Source: Haliotis rubra (taxonomy: Eukaryota). Taken from it: a stretch of 64,000 bases of DNA. The notes below the pieces were generated by a model that worked only from the letters and a program-made list of their open reading frames with translations, made no database searches and had not been told where the DNA came from. Both the position numbers and the translations under genes were made by a program. This document shows positions 1-64,000 of the stretch, piece after piece. The stretch covers positions 1-64,000 of the forward strand of contig NW_025767034.1 of assembly GCF_003918875.1 (NCBI RefSeq), given 5' to 3'. The first letter of the stretch is position 1. Every line of letters starts with the position of its first letter.

Positions 1-25
1 ATGTTTGGGGTTCTGTTTTTAATTC

Positions 26-27
<2 letters not shown>

Positions 28-63
<36 letters not shown>
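28..63. repeat. Poly(T) run, possibly the poly(A) tail of a minus-strand retro-insertion
   Basis: About 35 consecutive T. Confidence 0.8.
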
Positions 64-67
<4 letters not shown>

Positions 68-2195
68 AATGGCTTAATCTCACCACATGAAGGGATGATG
101 TAAATCAGCTGGGGTCCATGCAGGTAACAAAAGTAATGTAAGCCTATGGTCCCTAGTAGGGTGAATCTACCTTCAGTTGCTTGTGATCTATGGCGAACAT
201 ATTCTGTATCACCAGGCCGAGTTGACAAATATAAAACGTGTTTCAGTTGTTTTACTACTATCGGCCCATGAATAGATTTTAATAATATAACATTATAAAT
301 TATTCAGAGTATGATATGTTTGAGTCACGATAAACAAGCAGATAGGAATTTAATGATGGCCCAGCCAGAAGTGTCCACATAGCGTTACCTGACAAGTGAT
401 ATTTTGGAAGTAATAGGATCCCATGATGTTTTGATCTCCCTGTCACGACTATCCATTTTATGATTATATGAATCCATGCATTATTATCAGATCCTATGAG
501 CTGTAATACACACGTAGTTATGGGGCTAACACTGCGACAGACAAGAGCTTAGCGTCAGTAGATATCTGTACAGGTTTCCTCAAACCACAGGAATTAAAGG
601 TATTCGTTAGAGGTGTAGATATATCAGCAACTTTAAAGAGAGACGGAGCAAAGTGCTTGGTCCTCGCAGATTAACTTCTTAGAGGACGCAAGCATTATTG
701 GGACTCATAAAGAACCGGATTAGGAACTGGTTTTCAGCAGCCCATATGGATTTGTCATAAGAAGGCGACTAGCTTAGGGATCAGCAGGTGAAGTAGGACT
801 CGCTGGCTTGGATTTGACACATGTCATTTATATCCCAATTACGTAGATCGAATGCTCTTTACGTTGATCAATACGATTATCTGGTCGAGACTTGATTGAG
901 TTGGAAACAGTCATATTGGAATACTGGAATACTGCTCAGTACGCGGCGCGTTGCACAACCAACCAACCAACATAACGTGTACGCTGAGACGGTCTTCAGT
1001 TATGATTAGAAGTCCACTCATGCGCGTGACTGCCTGACTACAGACAAAAAATTTCTGCATTACACACAGAAACGCGATGCATATTTTTTTCAGAAAAGTA
1101 AGTTCATTACTTTCTGAAAGCTTATTCATCCTAGAAGCAGAAATATACATGTACGCTTTCAAAGCGCACGCACGAACACACCTGTTGTTATTGTGTGGAA
1201 ACATATTTACTTTATTCAAAACTGCGCGAAAGCCATCTCGCATAGGAAGTGACTGGGTTAGCTTGAGTTATTAATGGGGAGGTAACCGACGCCTGACTTA
1301 ATTGTTCAGTCAAAACATGCCTCGTATTACCTGGACTCTCTAGAGTATACATAATACGTATAAGCAGCGTTTATCGCAGCGTTTTAAAACCGTTCTTCTT
1401 TACGGCAGAAGGGATATAATACATTAATACCGTATTATGAATAACAATATCGTGTCAGTTCTATATTATTTCGTGGATAGTAAAACCATTGGAAATCACG
1501 ACTGAGAGAGGTGTCCCTTCCATTGATGTAAAAACAAAGCGCCTGGGAGGTTCATAGTTTTCAGTTTGCTGTCATGTTAGTTGGTTTTGACCACAATTTT
1601 CTCTTATGTGCAGATTTTCACAGAAACACTATTTTAATACTTTCTCAAAAGATTCCTCGTCACAGACAACACCATCGGAAATGGGGCTGAGGGACCACTT
1701 TACCAAAAGCGTTATTTCTGGCTAATTCAGCTTCAGCGGTGGTTTAAAAGGAGAATTAGTTGTGGTTCAGGGACATCAATAGATGTCTCTAGTTACTTGA
1801 GGGATAATACAACGGTGTCCATAGCCATTAGTCGTGACACCATCGCAGCAATCCATCGTTTCGTATCCATGGGGACAAGGATGTTTTGTTTAATGTTATC
1901 CCGTAGATCCTGCATGCACGTGTATAATCAGGGCGACAATCACAAATTTCAGATATGCCCCTGAGACACCAATTCAGCACTACCTCTTGTGAATTTCTTA
2001 TGTAATCACGGTATGGTTAACCAAAGAATTGTACAGAGTATGACTTGGTATTGTATTTTAGCTGGTACACCCGTAAAAGAATTATGACGAAATGAAATTA
2101 TCGAAGGTTGAGGCAGAGAGCGTAGATTACAATTTTTAATTGAATTCTAATTTGTTTCCTTTAAGGTTTTCTTAATATGATACATATTCACGCAC

Positions 2196-2272
2196 AGCCA
2201 CACACACACACACAGAGAGACATATATATATATATATATATATATTAGCATGGCCCTAGATGTGTGTGTGTC

Positions 2273-2339
<67 letters not shown>
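2196..2339. repeat. Compound (CA)n/(TA)n microsatellite
   Basis: Direct reading; further TA/TG runs at 2800-3000. Confidence 0.95.
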
Positions 2340-2788
2340 TAGGGCTGCGCAATGTAAGCGGTTTACCGGTATTTACCAGTTCAGGGCCATGAAACCTTGA
2401 TACGTATTGTGTGCGATATGGTGATCGGAAGGCCATATTTTGACATGCATTCGGAAGAACTGCATAACCTTTCGAAATGTTTTAGGATATTTCCGATTTT
2501 TGGATATTCTTTTCCCTGTTTCATTCATTTTAAATGTTGCTTTTATTTTGCTTACATTTTTTTATTTTGTCATGATTACAGAGTTTTTTATAAAGGTGAA
2601 ATCCAATCATAAAAAGTTTATTTGTGTATAAGCTTTATAATAGAAAGGCATTAACTCGATTATAAATGGATTTTGTTAAAAAATAATCCTTGCAATATAT
2701 ATTGCATTACATGTCATACGCAATGTATATGCTTCCAGTATCGCATTATATCGCATGCATAGACATTCTCATGCAATACCCATCCCTA
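2340..2788. mobile_element. Possible hAT-type MITE
   Basis: TAGGG...CCCTA termini (tagggctgcgcaat / caatacccatcccta); flanks acacacac / acacactg resemble an 8-bp TSD; inserted in a microsatellite. Confidence 0.5.
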
Positions 2789-3889
2789 ACACACTGGAGC
2801 ATATATATATATATATATAATGACCACACAGAAGATTAAGATTAAATTTATAATGTGTTCCCTTAAAGGGTTCATAGCTTAATACCATACATATTTCCAC
2901 ACAAACAGACAGTATACATATATATATATATATATATGTGTGTATATATATATATATGTGATAGTATGTGTGTCTATCTATATATATATGTGTGTGTATA
3001 TTATCTTGCCATCATGTTGCATTCGAGTAATCTTTATTGAGAGCAGTAGTGTGGTGCTAGATCGATGGAAATATCTTTTTACCACAATATTCATTCGTAA
3101 TCTCGACTTTTGATTATTGCAGAATGGGATGTAAGGGAAGCTTCTGGGTGCATACATATATATTTAGCATAACGTTTATCTACCAAGCTGAGTAAAAGCA
3201 ACGACAATCTCACTTATCCATAAATAAAAGACAATAACAAGGCCATGTATTTGAACCCATTTTTACTTGCATATATGTTGGTACAGAAAACGTTTATCTA
3301 CGTCTACGTCTCAGTCATCAACAATACTGTTTCCCTCTGTTTTATTTTATTATTCATAACCTTTACTTTATGTTGCAGCAAAATATCACAAAGGGAGGAT
3401 GAGCAGGATCTTTATCTTAGGACAAATGACATTTTTCGTCCTGACCTGGAAACAAGATTGGAAGCAGTCTCTTTGAAATCCGAGAAGATACTTTGTTGAG
3501 AAAGGTAACTAAGTCATTGTAAAACTTAGTAGATCATTGCAGCGTAGACTATAAAGTGCCTTCAGCAGTTAGGAAGGCAAACCATAAAGCATGTAGCAAT
3601 GTCTTGCTCATGTTGATTTATCTTTGAAACCATTTGCGAATGGGTTTTAGTCAACTATTCTGATTAGCTAAGGCATATTGCCCTAAAGCCTTCCATATTG
3701 CCTTTCAGCTACCCAATTACATCAGCTTCCATGTCAGGTTTGCCCAAATTGAAGCATTTCTGTCCCTTCTGATTCCTTTGTGTTATACTCGTGTCGAAGC
3801 AGTGTCCCAAAATTGACACAGGACTATCCTATGTGTAACAGCCCATACCTCCATCGAGATGTATCATTTTGATTAATTTTATTTTCCAG

Positions 3890-4680
3890 ATTGCCAAATT
3901 TTTGCGCCAACAAAACTAAGGACCCTTTAGCACAAGTGAAGAACGACTCATCGAACACATAGAAAATCATGCATACGACTTTGTTTTGAACCTCTCACCA
4001 TTGAAGTGGTAGATTTTCCAAACCCAAAGGCTGGACCATGTTTTTGTGTTCTTGTCCCATTCGTTATCAGTTGCGTTAGATTTCTGCACATCACCCCGAC
4101 CAAGCCACATTGTATGTGATGTATTCCTGGCTCTGCCTACACAGTCTGTGATAGTTTTGTCACTGGTTGATGGGGATGAATACTGTCCCGAAGCAGTGAC
4201 ATACAGTATGTCAGTGGCGAGGAGGGTGATAGAGACACTTAGCAGGTTCACTGATGAGGGATATCAACTCAATCCATGAGGTCATTCCCATTTCTCTCCT
4301 TGAGGACGCTGTTGGATTTAAGAATCGATTAAAGAAGCTGGCAAATGGAGTCTTCTCATTTTGTCACAAACGATTCTTTGGTAATGACTCCCAGTAGGTA
4401 TGAGAAAGTCCTGACTGCTTTCTGGGCTGGTGTTGCTGAAACAAGAAGTCGGTGCTAAAAGAAGAAAGTGGAGACACCGATAGCGACTTATCTTAGATTT
4501 CTCACCCAAAGAACAATGTATCATTCTGGTGGAGAACATAAACAGTAAGGACGTCGAGGTCAAGTGTATGCCTGGTAGTGGAGCCACGACTCTATTTGCT
4601 GGAGGTGGCTGGGAGACTAGACAGACTAGGGGGACTCTGCTGCTTGTATGTAGGTCACGAAAGGAGAGGGACAGGCTCAG
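3890..4680 (+). CDS. Schlafen-like gene, main exon copy 1: SWADL/linker domain plus N-terminal part of a degenerate SF1-type helicase (frameshifted as assembled)
   Basis: ttttccag / gtttat; stitched translation FLSHSLSVALDFCTSPRPSHIVCDVFLALPTQSVIVLSLVDGDEYCPEAVTYSMSVARRVIETL ... YLRFLTKEQCIILVENINSKDVEVKCMPGSGATTLLLEVARRL..LLVCRS parallels SLFN11-type FSRSWAVDL..VICDALLIAQNSTPILYTI..DYCTRTAFTLKQKL and LLTAQQYEIF..LFVHGLPGSGKT..ILYVCEN. Confidence 0.7.
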
Positions 4681-4902
4681 GTTTATTGATTTAGTCAGTG
4701 GATGTAGTTAGGTGTTATTGCCATTGTCAGCATTGGTAGTCATATCCAGTCACGAATTAACAAATGTTATAACCCAAAATATCAATTTCGTAAGTGTGTC
4801 CTCAGGGAAGAGACCTCTCTGCTTTAATAGGCCTCAACATTTTGAGACGGGTTTGCTTGAGACCCACCTGTGCTTAAGTTATTATTACAAACCCTATTTC
4901 AG

Positions 4903-5038
4903 GTCGGTGTACCCATCAGCTGTAGCAGCAGAGGGATCTCAGTATGGTGGACATGTCGTCCTGCGTGAAAAATATAGTCGATGGAAACCAACACAGTCAT
5001 GGCACAAACAAGCGGACAACATTGGCGATTTACTACCT
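4903..5038 (+). CDS. Schlafen-like gene, next exon copy 1 (Walker B region, degenerate)
   Basis: tttcag / gtgagt; SVYPSAVAAE..SMVDMSSCVKNIVDGN; duplicated at 7381-7514. Confidence 0.5.
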
Positions 5039-6375
5039 GTGAGTATATTTACATATTCGTAGAGACTCTGAATAGACAGTGCTCCAGTACTGGGTAATAA
5101 AATAAAAGACTCTCTATTTGTTAGTTAAAGCACGCTGCTATGTCAGGTCATAAAGGATGTTATTTGATAGATGCGAGAGAGAGAGCGAGAGAAAACAGCA
5201 CTGGGTTAGAATATCCACAGTAGTTCTTATGTACTGGTGATGCAAAATGAATAATCATTTTGTATACAGCGAAGACATTTTAGTTTGTTAAAGAGACTTG
5301 GACTTTCTTCACTTCAGATCCAACTGCTGCCAAAGAACTGAAGTCCCAAATGATGAGGTAGAAATGATAATGTACACTTCTGTAATGATAAGCTCCTCAT
5401 GTGAGGGTTTAGAGATGCTTCTTACCACATAAAACAGTTTACACATTTTATTTCATTTTCTCGACAGAGTCAAGTGATCGTTTTCGAAAGTATATGAAAG
5501 AGTGGTGGTTTCTGGCAATGGGACAAGTACAATTTTTTCATGAGTTTGCCTCTGGGTCAGGAATAGCTACACGCATAGGCATTGAGATCCACAACATATC
5601 ATGTAAAAGTTCCACGTCTACTTCTTCTTAATCCACTTTTAACATCTTTTTATATGTATTTGAACATAGTTTACCTGCATATATATTTGGTACAGCGTTT
5701 ATCTATAAAGCTGCTAAAGGCAAAACACCATCTCATATGCATAAATAAAGACAATCCACAAGTACATTAATGTTTCCCTGAAGAACTGAAAGCTGTTGAA
5801 CGTCTCGGTCATCAACAATACTGTTTCCCTCTGTTTTATTTAATATTCATAACCTTTACTTTATGTTGCAGCAAAATATCACAAAGGAGGATGAGCAGGA
5901 TCTTTATCTTGGGACTAAAATGACATTTTTCGTCCTGACCTGAAACAGATTGGAAACAGTCTCTTTGAAATCCGAAGATACTTTGTTGAGAAGGGTAACT
6001 AAGTCATTGTAAAACTTAGTAGATCATTGACGTAGACTATAGAAATGCCTTCAACAGTTGAAGCAAACCATAAAGCATGTAGCAATGTCTTGCTCATGTT
6101 GATTTATACTGAAACCATTTGCGAATGGGTTTTAGTCAACTATTCTGATTAGCTAAGGCGTATTGCCCCTAAAGCCTTACCATATTGCCTTTCAGCTACC
6201 CAATTACATCAGCTTCCATGTCAGGTTTGCCCAAATTGAAGCATTTCTGTCCCTTTACGATTCCTTTGTGTTATACTCGTGTCGAAGCAGTGTCACAAAA
6301 TTGACACAGGACTATCCTATGTGTAACGGCCATACCTCCATCAGGATGTATTATTTGATTAATTATATTTTCCAG

Positions 6376-7170
6376 ATGGCCAGAATTTTGCACCAACAAA
6401 ACTAAGGACCCTTTAGCACAAATTAGAAAAGAACGACTCATCAAGACACATAGAAAATCATGCATACGACTTTTTGTTTTTGAACCCTCTCACCAATGAA
6501 GTGGTAGATTTTCCAAACCCAAAGGCTGGACCATGTTTTGTGTTCTTGTCCCATTCGTTATCAGTTGCGTTAGATTTCTGCACATCACCCCGACCAAGCC
6601 ACATTGTATGTGATGTATTCCTGGCTCTGCCTACACAGTCTGTGATAGTTTTGTCACTGGTTGATGGGGATGAATACTGTCCCGAAACAGTGACATACAG
6701 TATATCAGTGGCGAGGAAGGGTGATAGAGACACTTAGCAGGTTCACTGATGAGGATATCAACTCAATCCATGGAGTCATTCCCATTTCTCTCCTTGAGGA
6801 CGCTGTTGGATTTAGAATCGATTAAAGAAGCTGCTTAAATGAGTCTTCTCATTTTGTCACAAACAATTCTTTAGTAGCCTTGACTCCCAGTAGGTATGAA
6901 AGTCCTGACTGCTTTCTGGGCTGGTGTTGCTGAAACAGAAGTCAGTGCTAAAAAGAAGAAAGTGGAGACACCGATAGCGACTATCTTAGATTTCTCACCA
7001 AAGAACAATGTATCATTCTGGTGGAGAACATAAACAGTAAGGACGTCGAGGTCAAGTGTATGCCTGGTGGTGGAGCCACGACTCTGTTGTTGGAGGTGGC
7101 TAGGAGACTGAACAGACTGGGGGACACTCTGCTTGTATGTAGGTCACGAAAGGGAGGGACGGAGGCTCAG
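6376..7170 (+). CDS. Schlafen-like gene, main exon copy 2 (tandem duplicate)
   Basis: Near-identical to 3890-4680 with the same splice sites; Walker A region reads CMPGGGATT. Confidence 0.7.
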
Positions 7171-7380
7171 GTTTGTTAGGATTTAGTCAGTGGATGTAGT
7201 TAGGTGTTATTGCCATTTGTCAACATTGGTAGTCGTATCCAGTCACAGATTAACAAATGTTATACCCCAAATGAACATCGTAAATGTGTCCTCAGGAAGA
7301 ACCTCTACTTTAATAGGCCTCAACATTTGAACGATTGCTTGAAACCTGTAGCTTAAGTTGTGTACAAACCCTGTTTCCAG

Positions 7381-7514
7381 GTCAGTGTGCCCATCAGCTG
7401 TAGCAGCAGAGGATCTCAGTATGGTGGACATGTCGTCCTGCGTCAGATATAGTCGATGGAAACCAACACGGTCATGGCACAAACAAGCGGCCAACATTGG
7501 CGGTTTTAGAACCA
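7381..7514 (+). CDS. Schlafen-like gene, next exon copy 2
   Basis: ttccag / gtgagt; SVCPSAVAAEDLSMVDMSSC... Confidence 0.5.
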
Positions 7515-8259
7515 GTGAGTATATTTACATATTCGTAGAACTCTGAATAGACAGTGCTCGGTACTTGGTAATAAAATACAAGACTCTTTCTTTGTTACAC
7601 ACACTAACATGTCAGGTCATAAAAGGATGTTTATTCTGATAGATTCCGGAGAGAACGAGAACAAACAACACTGGGTTAGAAAATCCACAGTAGTTCTTAT
7701 GTACTGGTGATACAAAAACAATCATGTCGTATGGAACAAAATCCCATTTTAGTTTGTTAAAGACTTGGACTTTCTTCACTTCAGATCAACTGCTTTATCA
7801 AAGAACTGAAGTCCCAAATGTTGGAGGTAGAATGGTAATGTACACTTCTGAAAATAAGTTCCTGGTGTCAGGGTTTTGAGAGATGCTTCTTACTACATAA
7901 ACAAATAAATGCATCCAAACATGCCAACAGCATAATATTTCTCAAATGAGTCCTCAGTTTGCCACCATATGGGGTTTGAATACATTTCCCCAAACTACCT
8001 TTCATTTTCAAAAGATGAACCATATTAATTTGAATACTGGTCTCATGAAGAGACTCACCTCATGATTACTAGTCCACATACGCTAGCATTCCAACCAAAC
8101 CAGACTTCTGTAGAAATTTCATCTCATTCCAATAATTGATTCGCTGTCAGGAAAGGTTAAAATGGAAGGATTAAAATGTTCCATCAATGTGAAGTTGTAT
8201 TGTTCCAGATCTCAGGTGATTCATTATAAACAAAGCTTTCATTTATTCTATTTAAACAG

Positions 8260-11200
8260 GAAGTCGAAGGGATGGAGAAACAAATAGATGTATGTTATCT
8301 AATGGTAAGTGTTCATAATAAACCAGCTTTTAATGATGTGAATAACGGATCTTGTGCAAATAACAGCCTCAATAAACATAATGGTAAGATTTTTAGTAAA
8401 AAGTATACATTCATGAGTTAGTGTAGGGTGATTATTACACTTCTATTTTTAACAATGTTACAGAATCTTGGAAGGAACAGATTGAACAAATCCTCAGGGA
8501 CTTCAGTGTGCTGAGAAATATTGAGAGTTTCAAACTGGGATCAACTTGGGACCTATGTCCTATATAAGGATTCCTTGAGGAGTTTACTGACATTTGTTGA
8601 TTTTGTTTAAGTTCTATTCTACATATAACCATACGTTGTTTTGTTTACTGGTGTAATCTTAAAAGTGAGTGGGACCAAAATCCTGTCCATTTTGGTCCAT
8701 TTATAGAAGCTCTACCGTTACTTTGTTACTTTACATTTACAACCTTGTTTCCAAACATGGACATAATGCACACATATTAGCAAAGATATGGCTGTGTGAT
8801 AACGTATACCAAATAGTGATTATTGTGTATTTATACCACTTTGACACATTGTGTAGGCTCATGAAGTACGCCATACTCTGGAATACAAAAGCCAAAGCCC
8901 CTCACAGCAAGCAAAGTTCAGTATGAGATGTGAGTAGTTGCAGTCAAATCTGGAACGATTATTTTAGATGAATGTGATAATTTGTTACTTATTTACTCTT
9001 ATTCACTTCAGCTTTGGGTGGTTTCAAGCAACTATCTGCTACACAAGAGGCTTGGCTGTCAGACTTGCATGACGGACTAACACAGAGGAAAAATCTTGTG
9101 TCCCGCTTCTCAGATCGGTAAGAAATTGCCAGAGAGCTTGTATATGAATCGCACACAAAGTAGTGACTAACAATCAAGGCCTGATGATGAAAGACCAGTG
9201 TGAGTAATCTATGTATTTTGTTTCAGGTCATAATCCAAGATAAAACGGAACAGATCTGTCAAGACGTTAAAATGTTCTCTTGAGAGAAGGTTTGTTGTGT
9301 TGGTAAATAAGACCAGATGATCACCATACGCCTCTAACACTCTGTAGCCAAATAAATGCTGTCGGATTTGATAGTGTCCCTCCATCATTTCACCTGTCCA
9401 ACTTCCATTCTTGACCATCGATCCAGTGTCTCTTATAACACAGAAGCTTTGTCAACCTTCATCTCTCCATTCAGTTCTCCATCCATGTTTCGGGGCGATT
9501 GGGTAGCCTTGTGGTTAAAGCGTTCGCTCATCACGCCGAAGGCCAGGTTCGATTTCCCACATAGGAACTATATGTGAAGCCATTTTTGTGTCCCCTGCCA
9601 TGATATTGCTGGAATATTGCTAAAAGCGGCATAAAACCAAACTCACTCACTCCACACCCATCCATTTTCTTCTCTTTATCCGCTCTCCAGCTACCCAATT
9701 CTGTGCCTCACTGCCATGCTAATCATCTCTCATTCTGCCTCCGTCATCTTCCCATGCACCTGCTCTTTATCTTTCCATTCACCATCTGTATCTAGTTATT
9801 TATCTACCTATTATATATTGTACCAAAGGAAATGAAATGAGAGTTCAGATATTGACATATTTAGAAAGCAATGTGTAGTACAGCAGCTGTAAAACATTTT
9901 CACAATATCTGATTCTTAATTATAGTTTCTGTTTTGTTCTTTTGATCTTTCAGCTTTGGGGATAACAGAAGCATACAGAATCAGAAACAAACCGTTGCTA
10001 TGGTATTGAAGTGGTGACACACATTGTAGCACTCGAGGTATTCTTGAAGATCAAATTATCTAATTATCTCGAGAATCAATCCTGTGCCAATATCATAAGG
10101 ATTGAAGAAGTTGTAGTGATCAGTTCCACAGGAATGTCCGTTCACTTAGGATTCCACTTGTTACTTCAAGATCAAGGGGAGGTAACTTGTCATTTCTATT
10201 CTAGGTTGGCCATGTTCAAAGTCAGACATTCAACAACAAATGGGTAAGTTGCAAGTTGTGTTTGTGTTTCTTAGTTTGGGCAGGATTCAAAATGGATTTA
10301 TCATGACTGCACGTTGCTCTCAATTCACCCCTCTCAATCTTGGATGAAGTTAGTTTCAACAAAATCTTTGTTTTGCTTGTTCCAGAGATGTTCCACATTG
10401 AATCAGAGAATGCAGGAATGGAATCTAATATCCCAGTACGTACCTTACTAAAACCCTACCTTCCTAGTAGGGTTGCAGCCCTAATTATCTGCTTTCATAT
10501 TTAATATTATGTTTTGATTGCTCCATATTTAGGAAAGATGTATGTTATCTTTAACTGAAGTCTGTCAAGATAAGAATTATAGAAAGCTGACATATCAACT
10601 AATACCATTGAATATAAAACCAGTCACAGATCACATTACTGTATACATTTCAGCGGGTATGGAAGGAAGGTGGCCAGATAAAACGATATGGAAACTGAGG
10701 TTCAGAACACTGATGGAAAAGATCCACCAGAGGCCGTAAGTATCTATGAGTGTCCTTCAGGTTAGTTCTGCTTGTCCAGTAGTACATTGAGCAATAACAA
10801 CTGTATCTAGTTTGAAGATGAAATGCTGCAGGATGTTTCCTGTGCAGCAGGTTGCTTCCTATAATTTGTGTCTGCAAATTTCGGTACAGTAATTAGGTCA
10901 TTCACTATTGAAGGTTACCCTGAACAGGTTTATTGTATCTTCTTTGAGGAGGCATTTTTAGAGTTGTAAAGATGAAAGGAAAACCAAGTTCTGTGGATAA
11001 GTCAACTTCTTTATTACAATAAATGCCACGTCGTCTCGGAGTAGATACTAACACCGTTACCAAACAAATTGATACAAGGAGTTGAAACAATGAGAGAGTA
11101 TACATAGCTGCATAGTGAGTATATACAATTGACAATCATGATGTACATTACTGGGGATTACTAATTAGTGATTTGAGCAGAGCTGGTTGATATACAGAGT

Positions 11201-12236
11201 GATTGGTTTGTGATACAGATTGAGATACATATGCAGAGTGAGTTTATACAATTGATGAGGTAGATGTACACTGAGATGGTTTATCATACCTATAGTTGAT
11301 GTTTGTTTGCAGGCTGGGACGAGATCAAACACTTAATCAAGAACTGGACAACGTACTGAAGGTAAAGACTTTTCTAATTGTTTATGATTTCACAACAGTT
11401 AACACACTGGACCCACACACTGTATGCATGAAAACATTCATAATCATTAATTAATTGTAATACTCATTACTTTCGTTTTGTTGTAGATATATATATTGGG
11501 TCCTATTGCTATTTACATATTTTTTTGTTTCAGGACAGGGGATCGTAGAAAAGGACAACTGCGCAAATTATACACGGGTGTGTAATCAGTTTCTAGAAAC
11601 AGTTAAATGTAACTGAATATCCCATACAGAATTACCACCACTATCACTGTCACTATTACTGCTACCACTATTGCCCTAGGAGACAATGACTCATTTCTGA
11701 TGACGCATTATTTATGGAAAAGTACATTACGTGATGCATCATATACACACTATATACAATTTTGTTCTTCAGTGGGTGGCAGGCTGTGATGGAATACCTG
11801 GCCAACCACAAGGCGGACTTATCTATGCTAGACATAGAGATACCAGGGTTTCAAGTCGTTGAGTACTGTCTATGTAGACTGACAGTGAATTACTAATATT
11901 TTCTAGAAAATGACGCAGTTTTATTTGAATTAGTTGACAATAAAAGCAAGTGTATTGCGTGCAAATGCGTGCGTGTGTGTGTGGGTTATAATCCACGTCT
12001 GAATCATGACATTAAGCCTGTACCCTAAGAAATTTGAATTCAAATATAAGATTTGTCAGCATGGAAACACTAGCCTTGTGCCTCTGACAACTGTTTCAGG
12101 GTTTACCAGGCAGACAACCTTCAACCTTCCCAGGACGTGTCACCTCAGTGCAAGGTACATCAGCGGTATCAACAGTAGGTCACGAGAAGAGATTGGGGAA
12201 CAGTTCGGGCCTTCAAAGGAAAAGGAGAAGACTTGA
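8260..12236 (+). CDS. Series of small plus-strand exons, probably the C-terminal extension of the Schlafen-like gene (about 8260-8304, 8464-, 9012-9117, 9954-10244, 10387-10434, 10654-10736, 11313-11361, 11773-11846, 12100-12236)
   Basis: Polypyrimidine-AG and GTRAG boundaries enclosing open frames, e.g. EVEGMEKQIDVCYLM, LGGFKQLSATQEAWLSDLHDGLTQRKNLVSRFSD, GMEGRWPDKTIWKLRFRTLMEKIHQR, LGRDQTLNQELDNVLK, GWQAVMEYLANHKADLSMLDIEIP; some exons contain stops or indels; no family recognised. Confidence 0.45.
9492..9652 (+). mobile_element. tRNA(Asp-like)-derived SINE, family A
   Basis: A box tagccttgtgg, B box ggttcgatttcc, 3' gatattgctggaatattgctaaaagcggc, (ACTC)n tail. Confidence 0.85.
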
Positions 12237-12859
12237 TGTAAAGTATGACGAGCATTGTTTCTGTCGACACTCTTTCATAATCAGTTGCAAAGGTGAATAC
12301 CATGTGTTCTTATCATGAGTTGAGAACATGAAATGTACTAAAGCTCTGTACATATCCAACTCCATGCTGATATTGGGAAGCATTTATAAAGGCCTTTCAG
12401 GATTTACCCTTGCAGTCATATCAGTATCCGCCAGCCCTTACACCATGTAAAATCACTTCATTAATATTTTCCACTTGATACTTGTTATTTGTTTGTCCAC
12501 TGTGGTCTGGTAGAAATACACACGATGCATTGGTAGCGGCTTTTAGAATGTACGCTGTCGTTTAATCCGTGTATTCATCTCTAAACAACATAGTTAGAAA
12601 ACATAATCATATTATGCATGTGTCCAATGAACACCTTGAAACGCCCTCTTTGATTTGATTCCGTGTTATAAAATTAGTCCACAGGCTAGACTATGTAAAA
12701 TCCAAGGGCAGCAAGACATCAGAGTGAAACATTAGGAACTTCTAACATGTACTTGTCTATCACTTTTCATACAACAGATTATCAGGTTCAAGAACACATC
12801 ACAAATCTGACAACACAAATAATGCTGGTCAGGACCAAGGTAAGATCCAACGCCAGCAT

Positions 12860-14860
12860 TTGTCCATTCTCCATCCATATAGTTATCCATCTCTGCTCAA
12901 AGGCTCATCTTATGTGTTCCTGTACACGAGACATGTTATCCTTCTCACTAATATGTTCATTCAAGTTATCCATCTCCATAAGAAGTATATCTTCTTATTT
13001 ATACACCATTCACTAGGCACTTCCTTCCATTCCAGTTATCCCATCTCTATCAGCTATCTTTATGTCCTTGTTATTCCACATTTATCTTCACTAATACATT
13101 TCAGTTATCCATCTCATCCAGTTATCATATGTGCCATACATAGGCGTTATGTTCTTCCATACATTCCAGTTATCCATACTCTATTATATTTAGCTACTCT
13201 TCCATTCCATTTCATCGTTCATCTACTATCATCCACTAATTCCGTTCACATTCTTCATGCTCTATTTCAAGGCTCCACCATTTATGTGTGTCATTCGAGG
13301 TCTTTTCCTTCCGGCTCAGGCTCAGTCCATTGTCAGTCAGTCTATATGTGTTACTCTTCCATCCATTCAGTTATCCATCTCCTTTTATGTGTGTCAAGTA
13401 TCTTGGCCATTCCATCTCCTATCTTATATGTGCCTGTGTGTTCTTCCTTGTATCATTCAGTTATCCCACTCACTGTTTGTGCAGTGTCATTTTGTGTTAT
13501 CCTGATGTCCATTCCATCTCTTTGTGCTGCCACTGGCTTATGTTCCATTCCATCCCATCTCCTTTATGTGTGTGTGTCTTCTTCCATATTCAGTTGTCCA
13601 TCTCGTTGTCTGTGTGTGTCCATCTTCCAATGTCCATCTCTGTGTGTCCTCCCCTCCTGTCCTGTCTGTGTGTGTGGGTTATCCACTTCTGTCTGTGTCT
13701 TCCATGTTCCATCCATCTCTCCTTATGTCATTCCTCCATCTGTCTTGTGTGCCATGCCTCCAGGTTGTCTCTCCATGTCATGTGTTGTTTGTTCCAGTTA
13801 TCCATCTCCTGTCTGTCTTGTGTCCGTGTCCATCGTGTCTGTGTGTTGTGTCATTCCGGATTGTCCATCTCTGCTGTCTGTGGTTCGTGCATCCATATCC
13901 TGTGTCTTGTGTGCCTTCATTCCGTTATCCATCTCCTTTATATGCCTTGTGCAGTCCATTCATGCGTTCCTGTCAGTTATCCATTTTCCATTCATGTGCC
14001 TCCTTTCCTTGTGTCCGCATTTCCTCTTCTTTCCATTCCACCTCCTTTCCTTCCATTCCTATATTGCCATTATGTGTCCTTGTGGTTTCCGTCCCTGGCT
14101 CCATTCCTCAGTTCCTGTGGGGTCTTCATTCCGTGCCGTACCTTCCTCATTATTCCTCCTCGTATCCATTCCACTGCTCTCATTGTGCCTTCCATCATTC
14201 CACATCTGGGTCGTTGTGTCCATGGGATTGTCATCACCTCCCTATTCCATACCTGCCTACTACTAGTCCATTCTTCATTCCATACCCTCCTGGGTCCACC
14301 TCCCTGCCTGTCCACCTCCCCTACCTGTCTCCACTACCTACTGTCTTTGCCTGCCACTTGCCTCCCTTCCTCCACTCACTACCCCTGTCTACTTACCTCC
14401 CTCCACTCCTCCTACATGCCTCCTCCCTCTGTCACCTGCCTGCTTGCCTCCTCCTGCCTGTCTGTCCCTGCCTGCTTGCCTCACCCTGCCTCCTGTCACC
14501 ACCTGCTTGCCTCCCTCCACTCCCCTGCCTCCTGCCTCTCTGTCTGCCTGCCTGCTTTCCTCCTCCCTCCCCTGCCTCCCTACCTCTCTGTCTACCTGCC
14601 TCTTGCCTCCCTCCTTCCCCTTGTTCCTGCCTCTCTGTCTGCCTGCCTTCTTGCCTCCTCCTGCCTCACCCCTGCCTACTTACCTCCTCCTGCCTGCCCT
14701 CTTGTCCTCCCTCCTTCCCCTCCCTCCCTGCCTACCCCTGCTTACATGCCCTCCTGCCAAAGGCTATGCCTTACATGAGGCTGCCGCCTGCATCCTTCCT
14801 CTCCTGCCTACCTGCCTCCCCTACCTGTCTGTCTATGTGCTTGCATTCTTTACTGTGCCT
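12860..14860. repeat. Pyrimidine-rich low-complexity tract grading from (TCCAT)/(TGTC)-like to (CCTG/CCTC)n
   Basis: Strong C/T bias on + with degenerate short-period repeats. Confidence 0.9.
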
Positions 14861-15149
14861 TGTTGTGTACGTCAGCGCTCTTGCGGATCATCAGGACAGA
14901 TGAGACAGTGACTCATGGAACTGAAACAGACAATGGCTGTCTGGAAGGATGGGTTTTTCACAGTCACCACATTAAACATATTGTTTGCTGGCCGAATCAA
15001 AAGTTTATTATTTTGTTCTTATTTAAGTTTCAATACAAAATGTATTCATATACTACTGAAGAGTTAGAGTGCCATTCTTTCAGGCGACTATAGTTTATCT
15101 GCATTGAGTGGTGGATAACCACAGAACTCGAGGTGTCAGTGTTCTTTAC

Positions 15150-15410
15150 TTGGTTGGTTGGTTGGTTGGTTAACGTCGCACTCTCAGCAATATTACAGCT
15201 ATTTGGCGGCCGTCTGTAGCAAATAATCGAGTCTGGACAGAGACAGTTCAGTGATCAACGACAGCATCGATCTCCTGTTAATCAATTGGAATACTATGGT
15301 ATGTGTCAGCCAAGTCAGAGCCTGACCACCCGACCCCGTTAGTCTCCTTTTAGCGCATGACAAGCATGGGTTACTGAAGATCAATAATTCTAACCCGGAT
15401 CTTCACGGGG
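15150..15410 (-). mobile_element. SINE-like family B, full length with TSD (other copies about 705-970 +, 26630-26880 +, 28365-28545 +, 30888-31060 -, 52351-52591 -, 53716-53915 +, 59725-59920 -, 62284-62425 -)
   Basis: Core tgacttggttgacacatgtcatcg..gatcactggattgtctggtccagac; 3' end gctggaatattgctgagtgcggcg shared with family A; TSD cagtgttcttt. Confidence 0.85.
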
Positions 15411-16011
15411 ACAGTGTTCTTTGACTTTTCTAGTAGTATATATCAATAAGTGCAATGTTATACTTTGTTCGGAAGGACAGGACTGCTGAAAAAGGAGTCG
15501 TGTCCCAACGTGAAGCAAAACACCGGTTGGGAGTATTTTGGGAACAGCACCATGGCTAAGTATTTTCTACCACATGATCGTGACACATGTATGGATACAA
15601 AGGCCATCCTTTGGTACACGTTAGATTGCTTTTTACCAAGGTGCCTTCACTTAACCACCACAGGGACCCTAGGAAAAATACTACCCACATAGGTGTCCTC
15701 CTTCCCCATCCCATATAGGTAATAATGTATATACACATTAAATAAACATTGTTCACGTGGAGGTTATGAAGACATTTACACATACATATGATGCTGTATT
15801 TTCTTTTTTGTCGTCAACCAGTCTACATGTTCATGTAGAAACGTCCTTGTGTACTAGATATTTCAATCCGTTGCAAACCACTACCAAACTGTTTTTATGC
15901 ATTGTATGTTGGAAGTGTATACTTTAACATCACAGTTTTCTCTTAGCTTTAAACTTGAAAGGGAAGGGTTTGTGATGTTAAAGGAGTTATATTTGAAAGG
16001 GATTCAAATAG

Positions 16012-16012
<1 letters not shown>

Positions 16013-16063
<51 letters not shown>

Positions 16064-16083
16064 ACACACACACACACACACAC
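16013..16083. repeat. (CA)n microsatellite
   Basis: Direct reading. Confidence 0.97.
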
Positions 16084-16931
16084 TCTTTTACTTATGATAT
16101 AATCAGAAGAGTATAAGCAGACACAGCTTTTAGCAGAGATTTGCTTTGGTTATGGTTAGGTTTTTGTTGCCTTTGCAGGGGACAAGACAAAATATTTTGA
16201 GACAATATAATGAATGATTTGCTGGGAATACAAAAATAATCTATATTATGTTATATCGTGACTATTATCTGTGAAGTCCCAAAACAAATTTGTATATGTA
16301 TGCGTCCATTTGGCAAACAATGCAAAATGTTTCATACCAGACACTTTACCTAAATATTTTCATACATTTGACTCTCACCTTTCAGATTATGGAAGCAGTG
16401 TACACGTTGTTGGACTGACACGTCGTCCTCTTCTGGTTTTCATGTAAAGGTATTTCCGAGAACAAGTGATGGGATGACTGAACGTTCTTTAAACAACACA
16501 ACAAGTGAATCAAAGAAACTGTTAAGATATCGTATCATGGTTGCTAATGATCAGGTCACCTTTATCATTAAAAACATTAAAATGGTCAGAAAGCTATCTT
16601 TTGCCATATACGGGCGTAGTAAGTTAACATTTTCAAAGGTTGGTCCAGACGTCAAATAAAACAAAACAGATAATTTAAGCCAACACCAGACAATAACCAG
16701 TCTCCAGTATCCAACCGGTACGCCGATTCAGATGGACATAAGAGGGACGTCAGCCCACCAACAGTTACATCAACCCAGTAGATGTAAATACAAAATATGA
16801 AGGCTAAGAGGATAACCGGTCTTCATCATCCACCGAGGGCGAGACGTAGTTCCGAGCTTTAATCACTGCAGCAGAGTGTATGTGTGTCATACCTGTTCTC
16901 ATCGCTGTCGTGCCGCGAAGGCTAAAATATA

Positions 16932-18432
16932 TACTCCTCAAAAGAAACGCATCATGAAAATAGCAATTTCATGTAGCAATGAATTAAACGTGATTCATTT
17001 TACAAAAGGGTTTTCTCTGTTTATAAGTCCTATGGTGTTTATTTTTGAAACATCACAACAAAACGCACCATCCGTAAAATACCCGTAATTAACAGCATGA
17101 TTTTCGATTTCGGCGTGTAGTGTCACTTGAATACACAATTCACATGCAATGCACGTGAAAGTTAGGGGATCAGATAGTCTCAATGATGGGTATAAAGATT
17201 GATCGCTGTCTGTCGATTATTCACTGTATTTGGAATATTTGTTGACGAACGCAAACTGCCACATCTAAGTGAAGCCAACCGTCATATCGCCATTGGTTTG
17301 CTTGAAGCTGGCCAGTCCGACGCATGAATGTTCACCAAAGCACCATTTCACGGCTCTGGGAGATATCGCCGGTAGAATGTGGTAGCAGATGCCCTTCGTA
17401 GTGGGGCGACCTCGAGCGACCACTGCGGCGCAGGATCGCTACATCCGGGTACATCACCTGCGTCATCGAACAGCTACGGCGACCAGTACCGCTCGACAAA
17501 TAGCCGGATTGAGGAGGCTTTCTGCACAGACCGTCAGGAACAGGTTGAGAGAGGCTGGTTTACGTGCCAGAAGACCTTCATTTTGGCCCTGTGCTTCGAC
17601 AACAACATCGTCGACATCAAGTTCAATGGTGCACCAACGTTCAGGCCTGGAACCTACCGAATTGGCGTAGAATCTGGTTCAGTGATGACTCACGATTTCT
17701 ATTGGAACGACGCGATGGAAGAATGCGGATGTACAGACGTCGACGTGAACGTTTCGCCGACGCTTGCGTTCCCCAGGTGGACAGATTCGGCCGGGAAGTG
17801 TTATGATGTGGGGAGCGATCACCTGCCGTAGGAGAAGTGATTTGGTGATGATCCAGGGCAACCTGACAGCTCAACGGTACTGTGACGAAATCCTACGCCT
17901 ACACCTCCTTCCAGTCATTGATCGCCAGAGGGAGTTGTTTCAACAGGACAATGCCAGGCCCCACACAGCACGTCACACTAGAGACTTCCTCCAGAACCAC
18001 AACATCAATGTGCTCCCCTGGCCCTCAAGATCACCGGACTTAAACCCGATCGAACATCTGTGGGATGCCCTGGACAGACGGGTGCGACGCCGTAACCCTC
18101 AGCCTCAGACACTTCAGCAACTCGCACCGGCACTACAGGCAGAGTGGTCTGCGATTGGGCAACACGAGATTCTGAGACTTATTCGTTCGATGCCGAGGCG
18201 ATGCCGTGCAGTTCTGGCTGCCCACGGTGGTCACACGAGGTATTGACTTCAGCGCCACCACACGTCTCCATGTGACACTCAAACTGACTTTCGGTGCCAA
18301 AGACGGATAAGTCTGCATTCCCAGTGTGCAATTTCGCTATATTTCATTGACTCATAAAGCCTACAAGATGTTTCAAAATAAACATAAAAATACAGTTGAA
18401 ATTCCTATATGCGTTTCTTTTTTGGGAGAGTA
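16932..18432 (+). mobile_element. Full-length Tc1/mariner transposon, DD34E; transposase about 17256-18246, frameshifted
   Basis: TIRs tactcctcaaaagaaacgca / tgcgtttctttttgggagagta flanked by TA; TATA-like tataaa at 17191; HTH and GRPR region; FSDDSRF, QQDNARPH and SPDLNPIEHLW with 34 residues between D and E; ends GGHTRY*. Confidence 0.95.
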
Positions 18433-18699
18433 TATATTTCGGATATCCCGGGGGAGCTAATTTTCCCAGGGTGTAGGGGAGTACTGCCAATGCTAAAGAT
18501 ACTGTGAATAATTTCAGGGAAGGCATAATCCTTGTCGGGGAGTAGATCGATCTATGGATATGGGGTAATTTCTTTTAAAAACATCGTGGATTTTATTTAG
18601 TAGCGTGTACACATTATTTTAGACTTATTTATCTTCGAAGTGTATACCTACGCTTATAAATGCCCAGGTGTCTGGTTGCAAGAACATTTAGATATAAAT

Positions 18700-19440
18700 T
18701 TTAGCTAAATATGACAATGGAACCTTATTGTTATAATTTGTAAATCAAGAAGAGCGGGTGGTTTGTTTTATAATGTTTTTTAATTCTTTGTATGAGAATC
18801 TCGTTGAGCCTGTCTTATCATATGGTTCGGGAATTTGGGGCACTAAAATTCAATTGTATTAATGCGGTACAGAATCGAGCCTGTAGATTTTACTTAGCAG
18901 TTGGCATGGAAACCCAACTTTGCTTGCCCGTTGTGATATGACCTAGACCTTCGTGATAACAAAGCACAGAATTGAAATACTCAGATTCTGGCGCAGATTA
19001 CAAACTGCAGGTTATTCAAAGGAACACAAAGTACCGTTTGCAGATAAAATGTCAGGGGCGGTGGGGTAGCGTAGTAGTTACAGCGTTCGCTCGTCACGCC
19101 GAAGACCGGGTTCGATTCCCCACATGGGTAAAAATGTGTGAAGGCTCATTTCTGGTGTCCCCGCCCTGATATTGCTGGGAAATTGCTAAAAGCGGCGTAA
19201 AACTAAACTCAATCCACTCAGCTCAATTTCGTAGATCCTGGAATAATATTGTATTCAACCATTTCATTTTCCATTTACCAATTTATGATTTGAATAATAT
19301 CTCAACTGACGAGTTTTGTTGTCTAAAGGCTGCCTTCTGTCTCTCGATTACTCTGATTGGTTACACGGGCTTTGAAATGATTCAGGCCAAACTAGTCGGT
19401 AATACATTACGTACATATCGGCGAAGAGCTCAGCAGTGAA
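18700..19440 (+). mobile_element. Decayed LINE ORF2 fragment (post-RT region, L2/CR1-group-like), interrupted by a SINE
   Basis: LYENLVEPVLSYGSGIWG..INAVQNRACRFYL motif. Confidence 0.65.
19055..19220 (+). mobile_element. SINE family A
   Basis: Same head (gtc anticodon loop), core and tail. Confidence 0.85.
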
Positions 19441-22400
19441 AACAAGGTATTTCTTCAGCTATTTTAAAGCGTGCCAAGGTTGTTGGACCAGAATCTGAAA
19501 TTTGAGGTTAGTTGACTTTGTTGATGACGATGCTGCTGGACGGTACAGCGATGGGAATCAAAGACGGTGAAGTTCTTCACCAAGTCTTCGTTCCCCAGAG
19601 TCGGTCTTTTGAGGAAGCTTTCTGAGGAAGCCATTGCATCGGTGTGTGTACATGCAGTGTGTGTGGAACGAAACGGAATAACAATCCCACCAAACTCCTT
19701 CGCCTGGATAGAAGTCGGCTGGTCTTAAATGTAAAACTGAGGGCTTCCTTTTAGCTGCTCAGGATTGGTCACTTCCCTCTCGCAATCGCCTAAAATCAAC
19801 GATTCTTAAAGAAAATATCAATATGGAAATATCGACTTTGCAATGAATAAACGGAGACTGTCCAACACCTTGTCAGTGGATGCCTTCCTTGGCACAAACA
19901 TTATATCTTAAAACGACATGCTCGCGGCAACGCTGGCTGGCTCGTTGCTTTTGCTACCGTCTCTGACAATGCCTGTGCGCTTTGACTCCGAGTCCATCCA
20001 TGGTACGACCCTGAACATGTCAGGACGTGTCATGAGAAAATGATGCTTTCAAACTTCTGTGGAATAGGCCCATATACAGCCTCAGAAGAATTCCCGCCAA
20101 CAAACCTGATCTTGTGCTTTTTTGATAAAGCCAATGAATTTATTTATAGTCATTGAATTTTTTCTTCCTTTTGACGCACCAATGTGATTGGCAAGATTAA
20201 GGAAAAGCATGATAAATATGCGGACCCTCGCCTTTGAAATGTCTCGCTTGCATCCCAAATTACACTGTCGTCAGGCTCCCCATTATATTCTCGGTGCCCT
20301 TGGTTTTGGTACCTCTGATCTCTTGGCACCGATCAGGGAGTGTCAGGAGTTCTCCACCAGGCTATTACCAGCCCTTCAGACACTCTGAGGTAATGCATAA
20401 GGCTGCAGTGTTCAGGGAGCCTTCATATTCTCAGAGAAGTTCTTGAGGTGGGTTCGACTAGGCAGCGTTTCCTGGGAGAAGTCCCATTCGCTATACCTGG
20501 GCTTCGTGTAGAGGGGCAAAGGGCCTGAGCTGATGATAGAGCCTTACCAGGCTGACTGTGCCAGGATCACCAGAACCCTCTCCCTACTGCATTTTTTCAT
20601 CTTTAATCTATGGAAACATATAATATAGTTTATTTTTGAAAATACGCCATACATTCATTATTAACACACCGGGCCATTAATGCAGGCGAAAAGACACCCT
20701 AGTGTAAAATTACAAATATTTCCCAAATATTCTTTAAAACAATTTAAAAATTCAGCATGCATAGAATTCAACCCAATACAAATATGTTCTTACATACCTC
20801 ACACCAGCCATCCCAATCGCTGACCGACAGAGCTCTGACCCCAACCCTAGCCACGCTTCCCATATCGACCAAGAGCCCACCTCTCCCCAGGGAGTACTAA
20901 TTCCCAGATCGACACACACCCCGACCCTTGATAAACTTTACCCTCCACCACACACATCCACCCACCCCTCACCCAACCTCCTCAGCGCACGCGCTCACAC
21001 GTGCACGCTCTGATATACTCTGCACTTCAGCCCGTCCCTACACACACGCACAAGAACACTCTGTTCACTGATTTTCAACTACATTCAATTTTCCAATCAT
21101 AAGCCGTCTGAACCAAGTTATATTTTTCCCAAATCAATCAAACTCATACATCCATTCATACACATATCTAATCAAGTCAGCCCCTCCACTCAGCCTAGCC
21201 GTCAGTCATTCTTTCTTTACGTTTCCTACACAGCAGTTCCGTACACAAGCTTCACACACTCCAGTTAACTTCTTGGAACCTTATGTTGCCATATAATGTT
21301 ACTCAATAGATCCCAACAACGCAGTATTTTACGGTACATTTCCACGTGACCAGACTGCTCAGAACTTTCGTTATCTTGAAATTACATTGACAGTAGTCTG
21401 TTATTGTGTGGAGAACCTACAACGGGTTTATATGGTGTCAATATGGAGTTGATAATTTAATGTCCAATTAAAGAAAAAGAATATGAAGAATAGACTGAAA
21501 AGTGGTGATCCAGTAAGTTTATTGCTATTTTATACGTTCAAAGCTTAGAAGTATTCGCGTTGATCCCTGTTTTTAGCTGTAATTTGTGTGAGCCTCTGGA
21601 GTGAGACAGCTATGTTCATTTCCAGCCACCATAGGCATTGTTTATTGCAGGTACCGCCAGAGGCTGTCGCTCATTCAACCGAGAAACGTCAGCAATTTAG
21701 TTTTCCGGCCTTGAACCTCCCCCATCATTACCAAAGATTTGAAGAAGTACGTATCCGCTGAATGAGGAAGGATACATGGAAGTGTCAACCCCAGTAGATT
21801 GTTCATAGAGGGTTTTCTAAAACTTTACATGCGTATTTGCACATGTTCTGAAACAAGGTTAGTTTACGCAGTAGGTAATAGATATCTCATACTGCTCATT
21901 CCGCCGAGAACGGACTATCTGCAACTTTGGGAGACAGCTCACATCTTTATTCTCAAACAGAGTCTTTGGAAACGTGTAGAAATCGATGAATTTCTCGGAA
22001 TGTTTTTAAGTCAGACATTTTAAGTCGTTAGTTCGCAATTAGTTTTAGTGTTGATGTCCTCCGCTGATTAATTTTAGAATGCAGAATATTAGAGGAATAA
22101 ATACTTTTAATTGTTGTGCCATAGTTTTAGGAAAATAAATTCTTAAACCTCGATGGCATTCCAGCTTTGTGGCTTACGTCTGAGTTATTCTCATAAATAT
22201 ATCCACATCATAATATTTCCCTGGAGTGGGGAAGTATTCTGCAAGGTACCAGGTACTTTTTCACTTTGAACAAATTAAAGAACTTGAAGGTGTCAGTGCT
22301 GATAATTCCTAAAATTCTCGCACACTTTTTACTTTTCTAAAATTAATAATGTATCATCACGCATTTTAAGATGCATAAATATCGATGGTGTTCATAGACA

Positions 22401-22514
22401 AGGCATGGTTCAAAGATAGATTCTGTAGACCAGAATAACTTGGTAGCAATGAAATCAGATTGCTCTCTAGTCGCCGGTCGGACCTCAAGTCAAGAGTCAG
22501 GTCCTAATTGGTAC

Positions 22515-22678
22515 AGGAAGCCTTGTGGTTAAAGCGTTTAAAGCTTGTCACTAGAAGGCTCAGTTTTGATTACACACATGGAACAATGATATGAAGCCCA
22601 TTTCTGGTGAATGCCTCTCGGTGATATTGCTGGATTATTGTTGAAACCGGCGTAAAAGAGCCTAAGCTCGCTCGCTCC
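22515..22678 (+). mobile_element. SINE family A (diverged)
   Basis: gaagcccatttctggtg...gatattgctgga core. Confidence 0.7.
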
Positions 22679-22858
22679 ACAGAAGTCAGGTCTGTTTTGT
22701 CCTACGAGATTTAAACCAAGCATGGATGTTGCATTTAAAGCTTCCAGTAAATGATTATACCATCTATATCACGTGTAATGGTCTGTATTAGTACCCACGG
22801 CAAACCAAACTACGCAAACATACGTACGCATTACGCACGCACGCTACACACGCATTGC

Positions 22859-23245
22859 AGACCGCCTCCCGTGGCGTGAGTGGTTAGAGCGTCCGCCCGG
22901 AGTGCGAAGGTCGCGGGTTCGATCCCCCGACCGCGTCATACCAAAAGACGTTAAAAAATATGGTGCTTGTTTGGTCCCTACCTGGCGCTCGGCATCAATG
23001 GGACCAACAAAAGGACTGTAGTCGAACTCGGAGTCAGTATAATGTGTCTTGAGTGCGGGGTATTCGTAGCTTCCTGCGGCACTGTGGTATCTCAGTGGGC
23101 TAGCACTCCTAAAACCAGCTTAAGTCTGGGCTGGAGTACAAGCAGCCACAGCATACACATACACACGCACGCATGTACGTCTTGATAGGACTGAAAATAT
23201 TCTCAAGCACGACGTTAAGGCCCTGAATTTCACCTCACCTCACAG
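22859..23245 (+). mobile_element. Full-length tRNA-headed SINE of the MetaSINE/RUDI type (family C)
   Basis: A box tggcgtgagtgg, B box ggttcgatccc, central gtcataccaaaagacgttaaaaaatatggt domain, (CACCT)n tail, TSD cacgcattgc on both sides. Confidence 0.85.
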
Positions 23246-24264
23246 CACGCATTGCGCGACCTCCCACCAGCTCAGCCGAGGACTGCGCTGACCGTCTGTC
23301 GAGTAGAAAGAGTGGACACAGTTGCAACCAGTTCATGTAAAATGCTGTTTCAAATATATTGGGTTATGGAGTTAATTTCCACGCAGCCTATTCAACTTTT
23401 CCATCCCTGATAAAGTGGGAAATGTTCAAACAAACAGAACAGGAAGTAAAGACATGTATTGCTTCGACATCCAACCGTCTTCATTGCTCAAAAAACGCAC
23501 ATCTGTCCGGCATTAATTGATCTCCAAACCATTACACTGATGTCGGTACAATTTATAAAGACCATAGAACTGCTTCTTTTCCAACACTTGAATAACGGTA
23601 GAAGTTAATAGAAGTTTGGCCATCGGCATCTCCTGACCAGCGTTGAAAAGTAATGAAGCATGTCGCGACACACTGACTGGTGAATTGCAACTGTAAGGAG
23701 AGTGACTGCAAGAGCGGACATAAGAAGTTGCACCTGTTCATGTGGTGTATGATGAAGAACACAAAATGCTCAAAACTACTCTAAAACCTGACACTGTTAA
23801 GTTTTATTTGTTTTACATATAATGCTTGACAGATTCATATAGAATCTACACACAAACACTTTTGTTGAGAAATCCACTTACTGAGATCGTATTTTGTCTC
23901 CGAACATCGTCCACGTCTGGCAGATATCACAGCAATGGGGGAGTAAATCAGAAGTGTACTAAAGGAATTCTTTTTATATTACGTTTTTGTATAAAGCTAA
24001 TCCGCTTTGTTTTCTTAATGAAATGCATTTTTGGATTGTCGTAGTAAATATTTTTACGTAATAAGTAGGCCTTTAATACTTAGGCTCGAAGTAGTGGGAG
24101 ATATTCTACACTGATGAAAACTACGAACGAACTTATTCAAGCGCACTGTTTGGAAACAATCCACAATCAACCGATATTTTAGTAAATATCTTTTCTGTGT
24201 CTCAGTTTGTGATAAACAAATTAGAATGAAACTGCTACACAACCAAATGCAATGTTTATTTCCG

Positions 24265-24975
24265 GGTCCTAAACTCCACCTGGACGCGGCACGGGCCAAC
24301 ACAGACTACTGCCACGTAACTACGGGCGGTCCAGCTAACAAGTTAACTTGCTGATCCCTACACACACGGGATGTGGGGCAGAACAGACTACAGGAGTACA
24401 AGGGGACCTGTAGCTCCCCATCCCCTTCCTCTCATCCTCACTCCACCCTCCACACCCCTACACCCACCCCAGATACTGGGAGACTGAAACCAGGGTGAGG
24501 GTGGATGATAAACTGTACCACCTGCCAGTCCTGGAGATGGGACTCTGCGAGGGCGGGACAGGTGGACAGTGGGAGGTATGTTTCTCTACAGCGCCGCTCC
24601 TGGTGTGTAATCCCTAGTGGTAGGGAGCTGTGGCAGACACTGGTGGAGTTTCTGTACCTGGGTGTGTAGGGAGGAGGAAGCTGGGGCAGTGTCAGCCGGG
24701 AACACCATGTCCCTCACTCCCGGCACACAGGCCACCCTCCACTATGGCGTTGTACTGGATGTGGGGAGAGGGACGAGTGGCATTCATTGACCTGGACAGA
24801 CAGGTTGTTCTAGGCAAAGTATGATGTTGAGTTCAGTGAGCCACTCGTCCCCATGTTCGAATGCTGGAGCCCGCCAGCAATACTGGCTACACTGTGTCCA
24901 TGAGTCCTGATCAGCGGGAGGGGACATCTTACGCAGCTGACACGAAGGAGCTCCTCATCTACCAAGCTGAAATAG
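24265..24975 (+). CDS. B30.2/PRY-SPRY domain exon, copy 1 (TRIM/butyrophilin-like; frameshifted as assembled)
   Basis: Stitched translation KLHLDAARANTDYCHVT..RLQEYKGTCSS..RYWETETRV..LEMGLCE..RRSWCV..HYGVVLDVGRGRVAFIDLDRQVVLGKYDVEFSEPLVPMF carries the LDxxTA, YWE, GVxLD..G.xxF and F.EPL.PxF motifs of B30.2. Confidence 0.75.
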
Positions 24976-25583
24976 AAAATTAACTCGCCATGGAACTGTA
25001 AGAAATCAGCCATGAGACTGTGTATGAAGTCAGCCATGAGGCTGTGTGGGGAGTTATCTGTGTAAACGGAGATGTTTCTATCAACTGTTTCAAGGAGAAA
25101 GTAGAGAAGAAGCGGACATAGAAGGGTTCAGTTTGTGTTCTGTTTGTTTGTCTACAAAATACAACCAAGTTCTTCGGATGTCTGCTTTCACACCACTTTC
25201 CTGGGATTCTCCTGAGAGACTGGAAAACATTTTAAAAATACTCACATGAATATCAGTATGAGTGAAATTATTGCTGTAGACGATGTAATTGTCCAAGCAG
25301 TAAATGATTCTAATGACGATGTGATGTAAGTCAAAGGGACACAGAAGAAGTGAACACACAAAAGGTAAAAAATTGTTTCAAAACCAGATTTCTTCAGCTT
25401 ATATTGATATTTTATAACTAAATAGAAGTTTTTGAATCCACACACAATTGTTGATATATTGAAATTATCACAGTAGTTGATGTGAATATGTCAGAGTGAA
25501 AACTCACAAGGAAACCACTCAAGAATCAGGTGTTTCCACAAAATGTCCAAAATCATTCAAACAGGATTTCCCCTTATTATACA

Positions 25584-26234
25584 GAGCGGTGCCGGGTATT
25601 GCAGCTAACACNNNNNNNNNNNNNNNNNNNNNNNNNNNNNNNNNNNNNNNNNNNNNNNNNNNNNNNNNNNNNNNNNNNNNNNNNNNNNNNNNNNNNNNNN
25701 NNNNNNNNNNNNNNNNNNNNNNNNNNNNNNNNNNNNNNNNNNNNNNNNNNNNNNNNNNNNNNNNNNGACAGAAACATCCAGGGTGAGGGGTGGCGGGACT
25801 GTACTGCCGGCCCTGGAGATGTAAGATAGGACTGTGTGAAGGAGGCAGGACAGGTGGAGCAGTGGGATGCATGTTTCTCTACATCGCCGCTCCTGGTGTG
25901 TCCAGTGTAGAGAGATGTAGACAGACACGAGGGAGCGTCCACCAGAACAACATGTCCCGCACTCCCGGCAGCACACAGGCCACCCTCCCACTATGGCGTT
26001 GTACTGGATGTGGGAGGAGACGATTGGCATTCATTGATCTAGACAGACAGGTTGTTCCTAGACAAAGTATAATGGAGCGATTCAATGCCAATGGTTCAAT
26101 GAGCCGATCGTCCCCATGTATTCGGTGTTAGGTTTCCGTATTCTGGCCTTACTGTGTCGAAGTTTGATCCACGGAGAGGACATCGACATGACTGACTTTA
26201 AAGAAGGCTCTCATCTACCAAAGCGCTGGAATAG
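25584..26234 (+). CDS. B30.2/PRY-SPRY domain exon, copy 2 (spans the N gap)
   Basis: Paralogous to 24480-24975: IGLCE..HRRSWCV..HYGVVLDVGRRRLAFIDLDRQVVLDKY..FNEPIVPMY..LIYQALE*. Confidence 0.72.
25612..25766. other. Assembly gap (155 N)
   Basis: Run of n characters. Confidence 1.
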
Positions 26235-26336
26235 GGAATTAACTGGTTATGTGGGCCATCAGCTGGTGGTGGAGTAGCTCTTCATTGCGACCGCCTGTTG
26301 TGTACTCTTCACCCATTAATAGGAGGAGGCAGGGTC

Positions 26337-26530
26337 TGAGGTGAAATGGGGTTTAACGTCGTACTTGAGAATATTTCGCTCCATATGACCACAGGCATGC
26401 GTGTAATGTGTATGTGGCTGCTTGTACTAAGCCCAGACTTAAAAGCTGGTTTCATAGTGCTGGCTCACTGTGATACCATGCACCAGTTAAGCATGAATAC
26501 CCCTCAAACTCATTATACTGACTCCGAGTG
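26337..26530 (-). mobile_element. 5'-truncated family C SINE
   Basis: Reverse-complement match to 23025-23240. Confidence 0.8.
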
Positions 26531-27068
26531 TAGTTGATAATTTAAGAAACATGGAGAAATTAAATCAGACAACGATCGCCTAGCAAAGTACTGATGCACG
26601 TTATGGTAACTTATCATTTAAGATATACGCACTTAAGATCCGAGGTTAGAATTTGTCTCCAACAACACGCTTGTCATAGAGGCAACAAACGGGGCCAGGT
26701 GGTCAGGGCTCAAAACTGACTTGGTTGACACATGTCATCGTGTTCCAGTTGCGTAGCTCGATGTTCAATGACGTTAATCACTGGATTGTCTGATGTGGAC
26801 TCCGATTGATACAGACTACTTACCATATGGCTGCATGGAATATTGGTGAGTGCGGCATTAAACAAAACCCAAAACAAACAAAATAAATAGAATTAACATG
26901 AACCTAAAGCCTGGAAATACAATTCCGAGAGACAAGGGAGGGTAAAACCTGTTATCCTGCTCATGCTACTAGACATGGGCAATGGTTATCAACAGAAGTA
27001 ATAGATTACATCTAATAATGATTATACTCTCGTATTGTGGAACTAACGCTGCCTCCTTTAACAATTCC

Positions 27069-27136
27069 GATCGTCATATAGGCACGAATTATTCTCAAGC
27101 TACGACGATTAAACCCCAATTTCCACCTCACCTCCA
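27069..27136 (+). mobile_element. Short 3' fragment of family C SINE with TSD
   Basis: ttctcaagctacgacgattaaacccc...cacctcacc tail flanked by the direct repeat cctttaacaattc. Confidence 0.6.
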
Positions 27137-27149
27137 CCTTTAACAATTC

Positions 27150-28250
27150 GAGACTATATATTCATTGAAAACAGAAGTGTAATATAAACCGCACTTTCCC
27201 AACTTACACATTCAAGTGAAACCACACTGATCATTGTTTTCAATACCTGTAGAAAAACCTCTAAAATGATTGGTGCCTTAAGAAAATATAAATATATATT
27301 GAATAGGAAATATTATCAAGATTTTAAGAAACAGCGTTTATATAAGCCCACATTTTGAATATGCATGTGAGAGGTGTCTGATTGAAGATTCGAACAAGTT
27401 CCAGAAGTCTACAGCAGGGAGGGCAGCTCGTATAGTAGCTGGCTACCCAAATAGACGCCGAGTAGAGTTCTTTATTACGAGACCGGATGGGAATTGTTAT
27501 CAGAGAGAAGAAAGAAGCGTAAATTGAGCTTGTAAGACTAAACATAATATCGCCTCGTCTTTTTTTAAAATGAATTGTTACCACCGGTTTGTAGGAAAAA
27601 GAACTCATTATAGCTTACGTAATGCTGAAAAATTATTCTGTGCCCAATACAAGACTAAAATATTCATTCTCTTCATTTAAACCTGGAACCATCTCCCCTT
27701 GAGCTGTAAGAAACTGTGACTCAATTTCGTCATTTAATAGATATATTAGATCAATGCGTAATAGTGCCCTCTATATCACTTTTTCATCTGGTATACGTAA
27801 GCATACATATTACACACAAGGTTAAGATACAAAGTAAGTACGCTCAACTATGAGTTATATAGAATCAACAATATAATTTATATCAAGATATCTTGGATTG
27901 TCCCCGTTATAAAACACATGCAGAAACTTTGTCAGCTAACATATGAAGTGATATCTTACAAAATAGATATTTACGGAGATATATGTCTTATTTTATATAG
28001 CCAATGCAGGCCTCTCGTTGAAGAAAATCTGAACATCTTCAAACATGTCCATCAGTAACATCAATCAAACTAAACGATTCCTCTGTTCTATCTAATCCTG
28101 GTATATTCTCAAACTCAAGATCTCTCATGTATATGTTCTCTGTTTCTCATGTAAATATAATTGTTGTAACTATTGGGAGAGGGCGTCATTAAGTTGGATA
28201 ACGTGTGCCCAATCCTTTTTCTTGAATAAAAATATGTTTTAAATCAAATC
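27150..28250 (+). mobile_element. CR1-group LINE 3' fragment
   Basis: KTSKMIGALRKYKYILNRK, AARIVAG, YETGWELLSERRKKRKL and ENLNIFKHVHQ..QTKRF; 3' UTR ends with aataaa and a short tandem tail. Confidence 0.75.
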
Positions 28251-28933
28251 AATACCTGTGGGTCTATTATTGTTACGGTATACGTGTAGAAATAAAGCGC
28301 TTCTTGACTTGCCGTTGCTGCATAAATGTATTTTAAATTACTTGCGGCAAAAGTAAAGAGTCTGGCTGTAAGAGGCGACAAACGGCATCGTGTGGTCAGG
28401 TTCACTTGAAGTTGACACGTCATCGTATCCCAATTGCTTAGAACGATGTTCATGATGTTGATCACTGGATTGTCTGGTCCAGACTTGATTGTTACAGACC
28501 GCAGCCATATAGCTTGGAATATGGCGTTAACCAACCAACCAATCACTCCTGTGATTTCCCCAGATTCAGCCTTGCTCGATGTCTACAGTGTCACAGTAAG
28601 AGAAAGAGAAAACAGTGTTTTCTCACTGCTCTCCTTCGACAACAAATTTCACAATTGTCCAAACACCTTTTACCGTTTCCGTCAGTGATGGGGATATGGA
28701 CGAGTGTTTACTCAATATACACAGCATACAGGCAAATGAGCGTTTTCTGAATCTGGCACTTAGCAATTGCAGAAACTGTTGTGTATTTGAATCCTATACA
28801 CTTCTAAGGCCGTGGTCAAACAGAACACAATAAGCCATGTCCTCTGCTTTAAAGCGTTTACTCAGGGAAGTGGAGGCTACTAGCACGCAACTCTAATCAA
28901 CGTTAACTTGCCGCTCACCGTCACATAAGGCTG

Positions 28934-29250
28934 CATGAGGTTGTCTCCCATATATGTATCTACCATCCATGTCCATACACTATATAAACTATACAAAGGG
29001 GAATGTGGGAACTACGTTCTGGAGACCCTGTAGAAACACATGAGTTGTCTCCCCATACATGTATCTACCATACATGTCCATACACTATATAAACTATACC
29101 AAGGGAATGTGGGAACTACGTTCTGGACACCTGTAGAAAACACATGAGTTGTCTCCCATATATGTATCTACCTCTACATGTCCATACACTATAGGAACTA
29201 TACAACGGAATGTGGAGACTACGTTCTGGAGACCCTGTATGAAACACATA
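28934..29250. repeat. About 105-bp tandem repeat, 3 copies
   Basis: catgag(g)ttgtctccc..ctacgttctggagaccctgta recurs at about 28934, 29039 and 29143. Confidence 0.9.
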
Positions 29251-30425
29251 TTCAACCATCTAAGTCAAGCAACATGTACAGGTTTCACTGAAGTCACCTA
29301 CATATCGATTTAGTTGATCCTCCCTACCCGTATTTCACCTAAACAGTAATAACATTTGTTGCAAGGAACTGCAAACATCCTTCAACATTTTCAATATATA
29401 GGTGATATATGTGCCCACCTTTATTAAAAACTAATGGCGAGATACGGCTGCATGTATCCTTTTGCTCCATGGCTGTACTGAGTGCTAAACCCATGGATGT
29501 ATAGTAACGTTATCCTTGACAGAGGCAAGCCAAGATAAGCGGACAGTACGTCTCAGTCTGTCACTCCTTTTCTTTTTTTAAAAAATGATTATTTCCCAAA
29601 CCATTACCTATTGCTTCAGAGAGACAAAGAGACATGTGCAAGTCTAGGTGCATGTAACTCGTGGTTGACTTCGGAAATCTTTATCATTCAATGTGCACAA
29701 AACGGAGTCAAACCTGCGTGAACAAAGACAACCAAACATATCACTTCATGCCATTTCAACAGTCATATTTCAACTTCTTTATTCAGATTTATCCTTCAGT
29801 GATTAATGGTCAACTGAGATCGTCTGAAAGAGGGGCCCATGAGTACATTTTACACAAGGGAGTTTAAATATACTCAGTACATGATTAAGTCAACCTTGGC
29901 TTCTAGCCAGGAAGTTTCAAATTTGCCCAGTCTTGAGTATCCCCAAGCTTTGGAATTTGCTTATAAAACTTTTCGTTTCACTATTTGTAAGCAATGTCTC
30001 GTTATTAGAACTACATATAATATATTATCATATCAATTTCCTTGTAAACCCCAAAAGGATATTATGTTGCAGCATTTAGTTCAGTTAAGAATTATTCTAT
30101 ATCAATGTGTATTTATTTGTGAAGGTACGATTTGGGTTTTACTTCTGATTGGACAATCTTGTCGTTATCAGTCTCTACAAATCTATAAAATGTATACGAT
30201 TTTTCGTTTTAGAAATATTTAGTCTAGAATGAATGGATTCAATCCGTTTAGCCAAAAGCATATCTTAATGCCACATTACATTATTTTGCAAATGCAAAGA
30301 CATTATTTTCTACCATTAAATTTAAGTTCAATAACATAATCATTAGATTACAAGTAAATTTGCAGAAGTGTAAGTCCATATTGGTTGATTTAATCTACCA
30401 GATTCTGAGTTGAATTCTAAAAGTA

Positions 30426-30559
30426 TACTGGACAAAATCAAGTTAGGGATATTGGTATTTTTATGATTGATATTTTATCAGTGTGTCAATGAATAAATAG
30501 ATCATTATTCATAATTTCAAAATTTTTACATATATATCCCTAACTATTTTTGTCCAGTA
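30426..30559. mobile_element. Tc1/mariner-type MITE, about 135 bp
   Basis: TIRs tactggacaaaatcaagttagggatat / atatccctaactatttttgtccagta, TA on both flanks. Confidence 0.8.
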
Positions 30560-31152
30560 TACATTGAATTATTTGTTGTGTTTTCCTGTACATGACCATG
30601 TAAAATTGTTTTCCGATGTGTACAGATGCAGATTATTTGCTAATACTGTTATAATAAAATGTGGACACGTAAGTAATGAAGGTTATTTTCATAAGTAGCG
30701 TCTAAAGAGCACGATGAAGTGAATCTGTCCGTTTGTGTGAATTTGAATAGCCGCAACCCAGCTTTATTCGGGAATGTATGTCCAAAATGTATATCAAATG
30801 CAAACTCATGTCCCAGCTGCGGGATGATCTTGACTCTAAAACTACTTACAGATTGTTATGTATTATCTTCAGGAACAATAATACACAAGTGAGTGAGTTC
30901 AATTTTTACTCCGCAGTCAGCAAGGCACATTCAGCTAAATGGCGGCGTTCAGGACCAGGCAATCCAGTGATCAGGAACATGCACATCGATCTACATATTT
31001 GGGATACGATGACATGTGTCAACCAAGTCAGCGAGTCTGACCACCCGATCCCGTGGTTTCCTACAAGCACAATACACAAACACGAAGGCGCATTATCGTT
31101 AACCATTCTGTGATAAGGTATTAACCTCAGAGCTCATCTCCTTTATTCTAGA

Positions 31153-31314
31153 GGGACAGAGGGGGTAGCCTGGTGGGTAAAGCGGTCGCTTGTCACTCCG
31201 AAGGCCCGGGTTCGCTTCCCCAAATAGGTAACATGTATGAAGCCCATTTCTGGTGTCCCCCGCCGTGATATTGCTGGAATAGTGCTAAAAGCGGCGTAAA
31301 ATCAAACTCACTCA
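31153..31314 (+). mobile_element. SINE family A with 12-bp TSD
   Basis: Full consensus match; TSD ctttattctaga. Confidence 0.9.
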
Positions 31315-31589
31315 CTTTATTCTAGAAGCATAAAACATAGTTCAGTGTACAACTTACTGACTCGCAACCCTTGTTCATTCACATATTGTTCTAAAAGCAT
31401 AAAGTTCACTTTTAAAGAAGACAGTTCACACAAAAAGAAGACACACTTAATATGAAGGATTTATACATACTTTGGAGGTTTTTTTCTTGATAGACGATAG
31501 GTAAAACTATTTAGATAATGAATCATAAATGTGACCCTATCCACAATGTTATTCATATATATAAGTATCAATTTGCATCTTTTGGAAGA

Positions 31590-31790
31590 ATTAACTCTTC
31601 ATTCATGTTTTTTAACTTCATTTCTTGGATTATTATGCATGAATAATTCAGGTTTTTTAACTTCATTTATAGGATTTTTGTGCATGAATGATTCAGGCTC
31701 TTACAATTCATTTATAGAGATTTTTGTACATGAATGGATTCAGGCTTTTTTGGATTTCATTCACGGGATTATTGTGCATGAATGATTCAG
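31590..31790. repeat. Degenerate tandem repeat of about 41 bp, about 5 copies
   Basis: tgcatgaatgattcagg..ttcatt motif repeated. Confidence 0.75.
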
Positions 31791-31794
31791 GAAA

Positions 31795-32720
31795 ATAGTC
31801 CAACAACCTACAATGTCGCCGACCAGCACGTCGTCCTGTCCTCCAACCACGCCATCGACAAACACGACTTCAGTGGGCACAGGGTCATCAAAACTGGTGT
31901 CAACGTGAATGTCATATTCTCTGATGAGAGTCGGTTTTGTGTGTCACATGCACATGGAAGGGTCAGATTTGGCGACGTCAAGGAGATCGTTTTTGCTGAC
32001 AGAAATGTTTTGGAAAGGGATGCATGGGGTGGACCTAGTGTCATGATTAGGGCCGGAATTGGACTTAATGCGAGACCTGGACCAATGTGCTTCTAGAATG
32101 TGGGTCAAGGTCGAGGACATTGGGTGACAGCTCAGCGTTACATTGACCAAGTCATCAGACCCCATGTTGTTCCATTTTTCGCCTAACATCGTAACCACCT
32201 TTTCCAGCAGGATAACGCTCGTCCACATGTTGCAAGAGTTACCATGGACTTTCTTCAACAACAAAACATCCGTGTCCTACCGTGGCCAGCTCTCAGCCCT
32301 GACCTGAACCCCATCACCAAGCACTTGTGGGATGAGGTTCAAAGGCGCCTGAATGAAGTGCGACCAGTGCCTACAACTGCTGATGAACTTCGCACAGCTC
32401 TTCTGGATGTGCGCAGGAGGACCCCTAGGGCCTTTACGAACCGCCTGATCCCACTCTATGTACACAGGAGATGTGTTGCAGTGATCAATGCTAATGGTTT
32501 GCCACACCAGGTATTGAATGACGTCATGGCAATTGACAAGAATCTGCGCAACTCTTTTGCTTTCACAAAAAGTATCGACGTCATCTGTTTTTGTTGCCAA
32601 TGAACTGTTCTTGCTCAAATTTCTGTATATCTGACGCTGTTGGTATTTGTATTCTATACTGTTAAAAATAAGTACATATCTACTTTACACTAGACTTGCG
32701 TTTCTTTTTGCGTGTGAGTA
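31795..32720 (+). mobile_element. 5'-truncated Tc1/mariner transposon
   Basis: FSDESRFC, QQDNARPH and WPALSPDLNPI motifs; right TIR gcgtttctttttgcgtgtgagta followed by TA; left TIR absent. Confidence 0.9.
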
Positions 32721-32755
32721 TATATTATCGTGTCAGTTATATATAAATAAAAATA

Positions 32756-34171
32756 TAATAGGCACATAAAGAAACTGTGCATACAAAAATTTAAAATCTA
32801 TCAAACCTGTGTAGACACATAAGGATTGAAACTCGAGACTAGTGACATGTATCCAACATGCATGCACGTGCCACGTTCCGTGACGTCAGTGGGTTCGTCC
32901 TTGAGACGTGCGATACATTGTTGCACCTGCAAGAGAAACAGAGCAAATGAATGCCACACAATACTGTCACTGTGGAAAGCCCAACCCCTGCCCTTGCCAT
33001 CATTCAAAAAATTAAACGGCTATTGAAACGCACAGCATGCCAAGGCTCACGTCTGCACAACGTCATGAGGCCATTGGGCTGCACATTTCCGCTGCCACCA
33101 GAACACCATTTCTGCACGGGTGAGACGCTACCAGAACACAAATGACGTCAACGATCGGCCACGTTCTTGACGTCCACGTGTAACAACGCCAAGACAGGAC
33201 ATATGGATAAGGGTGACCCATCTTCGCCACAGGTTTCAGACTGCAGAGATGACTGCTGATGAACCATCCGAGGACTTCGCCGTATCCACCCCAACACAGT
33301 TCGACGTTTACGTCATCACGGGATCAGACCACGACGTCCCGCCATACGGCCTATCCGGACACGTCATCGACAAGCTCGCCGAATGTGGTGCCGAAATCAT
33401 GTCCGCAGACCCTTGTTTTGGTGGAGAAATGTTGTTTTCCAGATTTAACATTTACCATAGTGATGGACGTCAACGTGCCTATAGACGCGTGGGAGAACGT
33501 TATGCACAGGCCTGTGTCTTGGAGAGGAATCGCTTAGGTGGTGGTTCCGTGATGATTTGGTGATTGTTCAGGGCAACTTAACTGGTGTGGGCTACAGGGA
33601 TCAGATTCTTCGACCTGTGGCAATTCCTTTTCTGCAACGTCATGGCCCTGGGTTAACATTCCAACAGGACAATGCCCGCCCTCATACGGCAAGGGTTGCT
33701 ATGGATTTCTTGCAACACCACAATGTTGACTTACTGCCTTGGCCTGCAAATTCACCGGATCTCTCCCCGATAGAGCATGTTTGGAACAAGAGATGGGTCG
33801 ACGTCTACGTCGTCTTCCTCATCCGCCAGATAACGTCCTTGAATTTGTAACAGAAGTCGAGAGAGAATCTGGCGTGACATCCCACAAGCCTTCCTTGCAC
33901 GTTTGATAGGCTCTATGCGTCGTCGATGCACTGCTGTTTCTCAATGCCGATGGTGGACATACCCGTTATTGAGCTTGTGACATGGTCGTTTGACCCGTCC
34001 CGCTTGTGGACTCGTGACGTCATTGTGATTGACTTCTCAATTGAAATTATCCCGACTTGTTATGGTCTCATGATCCTCCATTAAAGTTTATATGTTCCTT
34101 TGACATTGTTATGGTACTTATCAACTGGGATAATGTTTTGACAATGCACAGTTTCTTTTATGTGGCTAGTA
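32756..34171 (+). mobile_element. Near full-length Tc1/mariner transposon, DD34E; transposase about 33038-33972, decayed
   Basis: TIRs taataggcacataaagaaactgtgcat / atgcacagtttcttttatgtggctagta; MPRLTSAQRHEAIG start; QQDNARPH and SPDLSPIEHVW; ends GGHTRY*. Confidence 0.93.
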
Positions 34172-34329
34172 TATAATATATACATTATAACTGGTACTAA
34201 GTCGAAACTGCCTGGGTAAAAGGGAATATAAAGTGAGACAAAATTTCAGAGATTGACGGATTATGACGGAGGTGCTATACAGGAGTGGTGTTTATACGCA
34301 TCATAACAGATATGGTTCAACTTAAAATT

Positions 34330-34720
34330 ATTTCGGTTTACTCCATGATCGACTCATGTCATTTGGTGGTGTTGGGCAGTATTACATGAGGAGGCTGACC
34401 TGATTTGATTATTGTTCATGAACATTAAACTGGTCAATGCTGACATATTTGTTCCTGTCGTTCCATTTGTTGTAATTGTCGGGCACACATTTTGATGACA
34501 ATGCTGGACGTTGTGATCAGGTCGCCATCAGGAAAGCAGGGTTATTGAGTCAGACTTCGCTAAGACCCCTGACATGTCCCTAATAAAGCATCTGTGGAAT
34601 CTCCTCGGACAGAGTGTACATCCTGAGACCTTAGCACCCAATGTGACTGTCCGGGATTGCTCTTCAGCTCTTGGAGGGCAATGCCAAGGAACCATTACAT
34701 ACGCACTATCAAATGCCTAT
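34330..34720 (+). mobile_element. Highly decayed Tc1/mariner transposase relic
   Basis: Remnants of DDNA and PDMSLIKHLWNLLG (SPDLNPIEHLW-like). Confidence 0.55.
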
Positions 34721-37473
34721 TCAGTCTTCTTTGGAATGAGAAAAAGAGAAAACACACTCAAGAATTATTGCATCGGGTTTAATTTGAGAACAGATCTGCA
34801 CAATCGGCATTTGAAACCTAACATAAATACAAACTCAGTCATTATAATAAAATGGAAAATAAATAGGATGACTCTTGTCCTACGACATGACTACTACAAT
34901 CTGCAAGCAAAGACACTCTTCACCTCTCGAGATGACAAGCACGTTCACCCAGTGAGGTATTTTACCTCGTGTTGAGTTACTATGGTGATGTGAAGAGATC
35001 TGGCAGATGACCTCAGATACTGAGACACCCATTTGGTCTGATTCAACTTAGCAGCAATAGCACACAACCCACTACTTGCTGACAACTTACTGACATTTGA
35101 TCGTATCTCAAATGACAAGACTAATTAGCGGATGCAAGACCTTATGAGTTTCTATGGATTAAATCACTCAAGATTGAACGTTTCCAAACATGGATGAACT
35201 GGGTGCCTACTGAAGGCGATCTATTCTGTTTCCTTTAAAACCCTTGTTAACCGAATGTTTTAACTGTTATGGTCAAGAAATATTCGGTTTTCATTTTCTT
35301 TTATTTATAACAGCTGTATTTCATCACAAATCTATTTCAAGTTCGACACAAACTGAGACACAGTATCAGATGTCATCTGTCAATGGATGAATGATGGGAC
35401 ATGAAGGCATGTGGTTAGTCATGAAGTTGTCACTTTTCAGTAGGTGTGCTGTAGCAAGTCACTCGCTGGACTGTGCACCTGATGCCATGACAAGGCTGGG
35501 CACATGTACATGCTTTAACAAAGGGTCTATGCTCTCTAGTCCGGTGTTTCATGCAAGTTGTGATGTACAAGGCTGGATAATGCAACAGTAACGCTACTTT
35601 GGGTTTTATAATCCAAAACTTGTTACCCAGGAGATAAACCAAAATTGTTTCACATTACTTTGCAGATCATTGTTATATAAAGGAGATGGCCACAGCAGCA
35701 AGAAATCTCTGAAGTTGGTTACCTGTACTTTTCGCGACTCAAGACTGGTGTTTACATCATGGAAAACTATTTATATGATTTTGGATGACAAACAGCATTT
35801 TATATCAACACTACTCGTAAAAACTCAATCTTTAATATTTATAACGATTTGTATTGAAAAAACAGGAAAAAACAAAACATTTGGGTGGGATTCTCTAACA
35901 TCACAAACAGTCATGCAAAATGTTTTGGATCAACAGATTGAAAATTGCTGGGACTGCCATTTTGTCCAAGCTTAGTCATCCTTTAAATTCTGAAAGTAGA
36001 TCACAGTACCTGTCACAGCTTCAGTCAGAATCCATGTTAGTGCATGGTATTGTTCTTGAGCTTTTACCCTTAGCTGTTGTATTAACCATAAATGATACAA
36101 AACAGAATGAATCATTGCTTGATATGTTTTGAAATACTGAAACTTAACCTGACCATATTACTTGCTACAGCACTGTTACTCTCTCTCAAGAGGAGGATAT
36201 GAAAATAGGAACAAAGTCAACTCAAAGTTAAAACAGAACAAATGGTATTTCACATCGTGACGGACCGGCGCCTGTTTGTTGAAGAGGATGACTTGTAACT
36301 TGAGAGCAGTTATAAACCTGTAACAATATTTTCAGCACAACAACTAACAAACTTCAACTTGATCTTGTCTCTTTGGTTACACTACATATCCCTCCCCCAT
36401 CAAGAAGCAGCGTGGTTACCATGGCAACAGGATAAAGTCAATCACAGCATGAAATTAAGGCAACAAGAAGGTAATTACTAAAATTCCATTTAAAAACTCA
36501 GATGCAATCTTTTACAGAAACCATCGCTACACTGATCTTTCACTTAAGTAAACTATTGGAACTCTGAAGAAGAAAAAAAAACAATATCTTTTTGAGCTGT
36601 GCCTTTTCACAAAACAGTCTGTCTACTTCAGCTGTCACAGGGGTAAAGTCTGTTCGGGGATAGTTTTGGAGGGATTGTTGTTTCTGACACTTTGTCTCTA
36701 CGCGATCGAATTATTTTTGATCAGAGCAAAACCTGATCAAATGTACCTATGGTTATTACTTTTCCCCAAACACTCTTCAGTAATGACTGTATTTCACATG
36801 CAAACATCAGGATATAATCTTACCAGTTGAGTTGTAAGTGTTGTGGACATCAATCTACAATATGTGTGTATTTACATAAATGTGACTTCCTACACCCATT
36901 CAAGATCATCGTTGTTCACTGTAATCTTCCACCTGACAATAACCACTCTGGACAGTGTCTCACATAACAGATAGTTAACATTGCACAAATGAGTGTCATT
37001 GAAATAAGAGAAGATAAGTAAAAAACTCAAAAGTATTTTAAGATAGTTCTTTGTTTCAGATGAATCAATTTTAACCTTCATCCTATGTCACAAATTCTAT
37101 ATTCAGCATTTCACCAAGACAAAGATGAAACATCCAATATGCACTGGTCCTTCTGTTTGGATCTGTGAACAAAGGCTGGCCATTGTAAGCAGGGAGTGTT
37201 CTCATGACAATGCAATGTGCACATGTAATTATGCCTCATTATTGAATGTGAGGATGAGAAGGACACTCCCTCCAGGTGCCAAGTAACAGCAGATTGTTCA
37301 AAGGTCAATACAGGTAGCAAGACAAACCAGGATCTTAACCCACGCAAGTACTTTCTTTGTCCATTTCACTCTTGGTAGAGAAAAAAACAGAATAGACAGA
37401 TTAAACAACACTGACATTACGTTACAATTTGGCACCTGTCCTGTAAATCTGAAAAAACTGACTGAACTATACA

Positions 37474-37820
37474 AGCATCTGGATGGAACCCCAGCCAAGA
37501 GTCTACAAGATAGGACACTTTCCTATGTCTCCACACCAGATAGGTGGAACAGACCAAGATGTCTTCAGCATCTGGATGGAACCCTAGCCGAGGGTTAATT
37601 AGATGGGACACTTTCCTATGTCTCCACACCAGAGAGGTGGAACTGACCAAGATGTCTACAGCATCTGGATGGAACCCAAGCCGAGGGTCTACAAGATGGG
37701 ACTCTTTCCTGCCTCCACAGCAGACAGGTGGAACTGACTAAAATGTCTACAGCATCTAACCTAAACCCAACCTGAAGGCATACATCAAGGTGGGACGTTC
37801 TCTATACCAGACAGGAGGAA
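37474..37820. repeat. 93-bp tandem repeat, about 3.5 copies
   Basis: agcatctggatggaaccc at 37474, 37567 and 37660; degenerate copy at 37751. Confidence 0.9.
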
Positions 37821-40274
37821 CATACTGTATTGTATAATGATAGCACAACCTCTAGCTTAATATATCAGCAAGAGGACACAATTGCCTATCTAAAAACACC
37901 AGACAGGTGGTCACAGACTGGAGTCTTTCAGTGTTCATATCAAGGTCAGGTGATGTTTAAACTGTCTACAGGTGTCCATCTGCTTTATCAGTCAACATGT
38001 GTAATTTTAAAAAGATCACAAACAAAAAATGACACCTTTAGTTCGTGTTAAGTCTATTGATAAATTGCTATTCCATCTTCAATGGAATTGTTTCAATCAT
38101 TGTTTCTGTCATGTCATGCCATACAGGGAGAAGATTAAGGTGGGTATGCAACACGAAGTCTCTGCTTTTTCAATGCCAAAGTCAAGGTTAGTTCAAGTAC
38201 CACAAATAAAGTCATCTGCTTGTCTCATAAGCATGGAAGTATAATACATTATGTACATGTCAATGGTAACCAGTGGTGACTGCTATGAGACCAGCTGTGT
38301 TCACAGAGAAAGGAAGTCATAGTACTTCTACCTCCATCATTTCAATGTGGCAAGCAAGAATACTGTTAGAAATGATTTCAAGAACAGATATATTTAGGTG
38401 TAAGATTGTAGTCACAATTCAATAATAAACATCAATTAATTCAAAGCTGAATATATAAACTCTATTCAGTCTCACAACAAAAAATAAGATACTGTCAAAG
38501 TCAAGAACATTTCTTGAAATTATTTAATCAACTTTAGGCTCCAGGGTGATATAGAACACAAACATATATTTTCTGACACCAATGCAATTCCCATGGGAAC
38601 AACATGTCAATTCAAATGAACAAACCATTATCCTAAAGCACACACTACATGGTAAGAAGCTCTGAAACACAGCTGGTCATGTCTTGTTCATCCATTGCAA
38701 CACTGTTGCACGATGCAACAATGTTGTGTCCAACACTCACCCCAGGGAAATCTGCAGATACTTCCTTCCACTGCAAGAGCTTGGAAGATTCCATACAAGA
38801 CTTTTGGGGAGTTACAAAGCGTTGAGTATACCAGAGATTTCTAAAGCCACAAGCACCTGTTCTTGTAATATGTAGGGTTCCTGACAAAGGACAACAGATC
38901 TGTTTCCCAACTATTTTAAATCATTCAATGTTGGTGCTTATGAAATCATTACAAATCTTCTGTCATCAAAGTCATACGCTTGTCAAGTTCATGATAGTGT
39001 TTGCAATCTGCTAACAGATATACAATGTCCAAAATATGCTTGTCATAAATATACAATGAACTACTACAACAGCTACATTAAACACACATGTTAACTCTAT
39101 AGACTGAAATAGCTAAAAACACACAGGACTTTGCAGTTTACAAATGCAACATCTATAAACGAGTAAGATGACTGGATTTCTTTCTCTTATTGTTTAACAT
39201 CAGTTGATAGAAACAAATTAATACCAATCCCAGAAAACTATATTAACACACGTATCACATATGAAGTTCATATGGACCAAAGATCAGTTGGCTGAATATT
39301 GAAACTGAGTACTACTGTGTATTCCAATTCACAAAAATGTTTTGACACCTTATTCTTGAATACATCGATCATTATATTGCAAAAAGTTAAGAAATAGGGC
39401 AAATAATGTTTCTACAATTTCTGAAAATTAAAGACAGAATATTTTATTTGAAAGTTCAATATTTCTGATATGGCCTTTAGTTACAAATCTCATCCTAGTT
39501 GATCATTTCAAAACAATTACCATTGACAGGTCAAACAAGAAAATGCACTCACAAAAATCAAAGGGTGTTAATCATATTATCTTAAACTACAAATAAAACA
39601 GCATTCATGAAACTGTAAAGTAAACTCTTAGTCAAAACGTTTATTCAGCCATAACCCCTTCATTTCCCTTTGATAAAGGGTGTTAACACAGAACAGTCTG
39701 TCAACTCACAGCATTCAGTACTGATATAATACTACACAGATCTGATAGTACAGAAATTAGCAGGAAAACAAGCTTTTTTTGGCTTTTTTGTGCAGCTTAA
39801 CTGCATTTTTCAATTCTAAAAGCCATGAATTATATTGATATGTCACAATACACAACACAATTTGATATAAATATGACGCTTAAATACTAATTCACAAACA
39901 GATTGTACACACAACAAAATGTGTGTATAAATAGTTACATGAACCCTTTCTTTCGAAAGCAGTTTTTGTGATTCACAAGAAAGGAGAAGACATGTTCATC
40001 TTTTTTCTTCAATCCCTTATGTCCATTACATTTGGAGTAAGTATCCTTTATACAGCACTGTCTGGAAACACTTCTCCTCACTATCCGGGCACAGCAATCA
40101 CAAACTTGTATTGACCACAACACACGCTTTGTCCTACTTGTCACTGCTCCCAACTAGGACAGAATCAAAACAACGCTTTCTCGCACAACCAACTTCATTT
40201 ATCTACAGAAAGAAATCATTTGCTGTGTCAGAGATAGTGTGTAGAAATCTCTCCATGTAAGCAGTGCATGTAAA

Positions 40275-40650
40275 GTAACTCCTTGTCTCATCCATGACTG
40301 CATGAGATGTTGGCATGCAAGGTCACGGACAAAGAAGGTGTCTCCTTCTCACATCCATGAGTGCATGAGATGTTGGCACGCAAGGTCACGGACACAAAAG
40401 GTGTCTCCTTCTCACATCCATGACTGCATGAGATGTTGGCAAAGCTAGTTCACGGACAAAGAAGGTGTCTCCTTCTCACATCCATGACTGCATGAGATGT
40501 TGGCACAAGGTCACAGACAGAGAAGTAACTCCTTCTTACATCCATGACTGCATGAGATGTCGGGCAAGCTAGTTCACGGACAAAGAAGTTGACCTTCCCT
40601 CATCCATGACTGCAAGAAATGTTTGCATGTGAAGTCACGGAGAGAGAGAA
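40275..40650. repeat. About 63-bp tandem repeat, 6 copies
   Basis: catccatga at 40289, 40352, 40415, 40479, 40539 and 40601. Confidence 0.92.
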
Positions 40651-42833
40651 AGGTTAAGCCTTAACAGGAACTTAGCAAAGCTACAACTTCAGGCATTTCC
40701 AAAAACCGACAATCATCGACAACATTTTCGAATCAGACATGCATGCATAAACAGACCATGGTGCTCTGATAATTACAAGTCCTTGTCATTGACATTAAAG
40801 TGATAATGGTATAAAACTGACTTGGAATAGTCTTAGTACCATGGCTGCTCTATGCACGCAGTTTCAAAGCTTTAACAAATGGCCCAGTCTGGTAAGTGTG
40901 GTAGATATATACTTCCCAACTAACACCTCTTCAGGAAGTCAAATCCTACCAAACTGTCTTGATGCCATGAGTATCAGCATGGTGTGTTGGAGATGCGGAG
41001 TACATAAAGTTTGCTCAAGTTCATCTGAATGTTCATCTGAGAGGTTGTTCCTCTTTCGAAAAGACGCCGCAAGTCATTCTGTAGACTTGAACATTGTCAA
41101 GCTTCACACAATTACATCAGTGAAACATTTCTCCACAATTTGTCCTTGACTTCCACTTAGAGGACTGTCCAATGATCACCTGATTGCTGCCTGGCTTGAT
41201 CACTGCTTGATGTCCAGTCCTAAACTTCAGCTTGGTCTTCAAGCTGTTCTTGTTGTTTGGGGTCCAATGGTTACTGGATGTTATCTGTCCAACTGTTAAG
41301 TTGGGTTGTCCATCCATGAGGATGTAATTCTCTGTTGTTCGATTTCCATCAAGACGTAAGATAAGCTCTTAGTCCCTGTCATGTCATTTTCTGGGGAAAG
41401 TAGTTCATATGTAGCAGAATGTCTTTACTGCAATTAGCAATATCTGCTATTGAAGTAATCATTTTAAGTAAGTTCTATTAAATAGCTACAAGAATTATAT
41501 TCTTTTCTTTTCAGATAATCTGTAAGAATATTTTCTGTCTACTGAAACAAATTTAGAAAAATATCAATTCTCCCTCCGCCCAGATCGCTCTATTAAACTT
41601 ATTCTAATCTCAAGAGATCACTGAATAATATTATACTGACAGCTCTTAGTAGAGCCTCAACTTAGTATCATACATCTTGTGGAAATGATGAGAAAGACAG
41701 ACGCCATCTCATATATAGTCGGTACATTTCCGATTTCTTTTCCCTTTGTAACAGGAATCCATCAGTGATAAAACAAACCTTGTATTATGCATGTAAGATA
41801 ATATGTTCCCTACACAACAAATTATTCAACTGAAGGGTGACGTTCATTCAATATGAGAATATCAATAAACAGGAGAGTATTGGTTCAACAATCCCAAAAA
41901 GCATGTTTCAAATAAAATTGTTTGGATGACACTTTGAATATACAATATGGCCATGTGTTCTCAGTTGCTCCATAGTCAAGAGTCCACCATGGCTTAAAGT
42001 AGGCAGGTATTCTATATTCAAATGAAACTCATACAGACATTTATCGATAATGCATATTAAAATTGACCTCAAAAGAGAGGTGTGAAATAATTCATAATAA
42101 ACAGCAGCTGTAACACTTGTGATTATTCCAGCAAATCAAACTGTAAGGATTTTACATCTGGAACAATGTTTTCAGTTACCTTAACAACGAAATTATGCTA
42201 TTGGCATTTAGAACTCTAAAGTTGAGAGAAGAAAGTAGATTAGTGGTCTCTTTGAGGGTAAACTTCTCAGCAGAGGTCTTCATTGACTCCTTCTGTAAGT
42301 AAGCTGCACCGTGAACTGAAGACACTCAAAATAGGTCAAGTCGCATGATGGATTCAACTTCAGTGAGTCCATTATCGATTTCCATAATCAAGCTGTCACA
42401 AGAGTGCTCTCCCTTTACAAGAGTGCTCTCCCTTTACAAGGGTGCTCTCCCTTTGCCTCTATTCACTCCAGGCACAGGTTTAAAGTTCTTCAGTCAGTCA
42501 AAATAATTCTATTGTTTCAACACACACAACTTGTCTCAGTTACAAGCTTTACTACTACTACGCCTTCTAGAGAATTTCTATTCACAAAATTTGGCATCCC
42601 TCAGCAGCAGAATTTTATCAGTGGTTTGTGTAGCGCTTTCGAGTACACACAAATCTCTCAGGTATAAAACTCTCACCTGCACTCTTCATTAACTGAGATA
42701 ACAAACCAGGTTGGGGTTAGCACTAACTGCACTGTGTATGGGAGCACAATGGGGCTAGCTCATGCAGTAGATCACTCACTCAGTCATGGTAATATAAGTA
42801 CTTTGCACAAGGATTGTCCACACGGAGACCTCT

Positions 42834-43344
42834 CTACTCCATTCACCATTTGCTCTTTGGTTTTGGCAGGATTGTTCACTTTAGATTTTGCACTTTTAGA
42901 GTCTGAGTCACTTCCACTGGGTTGATTTGCCACCTTTGCTTGCGCCTGGTGGAGCCTCGGGTTTCCTCACGCTGCTCGCGTGGAGGTTCTTTCTGAGACC
43001 GCTGAACCTCCCCGAGAAGCTCTGGCGCATGAGCTGGCATCACCAGTGCCATTTATCTTATCAGCATTATTTACAGAGTTTTTATAACCTTGGTTACCCG
43101 CTGAAGCAGAAAGTTGAGAACTGGACTGTCCGGGCCAGCTCTGCCAGCAGCCTGTTGGGTGGGAGGGGCACTGCTTCCACCAGCTCCTCCTCCTCGCACC
43201 GCCTCGGGGCATACCACCATACCGCCACTGCCTCTGAAGTTGGAAAACACTGGTGTCCGCCTCAGTGCCTGAAGTAAAACCTCCACTGCCACTTAACTCT
43301 GTTTCGCTTCTTCGCCTCCGCCTCGTCCCGGCCCGATCATGAAT
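42834..43344 (-). CDS. FMR1: FMR1/FXR last coding exon (Arg/Gly-rich, low complexity; several apparent indels; stop position approximate)
   Basis: taacag acceptor; R-rich and RGG-rich segments; ends ...KTKEQMVNG.., similar to the LVNGV C-terminus of FMRP/FXR. Confidence 0.75.
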
Positions 43345-43939
43345 CTGTTATAACAAAATCACAATGCATTTACAATTTGTTTTGTTGTTCAACAGGGCAA
43401 TCAACAATGGTCCAGCTATATACTGGTTGTTTTGTTCAATGTGTGATTTTGAAATGTATTTCTGGTATTCACCGGCAGTTCTGGAGAGGTGAGGCATTCC
43501 AGATAGTGATCATTTGCTAACCATGCCAGTGAATGAGTGAGTTTGGTTCTACGCCACTTTTAGCAATATTCCAGCAATGTCACGGTGGGGGACACCAGAA
43601 ATGGGCTTCACACATTGAGGAATCGAACCGGGGTCTTCAGCGTGATGATACTTTAACCATTAGGCTACCCCACCACCCCTAATGATGCCAGAGAGAGGAC
43701 AGACAGAGATGATGCAGGTCATAGACGCTTACCACTTCTGTGAAGCCCCAGAGCAAGGGTTTCATGCTGACAAGCTTGGACCCAAACTCAGGACAAACCT
43801 GGGATGCCCGCCCATGATCACTGGATCCAGGGACATCCAAGATATAGCCTGCCAGTGGTGCCTAATGTTCCCATAAAGAAAACTTTGGAACAATAATGAT
43901 AATCAACATCCATCTCTGTTTTTGTGAAGGAATAGTTAC

Positions 43940-44042
43940 CTTGATCTTGGCTGTTGACACTGGCGCTTGTCTAGGACGGTATCATCATCATCGGTCATTC
44001 GACGACGGAACGGCTATCGCTGGGAATCATCATCATCATTGA
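43940..44042 (-). CDS. FMR1: FMR1/FXR C-terminal exon (RRR-TDDDD-TVLD motif; contains apparent indels)
   Basis: ttttag / gtaact; RRRMTDDDDTVLD then, shifted, ASVNSQDQ, resembling FXR1 RRRRTDEDAVLMD...ASVNEN. Confidence 0.78.
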
Positions 44043-44947
44043 CTAAAACAATTGGTAACGGTAAATGATAAAATATAATATTTCTTTTAAAATATTAAAA
44101 TGTGTTTTAAATAGGGAAACGGTTATTGGCAATATAATAAAGTATGCATATATGACTCTTTAAAGGATTAACTCATTAAGAAAGAAAATGATGGATTATA
44201 GTTTTGACTGTATGAAACTATTCAAGTCATGCAGCTATACATATATATGTTAGTCAAGCAAATGCACAACTGCACCCCTTAAAACAACACTGATTATTGT
44301 TCTCAGTTAATGAAGTGTAGCTTCAAATACAAGCAAAATCTAGAACAATAAAGCAAGTCTGGCAGCAAGCATGCTGGTGTCTCTAATGATACTTAGGACA
44401 AAAAGGGACTGGATTTTGTTCATTTCAAAGACATAAAATGCAGATTTCAAGAATAATAAATCTCCTTTGCCAACACCCAATAGAAATCCATTTAATAGTT
44501 ACATGATTTATGTCAGATTCAATTTCAGACCCTTATTTCATCAAAATGTTACTGGGTGAAGAAAACCCAAAGATATTCATGTTTTTGCATTTTCAATATA
44601 TTTTATCTATCCGTAATCCACATTTACAAATGTCCTGAACTAGCAATCAAAAGATTGCAAACACAAACTCAATGTATTCCTCTGTACCCTAACATTTACT
44701 GACAAAATTTACAAATTTACCAAATAATTTACCCAAAATCCAACTGATCTGCCCCTACCCCTCTTCCCCACTTGAGTCTCAGTTTATCTAAGCCTCAATG
44801 AAACAGGGTCGCTTAAATCCAATGAAATCTTTCTCCCGATCCACTACAATCATCTCTTCAACAGTATCACATGCACTCATGCTGCCAGAGTTAGTTCAAC
44901 AGAGTTGGTATTAACAAGTTCATGGAAGGGGAAAGCAAACAACATAC

Positions 44948-45024
44948 ATGTCCGTGGTGGACTTTAAGTCTCAGGTGATCGGGCCGATTATTGTGTCCTC
45001 GATAGCCATCATAGTGTTCAGAAT
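44948..45024 (-). CDS. Possible (alternative) FMR1/FXR exon
   Basis: tttgacag / gtatgt boundaries; reads DSEHYDGYRGHNNRP...; 77 nt, one short of a symmetric 78-nt exon; no motif match. Confidence 0.4.
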
Positions 45025-46728
45025 CTGTCAAACAAAGAACAACCCTGCAGCATGCTTCTACCTACCGTATTCATGCAATGTCAGAGGTGCTGACAGGTTC
45101 CAACTGCCCTCAAAACAGACAACTCTCACCAAATGGCAATGTTAAACGGAAGATCAAAGTTCTTGTACCTCACCTTGACAGTGTGAGAAATAGTTTCCAA
45201 ATTTTGCTAGCCAGTCAGGCTTGCTATGCCTGAAAGTTACTAGCCCACAAAATAATTAACAAGTCCAAATTTGAATGTAGAAACTAGGCAAAAGATTTCA
45301 AAAATAGATGAGAATATGATATTGTCAGCATGACACGGCTTTCATCATTAAGCTGCTAATATGATGAATAGTTTTATCAGGCCATAATCTTGCCTGTGTA
45401 TTATAACTTAGTAAGTAGGAGAGAGTGATATATTTACCCAAATGACCCCATGAAAATGCACTAGCCAGTCGGGCCAGTGACTGTGGAAATTTTACTGGAA
45501 ATTTAGTGGCTATTTCAAGACACTGCACCTGGTCAATAAGCTTATCTGGTTATATTCAATGGTCATGAGTGAGGGAGTGAGTTTAGTTTTACTCCACTTA
45601 TAACAATATTCCAGCACTATCACGCATGGCTTACACCAGAAATGGGTTTCACACATTGTACCCATGTGGGGAATCAAACCTTGGTCTTTGGCATGATGAG
45701 CGGACACTTTAACCATTAAGGCTACCCCACCACCCAATTAGTTACAGTGGTTGGGATGTAAATACAATAAAAATTTCAGGTCTTGGATCATGGTTCAAAC
45801 AAAGCTTGATGTAAGGTCTATTTTTTCAAGGCATGAATAAGTCACTGATTATACTTTTCAAGACGGTAAATAACACCCAAGTGAGCTTCAAATGTGTATA
45901 TAGGACATTCTGGCTGTATTCAACTTTTAGAATGATTCTAACTGCATACCTAAATCCATTCAATGAAATTTTTAGCAAAGGTGTCACCATTGCCTTGTTC
46001 TGGTTCTGTTTTGATGAGACCGAAATTGTCTATGTTAACAAGAATACAGAACAAAGTGAACCCAAAATTCTTTCAGGAATGGTAATCCTGATTTTATCTC
46101 ATACCTTTTCATTTGAGTATTCTGACTGACTGACTGACTGAGTTTGGTTTTACGCCGCTTTTAGCAATATTCCAGCAACATCAATCTAAGGGGACACCAG
46201 AAATGGGCTTCACACATTGTACCCATGTGGGGATTCGAACTCGGTCTTCGCTGACGAGCCAATGCTTTAATTACTAGGCTACCCTAATCACTTCCCCATT
46301 TGAATATTCACTTGATTCTTCCATTACATGATGCCTAGTTTGAAATACATTTGTATCAGATACTCAACATGCATGTACAAGTTACAGTTATGTCTCAATA
46401 CATCCTGCTTCCATGCATGCACTGCCATATTGGAAATAGAATGAGAGAGTAAATATGTTTAATGTTAAAGTAGTTATACAACAAAATATGAGTTAGATAC
46501 CAAACGCAGATAAAAACTGCCAACATACACTTTTCATATAAACACTATATAGTGAGTGAGTACGTTTTTATGTTGCTTTTAGCATTACCCCAGAAATTTG
46601 GCTGGGACACCAGAAATGCTCTTCACACAGTATAGCCATGTGGGGAATTGAGCCTGGGTCTTCAGCTTGGCAAGCTAACGCTTTAACCCCTTTCTAAATT
46701 GTCTAGGAATCGAATCATTTTGTCAAAA

Positions 46729-46889
46729 TCTATCTAGTTTCTCGCCTCTTGTTGTTAATTTCCTGCATTATGATCATATCTCATTTACCAAATCGAAACG
46801 GACCGGACCGAAACAGACCGAACCGAAGGCCTTGTACCGCTAATACATTAACGCATCGTGGGCAAGAGCCGCATCGCTTTCACCCCTAG
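46729..46889 (+). mobile_element. Possible short non-autonomous Helitron
   Basis: A|TC start, CTAG|T end, imperfect GC-rich hairpin just before CTAG, internal (GACCG/AACCG) repeats. Confidence 0.35.
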
Positions 46890-47714
46890 TAGTAAACCTT
46901 TTTCTACATATGGTGTCTTAAGGTTTACAGCATTTCACAACATGGTGTCCAGCCTATAATCATGACTCGTCTTGTTACATCACTCACAGATGCATGGGCA
47001 CATTTACTGTATGTCATATCACACATCCTAAGTGAACAGTTCAGTTTAATGTTACAGTAATTCATTGTGATAGTCAAATATCATAAGCTGCTGTATACGG
47101 TTCAGTCACGCATGAAATGTTACTGGCTAGCCAGGGTAAGTTGAGATGTGACCTCACAATTAACCCCCATGACATTATATGAGGGACACCCTCTGGTGTG
47201 AACCATTGTAAAGACTGTCTGACTGAGTTTGGTTTTACGCCACTTTTAGCAATATTCCAGCAACATCACGGCAGGGGACACCAGAAATGGGCTTCACACA
47301 TTGTACCCATGTGGGGATTTGAACCTGGGTCTTCGGGCGGACGAGTTAACGCTTTAACCATTAGGCTACCCCAATCACCCCCATTGTAAAGAAAGGGGTA
47401 TTAGGTGTTAGCCAACAAGTAGTACCATAGATATGTGCACAACACACATACACCCTCTCTACCTGCAACAAACCAAGCAGGATTGCCCAAATGCTGTGGA
47501 GCGTCTTGTCTCAACTTGTTTTGTGAGTTGGTTCAACTTATCCTGGATTACCAATAAAACATTCCTGTAGTCTTGATCTTTGGTATCTATTCCTAAGCAT
47601 CATCATCATCATCATCATCAATATCGCCAGGCAGCAGTATGCAACACACACCTATCTCCCTATGAAGATTCCCTGATCTATTCATGCAGACTGACAGGCT
47701 TGGGTGACACTTAC

Positions 47715-47886
47715 CTGAGTCTCTACGAGATGAGTACCCCGAAAGTACCTCCCCCTGCCACGCCTCTCTCGGTAGCCACTCTTCCACTCAACACACTGTC
47801 AGTCAAGTAGCCAGATGTCCGCCTCTCTTCTGCCATTACTTCTGCAGACCAATCACCAACAGGCTCTGGAGACGTCGCTTCATCCC
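47715..47886 (-). CDS. FMR1: FMR1/FXR C-terminal exon (DWS motif, RGG-like; contains an apparent indel)
   Basis: catcag / gtaagt; DEATSPEPVGDWSAEVMAEERRTSGYLTDSVLSGR followed by RG-rich sequence in a shifted frame. Confidence 0.78.
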
Positions 47887-48135
47887 CTGATGCCAATACA
47901 GAGAGAGTGAGGTGGGATTTGGAGGTCATACATCATCATGAATGGCTTCACAGAACAGATGTTGTGCCTAGGGTAAAAAATTGCAGCAACATCCTAATGG
48001 GAGCTCTGCCAGAGAAGCATCCTATAAATTGATCAGATGAAAGCATCAAAGCATGGTCTAGATAAGCAAATACACTGACTACACAACCAGGCTGCCCTGC
48101 AGTTGTATTTAGGTTGTGAAATCAGTTCATCTCAC

Positions 48136-48242
48136 CAGTGTTCATGCCATGCCGCTTCTGTTGCCCATCTCCGTCACGCCCCATGCCACGCCCACCTCGG
48201 CCACGCCTTCCTCTTTCATCTGTGTAAGGGTCATTGCTCCCT
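48136..48242 (-). CDS. FMR1: FMR1/FXR RG-rich exon
   Basis: tttcag / gtgaga; GSNDPYTDERGRRGRGGRGMGR...; phase is compatible with neighbours. Confidence 0.8.
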
Positions 48243-48727
48243 CTGAAATGTAAACATTTATTAGACAACTATGACTAAACAAAGTATTGAAGAGCTGCAG
48301 CTGAAGCAGATACTGTCTGGTCAACCCAAACTTTCTTGCCCAGAGGAAGATGGCAAAATATTCAGTCCTCAACTTAACACAATGTAACAGCTTTATGGAT
48401 GAAGCAGCTTTGTAACTTTACATTGACAATACAAATGAAACTTTCAAATGGAACTGCTCAGTTAAGGGAGCCAGGGTGATAAGCACATAAATGGCTTACA
48501 CATATTGAGGAACATTTTAGCCACATCATAGAGGTTTACACAGAGCTTTGGATAACTTTTTTCACGCTAAGTGATACGATGTTGTTTTCTTACCCCTGGA
48601 AAAAAGTTTGATTTAAAAGCTGCAACCCATATATAAGCCAACCCCATTCTACAGACTGCTTTTTGGGGTCCTCATAATTCGGCTTATCTACGGCAATTTA
48701 CGGTATTCTCCCTTTCGTGACCAGAAT

Positions 48728-49312
48728 AACAAGAAGACAAAGTCATCAATATCCCCCGCACTGGCAAAATACCCTTCATGATTATGTCTACGAGTTATGA
48801 TTATGTCAACTATTTAGGTGTGTATATAGAAAAGTGGAAGGAGAGTATTGAAAGGTTTTTAAAGTTCTGCTCCAGAAAGGGTCACTATCACCAATTTCAG
48901 TCTATGTCAAACTTGTTGCCATGGAAACGCCAAAAATATTTTATTCAGAATTCCAAAACTACCAAAACGCACCAGTACACCACCAGACCAATCTATGTGC
49001 CAAGTTTGGTGAAGAAATAGTGAACGGTTTTAGAGTTCAGCTCCGGAAAAGAGCACTACCAAGAAATTTCAGGCTAAGTCAAACTTGTTGCCACGGAAAC
49101 GCCAAAAATATTTTATTCAGAATTCCAAAACTACCAAAAGGCACCAGTACACCACCAGATCTATCTATGTGCCAAGTTTGGTGAAGAAATAGTGAACGGT
49201 TTTAGAGTTCTGCTCCGGAAAAGACAAATGTGCACGGACGGACGCACGCATTCACGCACGCACGCACACACGGAGTCCATTTTAATACCCCCAAAAGCGC
49301 TATGTTGATAAT
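48728..49312 (+). mobile_element. Helentron-associated (HINE/pearl-like) non-autonomous element
   Basis: aacaag start, atatcccccgc subterminal motif, two tandem core repeats of about 173 bp, (GACG/CACG)n microsatellite, then aataccccc...gataat end. Confidence 0.6.
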
Positions 49313-49449
49313 CAACCCTCGCATAATTCAGAAAAATCAACCAGGTTTTACTAAGCTTAGTTATAGCCAGAACCTCTAAACCATCACTTTAGAGCAGACA
49401 ACAACTAAACAGACTGATTCCATAATGTCTTCAAACTGAACAAACGAAC

Positions 49450-49553
49450 CTCCTTTCCCGCGGAGGGGGAAAGTAGGGCCCAGACTGGGGGCCAGAGAGA
49501 CTCTTCAGCTGTTGGTCTATCTCCTGCTTTGCTTGTCGCAGCTGCTCCACTTC
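49450..49553 (-). CDS. FMR1: FMR1/FXR exon, NES/coiled-coil region
   Basis: ccacag / gttcgt; EVEQLRQAKQEIDQQLKSLSGPQSGPYFPPPRERR resembles [20 protein letters not shown]. Confidence 0.92.
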
Positions 49554-49926
49554 CTGTGGTACAAATAAAATGAACAAACTGATGGGATATTCAGGCTCAA
49601 GGAGGCCATACATCTTTCTTTATGCTTTATGACTGACCACTTAATAATTATAAACTTATGTCACGAAAGTCTTAGGTGTGATACACGCTGGTTTCTTTCT
49701 ATAGTAATATCAACACATGCCACTTTCATCACAACAACCATTAGGTATTAAAGAGCATAAAATGGTTTCCTTCTTTTCTTTTTAAAATGAATATGTCTAT
49801 TCACGCTATCCATATAGTGGCTATTGTGTATTTAATTATAATTTCAAATTCAAACTTCTCATTTCACTATAGAGGTATATCTCAGTCAGCTGTATATTCA
49901 AGGCATGTAGAAGACATAGAACTTAC

Positions 49927-50013
49927 CCGTAAATGTGTTAAGTGGTAATCTAATAACAGCTGTGCATTTGCAATACTTTCTACAGTTCAATTTAAAATGA
50001 AAGGCACCTGTCC
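49927..50013 (-). CDS. FMR1: FMR1/FXR exon, KH2 C-terminal part, 87 nt (in-frame TGA at 49987-49989 as assembled)
   Basis: tttcag / gtaagt; GQVPFILN*TVESIANAQLLLDYHLTHLR resembles [27 protein letters not shown]. Confidence 0.93.
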
Positions 50014-50444
50014 CTGAAATTCAAAGGTCTGAAAACTCAGTCGAGATCTGATCATGTTAAAATTTTATCTCATAAAGAATGAACAGAACAGCTATCAGAA
50101 AACTGATAGTTAATATTTGGGATCAAGTTAATGAATAATCGCCAACATACACTTTTCACACAAACAGCATAGTGAGTGAGTGAGGGAGTATGGTTGAAGT
50201 CATTTTTAGCAAAGTTACAGCAATATCATGGATGAGGACACAAGAAGTGGGCTTCACACACGTGGGAAATGAACCTTCTTCAGCATGAGTGAGCGTTTGT
50301 AACCAATAGGCTACCCCACCGACCCCTAAGTGGTATCCAAGAATCTGGTTCCTTATATCTATCTTACTGAACATGACATAAGTTTAAAAATGGAAGCAAT
50401 TCAAATCCTTTTAAATATCAATTTTGTAATGTTATCGGTAATAC

Positions 50445-50554
50445 CTCTTCTCTTGGCTGGTCAGTTTCATTGTCCCCCTCGATTTTGACCCTCACAACAC
50501 CTGACTTGTCTACTATGTCTTGAATGTTTCGGCCATTCTTCCCTATAACTTTGG
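50445..50554 (-). CDS. FMR1: FMR1/FXR exon, KH2 domain, 110 nt
   Basis: tttcag / gtatta; [37 protein letters not shown]; GKNG loop present and the Ile304-equivalent is conserved. Confidence 0.96.
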
Positions 50555-51360
50555 CTGAAACAAGACGAGTCACACATTAGAGTGGTACATAAAGCCTGTA
50601 TTTTCACATTTTAATATTGACTTGTCGAGGAGAAAAATCTTGTGTTGACCGTGTATGGAAGATGAACAAACTAATGGACAGTGAGAGAGTGAGTTTAGTT
50701 TTATGCCACTTCTAGCAATATTCCAGCAATATCATGGCGGAGGACCCTATAAATGGGCTTCACACAATGTACCTGTGGGGACTCGAACCCGGGTCTTTGG
50801 CGTGACAAGCAAACGCATCAACCACAAGGCTACATCACCACCCCTAAACAAATAAATACAACAGTCCCTTAATTTCCTACTTAGGATGAGCGACTGGGTG
50901 AGGGAGTGGGTAAATTGACACACACCATCAAGGTACATAGTTCCACTTCAAAGCAGTCCAGTCACCAAACTGTTTAGTGAGGGAGTATGATTTTACGCCA
51001 CTTATAGCAATATTCCAGCAATGTCACGTCGGGGGAGACTATAAAATGGGTATCACACATTGTACTCATGTGGAGAATTGAACCTGGGTCTTTAGCACGA
51101 CAAGTGGATGCTTGTAACCATTCAGCTACCCCACTGAACCCCAAACTATGTGTAATCCAGTCTGACTGATATGGGCATGTTTTCAGCCTCATACAACTAA
51201 AATCTATTCTGCTTCAGAAATGATATTTAAGATGTAAAACAGAGCTAAATCTATATTCTGGTCAATGAAGCCTGCTGTGACCAATACTGTCTGTCAATGA
51301 CAAGTATAAATATACTAAAACTTTGTTGATTGAACTATGTCTTTGTTTCTCAATACTTAC

Positions 51361-51439
51361 CCACTAGATCTCTCGGGACTTGAAATGTCTGTTCAGCAAA
51401 TTCTAACATGTTTCTAGCTTGTTTTACAGCATCTTGAGT
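51361..51439 (-). CDS. FMR1: FMR1/FXR exon, KH1-KH2 junction, 79 nt
   Basis: ttttag / gtaagt; TQDAVKQARNMLEFAEQTFQVPRDLV resembles FMRP [26 protein letters not shown]. Confidence 0.95.
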
Positions 51440-51858
51440 CTAAAATTCATAAAATCAATTATATCACTCTATATGATTAACAAAACATCAACTGAGTTGT
51501 GATTGCATAGTTACCCAAACATTCTTATTTGTTACCCAATATTTGTGATATGTATCATATTAACCTCCCACTAAACCTATGAGTTGCCTCTTACAACAAG
51601 GCACCTGTTGCGGATGGCCTGACTAACTCTAACCAGAAGACACAAAGACTTATTCCACTAATAATGTATTTTTTTTTATTAAAATTGATATTTTATACTT
51701 ATCCTGACTCATGATATCAATCAAATACAGTTTATGACCAAACTTGACTTCTACAAAGTTTATCACCACATTTTACAAACAATCTGTAGGATCAGTATAG
51801 GTCAACATCATCCAGATGTGGTTCTGCAATGTTTCCATCAAAGTGTCACTCATCTTAC

Positions 51859-52025
51859 CTCTCCATATACTTTAAACCTGCAGGTATTCTCGCCCAGCTC
51901 GATGCCAGTGATTCCTTCCACTTTCGAGCCTGCTGGATGTTAGCACCATGTGTTCCAATAGCAAGACCCATCAGGTCGTCTCGTACACTGAACTCCTCCA
52001 TGAACCCTGACCGGATCTTGGTACT
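51859..52025 (-). CDS. FMR1: FMR1/FXR exon, KH1 domain (apparent 1-nt deletion near 51922)
   Basis: cctcag / gtaaga; [35 protein letters not shown] then, after a one-base frame correction, [21 protein letters not shown]; GTHG KH loop; 167 nt where 168 is needed. Confidence 0.95.
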
Positions 52026-52768
52026 CTGAGGGAATGAAGTCTATTGAACATTTCCTTCACATTTTTGCTATCAGATCCCTGATGATCAAATACATACAAA
52101 CAGTATAACTGATATGGGACTTTAACATGTCCTTAGTCTATGCAACGAATAACAGTGTACTTGACAAACGACATTATTTAGTTCCATGTCCTTCAATGGA
52201 TATGTGGATGCTGTTGTGCAGAACAATCAACTGAACTGCAACCAAAACAAAAACATCTCCTTGAACACTACAAGCAATATCTTAAAGGTAAATGTCTTCA
52301 GGTATTATGATTATATTGTAGTTGTTGTTAAACGCCACACTCTATCTATGCGAGTGAGTGAGTTTAGTTTTATGCTGCACTCAGCAATATTCCAGCTATA
52401 TGGCGGTGGTCTGTAAATAATGGATGCTGGACTAGACAATCCAGTGATCAACAGCATGAGCATCGATCTGTGCAATTGGGAACCGATGACATGTGTCAAC
52501 CAAGTCACTGAGCCTGACAACCCGATCACGTCGCCTCTTACGACAAGCATGGGTTACTGAAGATTAATAGTCTAACCTGGACCTTCACGGGTGATCTGTC
52601 CATGCAGTCAGTATGTGTCATGCACAAAAGAGGCACAACTGCTACACACTGTATTCTCTCAAACACATGTCAAGTACGTCACTCAGATCAGAGATATGAT
52701 CCAGTCTCTCATCACCACTGATGTATCTTTAACTGCTATTGATGAAGGAGGTTTTAGAATTGGTCTTC

Positions 52769-53712
52769 AACAAGCATTGTCACTTAGGTAACATAATCCC
52801 CCGCCGCAAATTATCATATAAAACTTAAAAAGTAATGAAAGTTTAAGATGAAGCTAAATGTCAACAAAAACATGAAAAGATCAATCTCTCTTGATATCTT
52901 CTCTTTAGTTGTTCAAACACACAAATATTTTCAAGACTGACTTTGACCTTGACATGAATGCCATAGTGTATGAAATATGCAAAAATGGTACTAAAGAAAT
53001 TGCTTATTGAAAAACATTCAAGGGAAGTCTTGAAAGTCTAAGAAGAAAATCCAGTGAATTCAGGTTAACATGCTGAAATCTTCAAAGTGTCGCAAATTAT
53101 GTGAAGGTCACCAAAACTGACTGGGCCCTGCGCCTTCATTATATGAAGCTTGGTGTCAATATGAAAAAAAATCCAGTGAATGTTTTTGGCGATATCTTGC
53201 TGACTATCTTAACATGCAATTTAACATGCTGCTATCATTAAAGTGTCGCTGTGACTTTGAAAATTAAGCAAAGGTAACCAAACTCGACTGGTGCCCTGCG
53301 CCTTCCCTAGATAAAGCTTGGTGTTAAATATGAAGAAATCCAGTGGACGGTTCTTAGGATAGCTTAACATGCAGGTTAACATGCTGAAATCTTCAAAGTG
53401 TCGCCATGACCTTGAAAATTACATGAAGGTCACCAAAATTGACTGGGCCCTGCGCCTTCCCTAGATAAAGCTTGGTATTGAATATGAAGAAAATCTATTC
53501 AGCAGTTCTTGAGATATCTTGCTGACAAGAGTAAAACGTTAAAGTCCCCTTGTGACCTTGAAATGAAGGTCAAGGTCACCAAACCTGACTGGGACCTTTC
53601 TCATACTGTGATGAACCTAGGTACCAAATATGAAAAGAGTCTAGCCAACGGTTCTTAAGATATTCCAATTCGTACGTACGTACTTCACGCTAAACATGCG
53701 AGGGGGGATAAT
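52769..53712 (+). mobile_element. Helentron-associated (HINE/pearl-like) non-autonomous element
   Basis: aacaag start; ataatcccccgc / gcgaggggggataat inverted motifs; internal tandem repeats with tgaccttg..aaggtca; (CGTA)n near the 3' end. Confidence 0.62.
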
Positions 53713-53961
53713 AACAGCTTGTCGTAAGAGGTGACTAACAGGATCGGGTGGTCAGGGTTGCTGACTTGGTTGACACATGTCATCGTATCCCAATTGTGTC
53801 GATCGATGCTCATGCTGTTGATCACTGGATTGTTTGGTCAAGACTCAATAATTTACAGACAGCCGCCATATAGCTGGAATATTGCTGAGTGCGGCGAAAA
53901 ACAAATACCAAGTCAGCCAACCAAGATGACACAGCAAACATTTTGTAAATTTATTAATCAC

Positions 53962-54078
53962 CTGTAATTTTTTCACCGCTTCTTCCGTCCTCTGTTTTAA
54001 TAATACTTTCTGGCGTAGATTTCTGATGAACATGTCCCCAATGATGGAAGCCTTCTTAATTACTTGTTCACTTGTGGA
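53962..54078 (-). CDS. FMR1: FMR1/FXR exon (KH0 end, helical linker), 117 nt
   Basis: tttccag / gtgatt; STSEQVIKKASIIGDMFIRNLRQKVLLKQRTEEAVKKLQ resembles FMRP [25 protein letters not shown]. Confidence 0.93.
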
Positions 54079-55520
54079 CTGGAAACATAAAACAATATAT
54101 TATTTTCATCATGAGACAAACAAACCTCCCATACTTCAAAATCTCTTATATCAGACAGACGAGTGAATGAACTTCTGCAGGGAACAACACATAACAGTTC
54201 CTCTTATTATTTTCTTGGAGAATACATGTACAGGTAAAAACAGGTACATGAAGTTCTTTCACATCTTCACTTATCATTCAAACATCACTGGTCATGTTCC
54301 GAGAATGTGTTAGATCTAAGTGATCTGCTATTCTGTAGGCGAGTTTGGTTTTACGCCGCTTTCAGCAATATTCCAGCAATATCACGGTCGGGGACATCAG
54401 AAATGGGCTTCACACATGTTAACCATGTGGGGAATCGAACCCAGGCCTTCGACGTGACGAGCGAACACTTTAACCAATAGGCTACCCCACTGACCTCAAT
54501 CTGTAGGAAAGTTGTATTAAAACTAAAACGACACATCACCAAAAACCCAGCTTCACCATTGCAGCATGCTGATTATCAAGTCTGGGCCAAGCAGTGAAGT
54601 TGATAATGTGAACAATGTCCAAACAACCATGTTCTTGAGCCTGATACTGGTTCCGACAACAAATAATACAAATTTAATGCAAATTTAACTTTATATCGGC
54701 TCCGCTTACGCGTCGCCGATATAACTAAATTTGCGGCTATATAACCACCGGTATACGTCCCCAATTCATCAAACACAGTATAGTTATCCCCATTCTAATT
54801 CAACTCGTTTTACGCTGTTTTTTCGTGAAAGAAATTCATTATTTAAACCAGGTCAAAGTTCCTCTAGGTCAAAGATTAATCATATCACTCCTTCAACTTA
54901 CACCATCGCCAGAGAAAGTAGTTCCCTTTTCAAACTACACACGTTTATTATGTGCACACAGACTAAATTTGACAATGATGAATAGATCAAAGTATTATAG
55001 ATAAAATGGACGGTATTATGATGAAACCGCCTCTAGTTACAGAAATGAGCTGCCCGCTGATTCCTCAACTACGGGCCATTATCAGTTCTGTTGTCAAATG
55101 ACGCCATAGCAGGTGATGTCACGCCCATAATGACGCCATAAACCTTGTTTCATGATCTAACAGTGTTGGGTCAACAGCCCATTATGCAGTAAGTTGTTTG
55201 AACCTAAAATTAAATTTATGATACTGTTTTGTCTTTTTTAACACAAATTCCACCCATTTTAGCTGGATAGGGGAGTTAATTGACCAATGGCTTCTGCAAA
55301 TGATAATGTCCTGCGAAACAGCATTACCCGAATAGTGTAGGGATACATTCAAAGGTTTCGGTGAATCGGTTTTCAAATTGCGACCGTATATGCTGATTAT
55401 ACGGTCGGAAATTTATAGCATTGACCAATCAGAACTCGTGTTACATACTCAGTTGAATTAGAATACTGGATATATATCGCTGAGGTATGGGATAAACGTT
55501 TGGTTTGTTTGTAACACCTT

Positions 55521-56169
55521 AAGAGAGTTATCGGTAGGGTAATAACTAATAACTTACCAGTATGACAAGAGAGTTATTGGTAGGGTTATAACTAATAACT
55601 TACCAGTATGACAAGAGAGTTATCGGTAGGGTAATAACTAATAACTTACCAGTATGACAAGAGAGTTATTGGTAGGGTTATAACTAATAACTTACCAGTA
55701 TGACAAGAGAGTTATCGGTAGGGTTATAACTAATAACTTACCAGTATGACAAGAGAGTTATCGGTAGGGTTATAACTAATAACTTACCAGTATGACAAGA
55801 GAGTTATCGGTAGGGTTATAACTAATAACTTACCAGTATGACAAGAGAGTTATCGGTAGGGTTATAACTAATAACTTACCAGTATGACAAGGGTTATAAC
55901 TAATAACTTACCAGTATGACAAGAGAGTTATCGGTAGGGTTATAACTAATAACTTACCAGTATGACAAGAGAGTTATCGGTAGGGTTATAACTAATAACT
56001 TACCAGTATGACAAGAGTGTTATCGGTAGGGTTATAACTAATAACTTACCAGTATGACAAGAGAGTTATCGGTAGGGTTATAACTAATAACTTACCAGTA
56101 TGACAAGGGTTATAAGTAATAACTTACCAGTATGACAAGAGAGTTATCGGTAGGGTTATAACTAATAAC
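55521..56169. repeat. 46-bp minisatellite (about 14 units, two shortened to 32 bp) overlapping the FMR1 exon 3' end and splice donor
   Basis: Unit aagagagttatcggtagggttataactaataacttaccagtatgac; acttaccag occurs 14 times from 55552 to 56122. Confidence 0.97.
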
Positions 56170-56221
56170 AGCCGCACCACAATGTTTTTTGAAGTCTGTG
56201 TGAGTTTCTTCCTCTTGGCAT
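56128..56221 (-). CDS. FMR1: FMR1/FXR exon (KH0), 94 nt
   Basis: tttcag / gtaagt; CQEEETHTDFKKHCGAAVISYNPTDNSLVIL resembles FMRP [31 protein letters not shown]. Confidence 0.92.
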
Positions 56222-56724
56222 CTGAAACAAAATCATTCTTCTGTAGAACAAATTGAAAAGATATCGTTTTGGTCATGAACAACACCAAAACAACAAAATG
56301 AAAAGGCAGTGGAACTTGTCTGATCATCATCCAAGGGTTAAAACAAGTCAGCTCACAGCAGAAGCTGTTGATGGTAATGCAAGAGGTTTCAGTGATTGAA
56401 CGATATTTTATGTCACTGCTGGCACGAGTTCAGACATATCAGTGGACAGTCCATTAATTATTAAGTATGGGCCTGAAGTATGGGCATGCCATTGACAGGA
56501 CACACAAGTCCATCGCCCTATTCTAATCTGAGTCCACAGGTGGCATCAAATAATAACTTTCAATGGCCTATTGTAACATTTTGTTTCAGAACTCGCCAGC
56601 TCATCAGTTATAATCAATGTCTTTGAATATAAATTTTTTGGTCCCTGTAGCCACATTCGGCTATATCATTGTATTAAGGGTTTCTTCACTTAGGAACTGA
56701 TGCTGCAAATGTGATTACACTTAC

Positions 56725-56790
56725 GCTTCTTTCAGGTCAGGAGGCACTTCCAGTATATATTTGAAGAAACTACTGCTACTGATTGTAGGG
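56725..56790 (-). CDS. FMR1: FMR1/FXR exon (Agenet-KH0 linker)
   Basis: tttacag / gtaagt boundaries; PTISSSSFFKYILEVPPDLKEA resembles FMRP TFHKIKLDVPEDLRQM; phase agrees with both neighbours. Confidence 0.88.
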
Positions 56791-57305
56791 CTGTAAAGGA
56801 AGGGCAATAATCAGTATACTGTCATTCAGAAGATGGTAAATACATACACAGAATAACAGTAATACTGAAAGCAATAAAAAAGCTTCAAGGATTTCAAAAA
56901 CTTGATGGATTTCATAAAGGCATCACTAGACAGCTGTCCATTACACCTACAGGATATAAGCTTTCTAACATATTGGTTCATGAACAAATAGGTTCATGAA
57001 CAAATACAAAACCGGTTTGGAGTCACTAAGAAAATAATTATGACTACAGTTAATGAGCATGCTTGAGTTGGGTTGAATATTTCAGTCATGACATGGCCTA
57101 TCATCTGAAAGCTGGAAAAAAGCAACAAGCTTGGTGCTTAAAAATCAAGGATCATAACTATTAGCAGCACTAGACAGCATATTTCAGCACCTTACATAAC
57201 CATGCTGCATTAGCCCCAATATTTTACATATCCCGCCTAAATGCCCCCAAAATGAAGGCCTATGCACACTAAACTGCTGAGGTCAATATTGGTGTAACTA
57301 CGTAC

Positions 57306-57457
57306 TTTGCATTGCCTGATCGTAACTTGTCGAGAGCTATGATGTCTGTGTAGTTGTCCTGGCCCACATACTCCACTACAGCAAACTCCCCTTTCAACAT
57401 CTTGATCCTGGATGGCCACCATGCGAACACTTCGTCATTCTGGGACTTGGTGAACAC
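57306..57457 (-). CDS. FMR1: FMR1/FXR-family exon, second Agenet/Tudor domain (most 5' exon found; upstream exons not identified in window)
   Basis: ttttgcag acceptor and gtacgt donor; translates VFTKSQNDEVFAWWPSRIKMLKGEFAVVEYVGQDNYTDIIALDKLRSGNA, matching the FMRP Agenet-2 motif (WW.AKVRMIKGEFYVIEY). Confidence 0.93.
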
Positions 57458-57494
57458 CTGCAAAACAAAACAACATATAATATAGGTAAGACAG

Positions 57495-59275
57495 GGACTT
57501 TTGTTTGTTACAACAGGATCAATACTCCAGTGACATCACATTAGTCTCTGGGTAACCAAGCACGGACCAGACAAACCACTGAGCGAATGTTGTTTTGTAC
57601 CACAGTCAGCAATACTCCAATGATATCACATCAGTCTCTGGGTAACCAAGTGTGGACCAGACAAACCAGTGATTGAAAACAGGCAATCCAGTGAGCGAAT
57701 GTTGTTTTGTACCACAGTCAGCAATATTCCAATGATATCACATCAGTCTCTGGTAACCAAGTGTGGACCAGACAAACCAGTGATTGAAAACAGGCAATCC
57801 AGTGATTCTAATGTTGTTTTGTACCACAGTCACAATATTCCAATGATATCACATCAGTCTCTGGGGTAACCAAATGTGGACCAGACAAACCAGTGATTGA
57901 AAAACAGACAATCCAGTGAGCTTAATGTTGTTTTGTACCACAGTCAGCAATATTCCAATGATATCACATCAGTCTCTGGGTAACCAAGTGTGGACCAGAC
58001 AAACCAGTGACTGAAAACAGACAATCCAGTGAGCGAATGTTGTTTTGTACCACAGTCAGCAATATTCCAATGATATCACATCAGTCTCTGGGTAACCAAA
58101 GTGTGGACCAGACAAACCAGTGATTGAAAACAGACAATCCAGTGAGCGAATGTTGTTTTGTACCACAGTCAGCAATATTCCAATGATATCACATCAGTCT
58201 CTGGGTAACCAAGTGTGGACCAGACAAACCAGTGATTGAAAACAGGCAATCCAGTGAGCGAATGTTGTTTTGTACCACAGTCAGCAATATTCCAATGATA
58301 TCACATCAGTCTCTGGGTAACCAAGTGTGGACCAGACAAACCAGTGATTGAAAACAGGCAATCCAGTGAGCGAATGTTGTTTTGTACCACAGTCAGCAAT
58401 ATTCAATGATATCCACATCAGTCTCTAATCAACCAAGTGTGGACAGACAAACCAGTGATTGAAAACAGGCAATCCAGTGTGTGTTTTGTACCACAGTCAG
58501 CAATACTCAATGAAACATCAGTGACTGAAAACAGTGATTGAAAACAGGCAATCCAGAATGTTGCTTTGTACCACAGTCAGCAATACTCCAATGATATCAC
58601 ATCAGTCTCTGGGTAACCAAGTGTGGACCAGACAAACCAGTGATTGAAAACAGGCAATCCAGTGAGCGAATGTTGTTTTGTACCACAGTCAGCAATATTC
58701 CAATGATATCACATCAGTCTCTGGGTAACCAAGTGTGGACCAGACAAACCAGTGACTGAAAACAGACAATCCAGTGGCGAATGTTGTTTTGTACCACAGT
58801 CAGCAATATTCAATGATTCACATCAGTGATAACCAAGTGTGGACCAGACAAACCAGTGACTGAAAACAGACAATCCAGTGAGCTTAATATTGTTTTGTAC
58901 CACAGTCAGCAATATTCCAATGATATCACATCAGTCTCTGGGTAATCAGAGTGTGGACCAGACAAACCAGTGATTGAAAACAGGCAATCCAGTGAGCGAA
59001 TGTTGTTTTGTACCACAGTCAGCAATATTTCAATGATATCACATCAGTCTCTGGGTAACCAAGTGTGGACCAGACAAACCAGTGATTGAAAACAGGCAAT
59101 CCAGTGAGCGAATGTTGTTTTGTACCACAGTCAGCAATATTCCAATGATATCACATCAGTCTCTGGGTAACCAAGTGTGGACCAGACAAACCAGTGATTG
59201 AAAACAGGCAATCCAGTGAGCGTATGTTGTTTTGTGCCACAGTCAGCAATACTCCAATGATATCACATCTGTCTG
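57495..59275. repeat. About 112-bp tandem satellite (roughly 15 units) derived from SINE family B sequence
   Basis: gagcgaatgttgttttgtaccacagtcagcaatattcc recurs at 58031, 58144, 58256 and 58368; contains cagcaatattcca and ggaccagacaa..ccagtga SINE motifs. Confidence 0.95.
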
Positions 59276-60389
59276 TAGATAGCTTAGGCTGCACCAGGAA
59301 AACCAGCAACTAAAACCATGAGCAACAATCCAGGCCATCAGGCCCCGCTGACATAGGAACACAATAACATAATAATTATCAACGAATCACCTGACATCAA
59401 GATGCAAATTTACCTATATCAGTACCAGGAAGTGTTTGTTCAAGACCTATTCTAACATGGAACCCCACTGGTCAAGTGTGAGGGATCAAGGCATTCCTGT
59501 TGAAGCTGGATTCTGATGGCAAATGCAGCCAACATATGTTTACTGACCTCTTGTTAATGCTCTGAACCACAATCAATAGATAACACAATTTCAATCAACT
59601 ACTTGTGACATGTTGAAGTAGGCTGACCTAGTTTAGATTTCACTGCCATTATTTTGAACATTTTGAATATGTACTGTTCTTAACATCAGACAGATTCCTG
59701 TTTCATGTATTGGGTTGGGGGTTTTCCCCTGTCTTTTGTATATTGCCCCACTCAGCAATAAAACATTGAGCCTGGACCAGACAATCCAATGACTGATGTC
59801 ACGAGCATCAATATATGCAATTGGGATTAATGACATGTGTCAACCGAGTGAGCAATCCAATCCCATAAGTTGACTTTCATGATGAGCATGGGTTGGTGAA
59901 GACCAATGCTAATCTGTATCTTGATTGGTCTGGAATATATGGAGGAAATTTCATACTAAGAGAAGTTAATTTGATTACTGTGTGATCACATTAGATCCAA
60001 ATATGAATGAGGAAATTAAATTAAGGCATCTGATCATTTCAGTCAATCTGGTGAAATCTCCACCTCATTTCCTTTTGGAAAATGTACACTGAAAATTTCA
60101 GTCATTATGCGAAATGACATAAGTGAATCAGTATAAAAGACATTCACTGTGACATATACATTCTGCCAAGAAACTTGTATCCAGCTTACTTAGGAATTCG
60201 TTACCTTTTTAAGTCCATATCTAACAGGAAATATACACTTGTGAACGTTCACTGAGTAAGACATGGGTGTGATGAAACACAGTAAGGGAATTATACTTAA
60301 GATTACATAGTATAGACGTGTCACAAACAAGGAGTGTTTACTTAGTTGCATGTACACAACTTACAGTCTGACACAAAGGTCAAATTACA

Positions 60390-60950
60390 AAATGGATAAT
60401 AATAATATTGGAACTCTAACACTGAAGCCCTAATACAAAAAGTGTCAACAACGTCTTCATCTCATGCGTAAACTGAGATGTTAAAAAGGTTAACCCATCT
60501 GTGATGTCATCTTTTTATGCAGCATTTATACAGAGTATTGTATCGTTTTCCTTCCATTGTTGGTAAGGGTCTCTCTCAGTTCATCTCAAATCTAAAATAC
60601 ACAAAATTGTTAACACTGCAAGTAAAATCGCTGGAGTCAGATTTGAATGTTTATCATCAATATATGAGCGGCAAATCGTGAATCAAGCTGTCAAAATTAT
60701 ATCTGACCGTACTCACTACTTAACTTCGGAATACAACCTCCTCCCTTCAGGCCGCCGCTACAAAGTTCCAATTGTGAAAACTAAGAGAGCCTGTACATCC
60801 TTTATTCCAAGTACCATATCTCTCTTAAACAAATGTGAAGATACCTAAATCAATGAATTTATGTAAATATGTTTTCTATCTCTCTAATGTGTCAGTAGCT
60901 CTGCTGATTCCTGAAATGGCATTAAAGTATTATTCTATTCTATTCTATTC
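60390..60950 (+). mobile_element. Rex1/Babar-like LINE 3' fragment
   Basis: KKCQQRLHLMRKL, FYAAFIQSI and LLPSGRRYKVPIVKTKRACTSFIPSTISLLN; (TATTC)n tail. Confidence 0.8.
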
Positions 60951-63912
60951 AGTGAGTGAGTGACTTTAGTTTTATGCAGTTTTTAGCAATATTCCAGCAA
61001 TATCACGGTGGGGGATGCCACTAATGTGGGAAATCGAACCTGTCTCTTCAGCGTGACAAGCAGACGCCTTAACTACAAGGCTGCCCCATTCAGTGATTGA
61101 GTGAGTGAGTGTAGTTTTACAGTGTTTTTAGCAATATTTCAGTGATATCACTGACACCAGAAATGGGCTTCATACAATGTATCCATGTGGTGAATCAATC
61201 CCAGTTCTTCAATGTGACAAGCCAACTCTTAGCCAGCAGGCTGTCCAACCACTCCTCAGTATTCAGTCCGTATTAGCTAAAACTTCTCTTTCAGAAATAT
61301 TTCCATCATACTTTTGTGTTGACATCATACAGAATATCAGCAGCAGCTCATACTTGACTTGACATGTTGCAACAGAATTAGGCGTCTGTTAACCTGTAGC
61401 AGACAGAGAACTATTACCTGTCTTTTACAGAACCTTACAGCTACAATGTTGGCCTATCGGTAAAATTAGAACTGATCAATGTCTTCTGTGTATGACAGCC
61501 AAAAATTGCAACACTTATGTTGGGGAAAAGATGATCAAAAACATAATTGCAGTGTGTGACCTAAATGCTCCATAAGAGCAGACGCCGAGTTTTCTGGAAT
61601 TTGCTTACATAACAGAGAGCCAAAGGTGTCCGACACAAAACAGCCTCAATATCGCAGGAAATATGGTAAAATGGAGCTAAAACACAGCCCACAACAATAC
61701 CGAATTACAGTCGAGGGCCAAAAGCTGAGGCAATCTGGACTTGCAAAATCATTGGAAATTAGGATTGTTTTTCCAAATTTTTTCTAGGGTTTGGGAGGCA
61801 GAATAGATGATGTGCTCCTGTGTGGGTGACTGACGCCTGAACCCTGTAGCCCCACAACATGGGGTCATCTGCCTAAGCTGTAGCTGTGTCAGTGTGGAAA
61901 GCTGGCCGGATGCACTCAATGACACCTGTGAGGCTCCACACTGTGTTCTGTCTGTGTTTCCTCTCATTTACCATGTGTACTCCACATCAACAGTAAGCCC
62001 CAACACGGAGGAACAGACAATAACCATTTACATATGTCAATCTGATTTCCTCACACAGAGTCCACAACTAAATACCCTTCCTCACACAGTCAGATCAATG
62101 TTATCCTGTCATACTTCAAAAGTCCTACTTTGACTTCATGCAAATATTCTAATTCTTGTCACTCAGTATCTTCTATCTATCAATGTTGTCCAATTAATTA
62201 TGACCAGGTCCCAGACAACAGATCCACTAGACAGTCTGATAACCGTTATACTCATAATTCAAGATCTTACTATTAGTAATAATAGTGAGCAGGTGAGTGA
62301 GTGAGTTTAGTTTTACGCCATACTCAGCAATATTCCAGCTTTATGGCGGCGGTCTGTAAATAACTGAGTCAGGACCAGACAATCCAGTGATCAACATCAT
62401 GAGCATCATTCTACGCAATTGGGAGTAATAATACAAGATGTGACATGTGAAAGTTAAAGTAGCATCAAAATAAAAATATGACAAATAATGTACTATGCTA
62501 TCCCAAAGCTACATACTTATTACTTATCACATATCAAATTTCATGATAATGAATACAGAAATGTTTGTGCAATGGATAAAAACAAAATCTCAATCAAGAC
62601 TCAAACAATTCCCTTCATAACTAATCCATCCAAATATTTGTTTATTCATCTAAACTTTACATAATCAGGCTACAGTTTAAGCATCAAAACACAAGCTTTT
62701 GATTTGGCCATTTGTGACCAGAAATAGATTCCACATGTAGGTGTCTTCATAGCCTAGTCTGTCTCACAATCCCTGAACCACATTATTTTCCCTATAAACC
62801 TCCCTGCAGTGCTTAACTCTTTCAACACCAGTCAACCAGAAGCTTTGACTGCCATGACACTGAGTTCCCAGAGAATCTAAGGTCATAGATGAAGCCTATC
62901 TTTATCAAGGAAAATATGAGCTTGTAAAATGTTATTGCTACTACATGAAGCCAGTCAGGATTTGATTTAAACATATTTTTATTCATGAAGATGAATTGGG
63001 ATAGGTGAACAAGCATTACTGCTTTATATTAACACCGCTTCCATGCAACATATAATACAACATGAAAATGGAGGATTTGACGTCATCGATACTGACCATT
63101 GCATAAATATGATATTTTTAGAATGTATAAATATATACAGATTACATGAAATACAACTATTCTCTAAGCAGTCATAAGTTAGAGAGTTACAGTTGTGTGT
63201 GTCTCACAAGCCATTGTAGAACTATAAATCAATCATGAGAAGGTTGTTGAGTAACTTCAATTATTTTCCTGAGAAAATTTAAAGTCAAGATTTCCTCACT
63301 GGGGCTCCTTTTAACCTAAATAGGTTTATTCTTACTATCAAAATTACATATATACTCAGAGACTAAGCATTTAGAAACTACTGTTACTTGTTCTTTGCAA
63401 TTATGTACTTTTGCCTTTTTTGTACATTCAATATACCGACAAAGTGGTCTTCAAGAAAGTCTGTATGAACATGGCTCTGCAGTAGTCACATGGTCTGTAC
63501 ACCATGGACCATTCCTCCTATTTGTTTAGCCTAGGAAACATCTGACCTGTTTCCGTCCATCTTGCTTATCCTCCTGTATCTGTGTTTGATGGAGGCAACA
63601 GCATGTGAGCAGATCACAGGCTGGCTGCAGAGAGGTGGGACGGTGGAAACCCAACTCTGAGGGAGCCTGCTATCATATATCAGTAGATGTCATCGGAAAA
63701 TTGAACTGAACATCTACGTGCTCAAACTCAAAGCTGATGTACACAACGGCGATGTAGTTGATGGATTTTATGGTCTGTCCTTGAGGAATTCTGCTCTCAT
63801 ATTTTTTTATAAATTTCTGGGCCTAAGAAATGGTCACAGTTAAAAACTGTTTTTATATTGTCAGTGAAATAACATGGTCACCTCCACTTCCACTCTTTAG
63901 TTTCAACACTTT

Positions 63913-64000
63913 GGGGCGGTGGGCGAACTGGCTAAGGCGCCAGGCTAGTGATCCAGCGAGGTTGAGGTTTGGGGATCGAGCCCACCTGTGACCGGGTGTA
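63913..64000 (+). mobile_element. tRNA-like SINE head truncated by the window end
   Basis: ggggcggtgggcgaactggctaaggcg A-box-like and ggatcgagccc B-box-like motifs. Confidence 0.45.

What the first reader, a model, noticed from the sequence alone, without database searches (positions are those of the whole stretch)
3890..7514. Invertebrate Schlafen-like gene whose helicase lacks the Walker A lysine (GSGKT to GSGAT)
Seen: a spliced plus-strand exon, hidden by frameshifts, that encodes SHSLSVAL..IVCDVFLA..YSMSVARRVIETL and then FLTKEQCIILVENINSKDVEVKCMPGSGATT..LLVCRS. Established: long mammalian Schlafens (SLFN5/11/13 type) have a SWADL linker (SRSWAVDL..VICDALL) directly followed by an SF1 helicase with GLPGSGKT, and act in antiviral and tRNA-cleavage pathways. 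Seen: the invariant Walker A lysine is Ala (codon GCC at 4583-4585 and 7075-7077) in both copies, so this is not a one-off indel error, and the next exon has no DExx Walker B. Inference: a lineage-specific Schlafen-related pseudo-helicase, perhaps a non-catalytic nucleic-acid sensor or regulator in molluscan immunity.
Basis: partly seen in the sequence, partly recalled or inferred. Interest (0 to 1): 0.85.

Follow-up and report, generated by a model that had tools for sequence, protein, structure and literature searches.

The report
Abalone Schlafen-middle-domain, dead-P-loop, SPRY gene
This stretch is part of one expressed abalone gene whose two near-identical repeats each carry the middle (SWADL) domain of Schlafen antiviral proteins plus a one-lobe motor stub that has lost its ATP-binding lysine, joined to a TRIM-like SPRY domain; the frameshifts are probably assembly errors, and the domain combination was undescribed in the papers I could search.

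Summary
GCC (Ala) sits at the Walker A lysine position at 4583-4585 and 7075-7077. It is unchanged in RNA-like and DNA-like contigs, and none of 63 modules in 46 Haliotis proteins has Lys there.

- The "two copies" are two internal repeat modules of one spliced gene (about 3120-24970).
- The listed frameshifts are contradicted by every covering contig and lie mostly at short repeat runs. They are most simply assembly errors, not pseudogene lesions.
- The reads restore a Walker-B-like IVDE in the next exon.
- Only helicase lobe 1 is present, with no lobe 2 and no Schlafen nuclease core. This is not a helicase.

Kinship with Schlafens is supported by fold. Foldseek's top 13 PDB hits are all Schlafens (E 1.4e-9). 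VIA gives SLFN5 Z 14.9 and the SLFN12 SWADL domain Z 13.1. HMM support is sub-threshold.

The C-terminus is a B30.2/PRY-SPRY domain. The family was found only in Haliotis.

The scan earlier noted SWADL plus dead-stub modules fused to GIMAP on other DNA of this genome, but not this SPRY-fused family.

An immune sensor or adaptor role is inference only.

The parts
3155..7901 (+). Two tandem DNA units (3155-5433 and 5678-7901), exons plus introns. They correspond to repeat modules 1 and 2 of one gene.
   Evidence: Self-BLAST gives 88% identity over 2320 columns. The MAFFT alignment has 178 substitutions and 49 indel events. Both units map to residues ~1-370 and ~372-740 of P0001.
3127..3147 (+). 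Tentative first coding exon (start codon, M-W-K-L-L). Low confidence.
   Evidence: The RNA-like contigs' loose end before exon A' reads ..GGATGTGGAAGCTTCT. There is only an approximate match here (GGATGTAAGGGAAGCTTCT). The exact pattern search found nothing.
3379..3504 (+). Exon A of module 1 (..QNI.KEDEQDLYL.TNDIFRPDL..YFVEK).
   Evidence: tblastn to P0001; AG acceptor and GT donor in the sequence.
3890..4680 (+). Exon B of module 1: SWADL-like domain and the first half of the RecA-like lobe. It is broken into several frames in the window.
   Evidence: A spliced joint 5993->3889 appears in two RNA-like runs. tblastn supports the exon. Read-supported edits merge the frames into stretches of 122 aa, 77 aa and about 59 aa, each free of stops.
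4571..4591 (+). P-loop-like P-G-S-G-A-T-T of module 1. The Ala codon GCC at 4583-4585 sits where Walker A has Lys.
   Evidence: Sequence read. An RNA-like contig of X5 covers 3926-4593 with no listed change at this codon. A paralogue's PGTGATT aligns on SLFN5 PGSGKTI.
4903..5038 (+). Exon C of module 1. The Walker-B-like I-V-D-(E) lies at 4974-4986, split by an extra G at 4983.
   Evidence: Every covering contig of four runs leaves out 4933 (1 nt; nearly all contig depth in X2, all in the other three), 4970 (3 nt) and 4983 (1 nt). The edited exon reads SVYPSAVAAEDLSMVDMSSCVNIVDETNTVMAQTSGQHWRFTT. The 5038->5318 GT..AG joint is.
5318..5367 (+). Exon D (PTAAKELKSQ.., the start of the helical linker) between the modules. 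The 3' end is approximate.
   Evidence: Joints 5032/5038->5318 appear in RNA-like runs X2 and X5. It is similar to P0002 ..PTNVKELKSQ...
5872..5994 (+). Exon A' of module 2.
   Evidence: X2 record 1 covers 5871-5993 and then jumps to exon B; tblastn.
6376..7170 (+). Exon B' of module 2: SWADL-like domain and the first half of the RecA-like lobe.
   Evidence: tblastn to P0001 gives E 1e-88. X2 record 1 covers 6951-7149 with 1 other letter and 0 gaps. Clean stretches are 92-97% identical to H. rubra proteins.
7063..7083 (+). P-loop-like loop of module 2. The window reads P-G-G-G-A-T-T; reads give P-G-S-G-A-T-T. The Ala codon GCC is at 7075-7077.
   Evidence: Sequence read. 7069 G>A is seen in all four runs, and there is no listed change at 7075-7077.
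7381..7514 (+). Exon C' of module 2. The Walker-B-like I-V-D-(E) lies at 7449-7461, with an extra G at 7458.
   Evidence: tblastn. A loose end 'ATATAGTCGAT' before 7459 in the DNA-like run X6 suggests the G is absent there.
8463..16444 (+). Middle exons (helical or low-complexity region): 8463-8555, 8857-8922, 9008-9271, 10385-10435, 10654-10726, 11741-11857, 12088-12240, 16385-16444.
   Evidence: tblastn of H. rubra and H. asinina homologues.
24256..24968 (+). Terminal exon encoding the B30.2/PRY-SPRY domain, again split over three frames in the window.
   Evidence: tblastn. The family profile A2 hits MID1 (E 3e-4) and TRIM25 (E 7e-4) PRY-SPRY domains. Foldseek of the model finds MID1, MID2 and TRIM25 at about E 1e-6.

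Best explanation
Window 3120-24970 (+) holds one multi-exon gene of a gene family found only in abalones (Haliotis).

Architecture (shown):
- The protein, about 1,300 aa in close homologues, starts with two tandem modules of about 370 aa.
- Each module has the Schlafen-specific SWADL (linker) fold followed by a single small RecA-like lobe. This lobe corresponds to lobe 1 of the group III Schlafen SF1 helicase domain.
- The P-loop of that lobe reads P-G-S-G-A-T-T, with Ala where Walker A has Lys.
- A helical, probably coiled-coil, stretch follows, then a low-complexity region, then a C-terminal B30.2/PRY-SPRY domain of the TRIM type.
- There is no Schlafen RNase core, and no RING or B-box was reported by Pfam.
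- The gene is spliced and expressed in at least two read sets. The frameshifts in the window are most simply consensus errors of the assembly.

Function (inferred):
- With no Lys, no second lobe and therefore no arginine finger, the module cannot act as an ATP-driven helicase. It serves as a non-catalytic scaffold or binding module.
- The nearly invariant helix and strands after the loop (LMLEVARRLxRLGxTLLVC.S.EERDRLR) are the constrained surface.
- By analogy with TRIM proteins and Schlafens, the SPRY domain would recognise a target and the helical region would oligomerise.
- The SWADL-stub modules would bind a partner or nucleic acid in an innate-immune sensor or adaptor.
For: Gene and architecture:
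- tblastn of Haliotis proteins maps collinear exons across 3392-24968.
- Spliced joints A->B, B->C and C->D occur only in the two RNA-like runs. These runs have no depth in the intron bins that the DNA-like runs cover.

Assembly errors:
- For most of the 12 listed indels every covering contig disagrees with the window.
- Most of the 12 lie at or beside homopolymer or dinucleotide runs.
- Applying the listed ones in module 1's exons B and C restores exon C and merges exon B frames, with no in-frame stop.

Ala at the Lys position:
- It is unchanged in the contigs.
- Across 63 modules of 46 proteins the position is A in 53, T in 8, G in 1, S in 1, and never K.
- It aligns on the Lys of SLFN5 PGSGKT.

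Schlafen fold:
- Foldseek against PDB: the top 13 hits are all Schlafens, E 1.4e-9 to 1.3e-3.
- VIA second look: SLFN5 353-684, Z 14.9, 273 aa; SLFN11 370-706, Z 12.4; SLFN12 392-549, Z 13.1, rmsd 3.0-3.1.
- Foldseek-independent scan of 48,161 chains: SLFN12 and SLFN11 lead, other helicases reach Z <= 9.7 and match mainly on the lobe.
- ESM Atlas fold search: chordate Schlafens, TM 0.58-0.60.
- Embedding search: the top clusters carry PF21026.
- The SWADL fold is reported to have no other structural homologue (PMC12135189).

SPRY domain.

Family range: Haliotis only.
Against: - HMM-level support is below threshold. PF21026 scores E 0.22 on the window piece and 3e-5 (24.1 bits against a cutoff of 27) on P0006. 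The A1 profile finds no Schlafen in PDB.
- The structure model is of middling confidence (mean pLDDT 64, 12-row alignment).
- The read sets are coded, so I cannot show they come from the window's own individual.
- Contigs differ from the window by a few percent in introns too. A decayed paralogue is therefore not excluded.
- The RNA contigs could come from a very close paralogue.
- No evidence here bears on ligand, nucleotide binding, localisation or immune induction. The functional part is analogy only.
Confidence: 0.65

Rival explanations
1. The window locus is a decayed pseudogene copy of the family. The frame-restoring contigs would then come from an intact paralogue or from another individual or species.
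For: - There are many frameshifts in both modules and in the SPRY exon.
- No run holds more than 0.49 of the sampled words.
- Contigs differ from the window by a few percent in introns as well (table 8).
- Clean stretches are only 92-97% identical to the nearest annotated H. rubra proteins.
- Earlier scan notes call related loci of this genome broken (unchecked).
Against: - At 4041, 4347, 4970, 4983, 5916 and 6716 no covering contig, and at 4933 no DNA-like contig, carries the window's version.
- Most of the listed indels sit at or beside homopolymer or dinucleotide runs.
- The corrected segments contain no nonsense codon in about 260 codons and stay 92-97% identical to homologues.
- DNA contigs also match the flanking introns, so they come from this or a near-identical locus.
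Confidence: 0.18
2. The module is not Schlafen-related. It would be a generic P-loop NTPase remnant (STAND- or RecA-like) preceded by an unrelated domain, and the Schlafen matches would be artefacts of a mediocre model.
For: - No Pfam hit reaches its family's gathering score on a single domain.
- Weak P-loop hits go to nSTAND_NTPase5, GvpD and ResIII.
- The A1 profile finds nothing in PDB.
- Model pLDDT is 64.
- Bacterial NERD-helicase models give TM 0.39-0.48.
Against: - Schlafens top four separate structure searches and the embedding search.
- The SWADL part alone matches SLFN12 at Z 13.1 and rmsd 3.0-3.1 A over 142-146 residues, and no other fold approaches it.
- The single best phmmer hit in PDB for a paralogue is SLFN5, collinear from the ..CD.. 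motif to the P-loop.
Confidence: 0.1
3. The P-loop still binds a nucleotide or phosphate ligand without Lys (an atypical NTP-binding switch), so the module is a regulated sensor and not an inert scaffold.
For: - G-[ST]-G-x-[TS]-T and a Walker-B-like DE are kept in the window gene's subfamily. PGSGATT occurs in 33 of 63 modules, and DE in 28 of the 55 with a readable motif.
Against: - In other subfamilies the second module has lost the glycines altogether (SKREATV, CDEDART) and the DE (LD, HK, YD), while the flanking helix stays invariant.
- Lobe 2 and its arginine finger are absent.
- Even intact-motif human group III Schlafens show no ATPase activity in vitro (PMC12135189).
Confidence: 0.07

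Closest known systems
Group III Schlafens (human SLFN5, SLFN11, SLFN13, SLFN14)
   Same: SWADL/linker fold directly followed by SF1 helicase lobe 1. Collinear structural alignment to SLFN5 353-684 and SLFN11 370-706. The P-loop lies at the same place.
   Different: No N-terminal RNase (Slfn core) domain. No helicase lobe 2. Lys replaced by Ala. The module is repeated one to three times in tandem. Coiled-coil plus B30.2 at the C-terminus. Invertebrate, and found only in Haliotis.
SLFN14 (a group III Schlafen without an intact Walker A)
   Same: A natural Schlafen whose P-loop cannot hold ATP and which is an inactive helicase (PMC12135189; PMC8875196).
   Different: SLFN14 keeps both lobes and an active RNase domain. 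The abalone module has neither.
SLFN12 (group II: RNase core plus SWADL domain)
   Same: The best single-domain structural match: Z 13.1, rmsd 3.0-3.1 A over 142-146 residues.
   Different: SLFN12 has the RNase core and no P-loop lobe. Sequence identity is only about 16%.
TRIM-type B30.2/PRY-SPRY proteins (MID1, MID2, TRIM25, TRIM21, RIPLET)
   Same: The C-terminal helical region plus B30.2 domain resembles the C-terminal half of TRIM proteins.
   Different: No RING or B-box was reported by Pfam, so no E3 ligase module. The N-terminus is the Schlafen-like module array instead.
Abalone SWADL plus dead-helicase-stub genes fused to a GIMAP GTPase
   Same: The same kind of module (Schlafen middle domain plus a dead helicase stub) joined to an immune-type domain.
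   Different: The partner domain there is GIMAP/AIG1, and here it is coiled-coil plus B30.2. No sequence link between the two families was tested here, and the exhaustive phmmer did not retrieve them.

Membership tests
Schlafen family | N-terminal Schlafen core / RNase domain (Slfn box, PF04326 AlbA_2), shared by all Schlafens | tested here: not met
   No PF04326 hit in any of the family proteins scanned or in precomputed Pfam lists. Homologues begin directly with the module (M-W-K-L-L-Q-N-I..).
Schlafen groups II/III | SWADL (linker) domain fold | tested here: met
   SLFN12 392-549 at Z 13.1, rmsd 3.0-3.1 A, 142-146 residues. SLFN5, SLFN11 and SLFN14 at Z 11-15. Top of a Foldseek-independent scan of 48,161 chains. 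The model is of middling confidence (pLDDT 64; core 70-90).
Schlafen groups II/III | Pfam PF21026 (SLFN_GTPase-like) at the gathering score | tested here: inconclusive
   E 0.22 on the window piece. E 3e-5 and 24.1 bits against a cutoff of 27 on P0006. One of 12 modules at E <= 1.
Schlafen groups II/III | SWADL motif S-W-(A/S)-(V/G/L)-D-(L/I/V) (PMC8875196) | tested here: not met
   The window has S-L-S-V-A-L-D-F and the family consensus is S-L-[SA]-x-x-L-D-[FI]. There is no Trp. The motif is recognisable only if a two-residue insertion is allowed, which is my inference.
Schlafen group III / SF1 helicases | Two RecA-like lobes with SF1 motifs I-VI (PF09848) | tested here: not met
   Only about 110 residues (model 250-350) match helicase lobe 1. 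The next residues are a long helix and then the next module or the linker. No PF09848 hit.
P-loop NTPases | Walker A GxxxxGK[ST] | tested here: not met
   P-G-S-G-A-T-T; GCC at 4583-4585 and 7075-7077. No listed change at either codon in RNA- and DNA-like contigs. 0 of 63 modules have Lys.
P-loop NTPases | Walker B hhhhDE | tested here: met
   Not readable in the window as written, because an extra G at 4983 and 7458 splits the D and E codons. Contigs restore N-I-V-D-E-T in module 1. DE is kept in 28 of the 55 family modules with a readable motif.
TRIM family | [quoted passage not shown] | tested here: not met
   No RING or B-box family was reported by Pfam in eight plus six full-length homologues. 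Only the helical region and the B30.2 domain resemble TRIMs.
B30.2/PRY-SPRY domain proteins | B30.2 beta-sandwich at the C-terminus | tested here: met
   Profile A2 against PDB: MID1 E 3e-4, TRIM25 E 7e-4. Model pLDDT 73, pTM 0.77. Foldseek finds MID1, MID2 and TRIM25 at about E 1e-6, probability 1.00.

The most novel reading that the evidence does not exclude
The SWADL domain plus a one-lobe, lysine-less P-loop stub is a portable, ATP-independent module. Abalones have multiplied it and joined it to different immune-type domains: coiled-coil and B30.2 here, and GIMAP GTPases elsewhere in the genome according to earlier scan notes. This would form a mollusc class of innate-immune sensors or adaptors. 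It would also mean that the part of Schlafens held to be vertebrate-specific and without structural homologues is an older metazoan module that was joined to the RNase core separately.
Probability: 0.3. Interest if true: 0.75.

Novelty: new variant of a known kind. Interest (0 to 1): 0.55.

Why it matters
Reviews state that Schlafens are confined to mammals, Xenopus and a chimaera fish (PMC8875196). A recent structural paper states that the SWADL fold has no structural homologue outside group II and III Schlafens (PMC12135189). An abalone family that carries this fold changes both statements. It lacks the RNase core, has a dead one-lobe motor stub, is repeated in tandem and is joined to a TRIM-like SPRY domain. 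It also offers a natural test of what the SWADL domain and lobe 1 do without catalysis.

There is a practical point for this genome too. Apparent frameshifts in repeated immune-gene loci should be checked against reads before a gene is called a pseudogene.

Tried and rejected
- **Pfam and PDB phmmer on single window ORF pieces**. These gave only chance-level hits: ketoreductases, protocadherin, photosystem subunit.
- **Profile A1 against PDB sequences**. No Schlafen was found.
- **Weak hits of the exhaustive search**. P0009 and P0011, with 13-14 stretches, are repeat proteins matching 'VIVLSLVDGDE'. P0012, from a wasp, fails hhalign (probability 0.2). All three are rejected as relatives.
- **Exact search for the RNA contigs' 5' exon in the window**. 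There were 0 matches, and only an approximate match at 3127-3147.
- **'Two gene copies.'** Rejected, because spliced contigs and homologues place both units in one transcript.
- **'Raw-read-like error rate explains the 88% identity.'** Only partly right. Substitutions outnumber indel events 178 to 49 between the units, so the units differ in reality as well.
- **The joint 5351->5866 and the 4442->6951 'skip'**. I took these as laying artefacts between near-identical units, not as splice events.
- **Residue-level structural superposition of the SWADL motif.** I could not obtain it because the tools give ranges only.
Full report
**What is in the sequence.**

- ORF 4046-4279 reads ..SHSLSVALDFCTSPRPSHIVCDVFLALP..YSMSVARRVIETL.
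- The stretch from 4499 reads ..KEQCIILVENINSKDVEVKCMPGSGATT..LLLVCRS.
- GCC stands at 4583-4585 and at 7075-7077.

A self-BLAST shows two tandem units, 3155-5433 and 5678-7901. They are 88% identical over exons and introns, with 178 substitutions and 49 short indel events between them.

**It is one gene, not two copies.**

An exhaustive phmmer search with the 87-aa ORF 6474-6734 found a small set of abalone proteins. The best is Haliotis rufescens XP_048246453 (P0001, 1342 aa, 'uncharacterized').

tblastn of these proteins on the window gives the following picture:
- The two units correspond to the two internal repeat modules of one protein, residues ~1-370 and ~372-740.
- Further exons follow at 8463-8555, 8857-8922, 9008-9271, 10385-10435, 10654-10726, 11741-11857, 12088-12240 and 16385-16444.
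- The terminal exon lies at 24256-24968.

Homologues carry one, two or three modules.

**Reads: spliced, expressed, and the frameshifts are not in them.**

I laid two small RNA-like contig sets (X2, X5; two organism labels) and two DNA-like sets (X7, X6) on 3300-7600.

Splicing:
- Only the RNA-like sets show exon-exon joints. These are A' 5993 -> B 3889 (both sets), C 5032/5038 -> 5318 with GT..AG ends, and the B -> C junction (a joint in X5, loose ends in X2).
- The RNA-like sets have no depth in intron bins that the DNA-like sets cover.
- The C -> D joint, with weaker contig evidence beyond it, and the two-module homologues place both modules in one spliced mRNA, from this gene or a very close paralogue.

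Indels:
- For most listed indels all covering contigs of all four sets differ from the window in the same way. The listed ones include 3938 +A, 3983 +T, 4041 -1, 4347 -1, 4443 -2, 4933 -1, 4970 -3, 4983 -1, 5916 -2 and 6716 -1. Another 43 are not listed. Some contigs at 3938, 3983, 4443 and 4933 keep the window's form.
- Substitutions are few. X2 record 1 has 1 other letter in 199 nt at 6951-7149.
- Most of the listed indels lie at or beside homopolymer or dinucleotide runs.

Applying only the listed, read-supported changes to module 1's exons B and C in a script has three effects:
- Exon C becomes the clean ORF SVYPSAVAAEDLSMVDMSSCVNIVDETNTVMAQTSGQHWRFTT.
- Exon B merges into stretches of 122, 77 and about 59 residues.
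- No in-frame stop remains within these stretches.

The frameshifts are therefore most simply consensus errors of the assembly in a repeated locus.

I cannot prove that the coded runs come from the assembled individual. Contigs also differ from the window by a few percent in introns. The pseudogene reading therefore keeps some weight (0.18).

**The Walker A alanine is real and family-wide.**

- X2's RNA-like contig across 6951-7149 carries GCC at 7075-7077. Its only difference there is 7069 G>A.
- 7069 G>A is seen in all four sets and makes module 2 read G-S-G-A-T-T as well.
- Across 63 modules of 46 Haliotis proteins from four species (isoforms included) the position is A in 53, T in 8, G in 1 and S in 1. 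It is never K.
- In one subfamily the second module has lost the glycine loop altogether (SKREATV, CDEDART). The helix and strands after it (LMLEVARRLxRLGxTLLVC.S.EERDRLR) stay nearly invariant.

**Is it Schlafen-like?**

By HMM the support is weak:
- PF21026 (SLFN_GTPase-like) scores E 0.22 on the window piece.
- It scores E 3e-5 and 24.1 bits on P0006, below the cutoff of 27.
- A 12-module profile finds no Schlafen among PDB sequences.

By fold the support is strong. I modelled module 2 of P0001 with AlphaFold2 (mean pLDDT 64; core 70-90). The searches gave:

| Search | Result |
|---|---|
| Foldseek against PDB | Only Schlafens in the top 13 (SLFN5 E 1.4e-9, then SLFN14, SLFN11, SLFN12); next hits E > 5e-3 |
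| VIA-align, second look | SLFN5 353-684, Z 14.9, 273 aa; SLFN11 370-706, Z 12.4; SLFN12 392-549, Z 13.1, rmsd 3.0-3.1 A, 142-146 aa |
| VIA-align wide (Foldseek-independent, 48,161 chains) | SLFN12 and SLFN11 first; ordinary helicases follow at Z <= 9.7, matching mainly model residues 231-350 |
| ESM Atlas fold search | Chordate SLFN13-, SLFN14- and SLFN12-like clusters, TM 0.58-0.60 by query |
| Language-model embedding search | Top clusters carry PF21026 |

One sequence-level result agrees. The single best phmmer hit in PDB for P0006:60-330 is SLFN5:
- E is 0.11, which is not significant on its own.
- The alignment is collinear over 174 residues.
- It aligns ..kCDlll.. on ..iCDall.. and PGTGATT on PGSGKTI, which puts the Ala on the Walker A Lys.

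The SWADL fold is reported to have no structural homologue outside group II and III Schlafens (PMC12135189). The match is therefore informative.

**What it is not.**

- There is no Schlafen RNase core (PF04326) in any family member.
- Only helicase lobe 1 (about 110 residues, strand-loop-helix P-loop through Walker B) is present. Lobe 2 and SF1 motifs III-VI are absent. 'Helicase' or 'pseudo-helicase' therefore overstates it.
- The literal SWADL motif is not met. The window has S-L-S-V-A-L-D-F, with no Trp.
- A dead P-loop is also not unprecedented among Schlafens. SLFN14 lacks an intact GxxxxGKT, and all tested group III Schlafens lack ATPase activity in vitro (PMC12135189; PMC8875196).

**The rest of the protein.**

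The last ~220 residues form a B30.2/PRY-SPRY domain:
- An 18-sequence profile hits MID1 (E 3e-4) and TRIM25 (E 7e-4).
- The model (pLDDT 73, pTM 0.77) matches MID1, MID2, TRIM25, TRIM21, TRIM7 and RIPLET PRY-SPRY domains at E about 1e-6.

A long helix follows each module. Pfam reported no RING or B-box. The architecture is therefore [SWADL + dead lobe 1] x 1-3, then a helical region, then B30.2.

**Family and evolution.**

- All true homologues found are from Haliotis (rufescens, rubra, cracherodii, asinina): 38 long and 7 short proteins, all annotated 'uncharacterized' or misnamed.
- Clean window stretches are 92-97% identical to H. rubra proteins.
- A maximum-likelihood tree of 29 modules shows two patterns.
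  - In the window gene's subfamily, modules cluster by gene or species. This points to recent tandem duplication or homogenisation, and matches the intron-level similarity in the window.
  - In another subfamily, first and second modules form separate old clades.
The family-wide count is the real support.

**Mechanism.**

Shown: the architecture, the splicing, and the absence of Lys and of lobe 2.

Inferred:
- The module is a non-catalytic scaffold or binding unit.
- The SPRY domain recognises a target, the helical part oligomerises, and the whole acts as an innate-immune sensor or adaptor.
- This rests on analogy with TRIMs and Schlafens and on the lineage-specific expansion.

Nothing here tests ligand, nucleotide binding or induction.

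**Earlier notes of the scan (unchecked AI notes).**

- The same genome, called blacklip abalone there, holds Schlafen core nucleases and genes joining a SWADL domain and a dead helicase stub to a GIMAP GTPase on other DNA.
- This SPRY-joined family was not among those notes.
- Two of those notes call their copies broken. Given, that should be rechecked against reads.

**Literature.**

I found no paper on Schlafen-like genes in Haliotis. One mussel transcriptome paper mentions 'Schlafen proteins' by automatic annotation only (PMC7772429).

**Verdict.**

- It is a real, probably intact and expressed member of an undescribed abalone family that reuses the Schlafen SWADL domain and lobe 1 without catalysis.
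- Novelty: new variant of a known kind.
- Interest: 0.55.

Noticed in passing
window 25768-26208 (after the N run 25612-25766): A second, partial B30.2/SPRY-coding stretch lies just behind an assembly gap. It matches the same C-terminal residues as 24256-24968. It may be the last exon of a neighbouring paralogue or redundant assembly around the gap.
   Followed up: partly
window 9486-9656 and at least 13 other places (e.g. 19055-19219, 31163-31316, 47220-47381, 54341-54487): A dispersed repeat of about 160 bp occurs on both strands at 72-85% identity. It looks like a SINE-type element.
   Followed up: no
window 57568-59274; 55521-56169; 40272-40647; 28934-29249; 37474-37757; 48849-49224: Several tandem arrays with periods of 112, 46, 63, 104, 93 and 172 bp. 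Together with the dispersed repeats they fill much of the second half of the window.
   Followed up: no
Haliotis homologues P0005, P0006, P0026, P0030 versus P0015-P0020: Two modes of module evolution occur in one family. In one subfamily there are old, position-specific first and second modules, and the second has lost the glycine loop. In the other, modules have been recently duplicated or homogenised within a gene, and their number varies from one to three.
   Followed up: partly
window 3300-7600 and 24256-24968: Short indels relative to all read-derived contigs, mostly at homopolymer or dinucleotide runs, suggest that this repeated locus escaped polishing. Other 'broken' Schlafen-like loci noted for this genome may have the same cause.
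   Followed up: partly
P0008 (XP_046579241, Haliotis rubra): A one-module family member is named 'mRNA export factor GLE1-like' in RefSeq. The name probably comes from its low-complexity MQERR/EMRE repeat tail and looks like a misannotation.
   Followed up: no
window 28-63: A run of 36 T at the very start of the window.
   Followed up: no
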